IMG/VR virus record: IMGVR_UViG_3300037483_000592
Source: a virus
Reading direction: 5' to 3' (one strand)
Length of the DNA stretch: 48,041 nucleotides
This document shows positions 1 to 48,041 of the stretch, in pieces. The stretch's first letter is position 1. Each line of letters starts with the position of its first letter. The translations under genes were made by a program, and so were the position numbers. The notes beneath the pieces were generated by a model. That model was not told the origin of the DNA. It ran no database searches and saw only the letters and a list, made by a program, of their open reading frames with translations.

Positions 1-127
1 CTCGCCGGCCAGGTCGGCGTCCCCGGGCTCCCCGTACTTCCCCTCGATGTCCGCGCGGAAGGCCTCCGCGCTCTCGAAGCCCTTGGCCAGCTCCACATAT
101 TGCTGGTAGATCTCCGCGTCAACGGCG
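1..127. repeat. Terminal direct repeat copy 1 (exact overlap with window end; circular-assembly signature)
   Basis: Nt 1-127 are identical base for base to nt 47915-48041. The identity stops exactly at both window edges. Confidence 0.97.
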
Positions 128-3100
128 GTGCCGTAGAGGAACTCGCCCTGCCAGTCCTCGGGGTGAAATAGGATAGATCCCTCAAGTATTCTTTCAATTC
201 GTTCGAAAGCTTGTTCGAAGGCAGCGTCAATGGCGCTTCGGTGGCTTTCATATTCTTCTAAATCTTCGGTGATTCCCAGCACCTCAGACCTTACCGATCT
301 ATTTGGCGCTTCATGGATCTGTAGTGTTTCTCTGATCACTTGCCTTATGTTCTTCTTGCCCTCCATGAGGGCGAGTGCATTCTGTACGCTTACTCCTTCC
401 TCAATTAATGCCTGCTTGATTTCTTCATCCACATGAAACAGTGCTTTGTCGTAGGCCTTGCCGGCGTCCAGGTCCATCTCGGTTCTTCGGAAACGCATAT
501 CGGCAAACACGCTCGCCGGGACCTCCTGGGTCGCCGAGATGCGGTAGTCCTCGCTCATCGCGTGCTTCAGGGCCTTCACGTGCGAAACGAACAGCGTATG
601 AGAGAATGGGCCGTACTTGTCGAAGAAAGAAATCTGCCAGCGAGCCCCGGGGCGGGTGGCCGGAAAGAGGATATGGAACTTCGACCGGTCCGGGCTCTCG
701 AACAGGATCGCCGACCTACGGCTGCGCTCGTCTTTCAGCACCGCCAGGATCTTCCGGTTTTCTTTCATCTGGAAATCCCGGAACCGCCTCTCGATCTCAA
801 TCCCCGAACCTGGTTGCTCCTCGGCGATCGGGATGATGGCTTCCAGGGCCGCGATCGTACGATCGTGCTCCTCCAGGTCCTCCTGGGGGATCTCCTTGTG
901 GAACAGCTGCGTGACGGCTTGCGCGTCTACCTGTGGGGCCATTTTCGCGTAGAAGCGGCGCACATCCTGCATGGTGGGCTGCATCAGATTTTCCCAGCCG
1001 ATCGTACGGGCCTCACCTTCAGCGCTGCTCAGCTCCATCACCATCAGCTCTTTGCCGGCGATCAGGTATTCGATCACCTTCATCTGTTCGTCTGTCGGAA
1101 TCATGGTGCTCTGGATCGCGAGCTCGCCCATGATGCCTACATCCATTCGGAGGGCCCCGGCTTGCCAAGCAGCTTCATAGGCCGGCGGTTGTTTATCCGC
1201 CCATTCTGCTCCCAGTTCCTTGCTCTTCTTGAGCTGAGGGAAAACGAGCTCAATCCCGATATGGCCGATGCGGTCGTGGTATTTCCAATACCCCTCCCCT
1301 TGGTGCTTCTCCCAAGAGAAGTCCAGCATCCGGCCATCCGATAGAATCCAGGAGGCGTGCTTCTGGTTGTCGGTCGTGCCGAATACCTCCACGGCCGCGG
1401 CGTTGAACTTCTTCTGTAGCTCGGGATCCCGGTGGAACAGAGAGAGGTTGTCGGCGTCGTCCTTCAGGCGCTCCAGGGTGACAGCGGTCTGCTTGTCGGC
1501 CATCGCCCCGCTGACGTGCTTCCATCCCTCCTTGGTTTTCTCCCAGTCGGCGATCCGGATCTCCTGCTTCTCGGCGAAGTCGAAGATCGGCTGCACGTCC
1601 GGAGCCTTGGGCCGCAGCAGCTTGTCGTCCCACGGGACCAGGTCGAAGCCGGGGGGCTCGCCTTCCTCCGGATGCAGGAGAGCCTGCGCGGCCACCGGCA
1701 GGCCGGCCAGCTGTCGGGCCTCCCTCATCTTCTCGGGGTCTTGCGTCCAGCTCTCCCAGGTCTGCAGCTCCTCCCCCAGCGCATCGACCCGGTTCTGGAT
1801 AGCCGCAACGTCGCCGGCCTTGAAGCCGTACTTCTCGACGATCTTGGCCTGCGCGCCCCGGGACAGCCGGACGGCCGAGGAAAGCGCCTGGCGCTCCTGC
1901 AGGAGCTCCGCCTTCTTCGCGCTCACGGCCTTGGCGATCGCTTCCCCCTCGCGGATCAGGGAGTCGTCAAAGCCGAACATATCCCCCTGGGCGCCGCCGG
2001 CGGTGGTGACGGTCTGCCGTGCTAGGGCCAGGAAGTTGCCCAGCTCGTCGGCCGATAGCTTCTTGGCCTTGGTGATCCCCAGGCTCTGCAGCCGCTCATC
2101 CCCCAGCGAGGCCGCGGCTATGGCTGCGGCTTTGGCCTCGGTGATCTGATCGTTTCGGTAGAGAGAATAGAGACCATCGGAGGCATATCGGCCAATCGCG
2201 AAGCCGCTTCTTCCCTTGTGGCGATCAAGAAGTCCTCGGCGGGATGCTTCTTGCTCGGTGACTTGTCTCGCCCTGAAGTAGTTGGCATAGTCCCTCACGC
2301 TCCCTTGTCCGTCGCGGATGTTGGCCTCGGCGTCGAAGCTCATGGCCATCGCGGCGGTGAATCCGTCCGCCTCCCGCACGATCTGCGAGAGGATCGTCGG
2401 CAACTTCAGCCGTTGCGCCAGATCCAGCCGGTGGCGCCCGGTAATAACCTCCAGCCGTCCGTCCTGCCGCTCCCAGAGCACGATCGGCGGGATCCCGACC
2501 TTGACGTATTCCTCACCCTTCAGGGCCTCGATGATGCCGCGGCGGTCGGCCAGCTCCTTGAAGTTGGGGACCTCCGCGCTCAGAGTGATCCGGGAGAGCT
2601 CGACCTCCACCGGAGGTACGGCCGAGGGGCTGATGATGGTGGCGGCGCCCTCGGTCGACGGGGGCACGCCCTCTTCCACCTGGCTCACTTCCACCGCCGG
2701 GGCCGCCGGCGCCGGGACCTCGGCGGTGGCCTGGGCAAGTCCGCTGTCCGGCTTTTTCATCAGGCTGTCGTAGGCGGCCTGGAACTCCTGTGAAAGCAGC
2801 TCCGGCTCCTTGCCCAGCCTCTCCCGGATGAAGCTCAAGACGGCCCTCAGGGCCGCGGCGATCTGCTGGAACACGGACTGCAGCTCTGGGGTGGGCGCCT
2901 TTCCGGTGGCCAGGTAGTCCTCGAAGCGATCGGCCAGGTCCTCGATGTCGTCCACCGTCCAGGTCTGCCGGAGCTTGCCCAGCGCCGTTTCGAACTTCTT
3001 CACCTGGTCAGGGGAAAGCGCCAGCCGCTCGACCGCATGGAAAAACTCATGGACTCCATGGTGGAAATCGGCCTTCCCCAGCGCCGTGAAAAGGGCTTTC

Positions 3101-5244
3101 ACCTGGCCCTTGAACTGATCCACGGTCAGGGGAGCGATGAACTCCCCCCCGACCCGGAAGCGCGTACCGGCGATCCCCGTTCTCTCCTTCAACTCTGCGG
3201 CCGCCTCCGGTGTCACCAGGGCGACTTCGGGGCTGATGAACTGCCGCAGCCAGTCTTGCGTGCTCTGGCCAGAGACTTGCGCGAAGGTGTCGGACAGTTT
3301 GCCGAACAACTCCGCCTGCTCCGGGGTGGTGGCGTTGAAAAGCTGCCCCATGCGCTCCACGAACAGCCCGCGGGTGAGGTCCTGCTGGGCGGTGGCCTGG
3401 GCCTCCGGCCTGGCGACCTCGAAGCGCTGTAGGCCCCTCTCAGGCCCCAGCGGATTGGTAGCGACCAGGTCCTCTTTCAAGGCGACGTCCAGCTCGTCGG
3501 TCGGGTTCCACTCGATCTCCTGCCCCGGGTAGCGGGCCGCCAGGTCCAGCAGCAGCTCCCGGCGCAGATCCTGCTCCGTCTCGTTGACCACGTCCTCGAC
3601 GTAGATCCGCTCCCCGATGGTCTCGAAGGAAATGAAGCCGTAGCGCTTCCCGGTGGTGGGATCCCCGGCCTTCAGGAGCGCGACGACCCCCTGCTTGCCC
3701 CGCGTGAGGGTCTCGAGCTCCGTGTGCACCCGACCTTCCGGGCCCCGGACCGGGGCCGCTGCCTGCGCACCCTGCGCACCTGGCGCGGCCTGTGCGGGAG
3801 CTGCCGCGGCGGCCTGCTCCTTGCCGGGATGCTGTTGGTCCCAGACCTTGCCCAGGTAGGTGCGCCAGGCCGCATCGCTGACCCCCGTGCCCTGCAGCAC
3901 GTGGTCCCCGCGCATCACCGAGCCGATGAAGCCCAGGCGGCTGGGCATCTTCTTGGCCAGGTCGCGGATGCTGGACAGCTGGCGCACGTCGGCCCGCAGG
4001 CCGGCCGGAGCTCCGGAGACGCCGAAGATCAGGCCCGCGGAGACGCCACCGTAGAAGGCCTGACCGATCCGGCGGGCGGCTTCCTTGGTGGTCATGGGCG
4101 CGATCGTGGTCAGCACGTCCTGATTCTTCGCCAGCTCCCGGGCGGCCAGATCCGTGAAAATCGACGTGAGCTCCTGCAGGGGTTCCTCGATGCCTTCTCC
4201 GAGGGCGGCGCCCACCGCCTGGCCTGCCAGCCGCGTGGCCACCGCCCCGACCACCCCCGTGGCCATCATCTTGTTGGCGATCAGCGTCCCCGCGCTCTTC
4301 AGCGCCGGCGTGATCCCGGGCAGCTTCACGCCCAGGAGGATCTGCCCAACCGACTCGATGGCGCCCTCGACGATTCCCTCGATGTCGGACAGCGGGGCGG
4401 CGATGTTGTGCGGGACCTGGGCCTTGATCATCCGCCAGTAGGCCAGGCCGCGCATCACCTGGATGATGTCCTGGGTGGATCCCACCGCGAAGCCGACTGA
4501 AGCCATGGCCAGGGTGATTGCCGGCACGCTCATGCCCTCGGTGACTCCGGCCGCGGCCAGTCCCATCGGCGTAGCCGCGAGGGTCAGGCCGGCCACCGCG
4601 CCGGCGCCTGCGCCCATGATCCCGCCGCGGAGGAAGGACTGCGCCATGAGCGGCGTACTCTCCGTGGCCCAGAGCAGCGCGTTCTTGATCCAGGGCCTCG
4701 GGATCTCCGTCAGGGGCACGATCGCGGCTTCCAGCGCCTCCAGGCCCTTGATCATCGCCGGATCCTGCCCGCCGCTCTCCCGCAGCTGGAGGGCCAGCTT
4801 GCCGATGTCGTAATTCTTCATCCCGTTGTCCCAAGCGTCTCGGAGCGCCTGCGCGAACACGGGGGCCGGCGCGATCTTCCCCAGCCAGGCCTGTGACAGC
4901 TCTTCCAGGTTGGTGTAGGTCTTGGCGGGATCCAGGTCGAAGGTCTTGGCGATGTACTGGGTGGCGTTGATCCGGGTCATTTCCGCCACCGGATCATCCG
5001 CGGCGGCCAACAGGCGCATGAGGTTGATGCTCGGGTCCTCCGGTGCCGGCTCCTGCGGGATGGCCCCCTTCGAGCGCGCGTACATGGGGCTGGTTTCCAG
5101 GCCCAGCTGCTCGCGGACCGGATCCACGGCCTGGGGCACCGGGGGAATGACGGCTACCGGCTTCTTGTCCTTCGGAAACAGGGGCGGCACGGTCGCCTCA
5201 GTCTCCAGGCCCAGCTCGGTGCGGTAGCGGTTCAGATCGGACAC
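1..5244 (-). CDS. N-terminal 1748 codons of a giant (~2777 aa) internal virion/ejection 'polyvalent' protein; the ORF leaves the window at nt 1 and continues at nt 47914
   Basis: I read every plus-strand triplet 1-3, 4-6 ... up to 5244 and none is TTA/CTA/TCA. The next upstream in-frame stop is TCA at 5359-5361. The only start candidate is GTG (cac 5242-5244), which overlaps the TAG of the upstream gene. The frame is continuous with ORF 44825..48010 through the 127-nt overlap. The ORF track has no entry in this frame, as expected for an edge-truncated ORF. Confidence 0.85.
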   Translation of the reverse strand, partial: MSDLNRYRTELGLETEATVPPLFPKDKKPVAVIPPVPQAVDPVREQLGLETSPMYARSKGAIPQEPAPEDPSINLMRLLAAADDPVAEMTRINATQYIAKTFDLDPAKTYTNLEELSQAWLGKIAPAPVFAQALRDAWDNGMKNYDIGKLALQLRESGGQDPAMIKGLEALEAAIVPLTEIPRPWIKNALLWATESTPLMAQSFLRGGIMGAGAGAVAGLTLAATPMGLAAAGVTEGMSVPAITLAMASVGFAVGSTQDIIQVMRGLAYWRMIKAQVPHNIAAPLSDIEGIVEGAIESVGQILLGVKLPGITPALKSAGTLIANKMMATGVVGAVATRLAGQAVGAALGEGIEEPLQELTSIFTDLAARELAKNQDVLTTIAPMTTKEAARRIGQAFYGGVSAGLIFGVSGAPAGLRADVRQLSSIRDLAKKMPSRLGFIGSVMRGDHVLQGTGVSDAAWRTYLGKVWDQQHPGKEQAAAAAPAQAAPGAQGAQAAAPVRGPEGRVHTELETLTRGKQGVVALLKAGDPTTGKRYGFISFETIGERIYVEDVVNETEQDLRRELLLDLAARYPGQEIEWNPTDELDVALKEDLVATNPLGPERGLQRFEVARPEAQATAQQDLTRGLFVERMGQLFNATTPEQAELFGKLSDTFAQVSGQSTQDWLRQFISPEVALVTPEAAAELKERTGIAGTRFRVGGEFIAPLTVDQFKGQVKALFTALGKADFHHGVHEFFHAVERLALSPDQVKKFETALGKLRQTWTVDDIEDLADRFEDYLATGKAPTPELQSVFQQIAAALRAVLSFIRERLGKEPELLSQEFQAAYDSLMKKPDSGLAQATAEVPAPAAPAVEVSQVEEGVPPSTEGAATIISPSAVPPVEVELSRITLSAEVPNFKELADRRGIIEALKGEEYVKVGIPPIVLWERQDGRLEVITGRHRLDLAQRLKLPTILSQIVREADGFTAAMAMSFDAEANIRDGQGSVRDYANYFRARQVTEQEASRRGLLDRHKGRSGFAIGRYASDGLYSLYRNDQITEAKAAAIAAASLGDERLQSLGITKAKKLSADELGNFLALARQTVTTAGGAQGDMFGFDDSLIREGEAIAKAVSAKKAELLQERQALSSAVRLSRGAQAKIVEKYGFKAGDVAAIQNRVDALGEELQTWESWTQDPEKMREARQLAGLPVAAQALLHPEEGEPPGFDLVPWDDKLLRPKAPDVQPIFDFAEKQEIRIADWEKTKEGWKHVSGAMADKQTAVTLERLKDDADNLSLFHRDPELQKKFNAAAVEVFGTTDNQKHASWILSDGRMLDFSWEKHQGEGYWKYHDRIGHIGIELVFPQLKKSKELGAEWADKQPPAYEAAWQAGALRMDVGIMGELAIQSTMIPTDEQMKVIEYLIAGKELMVMELSSAEGEARTIGWENLMQPTMQDVRRFYAKMAPQVDAQAVTQLFHKEIPQEDLEEHDRTIAALEAIIPIAEEQPGSGIEIERRFRDFQMKENRKILAVLKDERSRRSAILFESPDRSKFHILFPATRPGARWQISFFDKYGPFSHTLFVSHVKALKHAMSEDYRISATQEVPASVFADMRFRRTEMDLDAGKAYDKALFHVDEEIKQALIEEGVSVQNALALMEGKKNIRQVIRETLQIHEAPNRSVRSEVLGITEDLEEYESHRSAIDAAFEQAFERIERILEGSILFHPEDWQGEFLYGTAVDAEIYQQYVELAKGFESAEAFRADIEGKYGEPGDADLAGE
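2310..2610 (-). other. ParB/Srx-like N-terminal domain inside the giant ORF (aa ~879-978)
   Basis: The translation reads GIPPIVLWERQDGRLEVITGRHRLDLAQRLKLPTILSQIVRE. This is the ParB-type beta strand, G-x-H/R-R and helix pattern. Confidence 0.6.
3037..3051 (-). other. HEXXH (HEFFH) zincin-type metallopeptidase motif inside the giant ORF (aa 732-736)
   Basis: The translation reads LGKADFHHGVHEFFHAVERLAL. Confidence 0.45.
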
Positions 5245-7067
5245 TACCGGCCCCCCGTTTTCTTGCGGGCCTCTTCCTGGAGCTCCAGGCCTTCCATACG
5301 GCCCTTGAGCAGGAGCTGCTCCTCGACGCGCTTGGCTGCCGCGGCCTCGGCCTCCTGCTCACGCCGGGTGATGTCCTCGGCCGCCGTGGCCTGGCCGGCC
5401 TCGCCGACCTGCTGCCAGGTGTACTTCCCGCCTCGGGTCCTGGCCAGGCGGAACAGGGTGAGCTGCTTGCCCTCAACCTTGTAGGCGTAGGGGATCCCGC
5501 TGGCGCTGATCAGGATCGCGGTCCCCGGCTTCCCGCCATAGGCCCCGGTGGTGTCCGTGAACACGGAGGCGATGCCCTGCTCCGGGAACTCCGTCCGGGC
5601 CCGAGCCACCAGGTAGGCGTTGTACCGGGCCAGGTAGTCCTGGCGGGCGCCAACCAGGCCGGTGTACTTCCCCTCCTCGATGTCGCGGGAAAGCAGCTCG
5701 AACTCATCCAGCACCTTCTTGTCCCCGAAGAGGACCTCCCAGCTGCGGCGGCCCCAGCGGTCGATGTTGCGCATGGCCACCGGCTTCACCAGGTTGTTGG
5801 CGGCAGCCTCGATGGTTTTCTGATCGGCGTCCGGGTTGTCCTGCATCCAGGTCCGGAAGTCGTTGACTACCCGCATCTGATCCGGGCCGTCCAGACCCGA
5901 GGCCTTGGTTTCGATGTACTTGATGGCCGCGCTGAACGCTGGATCTTCCTTCACCCCCAGGTATTCGAAAGCCGCCTTCACGAAGGAGCCGCGGACCAGG
6001 GGCCGTCCCGTGCCTTCCTTGTCGCGGCCGTAGTAGGCATCTTCCACCATCTGCCGGAGGGACCCCAGCGGGATTTTTCCCTTACCGAGCGCCAGCCGGG
6101 CCCAGAAGGAGTCCTCGTTGTTCTTGTACCAATCATCCAGCGCCCCGGAAGGCAGGGTGCCCATGTTCAGGAGCTGGGCGCGCTTTGCCGCGAACCGCTG
6201 CTCCCAGGTGTACTTCTGATCCCCGTTGTAGAAGTCGGAGGCTGCCAGCTGCCCCACGGCCTGGTCGATCTTCTCGACGCTGTCCGCCTCGATGTGCAGG
6301 TCGGCGAAGGTCCGGTCCAGCTGCTCATCCGCCAGCTTCCCGGCCTGGCCCTGCTCCCGGGCCAGCTCGTCAGCAAGCTTCAACCGGGTGTCGGCGTCCA
6401 GGGAGTAGCTCTCTTCGGCGAAGGCCGCTTCCGCTTCCTCGCTGGCCAGCCAGGCTACCCCCTTCTCGCCCATCTGCCTGGCCGCCTCCATGGTCTTGTC
6501 CCGGACGACTTCCTGGATCGCCGCGTCCTTGAGCTTGGCCAGGTCGGAGGCCTCGAACTCCATGGCCGTGCCCGCGGCAGCCAGCTCCGATTGCACTCGA
6601 CCCACGTCCAGGTCCTGGATGGCCTGGTTGATGGACTGCACGCGGAGCGTTCGAGCGTGGTCGATTGCGCGGGTGTCGGAGAGCTTCTGCACGTTATCCG
6701 CCCAGCCTTGGCGCAGGTCCCCCAGCTGCCGTTCGATCTCCCGCTTGGCCCCCGGGAGCTTGAGGCCCTTGCCCAGCTCATCGCGCAGGCCAGAATAGAA
6801 GGTGTCCAGCTTCTCCCCGTAGTCGGCATACTCGGGATCCCGCTGCAGCTCGCTCCAGAAGGTCCGCCACTGATCGCGGGCCTTGTTGGCGGCATCGTTG
6901 GCCTGGTTGCGGTTGGCCAGGTCGAACATCTTTCCGGCGAAGCCGGTTGCAACCTGCTCGACTCCGGCGGCCAGCTGGCCCCGGGCCCGAGCCTCCGCGC
7001 CAGCCAGGCCTCGGCGGCTGGGTTTGCGCGGGACGCCGATTTGCGGCTGGTAGATCGGGATCGCCAT
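5244..7067 (-). CDS. Virion internal/core protein candidate (positional equivalent of T7 gp15); function unknown
   Basis: This is a 607-aa ORF with protein-like composition. It lies between the small TM protein and the giant gene. Its TAG overlaps the GTG start of the giant ORF. Confidence 0.7.
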   Translation of the reverse strand: MAIPIYQPQIGVPRKPSRRGLAGAEARARGQLAAGVEQVATGFAGKMFDLANRNQANDAANKARDQWRTFWSELQRDPEYADYGEKLDTFYSGLRDELGKGLKLPGAKREIERQLGDLRQGWADNVQKLSDTRAIDHARTLRVQSINQAIQDLDVGRVQSELAAAGTAMEFEASDLAKLKDAAIQEVVRDKTMEAARQMGEKGVAWLASEEAEAAFAEESYSLDADTRLKLADELAREQGQAGKLADEQLDRTFADLHIEADSVEKIDQAVGQLAASDFYNGDQKYTWEQRFAAKRAQLLNMGTLPSGALDDWYKNNEDSFWARLALGKGKIPLGSLRQMVEDAYYGRDKEGTGRPLVRGSFVKAAFEYLGVKEDPAFSAAIKYIETKASGLDGPDQMRVVNDFRTWMQDNPDADQKTIEAAANNLVKPVAMRNIDRWGRRSWEVLFGDKKVLDEFELLSRDIEEGKYTGLVGARQDYLARYNAYLVARARTEFPEQGIASVFTDTTGAYGGKPGTAILISASGIPYAYKVEGKQLTLFRLARTRGGKYTWQQVGEAGQATAAEDITRREQEAEAAAAKRVEEQLLLKGRMEGLELQEEARKKTGGR

Positions 7068-7074
7068 AATCCTC

Positions 7075-7503
7075 CTACGCCAGCATGCTGCCGGCGGACG
7101 CCAGGCTGCCCAGGAGGCTGCCCCACACCTGGTAGGGGCGGGTTTTCTTGAGCACGTCGGCCTCCGCTTCCATGGCCTCGGCGTCCCATTCGCCTTGCTG
7201 TCGAAGCCGGCTCACGTCCTGGCTCATGCGCCGGGAGGTTTCGCCGATCAGGGCCAGGGGGGAGCCGCTGGTGAGCTTCACCCCGGAGCGGCCGATCATG
7301 GCCTGCTGGGTGCCGGCGAACTGCTTCTGCTGCAGCTGGAGGTCCTCGACCTTGAACTCGGTTGCCTGGCGGGTCTGTTCCGCCTCTTCCCGGGCTGCGG
7401 CCTCTTCGGCCTTGCTCTCGTCGGAAGCAGCTTTGGCCTTCAGCGCGCCACCGATCAGGGCTGCGCCCGCGGCAATTATAGCGATCCACGTAAACGGATC
7501 CAT
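7075..7503 (-). CDS. Small membrane-anchored coiled-coil virion protein (positional equivalent of T7 gp14)
   Basis: The protein is 142 aa. It has an N-terminal TM helix (FTWIAIIAAGAALIGGAL) followed by a charged helical region. Confidence 0.7.
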   Translation of the reverse strand: MDPFTWIAIIAAGAALIGGALKAKAASDESKAEEAAAREEAEQTRQATEFKVEDLQLQQKQFAGTQQAMIGRSGVKLTSGSPLALIGETSRRMSQDVSRLRQQGEWDAEAMEAEADVLKKTRPYQVWGSLLGSLASAGSMLA

Positions 7504-7512
7504 AGGGCGCTC

Positions 7513-10500
7513 CTATTCTCCCACGTTCAACTTGCCCACGATGCCCAGGATGCTCATAGGCAGCGGCTGGTCTTGCACGATCATGATGCTGCCTTCCTCG
7601 CTGAACTTGCCCCCGATGGTGACCCGCTGTGCCCCGGTTTTCAGGTCCACTGTATCATAGCGGATGGCCTTGAGGCTGGCCTCGTCCGATCCGATCTTGC
7701 CCCCGCGGCTCTTGGACAGCAGCAGGAGGGCCTCCGGGATCCTCACCGGGGAGAAGTGCCCCAGGCGCTGGGTCCACATCTTGCCCGTGTAGGGCAGACC
7801 GACGTGGATCTTGGCCGCGTACTGGTCGATGGTGATGGCGCCGGCGGAAACCACTTCCTGGCCCAGCTCCACCCCGTCAGCGTAGACCGCCACCGTCTTG
7901 GCCTCCAGGTGATCCAGGCCAGAGAGGGCCTTCACAACCTTCTCCAGGAGTCCGCCAGACACGTATGCGCCCATCTCCGCCCCATCTGCGAAGGTAACTC
8001 CATCGGTGAGGTACAACTCGAAGGTGTTGGTCGTCTTGCTCTTCACCATGTAGCTGTTGCCGTTGAGCTGGGTCATTCCAACAATCCCGGTGATCCGCAC
8101 GAACTCGTCGTTGACGAAGGGATGGCCGTTGGCGGTGACCATGACCGGGGAACGCGCTTTCAGATCATCGAAATAGATGTATTCGCCAGCTTCTGCCGTT
8201 GACTGGAGTAACAGCAGGGCCGTGGCTGCGGTGGCGGAAGCAGGAATCGTCATTTCTGCCTGGATCGATTCCCAGGAATCCGACAGGGAAGCCGCCTGGC
8301 TGATGTAGGTCCAGGCTCCGGAGTCATAGTAGCCAATCCGCAGTACGATTTCGCTGGGGCTCGGGCCTCCGGCAGGCGGCACGTAGAACCGGACCGTCAC
8401 CTTGTACTTCCTGCCGGCAACAAAACCGTGAAGATCCGTGGTCAAGGCGTTGTCCACGAAGTACTGCCCGCCCGTGCTTCCGGATGCGGAGGTCTTGGTG
8501 AGCTTCATCGAATAGCTGCCCTGATAGGCTCGATCGGCGCTTCGGGCGCAGGTGCAGCTATAATGCGATTCCGCATCGTCCTGCACGTGGGGAATGTCCA
8601 CCGACTCGCAATCGCCGTGATCCATCAGCGGATAGCTGGCCGCCCCGTTGACCAGGTCCTGCGTGGCGCTGTAGTCGTAGATCTTGCCGCAGTCCACGAA
8701 GTGGTAGTCCTTCTCGTCGGAGGGCCGGCGCTGGGGCTGCATGTACTCGATGTACTGCTTGGTGACGCCGTTGATCACCCGCTGCACGCACAGGTAGATG
8801 GTGTCCTCGCCGTTGGAGGCGTCGCCGGAGACGATGGCCAGGCTCTTGATGATGCCGTCCCGCGGATGCCGGCCCCAGGCCACGATGCTGTTGTTGCGGT
8901 CCAGGGTCAGGGAGGCGAGCTCGCCGGTCCCCAGGCGGGTCCACAGCATGGAGCTGGGGGAGCGCTGCCAGGCGAGCTCCTGGAAGCCCAGCTCGCCGAT
9001 ATGGTCCGCCAGCAGGGTTAGATCCGGGGAGACGTAGCCGCCCCGCTCCTGGCTGTACAGGAACTCCAGCAGCCGCTGGCCGCCCTTCTGCACGTAGAGC
9101 AGCGAGGCATTGGCGAGCACCGCGCAGATCTCCGCGCTGCCGTTGCCAGACACGCGGTCGGCAAAGACGTTGGATCCAGTGATGGGAGCATCCCCGCCGG
9201 TCAGAAGCCACTCGCCCAGTGTGGTGCCCACCACGACATTATGGGCCTTGGTGCGCATCCAGATGATCTCTTCCAGTACGTCAGAGGCGAGGCTGTATTC
9301 AAACCCGAAACTGGCATCCAAAGAATCGAGAGTGAAGTCCTGCGGCCATCCCGTGCGTGAGCCCCAAACTGTCCCATCTCTTGCGACTAGTAGTCTCTGA
9401 TCGTGGAACGTGAGAGCCTGCGGAAATCGCGATGCCCAAGGCACGGGTTCCCATCCGTTCACAACAAAAGCACAATCCTTGGAAGCGCCGGCAGGCAAAT
9501 CTGCCGGATTCGATAGCTTGGTGAATGTATCGCCCGCGTGTTTGTAGATCGTTACATAAGGCGTGGTGCCGGAAACAACGGCAAGATAGTTATCACCAGA
9601 AGAGAAGGCACATGATTGTCCAGCGGCTGGACCCGCGGTTGGATCTGCCAGTTTAATGAATGAATCGCCGCTACGCTTATAGATTAAAACATATGGCGTG
9701 GCATTATGAGCAACTGCGAGATACAGATTGTCCGACGAGAAACAGCATTGGTGCCCGCCATTAGGCAGACTTGCAGGATCGGATAGTTTGTTGAAGGCAT
9801 CCCCATCTCGCTTGTAAATGTAAATATACGGGGTAGTCAACGAAGTAATAGCCAAATAGTTTTCGTTGGGAGAAAAACAACCACCGGTCCCGCCGCCCGG
9901 AGGAATGGGTGAGGGATTCGGTAGCTTGGTGAAAATATCCCCATTCCGCTTGTAGATGGTTAGGAAGGGCGTGGTTCCATTCCCAGCCGCCAGATACGTG
10001 CCGCTATTAGAAAAGAAACAGCGTAAAGGAATACCCGGAGGAAGATCGGCAGGGTCAGACAGTTTTACAAAGGTATCGCCTGTACGCTTATAAATCAGAA
10101 TAAACGGAGTTGCGTCCGTGCAAACGGCAAGATATCTGGAATCCAGCGAAAAAGCACATCCCCTCACCAGAGCAGGAGGAAGATCTGTCGGATTTGCAAT
10201 TTTCTCATATTTCTCGCCACTTCTCTTGTAGATCGACAGGAAAGGCGTTGTGGCGTGTCCGACGGCGAGATAAACACCATCCTCTGAAAATGCACAAGCC
10301 TCGGCATTGCCAGTCGGCAAAGTAGTGGCATTCGGTCTTTTTGAGAAAGTATCTGAGCCATATGAATAGATAGTGGCAAATGGAGTCGTTGTATGCGCTA
10401 CCGCCAATGAAACATCTATGCCAGCATTCGATAGATTCCAAGCATAGTCGTTGAAAACCGCAAGGCGATGAAGCTGATAATCTGCATGAGCCAGGTAGGC

Positions 10501-10878
10501 TTTATTCTCCTGCTGCGCGATCTGTAGACCGAACAGATCGGCCGCCAGCCAGGGCGTGATGATCTCTAAGGGATTGCCCCCTTCAAGCAGCCGCGCCTTG
10601 TCCTTGTAGAACCGGCAGGCGAGCTCCGTGAGTTCGAGCACGTACTTCTCGCTCGAGGATTTCTCGAAGGGGATCAGCCGCACCGGGCTGGTGTTGGTCT
10701 TGGCCTCGCAAAGGAACACGGTGCCCGGGTCGAAGTCCAGGCCGCCCGCCGGGTGGAGGAGGAAGTTTTCCGATATGCGCAGGGTCTTGTCGTAGAGCGG
10801 GCTGTCGACCCGCGCCATGAAGCGGTCGGATACCTCGCCCCCCAGGAAACTGGTGTTGAACTTGCGTCCTTCGGCCAT
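7513..10878 (-). CDS. Mosaic tail tubular B/nozzle-like protein with inserted beta-propeller, CBM-like and FCCH-like domains (likely receptor binding)
   Basis: The protein is 1121 aa and sits directly downstream of the tubular-A-like gene. The core is interrupted by seven blade repeats (aa ~155-475), a jelly-roll-like module (aa ~750-908) and a small barrel (aa ~910-978). Confidence 0.75.
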   Translation of the reverse strand: MAEGRKFNTSFLGGEVSDRFMARVDSPLYDKTLRISENFLLHPAGGLDFDPGTVFLCEAKTNTSPVRLIPFEKSSSEKYVLELTELACRFYKDKARLLEGGNPLEIITPWLAADLFGLQIAQQENKAYLAHADYQLHRLAVFNDYAWNLSNAGIDVSLAVAHTTTPFATIYSYGSDTFSKRPNATTLPTGNAEACAFSEDGVYLAVGHATTPFLSIYKRSGEKYEKIANPTDLPPALVRGCAFSLDSRYLAVCTDATPFILIYKRTGDTFVKLSDPADLPPGIPLRCFFSNSGTYLAAGNGTTPFLTIYKRNGDIFTKLPNPSPIPPGGGTGGCFSPNENYLAITSLTTPYIYIYKRDGDAFNKLSDPASLPNGGHQCCFSSDNLYLAVAHNATPYVLIYKRSGDSFIKLADPTAGPAAGQSCAFSSGDNYLAVVSGTTPYVTIYKHAGDTFTKLSNPADLPAGASKDCAFVVNGWEPVPWASRFPQALTFHDQRLLVARDGTVWGSRTGWPQDFTLDSLDASFGFEYSLASDVLEEIIWMRTKAHNVVVGTTLGEWLLTGGDAPITGSNVFADRVSGNGSAEICAVLANASLLYVQKGGQRLLEFLYSQERGGYVSPDLTLLADHIGELGFQELAWQRSPSSMLWTRLGTGELASLTLDRNNSIVAWGRHPRDGIIKSLAIVSGDASNGEDTIYLCVQRVINGVTKQYIEYMQPQRRPSDEKDYHFVDCGKIYDYSATQDLVNGAASYPLMDHGDCESVDIPHVQDDAESHYSCTCARSADRAYQGSYSMKLTKTSASGSTGGQYFVDNALTTDLHGFVAGRKYKVTVRFYVPPAGGPSPSEIVLRIGYYDSGAWTYISQAASLSDSWESIQAEMTIPASATAATALLLLQSTAEAGEYIYFDDLKARSPVMVTANGHPFVNDEFVRITGIVGMTQLNGNSYMVKSKTTNTFELYLTDGVTFADGAEMGAYVSGGLLEKVVKALSGLDHLEAKTVAVYADGVELGQEVVSAGAITIDQYAAKIHVGLPYTGKMWTQRLGHFSPVRIPEALLLLSKSRGGKIGSDEASLKAIRYDTVDLKTGAQRVTIGGKFSEEGSIMIVQDQPLPMSILGIVGKLNVGE
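7945..8150 (-). other. E1 FCCH-like small beta-barrel domain (copy in nozzle protein)
   Basis: The sequence VTANGHPFVNDEFVRITGIVGMTQLNGNSYMVK...TFEL resembles the HGF..GD.V.F.EV.GM.ELNG motif of the ubiquitin-E1 FCCH domain. Confidence 0.55.
8155..8631 (-). other. Carbohydrate-binding-module-like (CBM4/9/22-type jelly roll) domain
   Basis: The sequence reads ...AYQGSYSMKLTKTSASGSTGGQYFVDN...GRKYKVTVRFYVP...EIVLRIGYYD...SWESIQAEMTIPA...GEYIYFDDLKA, a typical CBM-like pattern. Confidence 0.5.
9454..10416 (-). repeat. Seven tandem ~45-aa (~135-nt) blade repeats; predicted 7-bladed beta-propeller insert
   Basis: The unit YLAV..TTPF..IYKR.GD.F.KL..P..LP......CAFS occurs seven times. This DNA is visibly more AT-rich than its flanks. 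Confidence 0.75.
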
Positions 10879-10887
10879 GGCCTGCTC

Positions 10888-11694
10888 CTACATTTCCGTG
10901 ATCAGTTTCGAGCCCTTCTCCGGCTCCTGCCGGTAGCGCGCGTCCTGGCTGCGAGCCAGGGTCAGCAGCGCGCCGAACTCCTGGTCCAGCTCCTGCAGCT
11001 TGCGGGGGCTGGCCTTCAGGTCCGGGCAGGACACGGCCGCCAGGCGGGTGGCCACGGTATCAGCCAACAGCGGGGCGAAGAAGCGGAAATCCGCGAGGTA
11101 GCAGATATAGAGGATCTGCACCGTCTCGTCCGCGTAGTCGGTCAGCAGGATGTTGTGCTCTTCCACCCAGCTCCCGATGTCGATCCCGGTCTGGATCACC
11201 TTGATGCAGTCGTCCGGGAGCTTGAAGGCGTAGGAGTAGCCCCAGGCGGGGATCCGCCAGATCTTGCCGCCGGACGTCCAGACGCCAAAGCCGGTCCCGT
11301 CGACCTCCTCCGTGCCATCCTCGGTCCACAGCGCGAAGGTGTTGGCTGCCGCGGCCTTCACCATGTAGGAGTTGTCGTTGAGCTCGGTCATGCCGCCCAC
11401 GTCGGTGAAGGATACGATGTCGCCGTTCTCGAAGGCGTGCCCGGTAGCAGTGATCACCACGGGCTTGGCCTTCGTGGCGGCCTCCACCAGGTCGGTGTCT
11501 CGCTGCAGGACCGCTCTCTTGCGCGCGCACTTCCAGTCGGCGAGCTCCAGGACCTCATGCAGGACCTGCTCCCAGACCGCGTTGAAGGCGTTGGCTTCCT
11601 CGCAGTCCTCCGTGCCGGTGGACAGGCGTAGCGTGATCCCCAGCTTGGTCAGCGCCAGGTTGTAGATCCGGACCTTGGTTTCGTTCAGGTTCAT
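10888..11694 (-). CDS. Tail tubular protein A/adaptor-like (T7 gp11-type) with inserted FCCH-like barrel
   Basis: The protein is 268 aa. Its N-terminus (VRIYNLALTKLG...) and its position immediately upstream of the nozzle gene both fit this call. Confidence 0.6.
   Translation of the reverse strand: MNLNETKVRIYNLALTKLGITLRLSTGTEDCEEANAFNAVWEQVLHEVLELADWKCARKRAVLQRDTDLVEAATKAKPVVITATGHAFENGDIVSFTDVGGMTELNDNSYMVKAAAANTFALWTEDGTEEVDGTGFGVWTSGGKIWRIPAWGYSYAFKLPDDCIKVIQTGIDIGSWVEEHNILLTDYADETVQILYICYLADFRFFAPLLADTVATRLAAVSCPDLKASPRKLQELDQEFGALLTLARSQDARYRQEPEKGSKLITEM
11266..11466 (-). other. E1 FCCH-like small beta-barrel domain (copy in tubular A-like protein)
   Basis: ITATGHAFENGDIVSFTDVGGMTELNDNSYMVKAAAANTFAL is a paralogous motif to the one at 7945-8150. 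Confidence 0.55.
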
Positions 11695-11705
11695 CTATGC
11701 CGCCT

Positions 11706-11737
11706 TGGAGAAAGGGCCAGCCGTTTCCAGCTGGCCC
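11706..11737 (-). terminator. Candidate intrinsic terminator/attenuator after the capsid-decoration genes
   Basis: An 8-bp GC stem (GGGCCAGC/GCTGGCCC, 11714-11721 and 11730-11737) has an 8-nt loop. On the minus strand it is followed by TTTCTCC. Confidence 0.4.
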
Positions 11738-11765
11738 CCGATTCTCTTTTCCGCGGTGCGCCCGC

Positions 11766-12164
11766 TTAGTTCAGCACGATGCGGGCCAGCAGGCTCCCGG
11801 TCGTGTTCGCGGTCAGGGCGTACCAGTACAGCGAGATGTAGTCGTTCAGCCCCACATCCGGCAGCGGGACCTTGGCCACGATCCGCTGCGCCGGCGTGGT
11901 CGCCAGCGACAGCCGGGCCCCGGAGACGTCCGAGAAGATCTCCATCAGCTTGGTGTCCCCCGGGCTGGTGGAGCCGGTTTTCAGGTACAGCGAATAGATC
12001 TGCGCGTTGCTGGTGAACAGGCCGTCGGTCATCACCTCGATGAACTTCTTCTGGCCCACGCCCAGCTCGGTGATCTGGGCCTCCTTGAGCACCTTGCTCA
12101 AGGTCTTGCTGTTGGTCACCAGGTCGCCGGTCGCCGCGGTGAAAAACAGGTAAGCGTCGTCCAT
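11766..12164 (-). CDS. Possible capsid decoration/cement protein
   Basis: The protein is 132 aa with a beta-rich composition. It has a strong SD (AAGGAGGA) and lies directly downstream of the capsid gene. Confidence 0.45.
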   Translation of the reverse strand: MDDAYLFFTAATGDLVTNSKTLSKVLKEAQITELGVGQKKFIEVMTDGLFTSNAQIYSLYLKTGSTSPGDTKLMEIFSDVSGARLSLATTPAQRIVAKVPLPDVGLNDYISLYWYALTANTTGSLLARIVLN

Positions 12165-12193
12165 TTATTCGGTCCTCCTTAGACCTTTTGGCC

Positions 12194-13240
12194 TTACGCC
12201 ACCACGGCTTCGGTGTTCTTGATCGAGTCCCAGCGGTGCACCGGGATATCGCCCTTGAACATCAGCACGCTGCCGCCGGAGTCCAGCCGCACCCAGCGGA
12301 GGATATGCTCGTCGCCGAGATCCTTGGCCTGCTGCTCCAGCTGGATGAACCCGGTCTTGTTGACGTACAGCACCGCCCCCGCGCTGTCCGGCAGGTTGTG
12401 GTACAGCTCGATGAGCTTGTCGATGTCGATCGGGTTGGCCGCTGCCGTGCCGATGTTGCACAGCCGCTGGTAGTAGGCCTCGTCCATGATGCGGATGCCG
12501 TAGCGGAAATAGAACTCGGTCACGTAGGCCAGCAGATCCTTGCTGTTGGCGCCGGCCACCAGGCGTTTCCCGAGGTCCTCCTCCTTGATGATCTCGGTCT
12601 TCCCGCCGGCCGGATAGAGCATCGAGCACTTTTCCGGCCCCCAGCCCATCAGGAGCGCGGAGGTGACAGCGTTCGAGCTGGCATCCCCGTTGTTGGCGAT
12701 GTTCCCGCCCGCAAGGGTGGCCCGCCGCGTGGCGAAGCCGTCGATGTAGTTGGGATTGGCCACCGACCTGGTGGCGTACAGGATCTTGTCGCCCAGCCAG
12801 ATGGCGCCGCCCCGCAGGTGCGCGTCGTCCTTGCGCCCGCGGAACTCCATGCCGCCGCCCGGCTTCGCCTTCTCCGCGATCAGGACCAGCTCCTGGTCCA
12901 CGATGTTGCGATCCTCGTACAGAGTGATCGGCTCGGTGAGCTGGTCGGTCTTGCCGGAGGTGGCGTCGATGCCGTTGTTGATGGAGCGCATGTCGCCGTT
13001 GGGGAGGTAGGCGTCGCGGCCGAAGATGTCTCCGGTCGCCTGGTTAGCCTCTTCCCAGTGGGCATCGGCAAAGATCGGCGTGCGCTTGTTGTTGGACAGG
13101 ATCTTGGCGACTTCAAGGAACCGCTCCCCGCCGGGGAGGGTTTCCTGCGCCAGATCCAGTAGGGTGGTTTTCCCTGCCAGGTCCACGTCCGCAAACCACT
13201 GGATGTGAACCTGGTCCAGCTGTTTCAGGAATGGATTCAT
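12194..13240 (-). CDS. Major capsid protein candidate
   Basis: The protein is 348 aa from ATG 13240, with SD GAGGAG 7 nt upstream. The track start at 13255 is a TTG inside a hairpin. The gene is followed by a small strongly translated gene and a hairpin terminator. Size and composition fit an HK97-fold capsid protein. Confidence 0.65.
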   Translation of the reverse strand: MNPFLKQLDQVHIQWFADVDLAGKTTLLDLAQETLPGGERFLEVAKILSNNKRTPIFADAHWEEANQATGDIFGRDAYLPNGDMRSINNGIDATSGKTDQLTEPITLYEDRNIVDQELVLIAEKAKPGGGMEFRGRKDDAHLRGGAIWLGDKILYATRSVANPNYIDGFATRRATLAGGNIANNGDASSNAVTSALLMGWGPEKCSMLYPAGGKTEIIKEEDLGKRLVAGANSKDLLAYVTEFYFRYGIRIMDEAYYQRLCNIGTAAANPIDIDKLIELYHNLPDSAGAVLYVNKTGFIQLEQQAKDLGDEHILRWVRLDSGGSVLMFKGDIPVHRWDSIKNTEAVVA

Positions 13241-13249
13241 AGCCTTGCT

Positions 13250-13268
13250 CCTCAAACCAAGTTTGAGG
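13250..13268 (-). promoter_or_regulatory. Hairpin overlapping the capsid-gene Shine-Dalgarno
   Basis: The inverted repeat CCTCAAAC-nnn-GTTTGAGG is 8 bp. On the minus strand its 3' arm contains the first 4 nt of the SD GAGGAG (13248-13253). Confidence 0.4.
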
Positions 13269-13354
13269 AACGTCCGTCTGCAACAGAGGTTGCCCGTTGA
13301 CCGCCGCTTCCGATCCTCCCAGTCAGGTCGGCAGAAACGACTGTCGCAGGTTGG

Positions 13355-14659
13355 CTATGCTATCGCTTCGGGTTGCCCCTTTGACGCGGTATGACCTACG
13401 GCCTCCGCGTCTACGTTCTGCCTTACAGTATGTGAGCCATCGCCTCGCTCGTCAAGGTCCGGAATCAGCACGCAGGTCTGCCGCGGGTAGTCCGGATCCC
13501 GGATGAACTTCATGCTCATCTTGGCGCTGGAAATGCTCGCCGCGGCCGCCCGCTCCTGTTCCCGGTTCACATCATCGAACACCCAGGCAGTCCCCGGATG
13601 CCCCCAGCGGATGTACGCGGCCAGGGCTGGCGGGCTGGCCCTGCCCTCCACCGGACCGTCCACGATCACCAGGTCGTAGGGCGCAAGCGCCTCGATGAAT
13701 GGCGGAACGGGGTGATACCATTCGTGCGCATCCAGGGCGGCGCCAAAGGTCGTCTCCGCCGGCAATCCCGCTTCCCGCAGATTGGCTAGGTGCTTTTCGC
13801 CGTAGGGGCCCGCGTGATCCAGCGATAGGTATCGACTGCCATGCTCCAGGCACCAGGGCAGGATGGCGAAAGAGCTGGCCCCGGGCCCGAGCTCCAGGAC
13901 CTTCTTGGGCTTGCGCTGTTCGAGCAGCTGCAGGATGGCGTCGATCGCCGGCCGGCTCATGCGCCAGGCGTGATCGTAGCGGTCGATGAACTTCTCCAGC
14001 AGGTTCACGGGCGGGCCGGGGGCGCGGACCACCATCCGGATGTCGTGCCCGATGCGGACCGCGGGATGGGCCCAGATCTTGAAGCCCTTCGCCCGGATCC
14101 TCCGGCACCAGTCGATGTCCTCCCCCGGGAGGATCACGCGGCCGTCCTCTTCGTAGGGCACTTCTTGGAACCACGGGAAATCGAGGGTTTCGAACACGCC
14201 GCGGCGCACCAGCAGGAAGGCGAAGCCGCAGAAATGCCAGTCGCGCATGGGCGCGTTCTGGGGTAGCGCGTTGAGGTTCACGTACTTGCTCAGGGGCCCC
14301 TCGACCAGGCCGAAGGCTCCGGCAGCTCCCTCCGCGTTCATCGGGACCATGCCCGTGATGATGTCCTTGTCCGCCTCCAACAGGCGGAAGAAGTCCTGCG
14401 GGGTGTACACGCTGTCGCTGTCGATCCACATCATGAAGTCGTACGGACGGCCTCCGAAGGGCTTGGCTTCCTTCCGGGGGCCTGAGACGCCTTCCTCCAG
14501 GATGTTGTTGCGACAGTGGGCGACGCTCGAATTGTAGCCTCGAATGACTTCCAGCTTCAGGCCGTGCTCGGGCCGGGAGGCTTCCCGGACCAGTGCATCC
14601 CAGCTCATGGCGGCCTGCAGCGTGGGGGCCCCAGGCAGGCAGAAGATGATGTGCTTCAT
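13355..14659 (-). CDS. Glycosyltransferase (GT-A fold) fused to class I SAM-dependent methyltransferase
   Basis: The N-terminal half has the DXD-type motif MWIDSDSVYTP and GEDIDWCRRIRAKGFKIWAHP. The C-terminal half has SAM motif I (VLELGPGASS) and LVIVDGP. ATG 14659 is preferred over the track start at 14692. Confidence 0.7.
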   Translation of the reverse strand: MKHIIFCLPGAPTLQAAMSWDALVREASRPEHGLKLEVIRGYNSSVAHCRNNILEEGVSGPRKEAKPFGGRPYDFMMWIDSDSVYTPQDFFRLLEADKDIITGMVPMNAEGAAGAFGLVEGPLSKYVNLNALPQNAPMRDWHFCGFAFLLVRRGVFETLDFPWFQEVPYEEDGRVILPGEDIDWCRRIRAKGFKIWAHPAVRIGHDIRMVVRAPGPPVNLLEKFIDRYDHAWRMSRPAIDAILQLLEQRKPKKVLELGPGASSFAILPWCLEHGSRYLSLDHAGPYGEKHLANLREAGLPAETTFGAALDAHEWYHPVPPFIEALAPYDLVIVDGPVEGRASPPALAAYIRWGHPGTAWVFDDVNREQERAAAASISSAKMSMKFIRDPDYPRQTCVLIPDLDERGDGSHTVRQNVDAEAVGHTASKGQPEAIA

Positions 14660-14673
14660 CCGAGCGCTCGGAT
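14658..14673. repeat. 16-bp perfect palindrome ATCCGAGCGCTCGGAT (copy 1)
   Basis: It spans the gap between the stop of the 416-aa gene and the ATG of the GT-MT gene. An identical 16-mer lies at 34456-34471. Confidence 0.9.
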
Positions 14674-15923
14674 CAGCCAGGGATCTTCTCAAGGGCCATG
14701 TGAGCCGAGCCGACCCCTCCGGAAACCGCCGCGATGGCCCGGATCTTCAGGTCCGTCCGCTCGGCGAAGGTGAACTCGTACTCCGGCCGGTGGTCCCGGT
14801 CCGAGCCGGCCGCCAGGGTGAAGAGCATCTGGTAGACCCAGATCCCGCCGTTGGTGCGGGTCAGCAGGTAGTAGGTGACGATCTGCGTCCGGGCCGTCAG
14901 GTACAGCTGCTTGAGCTTGTAGCTGCCGGCGCCCACGGGAATGGTGTAGAACCCGCTCATGGTGCGGTTCATGCCGATGGCGATCCATCCGACCAGCTTG
15001 GTCAGATCGGAGGGCACGCCGGCGGTCTGGGTGACCACGGAATCGGCGATGTAGATGATGCCGGCATTCTTCCCGCCGGACCCCACCGTGAGGACCTCCG
15101 CGCCCAGAAGCCGCAGGTAGGCCTTGGTGCTCACCACGGCCGTCTGGCCGTTGAGCGTGACGTCCTCGGTCTGCAGCTTCCCGTCGGCGTCCAGGCCGAT
15201 CAGGCGCTGGGTACGGGCCCCGGTCCCGGCCGCTGCGTCCGCCGCGCTGCCGGAAGAAACATCCAGGGTGACGGCAGAGGCGAAGGGCGCCCAGTCCTGC
15301 GAGGCGTCCCAGAGATCTTCCTCCGCGTTGGCGATGGCCCCGTTGAAGCCGAGGACCAGGACCTTCCGACCGACCAGCTGATTGAGTAGGTTCATTGGTT
15401 TTCCTCCAATCTCGAATCCAGGCTCGACATATGGCTGAAACGTTGGGATCCCGAAAGCTTCCTCGGAAGCGATCCCGACAAAGTCCACGTTGAGAGAAAT
15501 GGCTGCATTCCCGAATGCCTCTGCCGACAGTATACCCTGAAGGGCCAGGGTCAGTTCAAGAATCGGATTTCCGAATGCCTCTTCGCTCGGGATCCCGACA
15601 AACCCCAGGCTCAGGGCAAAAGATGGAGTCCCGAAGGCCTCCGCGCTGGCTACGCCTCCCAGGTCGCTGATGTCGATCGGGGGAAGCGCTGGGGCGATCG
15701 TCGGGGTGCCGAACGCCTCTTCGCTGGGGATCCCCGCGTGCTGCACGTCCAGGCTGACAGAAGGAGTGCCGAAGGCCTCCGCGCTGGCGATCCCGCTGGG
15801 GCTGACGTCCAGGGAAATCGCCGGGGACCCGAAAGCCTCCCCGCTGGCAATCGCGCCCAGGTTGCTGATGTCATAGGCTGCGGCGCCTGCGGTGGGTTGC
15901 CCAAAGAAGATCCGGCGCCCCAA
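14673..15923 (-). CDS. Fibre/appendage-like virion protein with N-terminal EAFG repeats and C-terminal beta-rich domain
   Basis: The protein is 416 aa. It has seven S-x-EAFG-x-P repeats within aa 12-170. Confidence 0.6.
   Translation of the reverse strand: MGRRIFFGQPTAGAAAYDISNLGAIASGEAFGSPAISLDVSPSGIASAEAFGTPSVSLDVQHAGIPSEEAFGTPTIAPALPPIDISDLGGVASAEAFGTPSFALSLGFVGIPSEEAFGNPILELTLALQGILSAEAFGNAAISLNVDFVGIASEEAFGIPTFQPYVEPGFEIGGKPMNLLNQLVGRKVLVLGFNGAIANAEEDLWDASQDWAPFASAVTLDVSSGSAADAAAGTGARTQRLIGLDADGKLQTEDVTLNGQTAVVSTKAYLRLLGAEVLTVGSGGKNAGIIYIADSVVTQTAGVPSDLTKLVGWIAIGMNRTMSGFYTIPVGAGSYKLKQLYLTARTQIVTYYLLTRTNGGIWVYQMLFTLAAGSDRDHRPEYEFTFAERTDLKIRAIAAVSGGVGSAHMALEKIPG
15413..15890 (-). repeat. 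Seven degenerate tandem coding repeats (unit ~19-27 aa, core SxEAFGxP)
   Basis: I counted seven EAFG occurrences in the translated N-terminus. Confidence 0.85.
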
Positions 15924-15933
15924 GGGCCACCCC

Positions 15934-16248
15934 TTATTGCGTGGTCGGGATGCTCAGGAAGAAGTCGCACCACTCCTTCGGGGCGGTCTGGTCGATGCCG
16001 ACGATGGTGATCACGTCGCCGTTCATCTGCGCTGCGGTCATGTTGAGGAGCACGGCCGTTCCGGCAGCAGGGCTCACCGTGGGCAAGTTGGTCAGGTTGT
16101 TGAAGCCTGCGCCATCGATGTCGACCTTGAAGTCGCCAGCGGCCAGCGTCGGGGCCGCCTTGAGCGAGCCGGGGTTGTTGCAGTCCTCCAGCCCGATACG
16201 GATCTGAAAGTCCTCGTTCTTTTTCGGAGGATTATAAGGAGCCGCCAC
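15934..16248 (-). CDS. Hypothetical virion-module protein
   Basis: This is a 104-aa ORF with protein-like composition, tightly packed in the structural array. Confidence 0.65.
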   Translation of the reverse strand: MAAPYNPPKKNEDFQIRIGLEDCNNPGSLKAAPTLAAGDFKVDIDGAGFNNLTNLPTVSPAAGTAVLLNMTAAQMNGDVITIVGIDQTAPKEWCDFFLSIPTTQ

Positions 16249-16249
16249 T

Positions 16250-16918
16250 TCACACCCCCTGCAGGACGGTCGGTCGCCTGCGCGTGAACTTCGTCACCAG
16301 GTCATTGCTGAAAACCAGCATCGGCGTGCAGGCCGTGGTGTCGGCGCTCTGAGGGAAGTTTTGCGCCCCGGTGGCCATCGGGTCCCCCACGGCGAAAGAG
16401 TGGTTGTGGTTGTCCGTCGCGCTGTTGGTCGGTAGGCCGTCCGCCCCGAACTCCAGCACCAGGCGCCAGGGCACGCTCAGAGTGACCAGAGAACCCGCCC
16501 GCGTCTCGCAGTAGCCGGTAATCGCCGTAGCCATTTCTCCGATTGCCGACTTGAACCATGCAACGATGTTTCCCAGGTTGGAGCTTCCATCTGCTGGAGT
16601 TGCATACAGCTTCCACGCCACAAACAGGTTGTTCGTGGCCACCGCTTCCAAGCACCGGATTCCGAAGGTAATCTGCTGGGCTACCACCGCCTGCGGAGGC
16701 AGGATGTCGGACACGTACTGGGAGTGCATCGAAGCCACGTCCACCAGGTGGTCCGCGCCATCGGGCGCGTAGGCTACCGTCGACAGCGAGCTGTTGATCC
16801 GGTCCAGGACCATCTTGAGCCGCTGGCTGCCGTTGACGTGTCCATTCCAGTCTGTCGCGCTGGGCGTAGGGGAAACAGCGGAGGCTCCGGTCGAGGGAAG
16901 CCAGAAAACGGTGCCCAT
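16250..16918 (-). CDS. Hypothetical virion-module protein (beta-rich)
   Basis: This is a 222-aa ORF, tightly packed in the structural array. Confidence 0.65.
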   Translation of the reverse strand: MGTVFWLPSTGASAVSPTPSATDWNGHVNGSQRLKMVLDRINSSLSTVAYAPDGADHLVDVASMHSQYVSDILPPQAVVAQQITFGIRCLEAVATNNLFVAWKLYATPADGSSNLGNIVAWFKSAIGEMATAITGYCETRAGSLVTLSVPWRLVLEFGADGLPTNSATDNHNHSFAVGDPMATGAQNFPQSADTTACTPMLVFSNDLVTKFTRRRPTVLQGV

Positions 16919-16926
16919 CCAGCCCC

Positions 16927-17337
16927 CTACAGCTTGAAGATCTTATTCGCCCCGTTGTCCCACAGCAGGTTGATCGTCTGCCCGGCTCCCGGGGTGAATG
17001 GCAGGCCGGTGGCGGTGTCCAGGTAGCAGATCAGCCGCGCGGAGCCGTCGGCGGCGTTGTACTTGTACAGGACCACGGCAATCGACAGCGTCGCCGCGGT
17101 GGCCACCAGGCTGGAATCTGCCGCGTCTGCGATGCCGTCGGTGACGGCCTTGCCGCTCAACGCCGCGCTGCGGCCGTTGTCGTAGGAGGCCGGCGTCAGA
17201 TCGCTAACGAACCTGTGGGCCGCGGACCAGGTGTAACCGGTTTTCAGCAGAATCGCCCGGATGTCGTCGGTGTCCCAGTCAATCGACCCATCCAGGAATC
17301 CTTCCCGCCCGGGATTGTAAAGCGCATTTCCTGCCAT
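16927..17337 (-). CDS. Hypothetical virion-module protein
   Basis: This is a 136-aa ORF with protein-like composition. Confidence 0.65.
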   Translation of the reverse strand: MAGNALYNPGREGFLDGSIDWDTDDIRAILLKTGYTWSAAHRFVSDLTPASYDNGRSAALSGKAVTDGIADAADSSLVATAATLSIAVVLYKYNAADGSARLICYLDTATGLPFTPGAGQTINLLWDNGANKIFKL

Positions 17338-17346
17338 GCTGGCCTC

Positions 17347-17664
17347 CTACTGTTCCGAACCGTCGATGCCGCCCAGTCCGCTGATGTTCAGCGGGGGCAG
17401 CTCGCTGGACGGCTTCGGCTTGCTCCGACCGAACCATCGCCAGATCCCCCGCGGCGCCAGGGGCTTGGCGCGCTGCGCCTGTTCCATGATGGCCGCGACC
17501 TTGCGCAGGTAGACGAGGGCCTCGGACCCCTGGCTCTGGCGGGCCTGCTTCAGGTACTCCACCGCCCGCCGCTTGTCCTCGCCGTCCAGGCCCGAGAGAT
17601 CCGCCCGGTAGACCTCCACGGTGAACCGGATCAACGTCAGCTTGCCCGCACTTGAGATCTTCAT
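17347..17664 (-). CDS. Hypothetical protein; C-terminus shares the PP-x-x-IS-x-LGG motif with the 416-aa fibre-like protein
   Basis: The protein is 105 aa. It has an ATGA overlap with the upstream gene. Its C-terminus ...LPPLNISGLGGIDGSEQ resembles LPPIDISDLGGVAS in 14673..15923. Confidence 0.6.
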   Translation of the reverse strand: MKISSAGKLTLIRFTVEVYRADLSGLDGEDKRRAVEYLKQARQSQGSEALVYLRKVAAIMEQAQRAKPLAPRGIWRWFGRSKPKPSSELPPLNISGLGGIDGSEQ

Positions 17665-17837
17665 TCTCCGTCCCCCTCAAAGAGCTTGTTCCGCTCTTCC
17701 AGCTCCTTGTACTTGGTCGAGAGCGCGCGGTGCGACTGGATCACCTTGCGTAGGTCCTCGCAGGCATTCACCCAGCCGTAGCTGACGTACTCCGGGATCT
17801 TCACCTTCTCGATGAAGTCCAGGTCCTCGGGCGTCAT
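17661..17837 (-). CDS. Small hypothetical protein (58 aa)
   Basis: Only the last 58 aa of track ORF 17661..18752 look protein-like (MTPEDLDFIEKVKIPEY...). ATG 17837 forms an ATGA overlap with the scaffold stop. Confidence 0.55.
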   Translation of the reverse strand: MTPEDLDFIEKVKIPEYVSYGWVNACEDLRKVIQSHRALSTKYKELEERNKLFEGDGE

Positions 17838-18796
17838 TTCTTCGCCACCTCTGCGGCCTGCTTGGGAAATCGCTTGGCCAGCCGATCCAGGGCGGCCTGG
17901 ACAACCGCAGGCGCACCACCGGCCGGCGTGCCGCCGAGCTCCGGGCTCATCGGATAGCGCGACTTTAGCGCCGCGGCCTTCTTCTCCTGCGGAGTGGGCT
18001 GAGCGGGGCCAGCCTTTCCGGGCACCAGGTGGCCCTCCCCGATCGCGTTGCCCATGGTGTAGAACGCCTCGATGATCTCCGGATCGTTCTCCAGGCCGCG
18101 CTTGGCCAGCTTGGCCACCAGCTTGTCCTTGCCGAAGGTGAGGATCGCCCGGTTGGCGATGTCCTCGCGGGCGGCGTAATCGCCCTTCCACGACTCCTTC
18201 AGCGCCTTCAGGCCGGCCTCCCGCTCGCTGGCGTACTGATCGGCCGACGCCTTCTGCTGGGCGAAGATGCTCTCCCGGATGAAGCCGCTCATCAGCTTGG
18301 CCGCGTCCTTGCCCAGGCCGCCCTTGAGCGCCAGGGCCCGCAGCGCGTCGTCCTGCGCCTTCATGTAGGCCGCCAGGTTGTCCCGCAGATCCTTGTGCTC
18401 GTCGCCGGCCAGGTGATCGGGGAACTTGAGCTCCTCGAACTCGTACTCCTCCGGCTTGGTGGGGGCCGGGGCCAGCTTGGCCTGCAGCTCGGTGGACCGA
18501 GCCTCCGCGGCGTACATGCGGTCCAGCACGCCATCCCAGCTCTTCAGCGGTTTCTCGCCGCCGAGGATGTCCTTGAGAAACTTCGGATCGCGCTTGTACT
18601 TGTCGCTGGCCTGCGCGAAAAAGGTGCCGTCCGCCTTCAGCTCCGGATCTGGCGGAGGGGGCGGCGGCGGGCCGGCGGGAGGTGTAGGTGCTGGCCCAGC
18701 AGGCGGCGCTGCCGGCGGGGCTACGGGGGGCACGGGAGGATCTCCGAACCACTGCAGGTGCAGGTCGAAGGGTCCCATCAGGTTCTGTCGTTCCAT
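17834..18796 (-). CDS. Scaffolding protein candidate with a Pro-rich N-terminal tract
   Basis: The protein is 320 aa, highly helical and charged with a K/E/A-rich composition. It lies downstream of the portal. Confidence 0.6.
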   Translation of the reverse strand: MERQNLMGPFDLHLQWFGDPPVPPVAPPAAPPAGPAPTPPAGPPPPPPPDPELKADGTFFAQASDKYKRDPKFLKDILGGEKPLKSWDGVLDRMYAAEARSTELQAKLAPAPTKPEEYEFEELKFPDHLAGDEHKDLRDNLAAYMKAQDDALRALALKGGLGKDAAKLMSGFIRESIFAQQKASADQYASEREAGLKALKESWKGDYAAREDIANRAILTFGKDKLVAKLAKRGLENDPEIIEAFYTMGNAIGEGHLVPGKAGPAQPTPQEKKAAALKSRYPMSPELGGTPAGGAPAVVQAALDRLAKRFPKQAAEVAKK

Positions 18797-18831
18797 TCAG
18801 GTCTCCTTTGCTGTCGGCCGGAGAATCAGGC

Positions 18832-19047
18832 TCAAGCCGTGATCTTGTGGCGCTGGATCGCCCACGTCGAAAGGATGTACAGGAAGCGCCGATCCTCGCT
18901 CTTGGTGGTGCTCTTGGCCGCCAGCTTGGCCTGGTAGGTGCCCAGGAAGGTCCGGTGAGTCTTGGGGATAATGGTTTCTAGTTCCAGTTTGTCGATGACG
19001 CCATCGACAGCCCCAAAAGCCACGGCTACCGCGTTCGTGTAGGTCAT
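18832..19047 (-). CDS. Hypothetical protein
   Basis: This is a 71-aa ORF that overlaps the upstream gene by 4 nt. Confidence 0.55.
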   Translation of the reverse strand: MTYTNAVAVAFGAVDGVIDKLELETIIPKTHRTFLGTYQAKLAAKSTTKSEDRRFLYILSTWAIQRHKITA

Positions 19048-19328
19048 TGCGTTTTCTCCCTCAGCGGCGCGGCGCCTGGCGCTTCCACCAGCCTCCGCGT
19101 CAGCTCGAACAGATTGGATTCTCGGACGAGACCCGTCCGCTTCAACACCCGTCTCGCAAGGTTCTGCCTCGTCACCAGCTGGGGATCCGGATCGATCTCA
19201 TCCCAGAGGTGGCACTCATCATGCACCAGGTGGGCCAGGACCAGCGGCCCGATCGCCGTCTGCGTGAAAAGGACCTTGTACAGCTCATCGATCTCTTCTT
19301 CGGGGAGCTGCCGGCCCAGGTACTCCAT
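19044..19328 (-). CDS. Hypothetical protein
   Basis: This is a 94-aa ORF that starts at the portal stop. Confidence 0.6.
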   Translation of the reverse strand: MEYLGRQLPEEEIDELYKVLFTQTAIGPLVLAHLVHDECHLWDEIDPDPQLVTRQNLARRVLKRTGLVRESNLFELTRRLVEAPGAAPLREKTQ

Positions 19329-21037
19329 CAGGCGGCCCCGCTCATCATGGCTTCCATCGGGCTGCCCTTCTGCGGCCGCGTGCTCATCTTCGCGCCGGCC
19401 TCAGCTCCCGCCTTGGCCAACTCGGCCTGCTGCATGGCCTGCTGCAGCTTGGCCCGCTGCTCCCGGATCTTGGCCACTTCCTCGTCGGTGCGCACATCCT
19501 TCTCCGGGACCCCGTGCGCGTTGGCCAGGTCCTCCACGATCTCGTCCCAGTTGGGCCGGTCGAGCACGGCGTCTTGTGAGGGCACGGCGGCGACATCCTC
19601 CATGAACCCCCGGATGCCCTGGCGCTTGAACGCTCGCTGCTGGGCTACGGCCAGGGGCCCGATGAACTGAACTTTCATCCCGTACTTGGCCCTCCGCGGA
19701 TTGTCCGCGATCCAGTCCATGATCACCTGCGGGGGGGCCGGCAGCCGGCCCGCGCGGCCCGAGATAGATGCAGTCCGGCCGATGATCCGCTCCGGGCCCT
19801 CGGAGAGATACTGATTGACCAACGGTGCCAGCACCACAGCACGTTCGCCGATGGCTTCCTCGATTTCGGTAGCTGTCTGCTGCTTGCGCTCCATGAGGAT
19901 CCGCAGGAAGATGTCGTAGAAGTAATGCCGCTTCACGTGCTCTTCGAGGGTCTCCAAGACCTGGAAGCCCGCCGGCAGCTGAATGCCTCCCTGGTGGATC
20001 GGGTAGATGCTTCCGGCCGGGAATTGCTTCTCGTAGAAGTTCCATGCGCCCGGGTTCTTGGAGATCTGTCCGCGACGCTCGATTGGCGCGTCCATGGCCG
20101 GGTCGACCAGGCGCTGGGCACCCAGGATGTTGGCCATCGCCATGCCGCTGGCCATCTTCACATCGCGGATCGCGTTGCTGCCAGGCGAGCGGCCGTACTC
20201 CTCGCCACCATCCTGGATGCAGCGGGCGGTAATCACGGGCATTTCATCGTAGCCTTCCTCGCGCAGCATCCGGCTCATTTCGATGTCGACGTAGAAGGAC
20301 GCAATCGGCTTGTGCAGGTAGTGCAACAGGCCCTCGATCCGCTCTTCCCGCGGGACCAGCGCCCACAAGCAGCGGACCTCATCCAGCGGCCGGAGCCTGG
20401 CCTGCTTGGCGCGCTTCTCTCCCACTGCCTCTTCTCCGAACCAGTTCACCAGGTTGCGCAGGGTGATGTAGTACTCCCGCAGCTCGATGTCGATCTCCCC
20501 CTGCTCGTTTTCCCCGATGAAGATCTCCACCGGATGAAAGACCTTGTAGTAGGGGTACTGCTTGCCAGGCTGGTCGCCAGGGTAGCAGCTCGCCGTGCCC
20601 ACGCTGCCCAGGTCCCGCAGGAAGATGCCCAGCGCCTTGTACAGCCCGCCGCCCTGGAACTCGTCGTACATCTGCTCTTCATAGTCCTGGAGGTACTGCT
20701 TGACCTCGCTGACTTCGTTGAGCTCCTTGGCGCGCATCTTGTATCGCTGCCACCGGGAGCCCGGAGAGGCGGTATTGCCCAGGATCCCATCCGCCCAGAC
20801 GTGCAGACAGTGAGTCCCGATATCGTCGTAGACGTTGGCGTGGGTGGTCATGCCCTTCTGGTCGACGCCACGCAGCAGGATCTCCCGATCGGGCAGGATG
20901 TACTCGGCGACTTCGCGCCAGCGCTCTTCATGGCGCTTGCGCCGGGCCCGGTGCATCTCGAGTAGCCGGAGCAGCTCCTTGACTACCTCGATCTGCTTGA
21001 GGCTGTTCTCTTTGGCGAGGACGGTTGAATCAGCCAT
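19328..21037 (-). CDS. Portal (head-tail connector) protein
   Basis: The protein is 569 aa and lies immediately downstream of, and overlapping, the TerL gene. Its size and position are typical of podovirus portals. Confidence 0.75.
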   Translation of the reverse strand: MADSTVLAKENSLKQIEVVKELLRLLEMHRARRKRHEERWREVAEYILPDREILLRGVDQKGMTTHANVYDDIGTHCLHVWADGILGNTASPGSRWQRYKMRAKELNEVSEVKQYLQDYEEQMYDEFQGGGLYKALGIFLRDLGSVGTASCYPGDQPGKQYPYYKVFHPVEIFIGENEQGEIDIELREYYITLRNLVNWFGEEAVGEKRAKQARLRPLDEVRCLWALVPREERIEGLLHYLHKPIASFYVDIEMSRMLREEGYDEMPVITARCIQDGGEEYGRSPGSNAIRDVKMASGMAMANILGAQRLVDPAMDAPIERRGQISKNPGAWNFYEKQFPAGSIYPIHQGGIQLPAGFQVLETLEEHVKRHYFYDIFLRILMERKQQTATEIEEAIGERAVVLAPLVNQYLSEGPERIIGRTASISGRAGRLPAPPQVIMDWIADNPRRAKYGMKVQFIGPLAVAQQRAFKRQGIRGFMEDVAAVPSQDAVLDRPNWDEIVEDLANAHGVPEKDVRTDEEVAKIREQRAKLQQAMQQAELAKAGAEAGAKMSTRPQKGSPMEAMMSGAA

Positions 21038-22527
21038 TACCTGCCACCTCCGGGGCCCCAGGTGAAAGGATCGTAGCCTGTACCTTCAAGGGGATTATAG
21101 TGGTCGCGGTAGGCATAATTCAATAGCGGATCCCGAGCATCCGGACGCACGTCCGCCTTGAACAGCCGCACCATCAGGTATTGCAGCCCATCATGGACGT
21201 GCGAGTACTTGTTCTTCAGCACGTTCGGCAGGAACTCTCCCTGCAGGCTCTTGTTTGGCGGGTAGCAGTAGCCACCCAGAAAGCCGTTGATCAGGCGGGT
21301 GCAGCTGGGGTCGATGAGCACGCCATCGATGCGGCCCAGCTGCTGGTCCACCGATTCTACTCGGGCCTGGAAGTTCTGCTCGGACGGCGCCACGTCCACG
21401 CCGCAGTCATGCATCAGCTCGGCGTTGCTGGTGAAGCCGCCTTCTTTCTTTGGATATTGCGCGTTGGCCGCCGGATCCCCCCAGTGGGTGACTTCTTTGG
21501 CCCCGGGGAATGCTAGGTTGAGCTGGTGCACAACATAGTGGGTGAAATCCACAATGCCCATTCGGTCGCTGTAGTACTCGCGCAGAATATGGATCTGCCG
21601 CGGGCCCGGGATCTGAGCAACCACACAGGCCGGGCAGTTGCCGCTATTGTCCCAGCCGACGAATAATTCCCCGCCGGTCCAGGGCAGCGGATCTTCTTCG
21701 GGATCATCGGGAGTCTTGGCGACATGGTATTGCCGGCGGAAGTTGTTGTAGACCAAGCGCCCGACGATAATCACCCCGGGCTTGCCATCGATGTACATGT
21801 CGATCCAGTCCGGGTTTCCGAAATAGAGTAACCGCATGTCCTCGTAGTAGCCGGGCGGCAGGTTCTTGACGTTCTCGCGTGGAGGCTGCCAGTAGCCTCG
21901 GTGGCCAGGCAGCGGGTCCTTGGACGGCAGCGGGCCCGGGGGCGGTTGCTGCCAGGCGAAATCCGTGTAAGTGCTGTCCTCTACATCCGGCGGGTTGGTC
22001 GTCTCAATTCCGTACTTCTCGGGGCACTTCTTGGGGTAGCGGCCGATGCGGTTTTCCAGCATCAACTTGATCTGCTTGGGGACCTCGATCGACTCGTCAA
22101 TCCAGTACCCGGTGATCTCTAGGGACTTCAGTTTCTTGATGTGCTCCGGCCGGTCGCAGGAGCGAAACAGGATCTCCGCTTCGTAGCCGTCGCCACGGAT
22201 GATAAGTTCGAACTTGCTTTCCGACCAGTCCTTGCCGCTGAAGGCCTCCGGGAACCACTCCTTGACGGTGCGCAGCGTGGTGTCGCGCAGCTCGACGTAG
22301 GTATTGCGCACCACCACCCAGCGGGTCTTCTTGATCCCGTATTCCGCCAGCAGGTGCGCCGGTAGGAAGACGCCGACCTCCAGGGCTGCCGCGGTGGTCT
22401 TGCCGGATCCCACGGGCCCCACGATGCAGCGGATGACAGTGCTGTCCTCGTGGAACAGCTTCAGGGTCGGCAGCGGCTCGTAGTTGATGCGGTCCTGAGT
22501 GATTGCCTCGGCCGTGACGTTGGACAT
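21037..22527 (-). CDS. terL: Terminase large subunit
   Basis: The protein is 496 aa with an N-terminal Walker A (GPVGSGKT). It is followed by the portal gene. Confidence 0.85.
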   Translation of the reverse strand: MSNVTAEAITQDRINYEPLPTLKLFHEDSTVIRCIVGPVGSGKTTAAALEVGVFLPAHLLAEYGIKKTRWVVVRNTYVELRDTTLRTVKEWFPEAFSGKDWSESKFELIIRGDGYEAEILFRSCDRPEHIKKLKSLEITGYWIDESIEVPKQIKLMLENRIGRYPKKCPEKYGIETTNPPDVEDSTYTDFAWQQPPPGPLPSKDPLPGHRGYWQPPRENVKNLPPGYYEDMRLLYFGNPDWIDMYIDGKPGVIIVGRLVYNNFRRQYHVAKTPDDPEEDPLPWTGGELFVGWDNSGNCPACVVAQIPGPRQIHILREYYSDRMGIVDFTHYVVHQLNLAFPGAKEVTHWGDPAANAQYPKKEGGFTSNAELMHDCGVDVAPSEQNFQARVESVDQQLGRIDGVLIDPSCTRLINGFLGGYCYPPNKSLQGEFLPNVLKNKYSHVHDGLQYLMVRLFKADVRPDARDPLLNYAYRDHYNPLEGTGYDPFTWGPGGGR

Positions 22528-22674
22528 CTACCGGCGCCGGCTGGACCTTCGACGCGCCTGAGACGCTTTTACTGCCCGGCCCTGCCTGGCGGCCTTGGCG
22601 CGCGAGCCCTTGCCTCGGTAGATCTTGCCCTTACTGCCCCAGCGGTGGCCGCCGGATACAGCCCTGACTGGCAT
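22528..22674 (-). CDS. Small, very basic protein (48 aa) abutting terL
   Basis: The ORF is not in the track because it is under 60 aa: MPVRAVSGGHRWGSKGKIYRGKGSRAKAARQGRAVKASQARRRSSRRR. Its TAG is immediately followed by the terL ATG. About three quarters of its codons end in G/C. No clear SD is present. Confidence 0.35.
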   Translation of the reverse strand: MPVRAVSGGHRWGSKGKIYRGKGSRAKAARQGRAVKASQARRRSSRRR

Positions 22675-22714
22675 GAGGACATTGTAACTGACAAGAGGGC
22701 AGGAGGTAAAGCTA

Positions 22715-23089
22715 TCAGAAGCGATCCCATTCCCTAGTCAGTAGGATAGCCCTGGTATCTCCATCCGGCCTGCTATCATGCAGCACGCCGAAACTACCCG
22801 TCACGGTTACTTCGAGCAGACCGAAGTCATCCGGAGCAATCTTCTCCGCACGAACTCCGATTTGCCACAGTACCAGATTGTCATAGAACCAGCCGCTATA
22901 GCTTCCCGACGGATTCGGAGTGATTCTTTCTTCGACCACGGCATCGTCGTTGTACATGCCGACGATCAGCTTGAACTCCCCGGGATAGCTTGCCTCGACA
23001 AAGATAGGGCCCTTGCCGTGTTCTCCTTTACAGCTGGAAAGGCTCAACATCCCCACGAAAAGAACCAGCAGAATCACCAGTTTCTTCAT
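22715..23089 (-). CDS. Lipoprotein (moron; superinfection-exclusion candidate)
   Basis: The protein is 124 aa from ATG 23089, with SD GGAAGGGAG. The signal peptide MKKLVILLVLFVGMLSLSSC carries the lipobox LSSC. The gene is visibly lower in GC than its surroundings. Confidence 0.7.
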   Translation of the reverse strand: MKKLVILLVLFVGMLSLSSCKGEHGKGPIFVEASYPGEFKLIVGMYNDDAVVEERITPNPSGSYSGWFYDNLVLWQIGVRAEKIAPDDFGLLEVTVTGSFGVLHDSRPDGDTRAILLTREWDRF

Positions 23090-23211
23090 ACGCTCCCTTC
23101 CTGCTTCTTCTTGAGGATCCTCGCGCGGTGCCAGCGGTTGAACCGGACGACCAGCCAGAAGCCGCCCAGCTCCACCACGATGATGATGAGGATCCACATC
23201 AGGGCCTTCAT
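23086..23211 (-). CDS. Small single-pass membrane peptide (41 aa), translationally coupled to the lipoprotein
   Basis: The ORF is not in the track: MKALMWILIIIVVELGGFWLVVRFNRWHRARILKKKQEGSV. It forms an ATGA overlap with the lipoprotein start. Confidence 0.5.
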   Translation of the reverse strand: MKALMWILIIIVVELGGFWLVVRFNRWHRARILKKKQEGSV

Positions 23212-23266
23212 ACCCGCACCGCACCCCCTTACTCCAAGCATAGTCCATTCCAGCCAGACGTCAAGC

Positions 23267-23890
23267 TCAAGGCGAGACGATCCGCTCCTGGCGCTTCTTC
23301 TTGATCTTGCCGCCGATCACGTAAATGACGGCCACGTTCTGCTGGATGCCCCCGCCGGCGCCGGCTGACTTCCGGGCCCCCAGCACATCGGCGTGCAGCT
23401 CCGTGGCCCGCATGCGCGTGGTGTTGTCCTCGACCTCGACAGTGTTCCGGATGGTGAGCACCTTATAGGATTCGCGCCCATCCTTGAGCCTCACCTTCTT
23501 TGTTTCGCTCTTCACGATCTCATGCAAGGTTTTCGCCTGGTATCGCTTGTCCAGCTCCTTGGCGAAGCGATCCTCGCCCAGGCCGTTAGCGATCAGCATT
23601 TCCTGCAGGTCTCGCCCGTGATCCCGCATGAAGCGCTCCACCAGGAGGCGGGCCTGCGTGCTCGCCGTTGACAGGAGCTGTTTGCGCTCCGGAAACACCC
23701 GCCGGTAGGCCCCGGCGTAGCTCATGCCCCCCACGCGCACCAAGCGGGTGAGTTCGCGCATCAGCTCGACAGGAGGCAGCTTGCCCCGGGGTATAGGTTT
23801 GTTTTGGCCCGGAGACTTCGCCGGCGCCTTCTCGCGGGGCTGTTTCTCGCGCTTTTGCGGCTTCTTCCTGATGGTTGCCAAGGCGGGCAC
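23267..23890 (-). CDS. Terminase small subunit candidate
   Basis: The protein is 207 aa with a basic N-terminus. It has an HTH-like segment (MSYAGAYRRVFPERK...TQARLLVERF) and lies upstream of terL. Confidence 0.5.
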   Translation of the reverse strand: MPALATIRKKPQKREKQPREKAPAKSPGQNKPIPRGKLPPVELMRELTRLVRVGGMSYAGAYRRVFPERKQLLSTASTQARLLVERFMRDHGRDLQEMLIANGLGEDRFAKELDKRYQAKTLHEIVKSETKKVRLKDGRESYKVLTIRNTVEVEDNTTRMRATELHADVLGARKSAGAGGGIQQNVAVIYVIGGKIKKKRQERIVSP

Positions 23891-23891
23891 G

Positions 23892-24245
23892 TCAACCCTT
23901 CGGCGTTACCCGCCGCGCCCTGGCGTTGTCCGCCCGCCTTCGGTTCATCAGGCTTATCAGTTGCCAGTCAGGATCCGGGTTTAGCAGGTAGTCGTCCAGC
24001 CAGGACTCCAGCTTGCCGGTATCCTTGCGCTTGACCTTGAACACGGGCTCTTTGCTCGATCCCATCGCCACGGGAATGCCCATGATGAAGCTGATCATCG
24101 TGATGCCCAGGCCCATTTCTCGGCCGATTTTCAGCCGCTTCAGGCCCGCGGAGGTGGCCAGGATGAACTCGAGCTCCTGCCCCTGCTCCGGCAAGCTGTG
24201 CTTTCGCCTGATGAAGTAGTCCATGAAGGACTGTCTACGAGGCAT
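23892..24245 (-). CDS. Small DNA-binding-like protein (HTH candidate)
   Basis: The protein is 117 aa from ATG 24245, with SD GAGGGAG. An alternative start is 24224. Confidence 0.5.
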   Translation of the reverse strand: MPRRQSFMDYFIRRKHSLPEQGQELEFILATSAGLKRLKIGREMGLGITMISFIMGIPVAMGSSKEPVFKVKRKDTGKLESWLDDYLLNPDPDWQLISLMNRRRADNARARRVTPKG

Positions 24246-24582
24246 CCCCGGCTCCCTCGGCCTTTTCCCGGGCCTCCCGCTCATGGATGGCATACTCGGC
24301 GAGCACGGCCACGCACACAGAACGGGTTCCGCAGGTTTCGCAGACGGTGAGCTCAGCGGGATCCATCAGGGGGGTGGTCATTTCCTCGTCGGGGCCCATG
24401 ACCCGGGCCAGGCCAGCATGTCCGCCCAGGAATCCGGCCAGGTGGTCCTGCCTCTGGATTGCATCCAGCTTCACGCCGTGGCGCTCGATCCTCACGATCC
24501 AGAACATCGGGAGGCCCGAGGCCCCGATCCTCTTGCCACAGACCAAGCAGGTGACGTGCTCGCGCAGCTCTAACTCTTTCAT
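24235..24582 (-). CDS. Zinc-ribbon-like protein
   Basis: The protein is 115 aa from ATG 24582, with an ATGA overlap. It has CLVC ... CETC cysteine pairs. Confidence 0.6.
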   Translation of the reverse strand: MKELELREHVTCLVCGKRIGASGLPMFWIVRIERHGVKLDAIQRQDHLAGFLGGHAGLARVMGPDEEMTTPLMDPAELTVCETCGTRSVCVAVLAEYAIHEREAREKAEGAGDAS

Positions 24583-24920
24583 GTTACCTCCGCCTTCGTG
24601 ATCGGTCCGGTCAGCTGCAGGTAGGCCTGCATGATCCGGTGGGTTTCCTCGAGCGAGAGCAGCCGAGGCGCTTTCAGCCCGCGGGGGCAGCGCAGCATCT
24701 TCTCTGCCGAGCATCCGAACAGGCGGCACATCATCGGTCTTTCATCATAGACCGTGCAGCCCTTCGAATCAAGGAATCGGCAGGTGAGCAGGTCCTGCTT
24801 GCGCTTCTTCGGCAACCTGGCCAGCTCCTCCAGCGCGAGGGGCACCGGGCCGCAGCAGTCGTGGCAGCCTGGCGCGCACTCCATCACGGGAACCTGAGAA
24901 CGCAGTTCCATGAGATCCAC
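24579..24920 (-). CDS. YkgJ-family CxxCxxCC metal-cluster protein
   Basis: The motif CAPGCHDCC lies near the N-terminus. In samples at 24781-24900 almost every codon ends in G/C. Confidence 0.65.
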   Translation of the reverse strand: MDLMELRSQVPVMECAPGCHDCCGPVPLALEELARLPKKRKQDLLTCRFLDSKGCTVYDERPMMCRLFGCSAEKMLRCPRGLKAPRLLSLEETHRIMQAYLQLTGPITKAEVT

Positions 24921-25140
24921 CGTCTGAACCCTCCTTTCCGAAATGCACCCGGGCGCAGGCCCGGCAGAATACCAGCAGGCAGAAGTAGCAGCGGTACGCT
25001 CTGGCCAGCAGAACCTTGCGGCCGCAGCCGGGGCACACCACCTCCGTGGGATCCTCGATCGTGTTCCGCACTTGGTCGGCGATCAGCTGCAGCAGCTCGA
25101 GCCGCTCTTGCTCGTTGTGGGGCGGCTCATGGACGTTCAC
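24769..25140 (-). CDS. Cross-brace-like zinc-finger protein; its 3' tail overlaps the next gene out of frame
   Basis: GTG 25140 has SD GGGGAGG. The cysteine pattern is CPGC-x11-CYFC-x4-CRAC-x2-H. In a hand sample the tail at 24781-24840 has poor third-position GC in this frame. Confidence 0.5.
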   Translation of the reverse strand: MNVHEPPHNEQERLELLQLIADQVRNTIEDPTEVVCPGCGRKVLLARAYRCYFCLLVFCRACARVHFGKEGSDGGSHGTAFSGSRDGVRARLPRLLRPGAPRAGGAGQVAEEAQAGPAHLPIP

Positions 25141-25228
25141 CGCTGCCTCCCCGAGAGCCCGTAGACCACCAGGGCCAGCAGCAGGTAGGAGGCGAGGAGC
25201 TCGCCGAGACGTAGCACCACGAGGCGGG

Positions 25229-25435
25229 TCACGGGCGGGACTCCACGGGCGACAAGGAGGCGGCTTGCCTTGATCGCCTGTCCATCCCCCGGTACTGCCT
25301 CTGCAACCCGTTGCGGCGCAAAGCGGAGTAGACGCGGGTTTCGGGGATGCCAAGCTCTGCCGCGATCTCCGCGCAGGTCAGCCGCTCGCCGTACCTGCGA
25401 AGCCGCACAATGCGATCATCGAGGATGTCGCTCAC
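25229..25435 (-). CDS. Small HTH regulator (sigma-70 region-4/LuxR-like helix-turn-helix)
   Basis: The protein is 68 aa and contains RLTCAEIAAELGIPETRVYSAL. Confidence 0.6.
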   Translation of the reverse strand: MSDILDDRIVRLRRYGERLTCAEIAAELGIPETRVYSALRRNGLQRQYRGMDRRSRQAASLSPVESRP

Positions 25436-25938
25436 TCCCGCGCTCCCTTCTCCCGGCTCGGGGCGGGCTCCGCTCCCGGTCGGGCGCCGGCCCAGTAGTC
25501 AGGACTATGCTTTGCGTATTCGGCGGCCCGCAGTTCGTCATAGAAAAGCGGTGTGTGTGCCCTGACCCGTGCCTCCATATTGCGCACCCGCACGCGACCC
25601 CGCGCCTCTGGCGACCACTGCACAGGAGGCTGCGCCGGGACCTGCCCCTGGAGAATTTGCCACCCGGACCCCAACATCTTCCCGCCAGTCTGCCGAAAAA
25701 CGAACCTCAGAAGTCGCCGTGGATCAGAGGTGGGATAACCCCTGTATGGCCCATGGGCGTAGTATCTACCGTGTGCCCGCTCCAACCGCTCCGCGAAAGC
25801 GAGCGCCTCCGCGACTCCCATCCTGATCTCCAGCCGAGGCGCATCGGGCTGCGCTTCCTGGGCATAGGTTGACAGGCACGCGATCCAATACACCTCTTTC
25901 CACGCTCCAGGCTTAGACCGCAGGATTCCCGCTAACAC
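25432..25938 (-). CDS. Hypothetical protein
   Basis: The protein is 168 aa. Third-position GC is high in the hand-sampled segment 25561-25620. Confidence 0.55.
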   Translation of the reverse strand: MLAGILRSKPGAWKEVYWIACLSTYAQEAQPDAPRLEIRMGVAEALAFAERLERAHGRYYAHGPYRGYPTSDPRRLLRFVFRQTGGKMLGSGWQILQGQVPAQPPVQWSPEARGRVRVRNMEARVRAHTPLFYDELRAAEYAKHSPDYWAGARPGAEPAPSREKGARE

Positions 25939-26438
25939 GGCGCCCGTCCCTCCTCTCCCGCCTTCGGGGCGGGCGGCACATCGGGGTAAAGGCGCAGGGC
26001 TTCGGCGTTCACGTATTCGCGTAGATCAGCTACAGCCCTTGGATCTGGTCCTTGGCCCACTTCGACTGGGTAGGCGATCCATCCCTCGGTGGCAAGGAAA
26101 CTCAAGCAGGCTACGAACGCCGCTCGTTCTGCGCTGCGCTCCCCGCCCTCCCCCGGCTCCCCGGCGAGGGCATCGGCGCGGGTGAGGGCCGTGCATGTCC
26201 TGCAATCACATCGCGCACGGTGCGTTCTTGGCGGCGCATACAGGCGCACCCAATACGCCAGCTCCCGCACCAGCCCCCGGAGGGCCGCAGCGTCGGGTTC
26301 AAGGTAACGCTCGATATAATAAATCGCTGCGGCAGTAGCGCAGCCAGCGCACAGCTTTTGCCCATGAGTCTTGTGAGGGCAACGGGGTTGCTGTCGTTTC
26401 ATCGCCTCTTCGATTCCGTTCTTGTCGCGCTCGTTCAT
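25932..26438 (-). CDS. Cys-rich hypothetical protein
   Basis: The protein is 168 aa from ATG 26438, with SD GGAAGGAGGAG and an ATGA overlap. The track ORF extends upstream spuriously. Confidence 0.6.
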   Translation of the reverse strand: MNERDKNGIEEAMKRQQPRCPHKTHGQKLCAGCATAAAIYYIERYLEPDAAALRGLVRELAYWVRLYAPPRTHRARCDCRTCTALTRADALAGEPGEGGERSAERAAFVACLSFLATEGWIAYPVEVGQGPDPRAVADLREYVNAEALRLYPDVPPAPKAGEEGRAPC

Positions 26439-27004
26439 TGCTCCTCCTTCCCGCCCGCCTGCGGTTCTTGGCTGGCCCAATTCTTTCCGCCAGCCTTGAA
26501 TATCTCGCAGTCCTCGCAATAATCGCCTATCGGTGTACCATGACTGCACATGCCCTCCCCTCCGCGCTCCTGCGGGGCCGAGACAGAGAGAAAAGGAAAA
26601 AGCAAGCAAAAGGCTTCTTTGTATAATTCGGTTTCTGCTATACCGGGTTGGTCGCATGGATCAACCTTTACATATTTCATAAGTACCGTTTCGAGTTCCC
26701 GCACCCGCGCTTCCGCCGCCTTCCGCCGCTGCTGCTCCGCTTGCGCCCGGGCCTCGGCTAGTTCTCTGGTTGCCTTTTCCTCAAGCCACCAGTTGCGATA
26801 TTGATCTGACCGCCAGGCTCGCTGCACGGCGACATCCAAGCGGTCGCGGAGTAAATCGGCCAGCGCCCTCATCGCGTCGGCCCGCTTCCGTTGAGCGATG
26901 CAGTCCTGCTGCACTTCGAGCAGCATGGAAGCCAGGGCATTCCGGCCCGCGATCCGGAGGCCCCTGCGGGCCAGCCATCGAGACCGCCAGGTGATCCTGC
27001 TCAT
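26435..27004 (-). CDS. Coiled-coil protein with C-terminal Cys cluster
   Basis: The protein is 189 aa from ATG 27004, with an ATGA overlap. The C-terminus contains CSHGTPIGDYCEDC. Confidence 0.6.
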   Translation of the reverse strand: MSRITWRSRWLARRGLRIAGRNALASMLLEVQQDCIAQRKRADAMRALADLLRDRLDVAVQRAWRSDQYRNWWLEEKATRELAEARAQAEQQRRKAAEARVRELETVLMKYVKVDPCDQPGIAETELYKEAFCLLFPFLSVSAPQERGGEGMCSHGTPIGDYCEDCEIFKAGGKNWASQEPQAGGKEEQ

Positions 27005-27240
27005 TGATACTCCTCCTCCACTTGCCCGCTTCCGCACCGCGGGCAGAAATCTGCCGGCTCCACGTCCTCGCCGGACCCATCGTCCTGGTAGTCGTGGCGC
27101 AGCCAGCGCACGGGCCCGGCCCAGCCGCACACGCTGCAGCTCACCGGCGCCCAATCAGTACAACGACCATGCCCTCCGCCGTGCTTTTGCTGCCAGGCCC
27201 ACAGGACCCGAGCAAGCAGCAGCCTCAGCCAGTTGGCCAC
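27001..27240 (-). CDS. Zinc-ribbon protein
   Basis: The protein is 79 aa with CSVC ... CPRC pairs. Confidence 0.6.
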   Translation of the reverse strand: MANWLRLLLARVLWAWQQKHGGGHGRCTDWAPVSCSVCGWAGPVRWLRHDYQDDGSGEDVEPADFCPRCGSGQVEEEYQ

Positions 27241-27863
27241 CGTGGAAACTCCTTCCGCCAGGGGCCGGTCCAGGGAAGGTTGTGCTTCATGTAGACTGGC
27301 ACCTTTGCCCGCAGCCAGGGCTCTATCCAGTCTGCCGACGGGATCACGCGGCCTGGCCGGTTTCCGCTCTCCGCAGCCAGAATCACCCAGTCTGTGAACG
27401 ACGTAGCCAGGAACGGCTCCGGATCCATCTTGGCCAGCATCGGCTCGTAGCTCCAGAACACAAGATTTCCTCGCGACTTGAGCGCCTGCACGTATTGATC
27501 CAGATCGCCGGGCCCGGTAACGGTCACGCCAAGCCAGCAGTTGCGCGGCAGCTGCAGGTTGTAGTAGACCTCCGGCTCCTTGGTGAGGAACAGGAAGGCG
27601 TGCTGCGGGTTGTTATCGATCCTGCCGAGCACGCGGTGCCACCAGTCCGGAGTCCAGAAGGCGATGTCGCTCATGCTGTTGACGAAGATCCGGGCCGGCT
27701 GCCGCGGCATGGCGCGGTTGAAGTTTCTCTCCCTCCAATGGGGCTCGAATGAGATCCCCCAGCGGTTGGCCGTCGCCCGGGCGTAGCAGTAGGGGCAACT
27801 GTTCCGGCAGCCCCAGGCAGGATTCCAGGTGTAATCGCACCAGTCGATCTTGGTCTTTTGCAT
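27225..27863 (-). CDS. Phage Gp37/Gp68 (DUF5131) family protein
   Basis: The N-terminus KIDWCDYTWNPAWGCRNSCPYCYA matches the family signature KIeW.d.TWNP..GC...C..CYA. Confidence 0.8.
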   Translation of the reverse strand: MQKTKIDWCDYTWNPAWGCRNSCPYCYARATANRWGISFEPHWRERNFNRAMPRQPARIFVNSMSDIAFWTPDWWHRVLGRIDNNPQHAFLFLTKEPEVYYNLQLPRNCWLGVTVTGPGDLDQYVQALKSRGNLVFWSYEPMLAKMDPEPFLATSFTDWVILAAESGNRPGRVIPSADWIEPWLRAKVPVYMKHNLPWTGPWRKEFPRWPTG

Positions 27864-28165
27864 CAGAGCTGGTCCAGGACCTGGCGCACGGCCTGCACCG
27901 CAGCCTGGTCGATCACTTCACGGATGATCCGCGGAACCTGGTTGTTGTCGTATTCCGCGGGAAGCTTCATGTTTTTCAGCAGCCATTCGTCGCTGTAGAC
28001 CCGGAAGCGAACCGTCCGCTTGCCGGTTGTCTTGCGGCGCATTTCGAACTCGCTCACATAGGCCGGCATCTGCGCCTTCGGCCGCAGCGGGTCATTGATG
28101 ATATGCAGCCCCAGGTCCGTGAACCTTGCGACGGCGAAAAACTTCTTTGCCTCTTTGGCGGTCAT
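27863..28165 (-). CDS. Hypothetical protein
   Basis: This is a 100-aa ORF joined to its neighbours by ATGA-type coupling. Confidence 0.6.
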   Translation of the reverse strand: MTAKEAKKFFAVARFTDLGLHIINDPLRPKAQMPAYVSEFEMRRKTTGKRTVRFRVYSDEWLLKNMKLPAEYDNNQVPRIIREVIDQAAVQAVRQVLDQL

Positions 28166-28257
28166 AGCTTCCTCGAAACGAAATAGAGAATTACGAATAT
28201 TAATACCCCGATGACTGTTCCGATTCCAACTCCGAGCAAGTAGTACGGACTAGGCAT
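28162..28257 (-). CDS. Hidden 31-aa hydrophobic membrane peptide
   Basis: The ORF is not in the track: MPSPYYLLGVGIGTVIGVLIFVILYFVSRKL. It starts 1 nt after the M15 peptidase stop and forms an ATGA overlap with the next gene. The segment is AT-rich. Confidence 0.45.
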   Translation of the reverse strand: MPSPYYLLGVGIGTVIGVLIFVILYFVSRKL

Positions 28258-28258
28258 T

Positions 28259-28708
28259 TCAAACCTCCTCCCTGAACTCATGGTGCGGCCAATCCCACTG
28301 CCAGGCCTGCCACTTCCCGGCGGCGCAGGCGTCCAGTCCGCACTCGCCTTCCGCGAGCTCGAACATGCGCAGCCAGATCTCCCGCGGCGCGGCCCACCAG
28401 ACGTTTCCCGCGGGAGACAGCGGAGCCACGTCGACGGCCAGGTTGAGGATGTGCTTGCTGTAGAGTGTTTCCGTGCTCCGCTTGGCAGCCTCCGCCTCGC
28501 TGATCTCCCACAGCCCGCAGCGCAGGAAGTACTCCCGCACCAGCCATGCCGGAGCTCGGCCGCGCGCGTAGTAGGCCATCTGCACCGACAGCTCTCGCTG
28601 CGTCTCCAGGATGATCGTCGGGATCCCGATCTCCCCGCATCGTCGCTGGTAGCGCCGGACCCCGGGCTGCATCCGCGGGTCCAGCAAAGCGATGTCCTTC
28701 AAGATCAT
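28259..28708 (-). CDS. Peptidase M15 (VanY/L-Ala-D-Glu peptidase-like) cell-wall hydrolase
   Basis: The protein is 149 aa from ATG 28708, with SD AAGGGGG. It carries the motifs YSKHILNLAVDVAP (S-x-H-x-x-x-A-x-D) and WDWPHHEF. Confidence 0.75.
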   Translation of the reverse strand: MILKDIALLDPRMQPGVRRYQRRCGEIGIPTIILETQRELSVQMAYYARGRAPAWLVREYFLRCGLWEISEAEAAKRSTETLYSKHILNLAVDVAPLSPAGNVWWAAPREIWLRMFELAEGECGLDACAAGKWQAWQWDWPHHEFREEV

Positions 28709-28724
28709 CTTCGCCCCCTTACGT

Positions 28725-29108
28725 TCATTGGATCCTCCGTCTAATCGGTGAGCCGAAGCCAACTCGGGACGCAGGGGTAGGCTCCGCTGTACCCAGCACC
28801 TCGGTAATTCTCCCGGCTTTCGCCACCGCGACCCTTGCCCTGCGCTCGAGCTCGCCTCTCGCTTCCCGCTCTTCCTTGAGCTGTGCTTCGATGCTCGCGA
28901 TGTAGGTGTCCCGCTCCTGGATCTCGCTGCGGTGTTCCTCCTTGTAGCGACTCAGAAAGTCGGCGTCCCAGTGTTTCTTGGCCTGCTTCTTCGCGCCTTT
29001 TACGAGCAGCAGGCTCCAGGCTCCCCCGGCAATGAATGCGATGATCAGAGGCAGCATGTCGAGCAGCTCTTTCCCCAACCTGCGCCATGTCCATGGGTCC
29101 ACGGTCAC
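28725..29108 (-). CDS. N-terminal TM plus coiled-coil protein (i-spanin-like or holin-like)
   Basis: The protein is 127 aa. It has a TM helix (LPLIIAFIAGGAWSLLLV) followed by a charged coiled coil. It lies directly upstream of the M15 peptidase. Confidence 0.55.
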   Translation of the reverse strand: MTVDPWTWRRLGKELLDMLPLIIAFIAGGAWSLLLVKGAKKQAKKHWDADFLSRYKEEHRSEIQERDTYIASIEAQLKEEREARGELERRARVAVAKAGRITEVLGTAEPTPASRVGFGSPIRRRIQ

Positions 29109-29422
29109 GAAATGATCCCGCCGTAGCGTCCGGAGGAGATCCCGAAGGGAGTCACCCCCTCAGCGCGCATCCAGCGCGGGTTGCCGAAGCCGCTGGCGCT
29201 GATCCTGCCCCCGCGATGCCCGAAACGGTAGTGCCGGAACCCTGGGCGTTTCCGCGTGGCCCGGCTTTTGGTGCGGTCCGCGTAGCGGTGCGCCATGACG
29301 GCCCGCAGATTGGCTTCGACCTCGGGCCGCGCCGGCCGGCCCTGCAGGTCCTCGTCGCGCCGGCCCTTGTGCCGGCTAAGCCTGGGGAACAGCTTGCGAA
29401 TCAACCGCATGATCCACCTCAC
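29105..29422 (-). CDS. Arg-rich basic hypothetical protein
   Basis: The protein is 105 aa; an alternative start is ATG 29410 with SD GAGGTGG. In the sample at 29161-29220, 18 of 20 codons end in G/C. Confidence 0.5.
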   Translation of the reverse strand: MRWIMRLIRKLFPRLSRHKGRRDEDLQGRPARPEVEANLRAVMAHRYADRTKSRATRKRPGFRHYRFGHRGGRISASGFGNPRWMRAEGVTPFGISSGRYGGIIS

Positions 29423-29774
29423 CTTTCGCTCCTTTCGTGGGGTCCCGCTGGTCCTCCGGCACGGCGCCGGGCATGGGGACCATCGTTGATCTCTTCGCCA
29501 TGGCCTCGGTCATGCGGCCGTACAGCCGCCAGACGCGCCGGCCCAGGCCCGGCCGGCTCTCCAGGAGGACCTCCAGGACGGCCAGGCGGGAAAGCCGCGT
29601 GCGCAGCCATTCATCCTGCTGCAGCTCCGCTTTCCGGATCTGCGTCTTGGAGAGCTGGAAGCCCTTCCGGATCCGGCCGCTCACCTTAGCCTGCGCCGTC
29701 ATGAGGCAGGTGCCGGCGATCTCGAAGTCCGCCTGCACCCGCTTCTTGGCTTCTCCGATCCAATCTTTCTTCAT
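29376..29774 (-). CDS. Hypothetical protein
   Basis: This is a 132-aa ORF. The N-terminal two thirds look protein-like. Confidence 0.5.
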   Translation of the reverse strand: MKKDWIGEAKKRVQADFEIAGTCLMTAQAKVSGRIRKGFQLSKTQIRKAELQQDEWLRTRLSRLAVLEVLLESRPGLGRRVWRLYGRMTEAMAKRSTMVPMPGAVPEDQRDPTKGAKGEVDHAVDSQAVPQA

Positions 29775-29808
29775 CGAGGGGTCTCCTTTTCGAGTAGCGT
29801 CTTTTCCA

Positions 29809-30435
29809 TCACCTACACCTCTTCTTGAATACCCAGAAGTAGGAATGCATCTTCCGGGCGTGATTCTGCCGCTCCATGTTCCAGGGGATCGGCCTCGTCT
29901 TGCTCACGAAAATGAAAAGGTCCTTCGCGCGCAGGCCGACGCGCTCCGCCTCTTCCATGGCCCAGACGTGGAAGAAGTAATTCTGCCGGCCCCAGATGAA
30001 ATCCTGGCATTTGAAAACCAGGATGCCGGCGGGCTTGAGCACGCGGGCCAGCTCGGCCAGGGCCCCGCGGCAGAGTGCCCATAGATCGCCCAGCTTCTGC
30101 AGGCCCCCGTATTTCTTCACGAAGATCGCTTTCGAGGCGCCCTCCTGGCCGTGGATCATCCAGGGCGGATCGAAGATCGCGGAGCCGATCGAGCTGCTCT
30201 CCAGGGGGAGCCGGCAGACATCAGCCTGCGGGATCTCCGGCCGCCGGGGCGCCAGGTCGAAGCAGAGCTGCGGCCTCGGGATCCCTGCGTGGCGATAGAA
30301 GCCGCCGGCGCCGTAGGTCGGATCCAGCTCGAAGCCGGAAGGACAGTACAGGCTCATGATGTTCATCAGGATCTCATGCTGGTCGAAGCAAACCGACTGG
30401 ATGATGCCGGCTTCGCGAATCAATATCCCGGTCAC
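29809..30435 (-). CDS. DNA methyltransferase (N6-adenine or N4-cytosine class)
   Basis: The protein is 208 aa. It has a SAM-binding motif (LDPTYGAGGF), the catalytic motif IV (FDPPW) and LKPAGILVF. Confidence 0.8.
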   Translation of the reverse strand: MTGILIREAGIIQSVCFDQHEILMNIMSLYCPSGFELDPTYGAGGFYRHAGIPRPQLCFDLAPRRPEIPQADVCRLPLESSSIGSAIFDPPWMIHGQEGASKAIFVKKYGGLQKLGDLWALCRGALAELARVLKPAGILVFKCQDFIWGRQNYFFHVWAMEEAERVGLRAKDLFIFVSKTRPIPWNMERQNHARKMHSYFWVFKKRCR

Positions 30436-30788
30436 GGCTTCACCTCATCGAATGCCTTCATGAACCGCTTGTGCTGTTCATTCTCGCAGCGGCTCGCCCA
30501 TTCCAGGTTCGAGGCGGCGTTGTTGAACGTGTTGCAATCGAAGTGGTTGACCTCATGCTGGCCGAGCTCTGGCGGGGGAAGGAAAGCCGCCGCGACCAGG
30601 CGATGGACGCGGGCGGCCTTTCGCTTGTTCCACCGCCACAGATCGACCTTGAGGTAGGTCCCATTGCGCTTGGGCACAATGTTCTGCGCTACAAGCCTCA
30701 CGATCCCGATCTTGATCACCCTGCGCACCCGGCCAAGGTTGCTGACCTCGTAGGGGTAATGGTCGATGGGGCGCCATTCCTCGGTCAA
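30432..30788 (-). CDS. HNH homing endonuclease with NUMOD4 motif
   Basis: WRPIDHYPYEVSNLGRVRR is the NUMOD4 motif. VHRLVAAAF...VNHFDCNTFNNAASNLEWASRCENEQH is the HNH_3 motif. Confidence 0.85.
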   Translation of the reverse strand: MTEEWRPIDHYPYEVSNLGRVRRVIKIGIVRLVAQNIVPKRNGTYLKVDLWRWNKRKAARVHRLVAAAFLPPPELGQHEVNHFDCNTFNNAASNLEWASRCENEQHKRFMKAFDEVKP

Positions 30789-32479
30789 TTGAACAGCTCC
30801 TCGCTTGCTTTCAGCTCGGCGCGGCCTTCGACCAGCTCCAGCGTCCGCAGCCGGCCCAGCGCGTTCTGGAAACCACCGCCGGAGGGCTCATACCCCGTGG
30901 CGGCCCCGAGGTCCTCCTTCGTCGCCGCGGTTGGGTAGATCTCCGCCAGGCGGGAGAGGATCAACCGCTCCGCCTTCCCCAGCTGCCGCAGCCAATGTTC
31001 GAGCAGCTCGCGGCCGGAGGGCAGCGGATCGTAGGCGCCCAGGGCCGCCAGGCCGGCCTCGGTGATGCTCAGGAGGTCCCGGCCCTCGATGCAGCCCTTG
31101 CTGCGGAGGGCCCCCAGGTAATTCTGGAAGGCCCCGCCCGTGACGGCATACGCCGTGAGGATCGCTATCTGGCGTTTGGTGCGGCCCTGCGGGTACTGCG
31201 CCAGGGCGGTCAGGATCTTGCGCTCGCCGCCGGAAACGCGGCCATCGACTACTACCGGTCGAGAAACCGACCGCCGGGGGACAATCTGCGGCGTGACCCG
31301 CACCGCGGCCGCGGGCTTCTGCTCGGCGCCCAGGACCTGGTCCAGGGCCTGCAGCGCCAGGTTGACCTCCTTGCTGATGTCAACGAGCCGCCCCCGCAGC
31401 AGCAGCAGGCCAGGCCCCATAATCTTCTTTTCCTCTGCAGCTCCGGCCGCGCGGCCTTCTTCTCGAGCTCGCTGCAGGGCAGCCGGATCTACCGGGCCGC
31501 CGCGCTTCCGCAGCTCCGCGTCGAGGCAGGCGATCCGCTTCCGGAGCTCCCGGGGATCCTCGACCTTGGCGCGCTCGATGGTGGCGGCCAAGTCCTTTCG
31601 CAGCTTTTCCAGGTCGACCGCGGCGCTGGCCGTGGGGGCCAGGGGGCGCTCGCCGACCTTCGGGGTGGCGCTGGAGTCGAACGTCTTGCGCTCCCGGATC
31701 TGCACGCGCTTGAACAGATCTAGCCATCCGGGGCTCCAGACCCAGGCCTCGCCGATCCCCAGGCTGGCCAGGCTGTCCATGAACTCCTGCCGCTGGTCGT
31801 GCGCGTCGTGGGCCTCGACCCAGGCCTCCAGGGCCTTGCGATCCTGGGGGCTGATGGTGCGCAGGCAAATGAGGACCTCGATTTGCGTGAGGACGTCCTT
31901 GTTGACCACGGCCGCCCGCTGGCTGATCAGGGTAACGCCGATCCCGGAGGCCCGACCGCGGCGCACCAGGCGGTCGACCGAGCCGAACATGCGCTCCTGG
32001 CCGGCCTGGATCCTCTGCGGGACGAACTCGTCGGCCTCATCGATCACCACCTGCAGCGGTTGCCGGTATCGGTCCTGGCCCTTGCGGTGGTAGAGCCGCT
32101 CGCAGAAGTCCGTCACCAGGCGGCGCTGATCAGCCATCGAGAAATGCCGCATAGAGAGGATGATCGGCGCCCGGTTCTCCACGACGAAGTCCGCGACGAT
32201 CGCTCCGGAGCTCGCTTCCAGGGGCAGATCCCCATGCTCACCGCCCAGGACCGTGATCGGGAAGCCTGGCGTCTTGCCGTCGATCGAGGAGCGCAGGCCA
32301 AACCACACATCCAGGGGATCCAGGATCACTACCTGCTGGCCGGCGGCGAGCAGCTCCTCGGTGAGGACAACGGCCGTATGCGTCTTGCCGGCTCCGCGCT
32401 TGGCCAGGATCGCCGCGGTCTGCGTCACCATTTCGACAGGCAACGTCAGGCCGCGAGCAAGGTGCAATCCATCTTTCAT
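30785..32479 (-). CDS. HerA/FtsK-like P-loop ATPase with two C-terminal winged-helix repeats
   Basis: The protein is 564 aa from ATG 32479, with an ATGA overlap with the ParB-like gene. It has Walker A (KRGAGKTHT), Walker B (VVIDEADEF) and GIGVTLISQR. There are two wHTH-like repeats near the C-terminus. Confidence 0.75.
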   Translation of the reverse strand: MKDGLHLARGLTLPVEMVTQTAAILAKRGAGKTHTAVVLTEELLAAGQQVVILDPLDVWFGLRSSIDGKTPGFPITVLGGEHGDLPLEASSGAIVADFVVENRAPIILSMRHFSMADQRRLVTDFCERLYHRKGQDRYRQPLQVVIDEADEFVPQRIQAGQERMFGSVDRLVRRGRASGIGVTLISQRAAVVNKDVLTQIEVLICLRTISPQDRKALEAWVEAHDAHDQRQEFMDSLASLGIGEAWVWSPGWLDLFKRVQIRERKTFDSSATPKVGERPLAPTASAAVDLEKLRKDLAATIERAKVEDPRELRKRIACLDAELRKRGGPVDPAALQRAREEGRAAGAAEEKKIMGPGLLLLRGRLVDISKEVNLALQALDQVLGAEQKPAAAVRVTPQIVPRRSVSRPVVVDGRVSGGERKILTALAQYPQGRTKRQIAILTAYAVTGGAFQNYLGALRSKGCIEGRDLLSITEAGLAALGAYDPLPSGRELLEHWLRQLGKAERLILSRLAEIYPTAATKEDLGAATGYEPSGGGFQNALGRLRTLELVEGRAELKASEELFN

Positions 32480-33165
32480 CCGGTGCTCTCTTTCGGCATG
32501 GCTCGCAGGTAGCGCAGCACGGCCGCCTTGGCCTCCTTGCTCGAGCAAACGACGATAATATTGGGCCCTCGCGTGATGAAGATCTCGAAGCCTTCGCAGG
32601 GCACCCGCTCTCCGCGGTGGTAAGTGCCTTTCCTCTTCTTGACCTTACTCTCCTGGAGCTTCGCCTTGAGATCCTGCAGCTCCACGCCAGTGAGGGCCTC
32701 GAGGTACTGCTTCTTGAATCCCTGCGTGGCCAGCCATTGATAGGTACTCGCCATGCTGCGGTGGTAGCTCAGATAGCCCGGCCGCTTGCCGAGCATCGTA
32801 TCGAGCGCGCGGTCGGTCAGAGCAGGATTGCGCTTCTTGATTTCCTCCGCGGCCGCGAGGATCTCATCGGTGGAGAGCTGCTTGCGCACCATGTTCTCCT
32901 GCAGCTTGATCAGCGGAATGTCGCGCTCGGCGATGTCGTCTAGGATCCGTGCCGCAATGCAATAGTCCCCATTCATCTGAGCGACCCGGAAGCGCCGATG
33001 CCCCCAGACCAGCTCGTAGCGCTCCCCGCGGGGGTAGATCCCGATCGGCTGCAGCTGGGTGAAGCGCTGCGTACTACCGATAAGCTCGCCGAGCTCCTCA
33101 TCGATCTCGAAGCGGACATTCTTGACGATAAAGATCTTGTCGAGGGGCACGTCGCGGACTTTCAT
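32476..33165 (-). CDS. ParB-like N-terminal domain protein
   Basis: The protein is 229 aa and contains LQPIGIYPRGERYELVWGHRRFRVAQMNG, the ParB/Srx GxRR motif. Confidence 0.75.
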   Translation of the reverse strand: MKVRDVPLDKIFIVKNVRFEIDEELGELIGSTQRFTQLQPIGIYPRGERYELVWGHRRFRVAQMNGDYCIAARILDDIAERDIPLIKLQENMVRKQLSTDEILAAAEEIKKRNPALTDRALDTMLGKRPGYLSYHRSMASTYQWLATQGFKKQYLEALTGVELQDLKAKLQESKVKKRKGTYHRGERVPCEGFEIFITRGPNIIVVCSSKEAKAAVLRYLRAMPKESTG

Positions 33166-33515
33166 TCTGGCTTCTCCACCGGAGCGCGTACGTGCTCGTC
33201 CACCAGGTGCGGCCGCCCTGTAACGCGCCCGCGGCGCAGGTAGTGCTTGACCGGGACCACAACCTGGTCCGCGCGCTTCCGGATCTCCCGGAGGCTGCTT
33301 GCCAGTACGACCGCCTCGTTGACCGCGAGCAGCTGCTGGAGCTCCGCCGGAGACGCCCCCAGCTCGCGCAGGCGCTTGAGCTTGCGCCGCATGGACTGCA
33401 CTGCTGATTTCGTGCGGTGGACAAGGCCGCAGGCGATGCCTTCAGCTGGGATGCCTATGCCGTCCAGGCGCAAGAACTCGCTGATCTCCTTCGGTGTCCA
33501 GGCGGGTCCGCTCAT
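33162..33515 (-). CDS. GcrA-like/Myb-like HTH protein
   Basis: AWTPKEISEFLRLDGIGIPAEGIACGLVHRTKSAVQSMRRKL resembles the GcrA N-terminal W-T-x-E...IA..L..RT.NAV pattern. Confidence 0.45.
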   Translation of the reverse strand: MSGPAWTPKEISEFLRLDGIGIPAEGIACGLVHRTKSAVQSMRRKLKRLRELGASPAELQQLLAVNEAVVLASSLREIRKRADQVVVPVKHYLRRGRVTGRPHLVDEHVRAPVEKPE

Positions 33516-33775
33516 TCCTGCCCCACCCGCGGCCCCGTCAAAGCGAAGCCCGCGAAGCTCCCGGCGGCATCGAGCAGGATTTGGTCCAGGAGTCCATCCG
33601 AGTCGTAGTAAAACAGCAGCCGGTCGGCCGGCAGGTGTCCGCTCAGGTGGAGCTCCGCGATCACGCCCTCGGCGTCGTTCGTGACGGAAGGATGCTGGTC
33701 CCAGGGCCCGACGTCCCGGATCACCAGCGGCTTGCCTGCCTGGTCCTCGACAATTTCATAGCGAGCTCTGTTCAT
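33512..33775 (-). CDS. Hypothetical protein
   Basis: This is an 87-aa ORF with ATGA-type coupling. Confidence 0.6.
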   Translation of the reverse strand: MNRARYEIVEDQAGKPLVIRDVGPWDQHPSVTNDAEGVIAELHLSGHLPADRLLFYYDSDGLLDQILLDAAGSFAGFALTGPRVGQE

Positions 33776-34017
33776 GCCCGCTCCAGGGAATCCACTCGCG
33801 GCCAGAGCAGAAAAGTTCCGTGACCCTTCGCGCTGACCAGATAGGATTCATGATTCCGCGGGAGGCCGGTCGGCCGAAGCTTGTAGCCTCGCGGAATGCA
33901 ATCCTTCGGATGGCAGCCTGCCGGCACGACGGCGACAACTTCACCCACTTTTTTTGTGGTGTAGCCTTGCGATTGCGAGGTCCAGCGAACCTTGCTTCTT
34001 ACTTCGAACTTGTCCAT
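33772..34017 (-). CDS. Hypothetical protein
   Basis: This is an 81-aa ORF. Confidence 0.6.
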   Translation of the reverse strand: MDKFEVRSKVRWTSQSQGYTTKKVGEVVAVVPAGCHPKDCIPRGYKLRPTGLPRNHESYLVSAKGHGTFLLWPRVDSLERA

Positions 34018-34047
34018 GATCTGCTCCTTCGATTCGATTTCAGAGAA

Positions 34048-34074
34048 GCCGGCGCCCTTGCGGCTGGCGCCGGC
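34048..34074 (-). terminator. GC-rich hairpin in a 104-nt intergenic gap (attenuator/terminator candidate)
   Basis: GCCGGCGCC-n9-GGCGCCGGC forms a 9-bp perfect stem. The downstream U-tract on the minus strand is weak (TTCTCTG). Confidence 0.35.
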
Positions 34075-34121
34075 CCGGACCTGCCAGCTTCCTCTGCCCA
34101 GGTCCTAAACGCCTTGCAGGT

Positions 34122-34436
34122 TTACTTCATCGCACCTCCTTTCTCCCCTTCCCTTTCCGAGGGCTGCCGCGCCAACCAATCCGCCACGGAGACCCGAAGA
34201 TCCGTGACTGCCCGGAAGGCGGCCGCCTCCTTGGGTCCCCGCATCGGATGTTTGATTTGAGGAGCTTTGCGATTCTTCGCCAACCGACCGAGCGCGATCT
34301 GGCGCGCCAGCTTCTTGTTGAACCTGTCCCGCGGGCAGCACAGGCTGAAACCGAAACAGCCGAACTGGTCGACGGCCACGAAGCCGAAGGGCTGTCCCTT
34401 CTCGTCGCGCAGGTACTTCGAGAACACCTTCTCCAT
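34122..34436 (-). CDS. Hypothetical protein
   Basis: This is a 104-aa ORF. Confidence 0.6.
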   Translation of the reverse strand: MEKVFSKYLRDEKGQPFGFVAVDQFGCFGFSLCCPRDRFNKKLARQIALGRLAKNRKAPQIKHPMRGPKEAAAFRAVTDLRVSVADWLARQPSEREGEKGGAMK

Positions 34437-34440
34437 GATC

Positions 34441-34812
34441 CTATCTCCTTTCTCTATCCGAGCGCTCGGATAGCGCCCGGTCTTTGGGCTTCGGCATCCG
34501 CTTGTTCCTTGCCAAGTCCTCCAGCGTTTCCCGGATCTTCTTCATGCCGGCCGCGCGTTCCTCGTGGCACATGGGCGGCGCCCCCAACAGGCGCACCGCA
34601 GGCGGTTGACTGCCCAGCTCCCCCAGGAGCCTGCGGAGCTTGGCCGCGGGCGGCGGCCAGTGATCCTCGTGTTTCCGCAACAGCTCGACGTAGAGCCTCT
34701 CCAACTCCCGCTCATCGACTCGCTGCAGGAACGTCCCGACAGCCTCGCGCATCCCGGGCAGGTACTGGCCGAAGGTGCGCTCCATTTGGTGCATGAACTC
34801 TCGCGCCTTCAC
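34441..34812 (-). CDS. Hypothetical protein coupled to the replication initiator
   Basis: The protein is 123 aa. It has an ATGA overlap with the initiator gene. Confidence 0.6.
   Translation of the reverse strand: MKAREFMHQMERTFGQYLPGMREAVGTFLQRVDERELERLYVELLRKHEDHWPPPAAKLRRLLGELGSQPPAVRLLGAPPMCHEERAAGMKKIRETLEDLARNKRMPKPKDRALSERSDRERR
34455..34472. repeat. Palindrome TATCCGAGCGCTCGGATA (contains copy 2 of the 16-mer at 14658)
   Basis: This is an 18-bp perfect palindrome. It lies in the short gap between genes 34441..34812 and 34122..34436. Confidence 0.9.
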
Positions 34813-35591
34813 AACTTCAACCTCGCCAACAGCTCACGGTTTTCCTGGCCGGCCTGGTGGTCGGCGGTCCGTTTCCGAAGGTGCTCCATGACATCATCGA
34901 AGCGGGTATCCAGAGCGGACGGCGTCATGGGCGCGTCCTTCCAGTATTCCGCCTTGCTGGTTTCTTTCTTGTGCTTGTAAGCGGCGACCAGGGCCCGGAG
35001 GAAAGCCCGCGGCTCCTGGCCGTTGGAAATGCGCTTGATCTTCTCGGCCAAACGACCGGCGGCCTTCTGCTCCCTCGGGTAGTTGCTGAACTCCTGCTCG
35101 TTGACCAGCTCCAGGCCCAGCAGAATCATGCGCTGAAGGTTGCTGGCCGCCGCCGCGGCCTCGAAGCCCTTCTCCAGCTCTGCCCGCTTCATTTCCGGTG
35201 ATTTCACCAAGGCCGGCGCAGCCGGCTCTTGCCCTTCATTGGGTTGCCCTTCATTGGGTTGCCCTTCGTGTCCGCTGGGCGGACTTCTGTTATCCGCTGG
35301 ACGGACTTCAGAAGTCCGTGGGGCGGACATCAGAATATAGGCGTTGCTTCGGCCGGTGCGTTGATATTCAAGCCAGCCAGCGGCCTGCAGGTCTTTGATC
35401 GCTTGGACGACGCTCATCTTGCCGCAGCCCCCAAGCTTCTGAATCCTCTTGTACGCCGGAAAGCAGCTGCCCGATTTGTCGGCATGCCTGGCCAGGACGA
35501 CATAGACCGTCTTGGCGTAAGGCGTCAGCTCGGAATCTATCAAGGCGTCTGGCACCACGAAGAAGTTGAAATCCCTTTGAATGCTCGCCAT
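34809..35591 (-). CDS. Replication initiator-like protein (N-terminal winged-helix HTH, low-complexity linker, C-terminal helical domain)
   Basis: FFVVPDALIDSELTPYAKTVYVVLARHADKSGSCFPAYKRIQKLGGCGKMSVVQAIKDLQAAGWL is the typical phage replication/DnaD-like HTH N-terminus. Confidence 0.65.
   Translation of the reverse strand: MASIQRDFNFFVVPDALIDSELTPYAKTVYVVLARHADKSGSCFPAYKRIQKLGGCGKMSVVQAIKDLQAAGWLEYQRTGRSNAYILMSAPRTSEVRPADNRSPPSGHEGQPNEGQPNEGQEPAAPALVKSPEMKRAELEKGFEAAAAASNLQRMILLGLELVNEQEFSNYPREQKAAGRLAEKIKRISNGQEPRAFLRALVAAYKHKKETSKAEYWKDAPMTPSALDTRFDDVMEHLRKRTADHQAGQENRELLARLKL
35229..35267. repeat. 15-nt tandem repeat, 2.6 copies (TTGCCCTTCATTGGG); encodes GQPNE repeats
   Basis: The copies lie at 35229-35243, 35244-35258 and 35259-35267 (partial). 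Confidence 0.95.
35271..35331. promoter_or_regulatory. Three 17-nt iteron-like direct repeats at 22-bp spacing; candidate replication origin inside the initiator gene
   Basis: The repeats are TCCGCTGGGCGGACTTC (35271), TCCGCTGGACGGACTTC (35293) and TCCGTGGGGCGGACATC (35315). The segment also holds the palindrome GGACTTCAGAAGTCC and is followed by an AT-richer patch. Confidence 0.5.
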
Positions 35592-35635
35592 CGATCAGTG
35601 ACCTCTCTTCAAAATGCCCTGTAGCGCGATTCTTC

Positions 35636-35649
35636 GCGTAACGTTACGC
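35636..35649. promoter_or_regulatory. 14-bp perfect palindrome GCGTAACGTTACGC (operator candidate)
   Basis: It lies in the 68-nt gap between the small RHH gene (35660..35860) and the replication initiator start (35591). Confidence 0.4.
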
Positions 35650-35659
35650 ATGCTGCCGC

Positions 35660-35860
35660 CTATGCCGTGGAACCGGATGTCGGCGTCCGCGCGGCCCTCC
35701 TGGAGCGATTTCCGGCGGTATTGGCTTTCCGGTCCCGCAGGTACTTATAGACGCACCAGCGCGCGAACTGGGAAAGCGTAAGGCCCCGACTTCGCGCCAA
35801 TGCTTCCAGCTCCTTTTTCTCATCTTCCGTGGAAAAGCTGAATTGCACTTCCCGGCTCAT
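35660..35860 (-). CDS. Ribbon-helix-helix (CopG/Arc-like) DNA-binding protein
   Basis: The protein is 66 aa from ATG 35860. It has a beta strand (VQFSFS) followed by helices (EDEKKELEALARSRGLTLSQFARWCVYKYL). Confidence 0.55.
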   Translation of the reverse strand: MSREVQFSFSTEDEKKELEALARSRGLTLSQFARWCVYKYLRDRKANTAGNRSRRAARTPTSGSTA

Positions 35861-35999
35861 GGCGTCCCTGCGGGCAAAAGACGCGCCGGGCGGGAGGGCC
35901 ACCCGGCGCAGAAAACCATTCCGCAGGAAGGGGTGTCTGACGTCGCCAACCTGCTTACTCTCATTGTCTCATACCACCCCGGGGGGAATGCAAGAGAAA

Positions 36000-36182
36000 T
36001 CATTCCGACTTCCGCCTCTCCCGGCCCGGCTCCCAGCGCTGCACGGAAACGATGTGAACCTTCAACCCGTAGCCGTCGCGGAGGACTGCCCGGGCTTTCT
36101 TCCGTGCATCGGCGGCGGTTCTTGTGTCCATATCGATCGTGCCCTCGGAGCGCTTCGTCCTCCAGGTGCAGACGTAGATCAT
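36000..36182 (-). CDS. Hypothetical protein
   Basis: This is a 60-aa ORF. Confidence 0.5.
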   Translation of the reverse strand: MIYVCTWRTKRSEGTIDMDTRTAADARKKARAVLRDGYGLKVHIVSVQRWEPGRERRKSE

Positions 36183-36185
36183 GGG

Positions 36186-36344
36186 TTAAACCTTTTTCCT
36201 TGCAAGATACCTGATACAGGGATTTGCCATTTGCTTATGGTCAATCCATTTTTCTGCCCTGTCCTCTTCTTCTGCGCTTTCGGGTAGGTGTTTGCATTTC
36301 ATGCACTGCTTCCGATTCTTTTCGATGCCCATGCAGTATTCCAT
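36186..36344 (-). CDS. Small Cys-containing protein (52 aa) in a low-GC patch
   Basis: ATG 36344 has a strong SD (AAGGAGG). The sequence is MEYCMGIEKNRKQCMKCKH... Confidence 0.5.
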   Translation of the reverse strand: MEYCMGIEKNRKQCMKCKHLPESAEEEDRAEKWIDHKQMANPCIRYLARKKV

Positions 36345-36354
36345 CGAGACCTCC

Positions 36355-37542
36355 TTAGAAATCCGCCGGCAGATCAAAGCTGCCGTCCTTGCGATAAGAA
36401 GGAGCCGGCGGGTCTACCGCGGTAGGCCCCGGCGAGGGCTTTCCCGCGGCTTCGGTGGCCGGCTCCATTTTCTTCTGTGGTTCATCGAACAGGCCCGGCT
36501 GCACCGGCTCGGCTGCCGGCGCCGGAGGCTGTTCCTTCTCGACCCTCTTCTGCAGGCCCTTGAGCTTGGATAGCATGCGCTCCTTGGCGGGATCCTCCGC
36601 GGCCTCGGCCAGCTCTCCGACGATCTCCCCCTCGAATACCCGCGTCACGATCTCGGCGGCCTGAGCAGCGGGAACAGCCTCATCAGCAGGCGGCCGAATG
36701 ACCGGCGCCGAGGACACCGGGCCCGGGAGCGCATCAGGGACAGCAAGCGGCTTCTTACCGGCTCGCTCACGCGCTCGGTCCACCTTGGGCCGGAGGTGAG
36801 CGTAGAGGATGAGCAGGTCCTCCCAGCCATTGGCGTGTTGCGTGCAGATATGGCACTTGGAGCAGAGGATAAGCCAGACCCAATCATCGCGGGCCCCGGT
36901 CCTGCCCCCGGCACCGACGCTGACAATATGCGATAGCTCTCCGCCATGCGCTTGATCTCCGCCTTCGACGGTATGTAGTAGAAACCGCCCGCATGCTTCG
37001 CAGCACGGATGCTTCTCCTTGTAGTCCTCCGGTCCATAGTAGGTTCCCTCCAGCGGGTCGGTTTCCTGGCGGAAGCGCCATTCAGTGAACAGGATCCAGA
37101 TGTCCCGGATGTCCACCGCGGGGACGTGCGTCTGGCACTCGATCACCAGCTGTTGAATGACCCGGGCAAACTCCACGGTCGTTAGATCGCCGCTCGGACG
37201 CGAAACGAAAATGCCCTTGTACTCGTCCCGCGGCAGCTCGACCAGCTCCTTGATCGCGTAGTAGACGACTTCCTTCTTGACCCCATCAGCCTGACCCAGC
37301 CGCGTGGCCAGCTCCCAAGCCAGGTTGTTGGCGTTCAGGCTGCGGCGGTTGTACCAGCGCTGGATCTGTACGTCGAAGGCGTGCTCGTATTCCGGTTCCT
37401 TCTCCTTGCGCTGCTTGATGAAGCGGTGTTCCTCGCGGAGGTAGGTGGTCAGTTCATCGACCAGCTCCTGCGCCTCCAGCATCAGAGTGCCGGGCAGGCC
37501 GCTGGAGATCTGCTTCATCTTGAGCCGGAGCTTCTCAATCAC
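36355..37542 (-). CDS. His-Me finger (HNH/DUF968-like) nuclease-domain protein with acidic-aromatic C-terminal tail
   Basis: GTG 37542 is preferred because of the SD GGAGGGG and a GTGA overlap with the upstream stop. The nuclease motif is CCEACGRF...ELSHIVSVGAGGRTG...LILCSKCHICTQHANGW. The protein ends in DGSFDLPADF. Confidence 0.5.
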   Translation of the reverse strand: MIEKLRLKMKQISSGLPGTLMLEAQELVDELTTYLREEHRFIKQRKEKEPEYEHAFDVQIQRWYNRRSLNANNLAWELATRLGQADGVKKEVVYYAIKELVELPRDEYKGIFVSRPSGDLTTVEFARVIQQLVIECQTHVPAVDIRDIWILFTEWRFRQETDPLEGTYYGPEDYKEKHPCCEACGRFLLHTVEGGDQAHGGELSHIVSVGAGGRTGARDDWVWLILCSKCHICTQHANGWEDLLILYAHLRPKVDRARERAGKKPLAVPDALPGPVSSAPVIRPPADEAVPAAQAAEIVTRVFEGEIVGELAEAAEDPAKERMLSKLKGLQKRVEKEQPPAPAAEPVQPGLFDEPQKKMEPATEAAGKPSPGPTAVDPPAPSYRKDGSFDLPADF

Positions 37543-37763
37543 GACACGCCCCTCCGGCCGAAGCAGAAGCGCAGCCACATGATGCTGCCGGTAACATGGC
37601 TCCGCCAGGGAAGCAGCCAGCAGCGGAAGCGTTTAGAGAAATGGTGCAGCGCAACGGGGCCGATGCAGAGCATCCTGTCCCCGTCGTTGAAAAGGTGAAT
37701 GGCGACGACTCCCGCCCTTCCGCCGAACTTGATCCAGCGATTCGTGTAGCCGACGCCTTTCAT
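37539..37763 (-). CDS. Hypothetical protein
   Basis: The protein is 74 aa from ATG 37763, with an ATGA overlap. Confidence 0.5.
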   Translation of the reverse strand: MKGVGYTNRWIKFGGRAGVVAIHLFNDGDRMLCIGPVALHHFSKRFRCWLLPWRSHVTGSIMWLRFCFGRRGVS

Positions 37764-38329
37764 TTCCTGCTCCTTCGCTGCCGCCAGTGGTGAAGGCTCT
37801 GGACCTGGTCCCAGCGGAAGGCGCACTCTTCGCGTTCTGCCTTTTGGAGCTCCACGACCTTGGCCATGGAGCCGTCTACCTTCAGGTACAGCAGCAGCTG
37901 CCGAGGGGGCTTGCCGTGAGTGCCGGCGTATCCAGCCATCTGCAGTTTGTCGGACAGGGCCGGTGCGCCGGTCTTGAGCTCAACCACCGCGAGCTGGCGC
38001 TCCCACATGGCTTCGCGATCCTCGATGCCGGCCCACAGCTTGCCCTTGTGGACGATGAACTCGATCCGGCGGATCCCCAGCTTGAGCAGGTCCCTGGCCT
38101 TCTCGTAGCTCAACACGTAGCCGCGGTATTCCTCCGGGATGCTCAGCCAGTCCAGGCGCTGCTGGTCAAGAAGGGCGGTGGCCTGGTGCACGATCTCCCC
38201 GCGGCGCCGGCCTTCCTCGGTGAAGAAGGTGGTGTCGATCCAGCCGCCGGCCTTCAAGATAGTGGTTACGGAAGGCACCGCCTCACCGTTGAGGGTGAAG
38301 CGGTGCTGGATGGGATCGAACTGGATCAC
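37760..38329 (-). CDS. PD-(D/E)XK (RecB/Cas4-like) nuclease
   Basis: The protein is 189 aa. It has NGEAVPSVTTILK near the N-terminus and the D...E-x-K core (GIEDRE...LAVVELKTG). Confidence 0.6.
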   Translation of the reverse strand: MIQFDPIQHRFTLNGEAVPSVTTILKAGGWIDTTFFTEEGRRRGEIVHQATALLDQQRLDWLSIPEEYRGYVLSYEKARDLLKLGIRRIEFIVHKGKLWAGIEDREAMWERQLAVVELKTGAPALSDKLQMAGYAGTHGKPPRQLLLYLKVDGSMAKVVELQKAEREECAFRWDQVQSLHHWRQRRSRK

Positions 38330-39003
38330 CGGCCGACCTTCACGGTCTTGTCGTTGTAGAACTCCAGGCCCGCCACGGCCATCTTCCCGCTGGTGGCCCG
38401 GGCGAACTTGTTGATCTCGCTCTCGTTCAGGCTGATGAAGCTGGGCGACGCTTTTCCCGCCACCACGGCGCGGAGCAGCTCGATCATGGCCTCGTCGGCC
38501 GGCTGCTTGAGCCGGCCCTTCCAGTTGTCGACGTATTGCACACCCTCCACGTGGGCGCGGTTCTCGCGCACGATGGGCATGCTGGCCTCGATCTTCTCCG
38601 CCTTTTCCTCGTTGCCGTCCTTGCGGGCTTCGGCGGCGGCCTCCTCGCGCTTCTTGGCCGCGGCAGCCTCCTGGTCCCGACGCTTCTTCTCCTCCAGCTG
38701 CTCCCAGCCGCGCATCCGCTGCTTGCCGATCGTTTCCGCGTCGGCAAAGGGCTTGGTGTTCTCGCGGATCTTCTGGTAGGTCGCCTCCAGGGCCTCGTAC
38801 TGCGGCGCCCGGATCGGCTCGAAGAAGTCCTTGACCGCCTGCTGGTAGCTCTTGCTCACCTTCACCAGCGAAACCATCTGTAGGTAGGCTTCGCTGCTGG
38901 TGATCTTGAGGGCCTCCACCTGCTCCTTGTACCTGGTCCCGGCCCTAGTGATCTGATTCTCGTCCTGGTACTGGACGACCTGCTTCGTCTCGACCGTGCT
39001 CAC
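38326..39003 (-). CDS. Coiled-coil hypothetical protein of the recombination module
   Basis: This is a 225-aa ORF with a highly charged central helix. Confidence 0.6.
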   Translation of the reverse strand: MSTVETKQVVQYQDENQITRAGTRYKEQVEALKITSSEAYLQMVSLVKVSKSYQQAVKDFFEPIRAPQYEALEATYQKIRENTKPFADAETIGKQRMRGWEQLEEKKRRDQEAAAAKKREEAAAEARKDGNEEKAEKIEASMPIVRENRAHVEGVQYVDNWKGRLKQPADEAMIELLRAVVAGKASPSFISLNESEINKFARATSGKMAVAGLEFYNDKTVKVGR

Positions 39004-44825: not shown

Positions 44826-47800
44826 TACTTCTTCTCCTCCGGCCAGCCGAGAAGCGCCCGGACGTCGCCCGTGCGAATGGCCTTGATTGCTCTCCGGGGC
44901 CCGGCATACGGCAGGCCCATCGCGAAGGAAAGAGTCTCCAGCATGTTCTTGAGCGCCGTGTCCCAGTCGCCTTCCGTGACCTGCTTGAAGGTCTCGGTGG
45001 CCGCGGATACCGCCGGCACCAGCTTCACCCCACCGCTCTGGAAGCGCTTGTCCGAGAGGATGGAGAAAACGTCATTCCCCACGATCGGCCAACTCTCCAC
45101 GAACTCGCTGGCCAGGCCCAGCAGCAGCCGCTTGCGCTTCTTCTCTTCGTCGTCCCCCTGCAGGGCCCCGGAGGCCAGGGCGATGAACATGCCGGCCATG
45201 GCGATCGAGGTTACGTCGGCCATGGCCCGCAGGAACTCCTTGCGCCGCAGGGCCAGTGGCACGTCGAAGCTCAGGCGGTTCCAGATGGCGTTGAGCTCGG
45301 AGGTGAACATGGTGAACCACTTGGCCAGCTCCCCCATCCGGTAGATCTGCGCCATGTCCTGCACCCTAGCGGAGGGCTGGGACCGCAGGGTGGCCTCATC
45401 GGCGGCCTCGATGGCCTTCAGCTCGTCGCCATCCGTCTCCCGCAGGATCTTGTCGTACACCGCCTTCCAGCCGATCGAAACGGTGGTGATGTCCATGATT
45501 TCCAGGCCCTTCATGCCCCACCGGCCGATCTTGCCGACGATGTTGTTGTACAGGCCCACGTTGGTGCGCTTCAGGTTCTCCAGCTCCTCGCTGATCTGGC
45601 GGTTGCGGACCAGCTCGCTGCGCGCCCTCACGAACTCCACCAGGGTGTTGCTGAAGATGTGCCCTCCGGCGATTGCCTTCACCTGGCCGGCGGCGAATTG
45701 CGCCGTCGCGGAGAGCAGGTATACCGGCGCCAGAGGCCCCAGGTCCGCCATGTAACCCAGCGAGCCCACCGCCTGCTTGGCCATGGAGAGCAGATTGAAT
45801 CCCAGCCAGGCGATCGTTGCGTGCGCGCGGCCCATGCGCGAGAGCCTTTCCAGCCCGCTCATGCTCACGTAGGCTTCGGCCTGCGCCAGGTCGTTGATGT
45901 ACTTGGAGAGCCAGTGGTTGAGCTCCGGCCCGTATTTCTGGGTAATGGCCTCCCGGACCTGGTCGCTTTCCAGGCTCCTGTGCATTTCCTTGATGATGGT
46001 GTCCTGGTGGATGAATCCCTCCTGGATCTTCACCCCCTCGACCCACAGATTGATCAGGTCGGTGCGGATGGGCTTCTGGTGAACGTCGGCGATATCAATG
46101 CGTTCATGGGTCGGGCCCCGGGCGATGTACTGCCTGCGCAACCCGGCCCGGCCGGTGAGCTCGGCGGCTACTTCATCCTGTCGGGTTTCGAAGCTGATCT
46201 CCTTCCGGCGCATGGGCACGTAGTGCGACTCCCCGGGCAGATCCTCGTTGAAGATGTCGATATACGCATCCCGCAGCCGGGGAAAGTTGCGCTCGAAGTC
46301 CTCGGCGATGGTGTCGGCCAGCGCGCGCTCTTTCTCCGTGAGCTTGCCGATCCCCTTGAGAACCACGGTCAGCGGTAGGTTGTTGCCTCGCGGCAGGCCC
46401 TCCGGAGAGGTCACCAGCGCGGCAAAAGTGCGCTGGTTCTGGATCCCGATGTGCCAGTACATGACCTCCTGCAGCGTCGGCAGCTTCCCGTTGGTGTAGC
46501 GGAAGCCGTCGATGTCGAAGTCCCGCCCTACCCATTCGAGGCCCTTCTTCGCGCTCACCTGGTCGAAGCTGAAGCCCAGCTCCTTGGCCTTGTTGACGAC
46601 CTTTTCCATGCGCACGCGCACGGCCTTCTTGTAGGCCCCCCAGGCCTCGTTGACGCGCTTCTGGCCCAACTCGCTGAAGGCGCCTTTCTCCTGGCCGGCG
46701 AACACGCCATCCAGAAGCGCCAGCACGCGGTTGGGCTTCCAGCTGGAGATCAGGCCCTTGAGCAGCAGCGGCGTGGGCTTCACGCCACCCACCGGCTTTT
46801 CGGGCTCCTCGCCCCGGAGGACCGCGGCGGAAAGGCGGTTCTTCAACTCAGCGCGCTGCCGGAACTTCGCCTGCACCTCCAGGAAGCGCATCAGGGAACC
46901 GGTCCGGCGCAGGCCGTCCAGGATCTCGGCGACTCGCTCGAGCTCCGCCATGGTCATTTTCGACAGGGGCACCGAGTAGATCCGGTCCAGCTCCTCCTTT
47001 CTCATCAGGGCGGCGGCCTCCGGATGCTCATCGAAGAACTTGCGCCACTGTTCCCGGGAGTAGACGGTCTGCTTCTGGCGCTTCACCGGATCCAGGCCGC
47101 GCTGGATCTCTCGGATCTGCTCGGCATAGCCGCGGAACTGGATCCCCCGGCCCGGCGGCCGCATGATGTCCTTGAGCAGCTTCTTGCGGGCGTCCCGGAG
47201 CTTCTTGGCGGCCCGGCGCTGGGCGGCGGCCTTGCGCATGCCCTCCTTGGTCCGGGCCACCGCGGCCTTCTTCTCCGCGTAGAACTTCACCCGGCTGGCC
47301 TTCCGCTCGGCCTTGGCCTTTTCCTCATCGATCAGCTTCTGGATCTCCCGGCCGAACACGATCCCTTCCGTATAGGCCTGGGCTTCCTCAACTGGGGCCT
47401 CTTTCGCGAGGATCCGCTTCCAGGCGCCCTGCTCCTGCATGATCAGGGCGACGTGGGCGTTGCCGGCCAGGGCGTTGCGCAACCTGGTCCGCAGGGACTT
47501 GATCCGGCGCTCGATGGCCTCCAGCTGCTCCTGCTTGCCGGTTTTCTGCTCCCGCTCGGCCATCGCGGTCTCCAGCTCCTCGCCGGCCTTGACCGCGACC
47601 TGCTCTTCGGCGGTGAGACTGCCCAGCACTTCCTCCGCGGCTTCGACCTGCTCCTTGGCGGTAGTCTCTACCTCTGCCGTCAAGCCCAGCGCATCGAGGG
47701 CCAATTCCTCGATTTCGGCTTCGGTGAGGTCGCCGGTGACGGCCTTGGCGGCGAGCTCCGGATTCTCGATGTCCTTGGCCGCCTCTACCTTCGCCTGGTA

Positions 47801-48041
47801 GTCGTAGGTCGGCGCGCTGGGAAGCACAGGGCTCTGGATCGGCACGGTGGCCGGGGCTGGCGGCTCCGGCTTGTGGGCTTCCTCCCAGACCTCTTCGTAG
47901 AATCGCTGGGCCTTCTCGCCGGCCAGGTCGGCGTCCCCGGGCTCCCCGTACTTCCCCTCGATGTCCGCGCGGAAGGCCTCCGCGCTCTCGAAGCCCTTGG
48001 CCAGCTCCACATATTGCTGGTAGATCTCCGCGTCAACGGCG
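44825..48041 (-). CDS. C-terminal part of the same giant ORF (the track's 1061-aa ORF begins at an internal GTG, not a true start)
   Basis: Codons upstream of 48010 stay open to the window edge (...AVDAEIYQQY-VELAKGF...). This sequence is the duplicate of nt 1-127, where the frame continues. The C-terminal region has hydrophobic helices (HATIAWLGFNLLSMAKQAVGSLGYM, VTSIAMAGMFIALASGAL). Confidence 0.85.
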   Translation of the reverse strand, partial: AVDAEIYQQYVELAKGFESAEAFRADIEGKYGEPGDADLAGEKAQRFYEEVWEEAHKPEPPAPATVPIQSPVLPSAPTYDYQAKVEAAKDIENPELAAKAVTGDLTEAEIEELALDALGLTAEVETTAKEQVEAAEEVLGSLTAEEQVAVKAGEELETAMAEREQKTGKQEQLEAIERRIKSLRTRLRNALAGNAHVALIMQEQGAWKRILAKEAPVEEAQAYTEGIVFGREIQKLIDEEKAKAERKASRVKFYAEKKAAVARTKEGMRKAAAQRRAAKKLRDARKKLLKDIMRPPGRGIQFRGYAEQIREIQRGLDPVKRQKQTVYSREQWRKFFDEHPEAAALMRKEELDRIYSVPLSKMTMAELERVAEILDGLRRTGSLMRFLEVQAKFRQRAELKNRLSAAVLRGEEPEKPVGGVKPTPLLLKGLISSWKPNRVLALLDGVFAGQEKGAFSELGQKRVNEAWGAYKKAVRVRMEKVVNKAKELGFSFDQVSAKKGLEWVGRDFDIDGFRYTNGKLPTLQEVMYWHIGIQNQRTFAALVTSPEGLPRGNNLPLTVVLKGIGKLTEKERALADTIAEDFERNFPRLRDAYIDIFNEDLPGESHYVPMRRKEISFETRQDEVAAELTGRAGLRRQYIARGPTHERIDIADVHQKPIRTDLINLWVEGVKIQEGFIHQDTIIKEMHRSLESDQVREAITQKYGPELNHWLSKYINDLAQAEAYVSMSGLERLSRMGRAHATIAWLGFNLLSMAKQAVGSLGYMADLGPLAPVYLLSATAQFAAGQVKAIAGGHIFSNTLVEFVRARSELVRNRQISEELENLKRTNVGLYNNIVGKIGRWGMKGLEIMDITTVSIGWKAVYDKILRETDGDELKAIEAADEATLRSQPSARVQDMAQIYRMGELAKWFTMFTSELNAIWNRLSFDVPLALRRKEFLRAMADVTSIAMAGMFIALASGALQGDDEEKKRKRLLLGLASEFVESWPIVGNDVFSILSDKRFQSGGVKLVPAVSAATETFKQVTEGDWDTALKNMLETLSFAMGLPYAGPRRAIKAIRTGDVRALLGWPEEKK
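47915..48041. repeat. Terminal direct repeat copy 2
   Basis: Identical to nt 1-127. Confidence 0.97.

Follow-up and report, generated by a model that had tools for sequence, protein, structure and literature searches.

A predicted ParB/Srx-fold cassette within a giant, probably polyvalent protein of an uncultured temperate podovirus-like phage

The locus and its giant open reading frame

The window analysed here, i.e. the whole 48,041-nt stretch of IMG/VR record IMGVR_UViG_3300037483_000592, comes from an uncultured temperate short-tailed (podovirus-like) phage, the portal protein of which is only ~27% identical to the portals of cultured podoviruses. The last 127 bp of the window repeat positions 1-127 exactly, indicating that the contig is circular, with a unit of 47,914 bp, and that the repeat is its assembly overlap. 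An open frame on the minus strand, which carries the ParB-like motif described below, exits the left end of the window, resumes at position 47914 and reaches its stop at 44825. Joined across the contig junction, this frame gives a giant ORF of 2,777 aa with a GTG start at 5244, and in the IMG/VR orthologues both halves lie in one uninterrupted ORF. The features of this part of the genome are:

1..5244, minus strand: N-terminal part of the giant ORF, aa 1-1748 (open frame, start context, colinear orthologues L045, L046, L047 and L050)
44825..47914, minus strand: C-terminal part of the giant ORF, aa 1749-2777 plus stop (terminal overlap, in-frame join)
47915..48041, no strand: assembly overlap repeat, an exact copy of window positions 1-127
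5244..11694, minus strand: upstream structural context (PHROG matches), made up of the three genes below and a 142-aa ORF
10888-11694, minus strand: tail tubular A (PHROG)
7513-10878, minus strand: tail tubular B (PHROG)
5244-7067, minus strand: 607-aa ORF upstream of the giant ORF

The GTG codon at 5244 and the TAG stop of the 607-aa ORF overlap by one base; the giant ORF is translationally coupled to this gene, which follows tail tubular A and B. In podoviruses, the region after the tail tubular genes is occupied by internal virion genes (PMC10386132), and the giant ORF lies at this site of internal-virion/ejection genes, in keeping with the preliminary description, which had called its product a giant virion protein. 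As a 2,777-aa mosaic protein encoded beside tail genes, the product probably belongs to the polyvalent class. A protein resembling it in class, size and genomic position only, the 2,811-aa LPD38 protein gp47 of phage phi24B, has been detected in virions by proteomics (bioRxiv 10.64898/2026.04.10.717836); phi24B is absent from the seven phage records matched by the ParB-like module. From synteny and this analogy we infer that the giant protein is probably packaged in the virion.

A four-part ParB-like module

The preliminary description had placed a ParB N-terminal-domain pattern at 2310-2610, at aa ~860-1000 of the giant protein. The peptide in question, GIPPIVLWERQDGRLEVITGRHRLDLAQRLKLPTIL, is indeed encoded in this interval, on the minus strand at 2389-2496, and corresponds to aa 917-952; the plus-strand translation of the same region is full of stops. 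The conserved module to which the peptide belongs is composed as follows, all on the minus strand:

1729..2607: whole ParB-like module, ~290 aa, aa 880-1172 (HMM envelope, conservation among 145 representatives, AF2 model and Foldseek)
2290..2607: predicted ParB/Srx N-terminal nucleotide-binding fold, aa 880-985 (four strands plus helices according to DSSP of the model)
2557..2571: VPNFK, Box I-like, aa 892-896 (aligns to the NxR(F/T)E box of the free-standing ParB family)
2428..2442: TGRHR, Box II / P-motif GxxR, aa 935-939 (sequence alignment)
2302..2334: DAEANIRDGQG, Box III-like, aa 971-981 (aligns to QENMVRKQL; register uncertain by one residue)
2005..2289: helical domain with DYxxYF and RGLLxR, aa 986-1080 (at the position of the ParB helix-turn-helix; Foldseek)
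1963..1983: DMFGFDD linker motif, aa 1088-1094 (non-helical, lower model confidence)
1747..1965: long helix ending in WxxW, aa 1094-1166 (helix 235-270 of the model)

Conservation was assessed over 145 module representatives that are mutually <50% identical. Each residue of the GRHR motif (G936, R937, H938 and R939) is invariant in 145/145, as are F895 and K896 of VPNFK and, further along, N975, G981 and D985. GRHR aligns with GERR of Noc and Helicobacter pylori ParB and with GHRR of the free-standing ParB encoded elsewhere in the window. VPNFK and DAExNIRD are nearly invariant at the positions aligned to Box I and Box III, respectively, with Box III off by one residue in the hhalign alignment, and the stretch VTEQEASR of the module aligns to MTQEELSK of H. 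pylori ParB. Over the family, the linker motif has the consensus [QT]xD[LM]FGxDDSA, and the two tryptophans that close the long helix are kept in most representatives (W1163 in 134 and W1166 in 136 of the 145). The giant's own copy departs from the consensus in having LKLPTILSQ for GE.TIPAQ and ASL for AAP. The long helix is a possible dimerisation element. Rather than a lone Srx-like fold, the module is a cassette of four parts, in which a ParB N-domain is followed by a ParB-like helical (HTH) domain, the conserved DLFG linker and finally the long helix.

Evidence for a ParB/Srx fold

When an AF2 model of aa 860-1130 (pLDDT 86.6, pTM 0.77) was compared with the PDB by Foldseek, the best match was Noc (7nfu; E 8.5e-7, probability 1.0). 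ParB (7bnr, 6t1f and 6sdk) and KorB (8qa8 and 8qa9) structures were matched over 210-226 columns, then PadC and sulfiredoxin, and all of the ~36 top PDB matches belong to the ParB/Srx superfamily. The N-domain aligned to Noc, ParB, Spo0J and Srx, and the alignments of 210-221 columns take in both the N-domain and the DNA-binding domain of C-terminally truncated Noc/ParB. The best matches in BFVD were phage proteins named after a 'large polyvalent protein associated domain', followed by phage ParB/Spo0J. In a profile-profile comparison, hhalign related the module to the free-standing ParB family with a probability of 91% (E 9e-7), the N-domain aligning over 94-98 columns. As for single-model and single-sequence searches, Pfam ParB_N (PF02195) reached 14.5 bits on the giant protein (E 0.036), below its gathering score of 26.3, and touched 5 of the 19 homologues (best E 3e-4); phmmer against the PDB gave E 0.71, and neither TIGR00180 nor the other NCBIfam ParB models matched the module. 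The profile searches and structure prediction proposed in the preliminary description have therefore returned ParB/Srx similarity, and the ParB/Srx fold that it had suggested for the region is borne out by the predicted structure, by the fold search made with it and by the comparison of profiles. Based on the model, the region is predicted to be a ParB/Srx-fold domain.

A widespread mobile cassette

A profile of the module matches 2,774 protein clusters at E<=1e-3 and 864 at E<=1e-30, and most of the clusters that bear it are proteins of 1,000-5,000 aa. The best 144 new representatives have a median length of 2,128 aa, 127 of them being at least 1,000 aa long. GTDB genomes contain 35 module loci, spread over many phyla and mostly located in ORFs of 1,000-3,600 aa. 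Some carriers of the module also have ART-PolyVal, LPD38, RadC or methylase (methyltransferase) domains, which makes them polyvalent phage proteins as defined by Iyer 2017. In the cultured Vibrio phage 1.211.A, the module resides in a 2,715-aa protein encoded directly after the head genes; Shewanella phage X14 is another cultured carrier. It is the sole segment that the giant protein has in common with protein P0020 and with the L001 protein, and it also occurs in solo proteins of 340-470 aa, one of which (L002) is found in a non-structural context. Among the four orthologous giants the module is the best conserved part, with an identity of 0.70-0.78 per 50-aa block vs 0.08-0.36 for aa 1200-1700, and the central region of the protein is variable. 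Pfam, NCBIfam and PHROGs hold no model for the module, which is a widespread mobile cassette of giant phage polyvalent proteins.

Other regions of the giant protein

Just upstream of the module lies a conserved block of ~130 aa, itself mobile, which contains an invariant HExxH motif:

3037..3051, minus strand: HEFFH (HExxH), aa 732-736

A zincin peptidase (MPTase) beside the module was considered, but Pfam, NCBIfam and PDB profile searches of the HEFFH region gave no support for it. The homologue search with this region returned nothing, and its AF2 model (pLDDT 79) had no significant fold match. For aa ~520-600 only weak GNAT-like fold matches were obtained (E 0.2). A second ParB fold (GmrSD_N/DUF262) at aa ~2028-2104 was likewise discarded: the Pfam E-values are only 0.011-0.047, and the DGLRR motif is not kept in the four orthologues, which have DILRK, DALRK, KDLER and NALRE. 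Pfam found no polyvalent hub domain (MPTase, LPDs such as LPD1/5 and LPD38, ART, MuF and others) on the giant protein, and Pfam and NCBIfam searches with overlapping 400-aa pieces revealed no other domain. The C-terminus matches phrog_9880 (E 1e-29), a PHROG of unknown function, and no PHROG beyond it. At the DNA level, comparison of the giant gene with 50,697 phage records showed no similarity.

A separate free-standing ParB and its HerA-like neighbour

The second ParB-like gene announced in the preliminary description does exist, as a 229-aa minus-strand gene at 32476-33165 with the motif VWGHRRFRVAQ at 32977-33009. The features around it are:

32476..33165, minus strand: free-standing orphan ParB, 229 aa (N16/R18, GHRR at 55-58, QENMVR at 89-94)
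30785..32479, minus strand: HerA-like ATPase (Pfam HerA_C/DUF87, NCBIfam HerA), immediately downstream of the free-standing ParB
34454..34473, no strand: 20-bp perfect palindrome CTATCCGAGCGCTCGGATAG, 1.3 kb upstream of the free-standing ParB

The free-standing protein scores 28.1 bits with Pfam ParB_N, above the 26.3 cutoff, and PF02195 is found in all 49 of its 49 full-length homologues. It matches Spo0J in the PDB (1vz0, E 2e-8), and its residues 3-173 align to the N-domain and HTH of Noc; on TIGR00180 it scores 43.9 bits, below the 58.45-bit cutoff. A scan of GTDB genomes with its family found no relative. The ParB-HerA pair is conserved in the relative L125, in which the HerA start overlaps the ParB stop. 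The LG[KR]GL ParA-binding motif is present in neither ParB protein, and no ParA-type deviant Walker A motif is encoded in any frame of the window. The free-standing protein is thus best described as an orphan ParB of canonical type, separate from the giant's module, and it probably works together with the HerA-like ATPase next to it in the replication/recombination gene block.

The 16-bp core of the palindrome recurs at 14658-14673. This 16-bp perfect palindrome, in two copies, is kept in a relative with a symmetric change of the outer pair; it was not found in more distant relatives. The sequence ATCCGAGCGCTCGGAT is a putative candidate binding site, comparable to a palindromic parS loading site, for the free-standing ParB.

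A co-occurrence test of the two ParBs on IMG/VR contigs, covering 80 of the 114 module matches, gives no support. That is, the four contigs with a relative of the free-standing ParB are absent from the 80 of 114 module matches listed, and on the contigs of the four orthologous giants no relative of the free-standing ParB was detected. The module is widespread in giant polyvalent proteins, and ParB-fold domains in such proteins have already been published (Iyer 2017, PMC5512222), so that the pairing of two ParB folds in one phage is less special than the preliminary description implied.

Comparison with known ParB-fold systems

The module shows the same order of an N-domain followed by a helical DNA-binding domain as ParB/Spo0J, Noc and KorB (7nfu, 6t1f, 6sdk, 7bnr and 8qa8), and its GxxR motif is located at the position equivalent to that in the ParB/Noc/KorB clamps, as the Box I-like and Box III-like motifs appear to be, the latter with a register uncertain by one residue. 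Unlike these clamps, it is one part (aa ~880-1172) of a phage protein of 2,777 aa and has no ParA partner, and it carries the motifs DYxxYF, RGLLxR, DLFGxDD and WxxW, which are specific to its own family. The P-motif reads GRHR vs GERR in Noc and H. pylori ParB. Since the Glu/Arg of GERR are replaced and Box III differs in register by one residue from ENxxR, catalysis may differ as well. No C-terminal ParB dimerisation domain is recognisable, which makes clamp formation speculative.

The DdrB-like ParB proteins (P1 DdrB; PF18763; PMC5512222) are similar in that a ParB/Srx domain is carried by large multidomain phage proteins encoded beside virion genes, and delivery of these polyvalent proteins with the DNA has been predicted (PMC5512222). 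Membership of the module in this group was rejected, however, as neither the giant protein nor its 18 homologues match PF18763 (control: P1 DdrB, E 2e-39), and when the module profile was compared with the DdrB N-terminus by hhalign, the probability was 0.3%. The module, unlike DdrB-like ParB, includes a ParB-like DNA-binding domain, and it is a family distinct from the DdrB-like ParB of polyvalent proteins. LPD38-type giants (phi24B gp47, PTXU04_00025 and NVP1211A_14) resemble the giant protein in their size of 2,200-2,800 aa, post-head/tail position and mosaic architecture. The Vibrio phage 1.211.A protein and P0020 even combine the same ParB module with LPD38, whereas the giant protein of the window has no Pfam LPD38.

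Orphan phage proteins of the ParB-CTPase fold have been surveyed (PMC12704722), and the free-standing ParB fits this group (PF02195, N-domain plus HTH, no ParA, encoded by a mobile element). It differs from the surveyed orphans in being paired with a HerA-like ATPase, i.e. neither solitary nor fused. The survey extends ParB-fold switches to many fusion proteins; as it is based on PF02195 and makes no reference to proteins of the polyvalent class or of the virion (PMC12704722), the module of the giant protein probably falls outside it.

Proposed function and alternative explanations

We consider, with a probability of roughly 60%, that the giant protein is a mosaic polyvalent protein of the internal-virion/ejection type, made by a temperate podovirus-like phage that also encodes a separate free-standing ParB, and that its four-part ParB-type cassette acts as outlined here. 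The giant protein would be packaged and would enter the cell along with the DNA. GxxR-dependent binding of NTPs (CTP, ATP or GTP) is general for the ParB fold, and nucleotide specificity cannot be predicted from sequence (PMC12704722). We infer that the cassette would then bind a nucleoside triphosphate, that the nucleotide would gate its binding to or clamping on DNA, as in ParB, Noc and KorB, and that its target, early in infection, would be the incoming phage genome or host DNA. A more specific proposal, rather unlikely and offered tentatively, is that of a virion-delivered, nucleotide-gated ParB-type clamp, dimerising through the long helix on incoming or host DNA, which would shield, anchor or organise this DNA before phage expression; the conserved linker may tether it to the host sliding clamp, the QGDMF sequence of the linker being comparable to beta-clamp-binding motifs (QADMF / QL[SD]LF).

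An alternative that we place on the unlikely side is a role as a ParB-type DNase or nickase comparable to Osa, the ParB-methylase Bce_0392 or GmrS-type domains. Instead of serving as a nucleotide-gated switch on DNA, the module would, after delivery, cut host or competitor DNA or nick phage DNA to start replication. The fold and the polar residues that are invariant (R, H, R, D, E, N, D) would fit a metal/phosphate-binding active site, and GxHR resembles [DT]GxHR, which we presume to be a signature of non-partition ParB/Srx members. In structure, on the other hand, the module is matched best by CTPases that clamp DNA (ParB, Noc and KorB), with their DNA-binding domain included, and not by nuclease-type members. 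Iyer 2017 (PMC5512222), which reviews nucleases of the ParB fold and suggests that ParB domains of polyvalent proteins may act as NTP-regulated DNases, nonetheless deems NTP sensing or degradation the likelier key function of polyvalent ParB domains.

It is also conceivable, and in our view very unlikely, that the module has no role after entry, serving during assembly as a handle that binds DNA or nucleotides and keeps the giant protein, for example, on the packaged genome or portal, or that it is an NTP-consuming enzyme unrelated to DNA. Location of the gene in the late structural operon suits such a role, and the strong conservation of the module relative to the variable 'cargo' region could reflect structural or assembly constraints too. 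Both the position of the module and the architecture around it, however, vary widely between proteins, and it is found in the solo proteins of 340-470 aa as well, which favours an autonomous effector function over a virion-specific fit. Finally, the idea that a helical region unrelated to ParB matches the motif by chance, to which the weak Pfam (E 0.036) and phmmer-vs-PDB (E 0.71) values could point, is effectively refuted, as structure-based, profile-profile and family-level evidence all indicate ParB and every significant PDB fold match is a ParB/Srx protein.

Significance

Nucleotide switches of the ParB fold are known to take part in the segregation of chromosomes and plasmids, in nucleoid occlusion and in the silencing of genes. 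In giant phage proteins, which are presumably ejected, the present module is the part with the highest conservation, and it recurs in thousands of protein clusters over many bacterial phyla. Should it prove to be a DNA-binding device that is injected and gated by NTP, it would represent a new step in the earliest phase of infection. It would also open the giant ejection proteins, otherwise hard to approach, to experiment, through a soluble domain of ~300 aa with an invariant GRHR motif that can be mutated. If the proposed virion-delivered clamp were correct, it would be the first example of a ParB-CTPase-fold switch that works as an injected effector, and it would stand for a family of at least 2,774 clusters that the models of Pfam, NCBIfam and PHROGs do not recognise.

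The giant ORF and its genome context

A ParB N-terminal-domain pattern had been reported within the giant ORF by the preliminary description, and the peptide in question is present on the minus strand (window 2389-2496, giant aa 917-952); on the plus strand, translation of window 2310-2610 gives many stops. The reading frame of the giant is open from 5358 to position 1, where it exits the window. Window 1-127 is repeated exactly at 47915-48041, and these identical 127-bp ends mark the window as the whole of a contig that is circular (or circularly permuted) and has a 47,914-bp unit; the giant ORF crosses its junction. Once the ends are joined the frame stays open to a stop at 44825, yielding a single ORF of 2,777 aa whose GTG start at 5244 overlaps the TAG stop of the upstream ORF by one base. 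Both halves of the giant are likewise found within one unbroken ORF in its orthologues (four IMG/VR contigs; 2,643-3,081 aa).

The window is a temperate podovirus-like genome, for which gene annotation by PHROG and Pfam scans gave the following features.

Annotated features of the window
7513-10878, minus strand, tail tubular B
10888-11694, minus strand, tail tubular A
12194-13255, minus strand, major head protein
19328-21037, minus strand, T7-type portal
21037-22527, minus strand, large terminase
34809-35591, minus strand, replication initiator
37760-39003, minus strand, exonuclease-like genes
39000-40016, minus strand, Erf
41268-42452, plus strand, integrase

Between head and minor-tail genes lies an ORF of 445 aa (13355-14692, minus strand) that matches phrog_1574 (function unknown) and also carries a class-I methyltransferase domain (Methyltransf_24, 28.8 bits versus a cutoff of 26.3). 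Identity of the portal to cultured-phage portals is only ~27%, and the DNA of the window had no match to any phage record searched.

The gene position of the giant is established: tubular B is followed by a 142-aa ORF, a 607-aa ORF and then the giant. Internal-virion/ejection genes of podoviruses, which are highly mosaic, occupy the same position (PMC10386132), and by this synteny a virion location of the giant is plausible. In a simple Kyte-Doolittle scan, only two segments of the giant were moderately hydrophobic and rich in Gly/Ala, namely aa 214-255 (window 4479-4604) and aa 2643-2663 (45167-45229). These could possibly be membrane-interacting stretches, as in ejection proteins.

The module has a ParB fold

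The giant by itself gave weak single-sequence evidence for the fold, its match to Pfam ParB_N (E 0.036; 14.5 bits) falling below the cutoff of 26.3, and the sole phmmer match of the ParB-type module in the PDB was H. pylori ParB (E 0.71). Giant aa 860-1130 has 18 homologues, and in the alignment of these with the giant, ParB_N was touched by 5 of the 19 sequences (best E 3e-4). The AlphaFold2 model built from this alignment was confident (pLDDT 86.6, pTM 0.77), and its best Foldseek match in the PDB was Noc (7nfu, E 8.5e-7), with Myxococcus, Caulobacter and Bacillus ParB, KorB and Spo0J next in order, then pNOB8 ParB, PadC and sulfiredoxin. Alignments to C-terminally truncated Noc/ParB constructs spanned 210-221 columns (target-normalised TM 0.53-0.57), a span which means that the module matches both the N-domain and the DNA-binding domain that follows it. 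Among predicted viral structures, the best matches were phage proteins named 'large polyvalent protein associated domain-containing', followed by phage ParB/Spo0J.

Furthermore, hhalign aligned the module profile with the family of the free-standing ParB, encoded by a separate gene of the window, at 91% probability (E 9e-7, 94-98 columns). The module motifs VPxFK and GRHR fell on NxRxE and GHRR of that family, respectively, and DAExNIRD fell on QENMVR, Asn on Asn, with the flanking Glu/Arg one position off. HMMER alignments matched GRHR to the GERR motif of both Noc and H. pylori ParB. The analysis establishes the ParB fold of the module, together with an intact P-motif and a ParB-like DNA-binding domain. 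The proposed ParB/Srx-type domain is thus borne out by fold search, profile-profile and HMMER alignments, the profile searches and structure prediction suggested as a check having returned ParB similarity. Overall, the observation of the preliminary description holds, and its interpretation is supported in part.

The module could be pictured in either of two ways. The main rival reading takes it for a ParB-type nuclease, and its structural neighbours favour the clamp type instead. In the clamp-type reading that we prefer, the giant would be packaged in the virion and ejected, and the module would bind NTP, using it to gate DNA binding like ParB, Noc and KorB; a long helix (aa 1094-1166) could provide dimerisation.

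The module is a widespread cassette

A search of 1.84 billion representative proteins with the alignment profile gave 2,774 matches at E<=1e-3 and 864 at E<=1e-30. The best 144 new representatives had a median length of 2,128 aa, and 127 of them were at least 1,000 aa long. Alignment of the matched stretches of 145 representatives delimits a module of ~290 aa (giant aa 880-1172, window 1729-2607), in which F895, K896, G936, R937, H938, R939, N975, G981 and D985 are invariant and the motifs DYxxYF, RGLLxR, DLFGxDDSA and WxxW nearly so. The module is the only region that the giant shares with a 2,812-aa carrier (P0020) or with a 468-aa protein (L001), and it usually starts about one quarter of the way into its carriers. 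The evidence, here and in the distribution below, points to an autonomous cassette; both its cassette-like mobility and strong purifying selection on it are established.

The module was found in 114 IMG/VR contigs. It was also found in 35 loci of GTDB genomes, where most copies sit within ORFs of 1,000-3,600 aa and the genomes belong to Alpha- and Gammaproteobacteria, Verrucomicrobiota, Planctomycetota, Spirochaetota, Acidobacteriota and others. ART-PolyVal, LPD38, RadC or methyltransferase domains accompany the module in other carriers. Cultured phages with the module are Vibrio phages 1.183.O, 1.211.A/B and D478 and Shewanella phage X14; in 1.211.A it lies inside a 2,715-aa protein immediately past the head genes. 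Solo modules also occur: the 468-aa protein is encoded among large ORFs without annotation on a 48.8-kb phage-like contig (JGI Ga0642625_03529), and a 363-aa protein (L002, ENA k141_441577) has AAA_25 and DHH genes as neighbours but no obvious virion genes nearby.

Across the four orthologous giants, which are colinear over the N-terminal 1,200 aa and the C-terminal 1,090 aa, the module is the best-conserved block (identity 0.70-0.78 per 50 aa). Giant aa ~1200-1700 are poorly conserved (0.08-0.36), and aa ~1200-1800 (window 1-1644 and 47740-47914) are partly replaced or deleted. Judging from these alignments, the variable centre looks like cargo swapping in a fixed frame.

The module also contains a linker motif, [Q/T]-x-D-[L/M]-F-G-x-D-D-S-A (here QGDMFGFDD, giant aa 1086-1094, window 1963-1989), located in a non-helical, lower-confidence part of the AlphaFold2 model. 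Its D, F and G are each kept in 139-140 of the 145 representatives, and its Q in 5/5 orthologues. We take this linker to be similar to bacterial beta-sliding-clamp binding motifs (QL[SD]LF, QADMF).

Blocks upstream of the module

Giant aa 520-860 (window 2665-3687) contain an invariant HExxH (HEFFH, 3037-3051) followed by a conserved W..E..A..FE.YL.TG.AP. This ~130-aa block is found elsewhere in other giant proteins (aa 1400-2000), which makes it a mobile module in its own right. It had no match in Pfam, NCBIfam or the PDB and its model no significant fold match; a zincin-type peptidase is a candidate only. Upstream of the HExxH block, a beta/alpha subdomain at aa ~520-600 (window ~3445-3687) gave only weak Foldseek matches to the GNAT acetyltransferases RibT, RimI and AcrVA5 (E ~0.2, 70-80 columns, rmsd ~2.5 A).

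The free-standing ParB, its neighbour and a palindrome

The second ParB-like gene of the preliminary description, with the motif VWGHRRFRVAQ, was recovered at 32476-33165 on the minus strand. Its product exceeds the Pfam ParB_N threshold, matches Spo0J (E 2e-8), aligns with Noc over residues 3-173, and matches the models TIGR00180 and Noc with scores under the respective cutoffs. It belongs to a conserved family of ~230 aa in which N16/R18, GHRR and QENxxR are invariant. The gene has the replication initiator on one side and the packaging genes on the other, and early expression would be a guess from this position. No ParA-binding motif was found in the protein, and no ParA is encoded within the window. 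Directly downstream is a HerA-like (DUF87/HerA_C) ATPase gene, an unusual ParB partner because no ParA is present; the two genes form a pair with overlapping coding regions (window 30785-33165). The pair is kept, with overlapping stop and start, in the 87% identical relative L125 (10001-12725); there, an HNH endonuclease comes after the pair. Among the matches listed, the IMG/VR scans gave no sign of co-occurrence of the two ParB proteins.

A 16-bp perfect palindrome, ATCCGAGCGCTCGGAT, has two copies in the window, both at gene junctions (34454-34473 and 14658-14673); the former, 1.3 kb upstream of the free-standing ParB, is extended to 20 bp. In L125 (8921-8940), within a 221-nt aligned stretch of 77% identity to the window, the core is unchanged, whereas its outer pair differs in a symmetric way (CT..AG to CC..GG). 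The palindrome was not found in relatives more distant than L125. Candidate readings of the palindrome are a parS-like site, an operator or an RNA hairpin.

Relation to published families

Polyvalent proteins and their 'DdrB-like ParB' hub domain, the latter only in phage-type members, were defined by Iyer et al. 2017, who predicted that this domain is delivered together with the DNA and acts as an NTP-regulated DNase or NTP sensor (PMC5512222). Assignment of the module to DdrB-like ParB was rejected: the giant and its homologues had no PF18763 match, which P1 DdrB, the positive control, gave at E 2e-39, and hhalign against the DdrB N-terminus gave 0.3% probability. A 2025 survey of the ParB-CTPase fold, built on PF02195 and related models, found GxxR-dependent binding of CTP, ATP or GTP to be general for the fold, with a specificity unpredictable from sequence; polyvalent or virion proteins go unmentioned in it (PMC12704722). 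Giant LPD38 proteins are contained in phi24B virions, according to proteomics (bioRxiv 10.64898/2026.04.10.717836), and are needed for infection by phage PTXU04 (bioRxiv 10.1101/2023.09.18.558157); a ParB domain is mentioned in neither paper. The module of the giant is one member of a large family of ParB-fold cassettes of giant phage proteins, a family that goes unrecognised by the models of Pfam, NCBIfam and PHROGs. ParB-fold domains in giant phage proteins are a published theme, to which this module adds a new variant.

Follow-up and report, generated by a model that had tools for sequence, protein, structure and literature searches.

A core head-module glycosyltransferase, often fused to a methyltransferase, as a candidate virion-modifying enzyme of uncultured BPP-1/epsilon15-like podophages

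The stretch of viral DNA analysed here (48,041 nt; IMG/VR record IMGVR_UViG_3300037483_000592), hereafter the window, represents a temperate, BPP-1/BcepC6B/epsilon15-type podophage with nearly all of its genes on the minus strand. Genes for the large terminase (21037–22527) and portal (19328–21037) are followed by one for a scaffold-like protein (17834–18796, minus; phrog_458, phrog_3742 and synteny), which marks the upstream edge of the slot considered below, and by a small ORF (17688–17837). Between this ORF and the gene of interest lies a five-gene cassette (14673–17664, minus) that is specific to the window, being absent from L001 and other relatives. The last gene of the cassette (14673–15923, minus) encodes a fibre-like protein whose N-terminal part matches the repeats of phrog_13352, 'minor tail protein' (E 2e-26), and whose C-terminal domain has a homologue between the terminase and portal genes of MW202879; Tandem Repeats Finder detected no DNA-level repeats in this gene, so that the repeats exist at the protein level only. 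Next comes the gene of interest (13355–14659, minus), which encodes a glycosyltransferase (GT) joined to a methyltransferase (MT) and is referred to as GT::MT, and then, after a gap of 114 nt from its stop to the next ATG, the gene for a major capsid protein of the GP7 or epsilon15/BPP-1 type (12194–13240, minus; PF20911, E 4e-41; NF045672, MCP_gp7_epsi_15). A 132-aa protein (11766–12164, minus), conserved in all loci of the lineage, occupies the slot of the BPP-1 cement protein Bbp16, as judged by its position in the BcepC6B gp09/Bbp16 slot; relatives carry a 217-aa gene downstream of it that the window lacks. Farther 3' are tail proteins with E1_FCCH domains, a T7 gp14-like internal protein and a giant ORF that extends beyond the window start, and an integrase gene lies at 41268–42452. 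A nucleotide search of a phage collection with the window gave no meaningful match, and a genome-contig scan for a host yielded just two MAG contigs, from bins labelled Saccharibacteria and Anaerolineae, both probably mis-binned phage contigs.

The GT::MT gene encodes 434 aa plus a stop codon, running from an ATG at 14659 to a TAG at 13355–13357 on the minus strand, and has fifteen full-length homologues at 50–82% identity. An alternative form extended to a TTG would have 445 aa, but every homologue begins with MK(H/R)I(I/V)FCLPG, and we therefore rejected the longer form. The G+C content by codon position (0.66/0.46/0.83) was like that of the neighbouring minus-strand genes. Among six fusion homologues, identity at third codon positions was 0.58 in the GT and 0.47 in the MT, far below the 0.73–0.83 found at first and second positions, which indicates purifying selection on the protein in both domains. 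All four motifs quoted in an earlier, sequence-only reading were present in the translation: WIDSDS at aa 78–83, GEDIDWCRRIRAKGF at aa 179–193, VLELGPGASS at aa 254–263 and LVIVDGP at aa 330–336. The same reading had described a single ORF combining a GT-A half with a class I SAM methyltransferase half, and this description held, the first half being supported by a structure model and the second by Pfam and by fold. Profile searches bore it out only in part: the C-terminal half scored above the Pfam threshold for Methyltransf_24, whereas the N-terminal half missed the gathering threshold of Pfam GT2 (PF00535; 15.3 against 23.3 bits).

The N-terminal half is confidently modelled as a GT-A glycosyltransferase domain (aa 1–212; 14024–14659, minus), with support from phrog_1574 (E 8e-31; annotated 'unknown function'), AF2 and Foldseek. 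The AF2 model of aa 1–215, built from a 72-sequence alignment, reached a pLDDT of 93.2 and a pTM of 0.90 and formed a single Rossmann-like alpha/beta/alpha GT-A fold, and its top Foldseek matches in PDB and BFVD were all GT-A enzymes. The domain includes the WIDSDS segment with its DxD residues D80 and D82 (nt 14411–14428, minus), E180-D181 (nt 14081–14125, minus) and H205 (nt 14042–14050, minus); in the 72-sequence family alignment D80, D82, D181 and H205 were invariant and E180 nearly so. The model thus describes a minimal GT-A enzyme in which the DxD motif, His205 and the predicted catalytic Asp181 are all intact. Current Pfam and NCBIfam models do not capture this family, which is widespread among phages and giant viruses and comprises more than 2,500 sequence clusters without Pfam or NCBIfam annotation.

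The best PDB structural match of the GT model was STIV A197 (PDB 2C0N; Foldseek E 2.7e-9), followed by the Mimivirus R699 collagen glucosyltransferase, GlfT2, human COLGALT1, the LH3 GT domain and polypeptide GalNAc-transferases. A197 was also reached with the GT family profile (E 6.4e-5), the sole significant profile match in PDB, in an alignment that sets the DxD opposite 'LDEDVV' and D181 opposite A197 D151; by this sequence comparison A197 is the nearest relative of the GT with a solved structure. A197 is essential and has been proposed to glycosylate the STIV major capsid protein, and its D151E mutation delays STIV replication (PMC10551542); R699 is a collagen glucosyltransferase (PMC9546862). 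Like the GT, A197 is a virus-encoded, minimal GT-A protein of about 200 aa with an aligned DxD, but A197 has only about 14% sequence identity to the GT, lacks a methyltransferase and comes from an archaeal virus whose capsid is of the double-jelly-roll type; its acceptor, too, is a proposed one. The likeness of the GT to protein-directed GTs is generic to the GT-A fold.

The C-terminal domain (aa 226–400; 13460–13984, minus) was assigned to the class I SAM methyltransferases by PF13578 and Foldseek. Pfam Methyltransf_24 (PF13578) matched over its full model, positions 1–105, at 28.8 bits against a gathering cutoff of 26.3 (E 2.3e-6), and a profile of the fusion family found B. subtilis TrmR/YrrM among its matches to PDB sequences. 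The domain had a pLDDT of about 90 in the AF2 model of the full protein, and its top Foldseek matches were TrmR (the best), COMT-like enzymes and bacterial O-methyltransferases (E 5e-10 to 1e-7). Motif I, ELGPGASS (nt 13871–13900, minus), D334-G-P (nt 13652–13672, minus) and W-x-F-D362-D363 (nt 13559–13582, minus) lie within it, and the residues invariant across the MT family, stand-alone relatives included, were E256-x-G258-P-G260-x-S-S, D281-H282, D334-G-P and W-x-x-D362-D363. As candidates for the divalent-metal triad (D...D-N) of COMT/CCoAOMT enzymes, the alignment showed D334, D362 and D363, all invariant, but the Asn position was N or H across the family, whose motif reads DD(T/V)(H/N)R. 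With the COMT/CCoAOMT/TrmR-like enzymes (Methyltransf_24; COG4122 YrrM) the MT has in common its fold, SAM motif I, an acidic residue following strand 2 and an Asp following strand 4; it differs in that its metal triad is only partly recognisable and that it is fused to a GT. Fold models and profile together identified the domain as a SAM-dependent methyltransferase of the COMT/TrmR-like kind whose SAM-binding motif is intact. Searches with this domain alone added little: a homologue search returned a single fragment, and a viral-contig scan with the MT alignment found two further distant, uninformative loci. TrmR is a tRNA methyltransferase, and this best structural match, along with a weak PADLOC match of the MT domain to mad2, would fit an enzyme that acts on some other soluble target (a host protein, RNA or small molecule) in takeover or anti-defence and sits beside the capsid gene by historical accident, though the MT matches amount to generic class I similarity.

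The position of the gene among its relatives is the main evidence that this analysis adds. We delimited a lineage of 13 distinct genomes, all uncultured, with capsid proteins at least 54% identical. The GT lay between the scaffold and capsid genes, directly upstream of the latter, in all 13. Full-length fusion homologues occurred in this phage lineage only, forming one 50%-identity cluster among 1.84 billion proteins, and in every contig examined the fusion gene sat between the block of scaffold gene and small ORF and the capsid gene. Stand-alone GTs, 43–57% identical to the N-terminal half, filled the same slot in more divergent members. GT identity followed capsid identity closely (Spearman 0.92, n=12). 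The sequence-only reading had placed the gene between fibre-like and capsid genes; this is true of the window, and the link to the capsid gene extends across the lineage, but the fibre adjacency is found in the window only, because the fibre gene belongs to the five-gene insertion. The closest cultured phages share only 28–30% capsid-protein identity, and a GT is missing from the cultured BcepC6B and vB_E332, in which the capsid gene directly follows the scaffold gene; scaffold and capsid genes likewise abut, with no GT, in three distant GP7-type loci (22–24% identity). The lineage thus shares the PF20911 capsid, portal, cement-protein slot and E1_FCCH tail proteins of the BPP-1/BcepC6B/epsilon15 head modules, but where the cultured phages run from scaffold to capsid, it inserts a GT, with or without an MT, and a conserved leader some 170 nt long. 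Within this lineage the GT belongs to the core of the head module, is inherited vertically and keeps a fixed place upstream of the capsid gene.

The methyltransferase was distributed differently. Seven of the 13 genomes carried the GT::Methyltransf_24 fusion and four the GT alone, while two types, the L009-type genomes and L019, encoded a Methyltransf_11 protein in a gene of its own, adjacent to the GT on its upstream side. BLASTP found no similarity between the fused Methyltransf_24 and the separate Methyltransf_11 proteins. The GT and MT domains have separate histories: identity was 96% for the GT and 66% for the MT of L001, against 54% and 72%, respectively, for those of L002. On these sequence comparisons, the methyltransferase is an accessory partner that became associated with the GT on two occasions, in one case as the Methyltransf_24 fusion and in the other as a separate Methyltransf_11 gene.

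Strict conservation of position down to 54% capsid identity and the co-divergence of the GT with the capsid gene argue against a soluble target unrelated to the virion, and late structural timing would be ill-suited to takeover. Distant members of the GT family do favour it: at 37% identity or less they occurred in cyanophage variable islands (one near a prolyl-4-hydroxylase gene), in a RecA/DnaB replication module, on a contig of a giant virus and ahead of a terminase gene, and so include early, replication or variable regions of other viruses. These unrelated contexts mean that the GT fold does not dictate a capsid substrate, and they call for caution. Weighing both sides, we regard a non-virion soluble target as unlikely. 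The member between RecA and DnaB could also point to glycosylation and methylation of phage DNA or its precursors as a defence against restriction, and DNA hypermodification is described as frequent among phage GTs in the passage of PMC12619734 that cites Pyle et al. 2024. The gene is located in the head module, however, and not in the replication module. Pfam found no hydroxymethylase, thymidylate-synthase-like or other base-hypermodification gene, nor any family that would supply hmC, hmU or a similar base for glycosylation, among the head and tail genes and 36 further window ORFs, which together cover the window apart from a few small ORFs and 24.9–27.0 kb. The T4 DNA glucosyltransferases, moreover, are of the GT-B type. 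Modification of DNA is, in our view, highly improbable.

The enzyme could instead modify a host envelope glycan or its cytoplasmic lipid-linked precursor, leading to seroconversion, to superinfection exclusion in lysogens, or to late masking of receptors so that progeny escape debris. The phage is temperate, as its integrase indicates, and belongs to the epsilon15/BPP-1 group, of which epsilon15 is a classic seroconverting phage; pairs of a GT and a methyltransferase are common in O-antigen and capsule pathways, and the NCBIfam matches of the GT, although weak, were to polysaccharide GTs. Genes of the Gtr or moron type are characterised by membrane association, a location near int/att or an own promoter, and variable presence, and GT::MT shows none of these. 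The protein had no transmembrane segment (maximum 19-residue hydropathy 1.08), and its gene is embedded in the late head operon, some 27 kb away from the integrase gene. We found no promoter-like site 5' of it in the window, and in relatives the stop codon of the preceding ORF and the start of the GT overlap. Its presence as a fixed core head-module gene in all 13 genomes is likewise unlike that of a variable moron. Lack of a transmembrane segment, of an own promoter and of DNA-hypermodification genes argues against seroconversion and DNA glycosylation alike. We consider seroconversion less likely than virion glycosylation, and a host glycan as the acceptor to be distinctly unlikely.

The late cytoplasmic head-module setting, the lack of an own promoter and the upstream overlap in relatives favour a virion protein as the acceptor, as do structural neighbours that are mostly protein-directed and the lack of both base-hypermodification genes and nucleotide-sugar genes, the latter having been sought by Pfam in the scanned window ORFs. 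Tentatively, and with a little less than even confidence, we suggest that a virion protein, most likely the capsid or the cement protein, is glycosylated late and in the cytoplasm and is then O-methylated. GT::MT would be a soluble enzyme, expressed late and encoded within the head-gene block, whose GT domain would transfer one sugar from a host nucleotide-sugar onto a virion protein, most likely the major capsid or the cement protein, the products of the next two genes. The MT domain would then O-methylate that sugar, leaving a capped, methylated monosaccharide or short glycan on the particle. A methylated sugar as the product is suggested by the combination of a core GT with a twice-joined MT, by the fusion itself and by the existence of FkbM-MT::GT fusions elsewhere. 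Methylation would be an optional extra, because the GT acquired two unrelated methyltransferases in separate branches and is without one in others. The case for virion glycosylation is one of analogy, drawn from gene position and structural neighbours, and gives partial support to the proposal of the sequence-only reading that virion proteins are decorated with a methylated sugar. In the capsid protein we found no Ser/Thr-rich extension, its conserved end being ...SIKNTEAVVA. An acceptor-like capsid insertion was considered and rejected: only a 'KAKPGGG' loop sets the lineage apart from BcepC6B, and it is absent from L012, which has the GT.

Two virus-encoded systems offer parallels in architecture and in function. 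PBCV-1 A064R, of GT-GT-MT architecture, assembles the capsid glycan and methylates it, an activity shown biochemically (PMC7826918). Like GT::MT, it combines a virus-encoded GT and a sugar O-methyltransferase in one cytoplasmic polypeptide, a comparison of architecture alone in which the activity of GT::MT is a predicted one; A064R differs in having two GT domains, against one GT and one MT here, and in belonging to a eukaryotic giant virus. The second system is that of the mycobacteriophages, in which virion glycosylation shields virions from antibodies and which are, to our knowledge, the only tailed phages so far shown to glycosylate their particles with their own enzymes. According to summaries of Freeman et al. 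2023, mycobacteriophage-encoded GTs, namely Che8 gp108–110, Corndog gp38 and those of Myrna, modify capsid and tail-tube proteins (PMC12363180, PMC11256854). These phages have actinobacterial hosts, and the sugar is accepted by a C-terminal extension for which the capsid protein here has no counterpart; the Che8 GT genes are found towards the right genome end, in contrast to the head-module location of GT::MT. No mycobacteriophage was present among 101 tblastn records obtained with GT::MT, and hhalign gave probabilities of only 0.07% for Che8 gp110 and 0.3% for gp109, which places GT::MT outside the Che8-type GT families. By analogy, we class GT::MT with virus-encoded glycosylation machinery associated with capsid genes. 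It is possible, though on balance doubtful, that this uncultured BPP-1/epsilon15-like lineage glycosylates its HK97-fold capsid with a core head-module GT from an unannotated, A197-related family, that the sugar is methyl-capped by twice independently recruited methyltransferases, and that this is the first case of tailed-phage capsid glycosylation outside Actinobacteria. If so, phage capsid glycan coats would be more widespread than the mycobacteriophage cases suggest, with independent origins and different enzymes.

The 3' end of the gene showed a different kind of conservation from the enzyme domains. The C-terminal tail (aa 401–434; 13358–13459, minus) was predicted to be disordered (pLDDT about 29) but looks conserved in the protein alignment, with identity at the DNA level equal across the three codon positions. 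About 165 nt, comprising the final ~50 nt of the ORF and the sequence up to the capsid ATG, were near-invariant, while the enzymes themselves are only 62–82% identical. The tail-coding region contains a predicted sigma-70-like promoter facing the capsid gene (TTGACG-17-CATACT; 13427–13455, minus), with the same hexamers and 17-nt spacing in the window as in L001, L002 and L003 but a spacer of variable sequence. The capsid gene thus apparently has its own promoter, so that co-transcription with GT::MT is unnecessary. We considered whether the conserved tail peptide ASKGQPEAIA might be a capsid-targeting or cargo signal; this was ruled out by the nucleotide-level conservation, by a frameshift within the tail of L002, by the lack of a tail in P0015 and by the disorder predicted by AF2. 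Conservation at the nucleotide level, together with the promoter and leader located there, points to a DNA or RNA signal and not a peptide signal. A scan of metagenome contigs with the 17-mer TTGMAGACGGAMGYTCC returned 120 stretches, all of them chance matches with no capsid or GT.

Alignments and RNAalifold revealed a conserved, structured leader of the capsid gene (13238–13420, minus), recognisable in all genomes of the lineage, including those with a stand-alone GT, and with no family match in an Rfam search. It comprises a 5' hairpin (13383–13411, minus), a hairpin over the Shine-Dalgarno sequence (13250–13268, minus) and a long-range helix between CATAGCC at 13353–13359, which includes the GT::MT stop TAG, and GGCTATG at 13238–13244, which includes the capsid ATG. 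RNAalifold paired CATAGCC with GGCUAUG, and one position of this helix showed a C-G to U-A covariation between clades. In the window the leader folded with an MFE of -82.9 kcal/mol (z-score -4.9), with the Shine-Dalgarno sequence and the start codon both paired. Expression of the GT may also be coupled to the capsid gene through this long-range RNA helix between the GT stop region and the capsid start codon. The structured leader that overlaps the end of the enzyme gene is a candidate regulatory element, separate from the enzyme itself.

The gene encoding the fusion of a GT-A glycosyltransferase (GT) to a Methyltransf_24 methyltransferase (MT) was mosaic by domain when the window copy (13355-14659, minus strand) was compared with those at two homologous loci, L001 (9425-10759) and L002 (10001-11308). 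The GT domain of L001 was 96% identical to that of the window and its MT domain 66%, while for L002 the corresponding values were 54% and 72%. These unequal identities point to recombination near the inter-domain linker of the fusion gene. Directly upstream, we detected a five-gene cassette (14673-17664, minus strand; products of 105, 136, 222, 104 and 416 aa) inserted between the small post-scaffold ORF (17688-17837) and the fusion gene. The cassette was seen in the window only; relatives lack it and have a 217-aa gene instead, located after the cement-like gene (L001 12351-13004). The 416-aa cassette protein is fibre-like, with N-terminal repeats that resemble mycobacteriophage minor tail proteins, and a homologue of its C-terminal domain is located between the terminase and portal genes in MW202879.

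The 3' end of the fusion ORF harbours a promoter-like site, TTGACG-17-CATACT, which is conserved. Downstream of it comes a ~170-nt leader of the capsid gene that is kept throughout the lineage of uncultured phages sharing this gene order (site and leader together, 13238-13455, minus strand). In the predicted fold of the leader (z-score of -4.9), a long-range helix pairs CATAGCC, in the segment with the stop codon of the fusion gene, with GGCUAUG at the capsid start codon, and one position of this helix covaries from C-G to U-A between clades. The Shine-Dalgarno sequence of the capsid gene likewise lies within a predicted hairpin. No Rfam family matched the capsid-gene leader. At four of the homologous loci (L011 and L018-L020), an additional terminator-like hairpin with a T-run was present inside the leader.

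The N-terminal domain of the fusion protein belongs to a large and nearly entirely unannotated family (P0020-P0168 among homologous proteins; L007, L008 and L026-L028 among loci), comprising 2,536 clusters at 50% identity with E-values up to 1e-3. Most of its members are stand-alone proteins of ~215 aa, and in some the domain is joined with TPR repeats or an FkbM methyltransferase. Members were found in cyanomyophages, other phages and one giant-virus contig; one cyanomyophage member sits near a prolyl-4-hydroxylase gene. In phages of the L009 type, a further member of this GT family, a divergent paralogue (L009 1814-2476; 31% identity, weak GT2 Pfam matches), is encoded upstream of the terminase gene. 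It is present in addition to the head-module GT and the separate Methyltransf_11 gene, which hints at a glycan with more than one sugar in these phages.

Elsewhere in the window, Pfam detected one or several copies of the E1_FCCH domain, from ubiquitin-activating enzyme E1, in each of two tail proteins (10888-11694 and 7513-10878, both minus strand), and this domain is kept in relatives. The ORF at 1-~5241 (minus strand) is giant, spanning 1,766 aa or more and extending beyond the window start; its L001 counterpart encodes a 2,650-aa product, and it probably specifies an internal or ejection protein. Two short lineage contigs, L024 (CAZWDF010000053.1) and L025 (JALOOJ010000093.1), had been assigned to MAGs that bear the labels Candidatus Saccharibacteria and Anaerolineae; both are probably mis-binned phage DNA, so these labels are a poor guide to the host of the lineage.

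Follow-up and report, generated by a model that had tools for sequence, protein, structure and literature searches.

Archaeal HerA has a role in double-strand-break repair, and in FtsK (gamma domain, KOPS) and Streptomyces TraB (clt) a C-terminal, sequence-reading winged helix lies behind the motor. Chromosomal and plasmid ParB, Noc and KorB are CTP-dependent DNA clamps. The FtsK-HerA superfamily is delimited by Walker A and B motifs on an ASCE core, an arginine finger before strand 4 and a glutamine sensor-1 (PMC10853773), and comparative genomics by the Aravind laboratory has described 'HerA/FtsK capture' systems and mobile-element HerA/FtsK operons, in which such ATPases are combined with winged helix (wHTH) domains (PMC10853773, PMC12839542).

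We analysed a phage locus in which a ParB-like gene overlaps the gene of a HerA/FtsK-clade ATPase. The window, that is, the whole stretch of DNA analysed (IMG/VR record IMGVR_UViG_3300037483_000592, 48,041 nucleotides), holds a complete tailed-phage genome of ~47.9 kb, and the locus belongs to its early accessory region, which is mosaic and separates the replication genes from the late genes. Searches of Pfam, NCBIfam, PADLOC, PHROGs, PDB and the literature gave no described system matching the locus, in agreement with the first-pass annotation, which had not recognized one. We consider it probable that independent modules have been brought together here in a lineage-specific manner, the ATPase being an autonomous translocase.

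Organization of the gene cluster

Five minus-strand genes, encoding g117, the ParB-like protein, the ATPase, an HNH endonuclease and a DNA methyltransferase, are chained by 4-nt start/stop overlaps (Table 1). The overlap is ATGA both between g117 and ParB and between ParB and the ATPase, TTGA between the ATPase and the HNH gene, whose start codon is TTG, and GTGA between the HNH and methyltransferase genes, the latter starting with GTG. The genes and motifs described in the first-pass annotation were all recovered in place on the minus strand by ORFs, profile matches and AF2 modeling, and profile searches bore out its domain calls for the ParB, the HerA/FtsK/DUF87 ATPase, the HNH endonuclease and the DPPW methylase. 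Its operon also stands, with g117 as an additional fifth gene upstream of ParB.

Table 1. Positions of the genes, domains and sites discussed in the text (window coordinates)
Feature	Position	Strand	Description
g117	33162-33515	-	117 aa; weak HTH-like N-terminus; sub-threshold Pfam HTH matches in homologs only
ParB-like protein	32476-33165	-	229 aa; ParB N-domain (CTP-pocket type), ParB-type HTH, family-specific C-terminal domain
HerA/FtsK-clade ATPase	30785-32479	-	564 aa from ATG; stop codon 30785-30787
ATPase core (aa 1-275)	31655-32479	-	Walker A G29-K32-T33, Walker B D147-E148, RRGR 173-176, Q187
ATPase helical stalk (aa 290-383), then disordered linker (aa 386-410)	31331-31612	-	AF2 model
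ATPase winged helix 1 (aa 414-482)	31034-31240	-	AF2 model; GGxFxNxLxxLR motif
ATPase winged helix 2 (aa 487-564)	30788-31021	-	Fold and motif as in winged helix 1
Free-standing NUMOD4 + HNH_3 homing-type endonuclease	30432-30788	-	118 aa; Pfam, phrog_59, PADLOC
Small orphan DNA methyltransferase (DPPW)	29809-30435	-	208 aa; phrog_24333
DUF5131 protein (Gp37/Gp68-type, CX3CX2C)	27225-27863	-	Pfam DUF5131 1.9e-27
Terminase large subunit, canonical	21037-22527	-	phrog_2 3.1e-24
16-bp perfect palindrome ATCCGAGCGCTCGGAT, copy 1	34456-34471		Candidate binding site of a dimeric HTH protein, ParB or another
16-bp perfect palindrome ATCCGAGCGCTCGGAT, copy 2	14658-14673		Gene junction in tail module

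The HNH gene matched Pfam HNH_3 (9.4e-9) and NUMOD4 (3.7e-8), phrog_59 (3.8e-33) and the PADLOC 'homing endonuclease' model (2.9e-15), and it was found in the sibling phage L090 and absent from L002. The methyltransferase matched phrog_24333 (1.7e-60) and PADLOC type II/orphan methyltransferases, while its match to Pfam N6_N4_Mtase (6.5e-4) was below the cutoff. The closest sibling, L090, whose ATPase is 83% identical, has no methylase and carries an unrelated 131-aa gene in its position. The homing endonuclease and the orphan methyltransferase would be two modules of their own, both variable inserts, and the translational coupling of the five genes would reflect dense phage gene packing, not a conserved multi-subunit machine.

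Domain architecture of the ATPase

Pfam HerA_C (1.8e-9) and DUF87 (2.2e-7) matched the ATPase, in which the motifs KRGAGKTHT and VVIDEADEF are present. G29, K32, T33, D147, E148, R173, R174, R176, Q187 and R188 were invariant or nearly so among 41 homologs, and in the AF2 model the RRGR motif precedes the strand formed by residues 180-186, at the end of which Q187 is located. All features that delimit the FtsK-HerA superfamily were found, namely Walker A and B motifs, the ASCE core, the arginine finger before strand 4 and the glutamine sensor-1. Foldseek matched the core to HerA (4d2i, 2.7e-14), to antiphage HerAs and to STIV2 B204 (TMt 0.74-0.79), and in BFVD it matched packaging ATPases of membrane-containing viruses.

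HerA, as known from archaeal HerA-NurA and from antiphage Sir2-HerA and DUF4297-HerA, belongs to the same P-loop clade, shares the Walker motifs, the arginine cluster before strand 4 and the glutamine sensor, and was the best match of the ATPase in Pfam, NCBIfam, PADLOC and fold searches. However, the ATPase has no N-terminal HAS barrel, since only two short strands lie ahead of strand 1 in the AF2 model and the P-loop begins at residue 29; its profile matches cover the C-terminal halves of HerA models only, and it carries two features that HerA does not have, a stalk of helices and a pair of winged helices at the C-terminus. No NurA, Sir2 or DUF4297 partner was found in the window or among the top 25 Pfam families of 298 neighboring proteins. 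The scores against NCBIfam helicase_HerA (66.7 bits, cutoff 970) and the HerA_antiphage models (~30 bits, cutoffs 800-850) were far below the cutoffs, and together with the missing barrel and the lack of a dedicated partner gene they led us to reject HerA proper.

FtsK/SpoIIIE and TraB share the logic of the ATPase, a dsDNA pump followed by one or more C-terminal wHTHs with possible sequence-directed loading. They differ from it in that the ATPase has no alpha domain and no membrane anchor, and has two wHTHs, which are not detectably related to the FtsK gamma domain. We rejected an assignment to FtsK/SpoIIIE since Pfam FtsK_SpoIIIE gave no match, no transmembrane segment was found (maximum Kyte-Doolittle hydropathy of 1.37 in a 19-residue window) and the wHTHs gave generic matches only. 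The minimal packaging ATPases (STIV2 B204, PH1 and PRD1/A32-like) have a core of similar size and fold, whereas the present ATPase is an early gene of a tailed phage with its own TerL and has a 290-aa C-terminal extension.

This extension begins with helices at residues 290-307, 309-325 and 332-383, followed by residues 386-410 with pLDDT below 50; the first part of this stalk and linker is conserved and the rest variable (alignment A1). The C-terminus then folds twice as three helices and two strands, with a pLDDT above 90 for winged helix 1 and of 95.7 for the isolated module, and the two repeats align with ~40% identity (score 112), which upholds the earlier call of two wHTH-like repeats. 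In the PDB, the tandem module gave only generic wHTH or tandem-WH matches (best E-value 4.8e-3), while its profile was found in 8,286 representative proteins. The module is separable, being fused to DUF1643 in one protein (P0175) and occurring in a multi-wHTH protein in another (P0267).

As judged from sequence and predicted fold, the ATPase would assemble into a hexameric ring and translocate along dsDNA, and its own winged helices would bind specific sequences and tether it to those sites before translocation. Such a HerA/FtsK-clade ATPase would form an autonomous module that requires no dedicated partner gene, and phages can lose its gene. In our reading, it most likely translocates along dsDNA autonomously and is directed by the winged helices that it carries itself.

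The ParB-like protein, its partner and a candidate binding site

The ParB-like ORF matched Pfam ParB_N (2.2e-6), phrog_3264 (1.5e-19) and the NCBIfam TIGR00180 and Noc models (2.2e-11), and its family profile matched B. subtilis Spo0J (6sdk, 2.7e-14) over residues 21-140, in an alignment that spans the GHRR motif (GERR in Spo0J), QENxxRK (ENLQR) and the HTH. G55, H56, R57, R58, E90, N91 and R94 were invariant or nearly so among 25 homologs. By these sequence criteria the protein has a genuine ParB core with GHRR and ENxxR motifs and an HTH, and it is predicted to bind CTP. The CTP-pocket motifs and the HTH align with those of Spo0J and Noc; in contrast to the clamp proteins ParB, Noc and KorB, the protein is short (229 aa), has a family-specific C-terminal domain and is encoded without ParA. 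Its family is small, with 50 proteins.

A six-frame regular-expression scan of the window for ParA found no KGGxGK[ST] motif and only two P-loops, those of the HerA-like ATPase and of the canonical terminase, which confirms the absence of a ParA partner presumed in the first-pass annotation. Of the components of a ParABS system, a ParB that combines an HTH with an N-domain of the CTP-pocket type was found, but a co-encoded ParA was not. In 8 of 9 distinct contexts, the gene immediately upstream of the ParB-family gene encodes a g117 homolog, so that g117, not the ATPase, is the conserved partner of the ParB-like gene. This arrangement recalls KorA-KorB, by analogy only, in that g117 is a small, possibly HTH-containing, conserved upstream partner.

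The first-pass annotation had also proposed looking for parS-like repeats. The 16-bp palindrome occurs as two exact copies in the window, with no further copies when up to 3 mismatches were allowed. Copy 2 is not part of a longer duplication, because its flanks differ from those of copy 1, and the sibling L090 has a syntenic copy at 5237-5252. The palindrome is absent at other ParB-family loci and has exact matches in IMG/VR without ParB. We regard it as a candidate site at which ParB, or some other HTH protein that acts as a dimer, may bind. In a module composed of g117 and a genuine ParB, in a phage without ParA, a ParB dimer would load on such a palindromic site and then act as a ParA-independent clamp, similar to Noc or KorB, that would regulate or organize phage DNA.

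Gene neighborhoods and alternative roles of the ATPase

Neighborhoods were surveyed at 159 ATPase loci from phages and genomes. Among 78-79 viral loci there was no conserved immediate neighbor, the largest clusters having 3 members upstream and 2 downstream, and across all 159 loci no conserved neighbor gene was found, which does not support the idea that ParB, ATPase, HNH endonuclease and methylase form one coupled system. DUF5131 is the most recurrent neighbor of the ATPase family (30 loci), followed by long ParB (22) and C5 methyltransferases (15-16), and a Pfam census of neighbors within ~2.2 kb counted DUF5131 12, C5 methyltransferase 10, ParB_N 7 and HNH_3 7 times. The rates at which DUF5131 and C5 methylases recur are comparable to that of ParB, and the adjacency of each of the three is patchy over the ATPase subclades.

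These neighbors could place the ATPase in a DNA-modification or anti-restriction island, in which a sequence-targeted translocase would give phage modification enzymes, namely orphan methylases and the radical-SAM-like DUF5131, access to the genome, or strip host restriction complexes off it. DUF5131 lies within 1 kb at 16 loci, and three classes of methylase recur, C5 (at least 15 loci plus a mycobacterial set), N6_N4 and D12. In the window, the methyltransferase is two genes and DUF5131 ~3 kb downstream of the ATPase, the DUF5131 protein matched TIGR04471 'radical SAM mobile pair protein A' (2.2e-27, below cutoff), and the ATPase matched PADLOC mad8, a component of the MADS defence system (2.5e-19). 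Nevertheless, each modification gene is present in at most ~20% of loci, the methyltransferase is missing from the sibling phage, such genes are the usual cargo of mosaic early regions anyway, and none of the architectures inspected joined the ATPase to a modification domain. We therefore regard this role as unlikely.

By analogy with the repair function of archaeal HerA, the closest fold, the ATPase might instead be an accessory motor of recombination or replication, acting in branch migration, end processing or fork remodeling with Erf/RecT, exonucleases and resolvases. It is encoded in a replication-recombination early region, together in the window with Erf, two exonucleases and an HTH_36 initiator, and relatives have YqaJ/RecT, RusA and RuvC close by. 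However, NurA, Mre11 and Rad50 partners were not seen, the HAS barrel is missing, the gene is frequently lost, and a general repair motor is not expected to carry sequence-specific tandem wHTHs. This role likewise appears doubtful to us. The family also co-occurs with dedicated replicative helicases and primases (DnaB_C, D5/DUF5906 and Prim-Pol).

The first-pass annotation had stressed a non-canonical pair of ParB and translocase. As a functional pair, a CTP-loaded ParB clamp on parS would recruit or load the HerA-like translocase to segregate, condense or position phage DNA, the translocase replacing ParA or working like an SMC loader. The ATGA coupling and the genome without ParA are consistent with this, and ParB lies within 1 kb of the ATPase at 12 of ~159 loci (~8%), mostly directly upstream; the adjacent ParBs belong to two unrelated families and are spread over 8-9 ATPase subclades and several phyla. 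ParB was found near the ATPase more often than expected from a naive genome-wide rate, one that is not matched to same-module phage genes. In addition, an ATPase relative lies within 8 kb at 4 of 34 distant phage ParB loci.

Against a fixed pair, ParB was found within ~6 kb at only 14 of 85 viral and 10 of 80 genome loci (~15%), leaving ~85% of ATPase loci without it, and DUF5131 adjoins the ATPase more often than ParB does. Of nine contexts of the ParB family, 4 have an intact ATPase, 2 a remnant left by internal deletion (L086, 98 aa, and L094) and 3 none (L085, L087 and L092). Both remnants retain only wHTH sequence and still adjoin ParB or g117, which favors the pair, but g117 and ParB are themselves intact there. 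Intact copies lie downstream of ParB in the window and L090 and upstream in L002 and L078, at 0-3 kb, and one element encodes ParA along with the ATPase. The first-pass annotation had named two observations that would speak against its pair, a pairing not conserved in other genomes and an ATPase of a known replicative or packaging family. The former was made, because the ParB-ATPase pairing is not conserved and some related phages have lost the ATPase while retaining ParB; the latter was not, as the ATPase belongs to no such family. ParB and ATPase adjoin only in some phages and are not a fixed two-part machine, and a functional pair seems to us distinctly improbable.

Alternatively, prophages might encode the ATPase for exclusion or defence, in the manner of 'HerA/FtsK capture'. 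Its fast-evolving wHTHs would recognize competing mobile DNA, which the ATPase would intercept and possibly hand over to a nuclease, the HNH protein encoded next to it being one candidate. Antiphage HerAs are among the closest relatives in profile and structure libraries, the ATPase occupies accessory regions in prophages as well as in integrated elements, and capture systems likewise combine HerA/FtsK ATPases with wHTHs in mobile-element or conflict contexts and share some neighbor types, such as D5-type helicases. Capture systems, however, have conserved nuclease, Orc/Cdc6 or BREX-like partners, whereas no conserved nuclease or effector partner was found for the present family, which is a single polypeptide and mainly phage-borne. 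Furthermore, the wHTHs are fairly conserved (mean column identity 61%), not hypervariable, and the HNH gene is of the homing type (NUMOD4) and present in few loci only, making this explanation very unlikely.

A role as packaging ATPase or alternative terminase, suggested by a match to phrog_2666 ('terminase large subunit', 7.6e-20) and by the resemblance of the core to packaging ATPases of STIV2, PH1 and corticoviruses, is effectively refuted by the canonical TerL (phrog_2) beside a presumed portal gene, the more so as the match spans only positions 321-505 of the 555 in the profile, which make up the P-loop core, the ATPase gene is in the early region and the ATPase also occurs in non-viral integrated elements. 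As the presumed portal we read a 569-aa gene (19328-21037), because of its size and because it immediately follows the terminase; it matched phrog_332, labelled head-tail adaptor (5.7e-91).

Distribution and meaning of the ATPase family

With more than 3,829 homologs, compared to 50 for the ParB family, the ATPase family is by far the larger of the two. It extends over 206 IMG/VR contigs and 141 GTDB species of many phyla, and its members are encoded in accessory parts of prophages and of integrated elements, including non-viral ones. The ATPase thus belongs to a large and unstudied family of putative DNA motors of mobile elements, each with a predicted DNA-binding tail as part of the protein. 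A facultative link of the ATPase to ParB or to DNA modification may exist, since ParBs of two families adjoin it in several phyla and relatives of the ATPase were found at 4 of 34 distant ParB loci.

Genome organization and the g117-ParB-ATPase region

Positions 1-127 of the window are identical to positions 47915-48041 (a terminal assembly overlap), and the window thus represents a complete tailed-phage genome, circular or circularly permuted, with a length of about 47.9 kb. Nearly all of its genes lie on the minus strand. Early genes encode an Erf-type annealing protein, two exonucleases and an HTH_36 replication initiator, while the late region holds the canonical large terminase, an adjoining gene which was read as the portal by its size and position, and the tail genes that follow. 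The stretch coding for g117, ParB, the ATPase, an HNH endonuclease and a methyltransferase is located between the replication genes and the late genes. All elements described in the first-pass annotation were present, namely the ParB-like ORF, the ATPase with two winged helix-turn-helix (wHTH) domains, the HNH gene, the DPPW methylase and the ATGA overlap, in which the TGA stop of ParB falls within the ATG of the ATPase. The TTG start of the endonuclease likewise overlaps the stop of the ATPase, and the GTG start of the methyltransferase overlaps the stop of the endonuclease. We infer that the HNH protein is a homing endonuclease and that the methylase is an orphan protective enzyme.

Across all six frames of the window, only two P-loops were found, those of the ATPase and the terminase, and this phage therefore has no ParA. 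A Pfam search for integrase or ParA among the remaining large ORFs returned no hits. Five large ORFs had no Pfam match and at most one PHROG of unknown function, and no integrase was recognised among them.

Genes of the window, ordered by position
Feature	Position	Strand	Match or remark
ORF, 464 aa	3440-4834		no Pfam match
ORF, 607 aa	5244-7067		no Pfam match
Gene adjoining terminase, 569 aa	19328-21037		phrog_332, PHROGs label 'head-tail adaptor'
Large terminase (TerL)	21037-22527	-	phrog_2; late genes
DUF5131 protein	27225-27863
DPPW methyltransferase, 208 aa	29809-30435		phrog_24333 (DNA methyltransferase) 1.7e-60
Endonuclease, 118 aa	30432-30788		NUMOD4 + HNH_3
ATPase, 564 aa	30785-32479	-	HerA_C 1.8e-9; DUF87 2.2e-7
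ParB-like ORF, 229 aa	32476-33165	-	ParB_N 2.2e-6; phrog_3264 1.5e-19
g117, 117 aa	33162-33515	-	fifth gene, coupled to ParB start by ATGA
HTH_36 replication initiator	34809-35591		early region
ORF, 407 aa	36355-37578		no Pfam match
ORF, 417 aa	41169-42422		no Pfam match
ORF, 1061 aa	44825-48010		no Pfam match

Structure and classification of the ATPase

The AlphaFold2 model of the ATPase, built on a 41-sequence alignment (pLDDT 89.8), has four parts. An ASCE core (aa 1-275), which begins almost at the P-loop, is followed by a helical stalk (aa 290-383), and a disordered linker (aa 386-410) then leads to two winged helices (aa 414-482 and 487-564). The HerA/FtsK signature criteria applied to it were taken from PMC10853773, and the invariant residues are Walker A, Walker B (D147-E148) and RRGR just before the strand that ends in Q187. 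Top Foldseek matches in the PDB were Sulfolobus HerA (2.7e-14), HerA-NurA and antiphage HerAs, and the core matched the minimal packaging ATPase STIV2 B204 with a TM of 0.74-0.79. Matches in BFVD were packaging ATPases of membrane-containing viruses and one Klebsiella-phage HerA-like protein. Since the protein has the HerA/FtsK signature and fold but no HAS barrel, and since its scores are a small fraction of the curated HerA cutoffs, we assign it to the superfamily and not to the HerA orthologues. A transmembrane segment was also absent. The isolated C-terminal module (pLDDT 95.7) forms two H-H-H-beta-beta units, which are internal duplicates of each other. When this tandem wHTH family was sought in the PDB by sequence and fold, only generic matches to MarR, ArsR, SelB, RPC34 and ScpB-like or tandem-WH proteins were obtained, at E >= ~5e-3.

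Extent and variants of the ATPase family

More than 3,829 full-length homologues of about 560 aa were retrieved by a word-indexed search, and the profile of the wHTH module alone detected 8,286 representatives (50% identity level), of which 1,094 had E <= 1e-30. The family comprises at least 1,000 clusters at 50% identity in more than 10 bacterial phyla, and occurs in both phages and integrated elements. Relatives are encoded on 206 IMG/VR contigs and in 141 GTDB species representatives, the latter including Acidobacteriota, Actinomycetota, Planctomycetota, Nitrospira (Nitrospirota), Spirochaetota, Chloroflexota, Armatimonadota and Patescibacteria, with cultured carriers in Mycolicibacterium, Microbacterium, Nocardia, Nocardioides and Kribbella. 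Among these carriers are Microbacterium sp. oral taxon 186 F0373 (L151), Mycolicibacterium rhodesiae JS60 (L166) and Nocardia salmonicida NBRC 13393 (L195). INPHARED contained a single homologue (MW202482, 42% identity), annotated as 'hera helicase'; by annotation only, none of its neighbours is a ParB and the gene directly upstream encodes a 254-aa hypothetical protein. The full architecture was covered by no Pfam, NCBIfam, PADLOC or PHROG model, and literature searches (HerA with wHTH, phage and ParB; ParB-like with HerA in prophage; DUF853/YjgR; MADS) gave no description of the family, with irrelevant matches only for MADS.

Several variants were observed among the homologues, including N-terminally extended forms. 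The 927-aa homologue P0312 carries an intein-like insertion right after Walker B (DEADRF|C...TGN|C), which holds a LAGLIDADG-like domain just below the Pfam cutoff (2e-4). In protein P0175 the tandem-wHTH module is joined to DUF1643 in place of the ATPase, and P0267 is built solely of three or four wHTH copies; the module therefore appears to be a portable targeting unit. Internal-deletion derivatives of the ATPase gene recur (L086:6708-7004, L094:6924-7574 and protein P0177), and retain, in frame, the very N-terminal end, the C-terminal wHTH module or both, with L094 as an exception. These are either products of gene decay or stand-alone wHTH proteins that can be selected. A syntenic element with an ATPase homologue was present in eight genomes of cultured Mycolicibacterium and Mycobacterium strains (L166, L170-L172, L177, L180-L182); in it, DUF6884 precedes the ATPase homologue, and a C5 DNA methylase and an unknown protein of 660 aa come after it.

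ParB has a conserved partner in g117

The 229-aa ParB family has 50 members with identity down to 47%. Alignments of its profile with B. subtilis Spo0J (6sdk, 2.7e-14), Noc and further ParBs cover the CTP-pocket motifs GHRR/GERR and QENxxRK/ENLQR as well as the HTH, and these residues are invariant. By these sequence features the protein is a genuine ParB; it is compact and ParA-less, and looks CTP-competent. In 8 of 9 distinct genomic contexts a g117 homologue lies directly upstream of ParB, which makes g117 the truly conserved partner of this family. The homologues, in L002, L078, L085, L087, L090, L092 and L094, are about 115 aa long and usually overlap ParB by 4 nt. g117 gave weak HTH-like signals, and by analogy the two proteins may form a KorA/KorB-like pair.

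Among the same nine contexts, an intact ATPase gene immediately downstream of ParB occurred in the window and the closest sibling phage, L090, only. L002 and L078 also had an intact ATPase gene, but upstream of ParB, with two small genes intervening in L002 and at a distance of 3 kb in L078. In two contexts the gene was reduced to a remnant, and it was absent from L085, L087 and L092. The L086 remnant is a 98-aa fusion of the first 21 residues to the second winged helix, and in L094 the N-terminus of a neighbouring gene is fused to the wHTHs. This distribution indicates that the lineage retains g117-ParB and repeatedly loses the ATPase. Between L090 and the window, the ATPases are 83% and the ParBs 87% identical; the sibling has the HNH gene, and an unrelated 131-aa gene replaces the methylase.

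Neighbours of the ATPase

A first set of 85 loci (80 from IMG/VR, one INPHARED record, three metagenome or MAG contigs and the window) was extended by 80 genome loci, giving 159 loci with usable ATPase coordinates, in which ORFs were called on the same strand (high-GC DNA). Neither BLAST clustering nor all-against-all phmmer revealed a conserved immediate neighbour on either side, the largest flanking clusters being 3 and 2 of 78-79. A Pfam scan of 298 neighbouring proteins (>=140 aa, within ~2.2 kb, 72-74 viral loci) detected DUF5131 (12), C5 methylase (10), ParB_N (7) and HNH_3 (7), the remainder being a wide scatter of genes for replication, recombination and modification. Over the 159 loci the most frequent single neighbour was DUF5131 (30 loci, 16 within 1 kb), followed by a long ParB_N + HTH_ParB family (22 loci, 11 within 1 kb) and C5 methylase (15-16 loci; the eight syntenic mycobacterial loci have a different C5 methylase). 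In the DUF5131 protein of the window itself, GCRNSCPYC forms a CX3CX2C motif, and the protein is partially similar to 'radical SAM mobile pair protein A'.

The ATPase lacks a conserved partner and is dispensable. The proposal that ParB and the HerA-like ATPase constitute a new machine for the most part did not hold up, because no ATPase neighbour is conserved in the 159 loci and several relatives that keep ParB have lost the ATPase; what was seen is a local juxtaposition. A facultative functional pairing of the two would fit the observation that ParB lies near the ATPase more often than a naive genome-wide rate predicts, with two unrelated ParB families involved: an iterated ParB profile placed ParB within ~6 kb in 14 of 85 first-set and 10 of 80 genome loci, and 4 of 34 distant phage ParB loci had an ATPase relative within 8 kb. 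However, DUF5131 and methylases recur near the ATPase in the same way, and we consider such a pairing improbable. ParB-adjacent ATPases are spread over 8-9 of 37-59 subclusters, and DUF5131 and C5 methylases are equally patchy. As all three are commonly carried in the mosaic accessory region that separates the replication genes from the late genes and resembles the nin region of lambda, the pattern was read as co-residence in one module, and the ParB-ATPase adjacency as a local arrangement in a mosaic phage region.

Candidate DNA sites

A 16-bp perfect palindrome, ATCCGAGCGCTCGGAT, has exactly two copies in the window with unrelated flanks, one at 34456-34471, ~1 kb upstream of g117, and one at 14658-14673 in the tail module; no near-copies were found there. 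A second exact copy is very unlikely by chance (~1e-5 by a simple 4^-16 estimate). The palindrome is conserved at a syntenic early-region site in the sibling phage (L090:5237-5252) and absent from other ParB-family loci. When IMG/VR was scanned for exact matches, 5 stretches were found on 4 contigs, and in no case was ParB, g117 or the ATPase close by; these matches are uninformative background. The 16-bp palindrome is a candidate for an operator or a parS-like site. Immediately upstream of the replication-initiator operon, a palindrome of 14 bp, GCGTAACGTTACGC (35636-35649), occupies intergenic DNA and is conserved in three related phages (the window, L090:4020-4033 and L002:2853-2866), which suggests that it is likely an operator. 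Within the initiator gene, the 15-nt unit TTGCCCTTCATTGGG is repeated 2.6 times with 100% match (35229-35267), adjacent to three copies of the 22-nt unit GTCCGCTGGGCGGACTTCAGAA (35270-35335). These arrays resemble an origin of the iteron type situated within the initiator gene, an arrangement also seen in lambda O. Beyond these iterons, a repeat scan of 26-38 kb around the operon found nothing convincing.

Possible roles of the ATPase and ParB

Candidate roles of the ATPase are an accessory function in recombination or replication, help in DNA modification, exclusion of competing elements, and ParB-linked DNA organisation. It would assemble as a ring and translocate dsDNA once its own wHTH pair has tethered it, on the model of TraB or the FtsK gamma domain, while g117-ParB would act as a ParA-independent CTP clamp module. 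Dedicated replicative helicases or primases occur alongside ATPase homologues, and one integrated element with the ATPase also encodes ParA. A replicative helicase or initiator role is disfavoured, given that an HTH_36 initiator with iterons is encoded in the window itself and that relatives co-occur with DnaB, a D5-type helicase or Prim-Pol. A role as terminase or packaging motor was rejected, as the canonical TerL and presumed portal are encoded elsewhere and the PHROG 'terminase' match spans the P-loop only.

A broader idea, which we rate as a long shot, is that ATPase-stalk-tandem-wHTH proteins form an unrecognised class of self-targeting dsDNA translocases that are recruited to defined sites in the element's own DNA and that, in a subset of elements, would work with ParB-CTP clamps (ParB as loader or roadblock) or DNA-modification enzymes. 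If true, this class would provide a ParA-independent, motor-driven way of organising, segregating or protecting mobile DNA. Apart from this, two findings remain. One is a very large family of HerA/FtsK-clade motors to which a duplicated winged-helix module is fused, undescribed in the literature that we found. The other is a ParB with a conserved small partner, a candidate for a phage counterpart of CTP switches of the KorA-KorB or Noc type. Cultured hosts (Mycolicibacterium, Microbacterium and Nocardia strains) make study of the ATPase feasible, and its DNA target and role, once found, would bring a new, sequence-directed type of DNA motor into phage biology.
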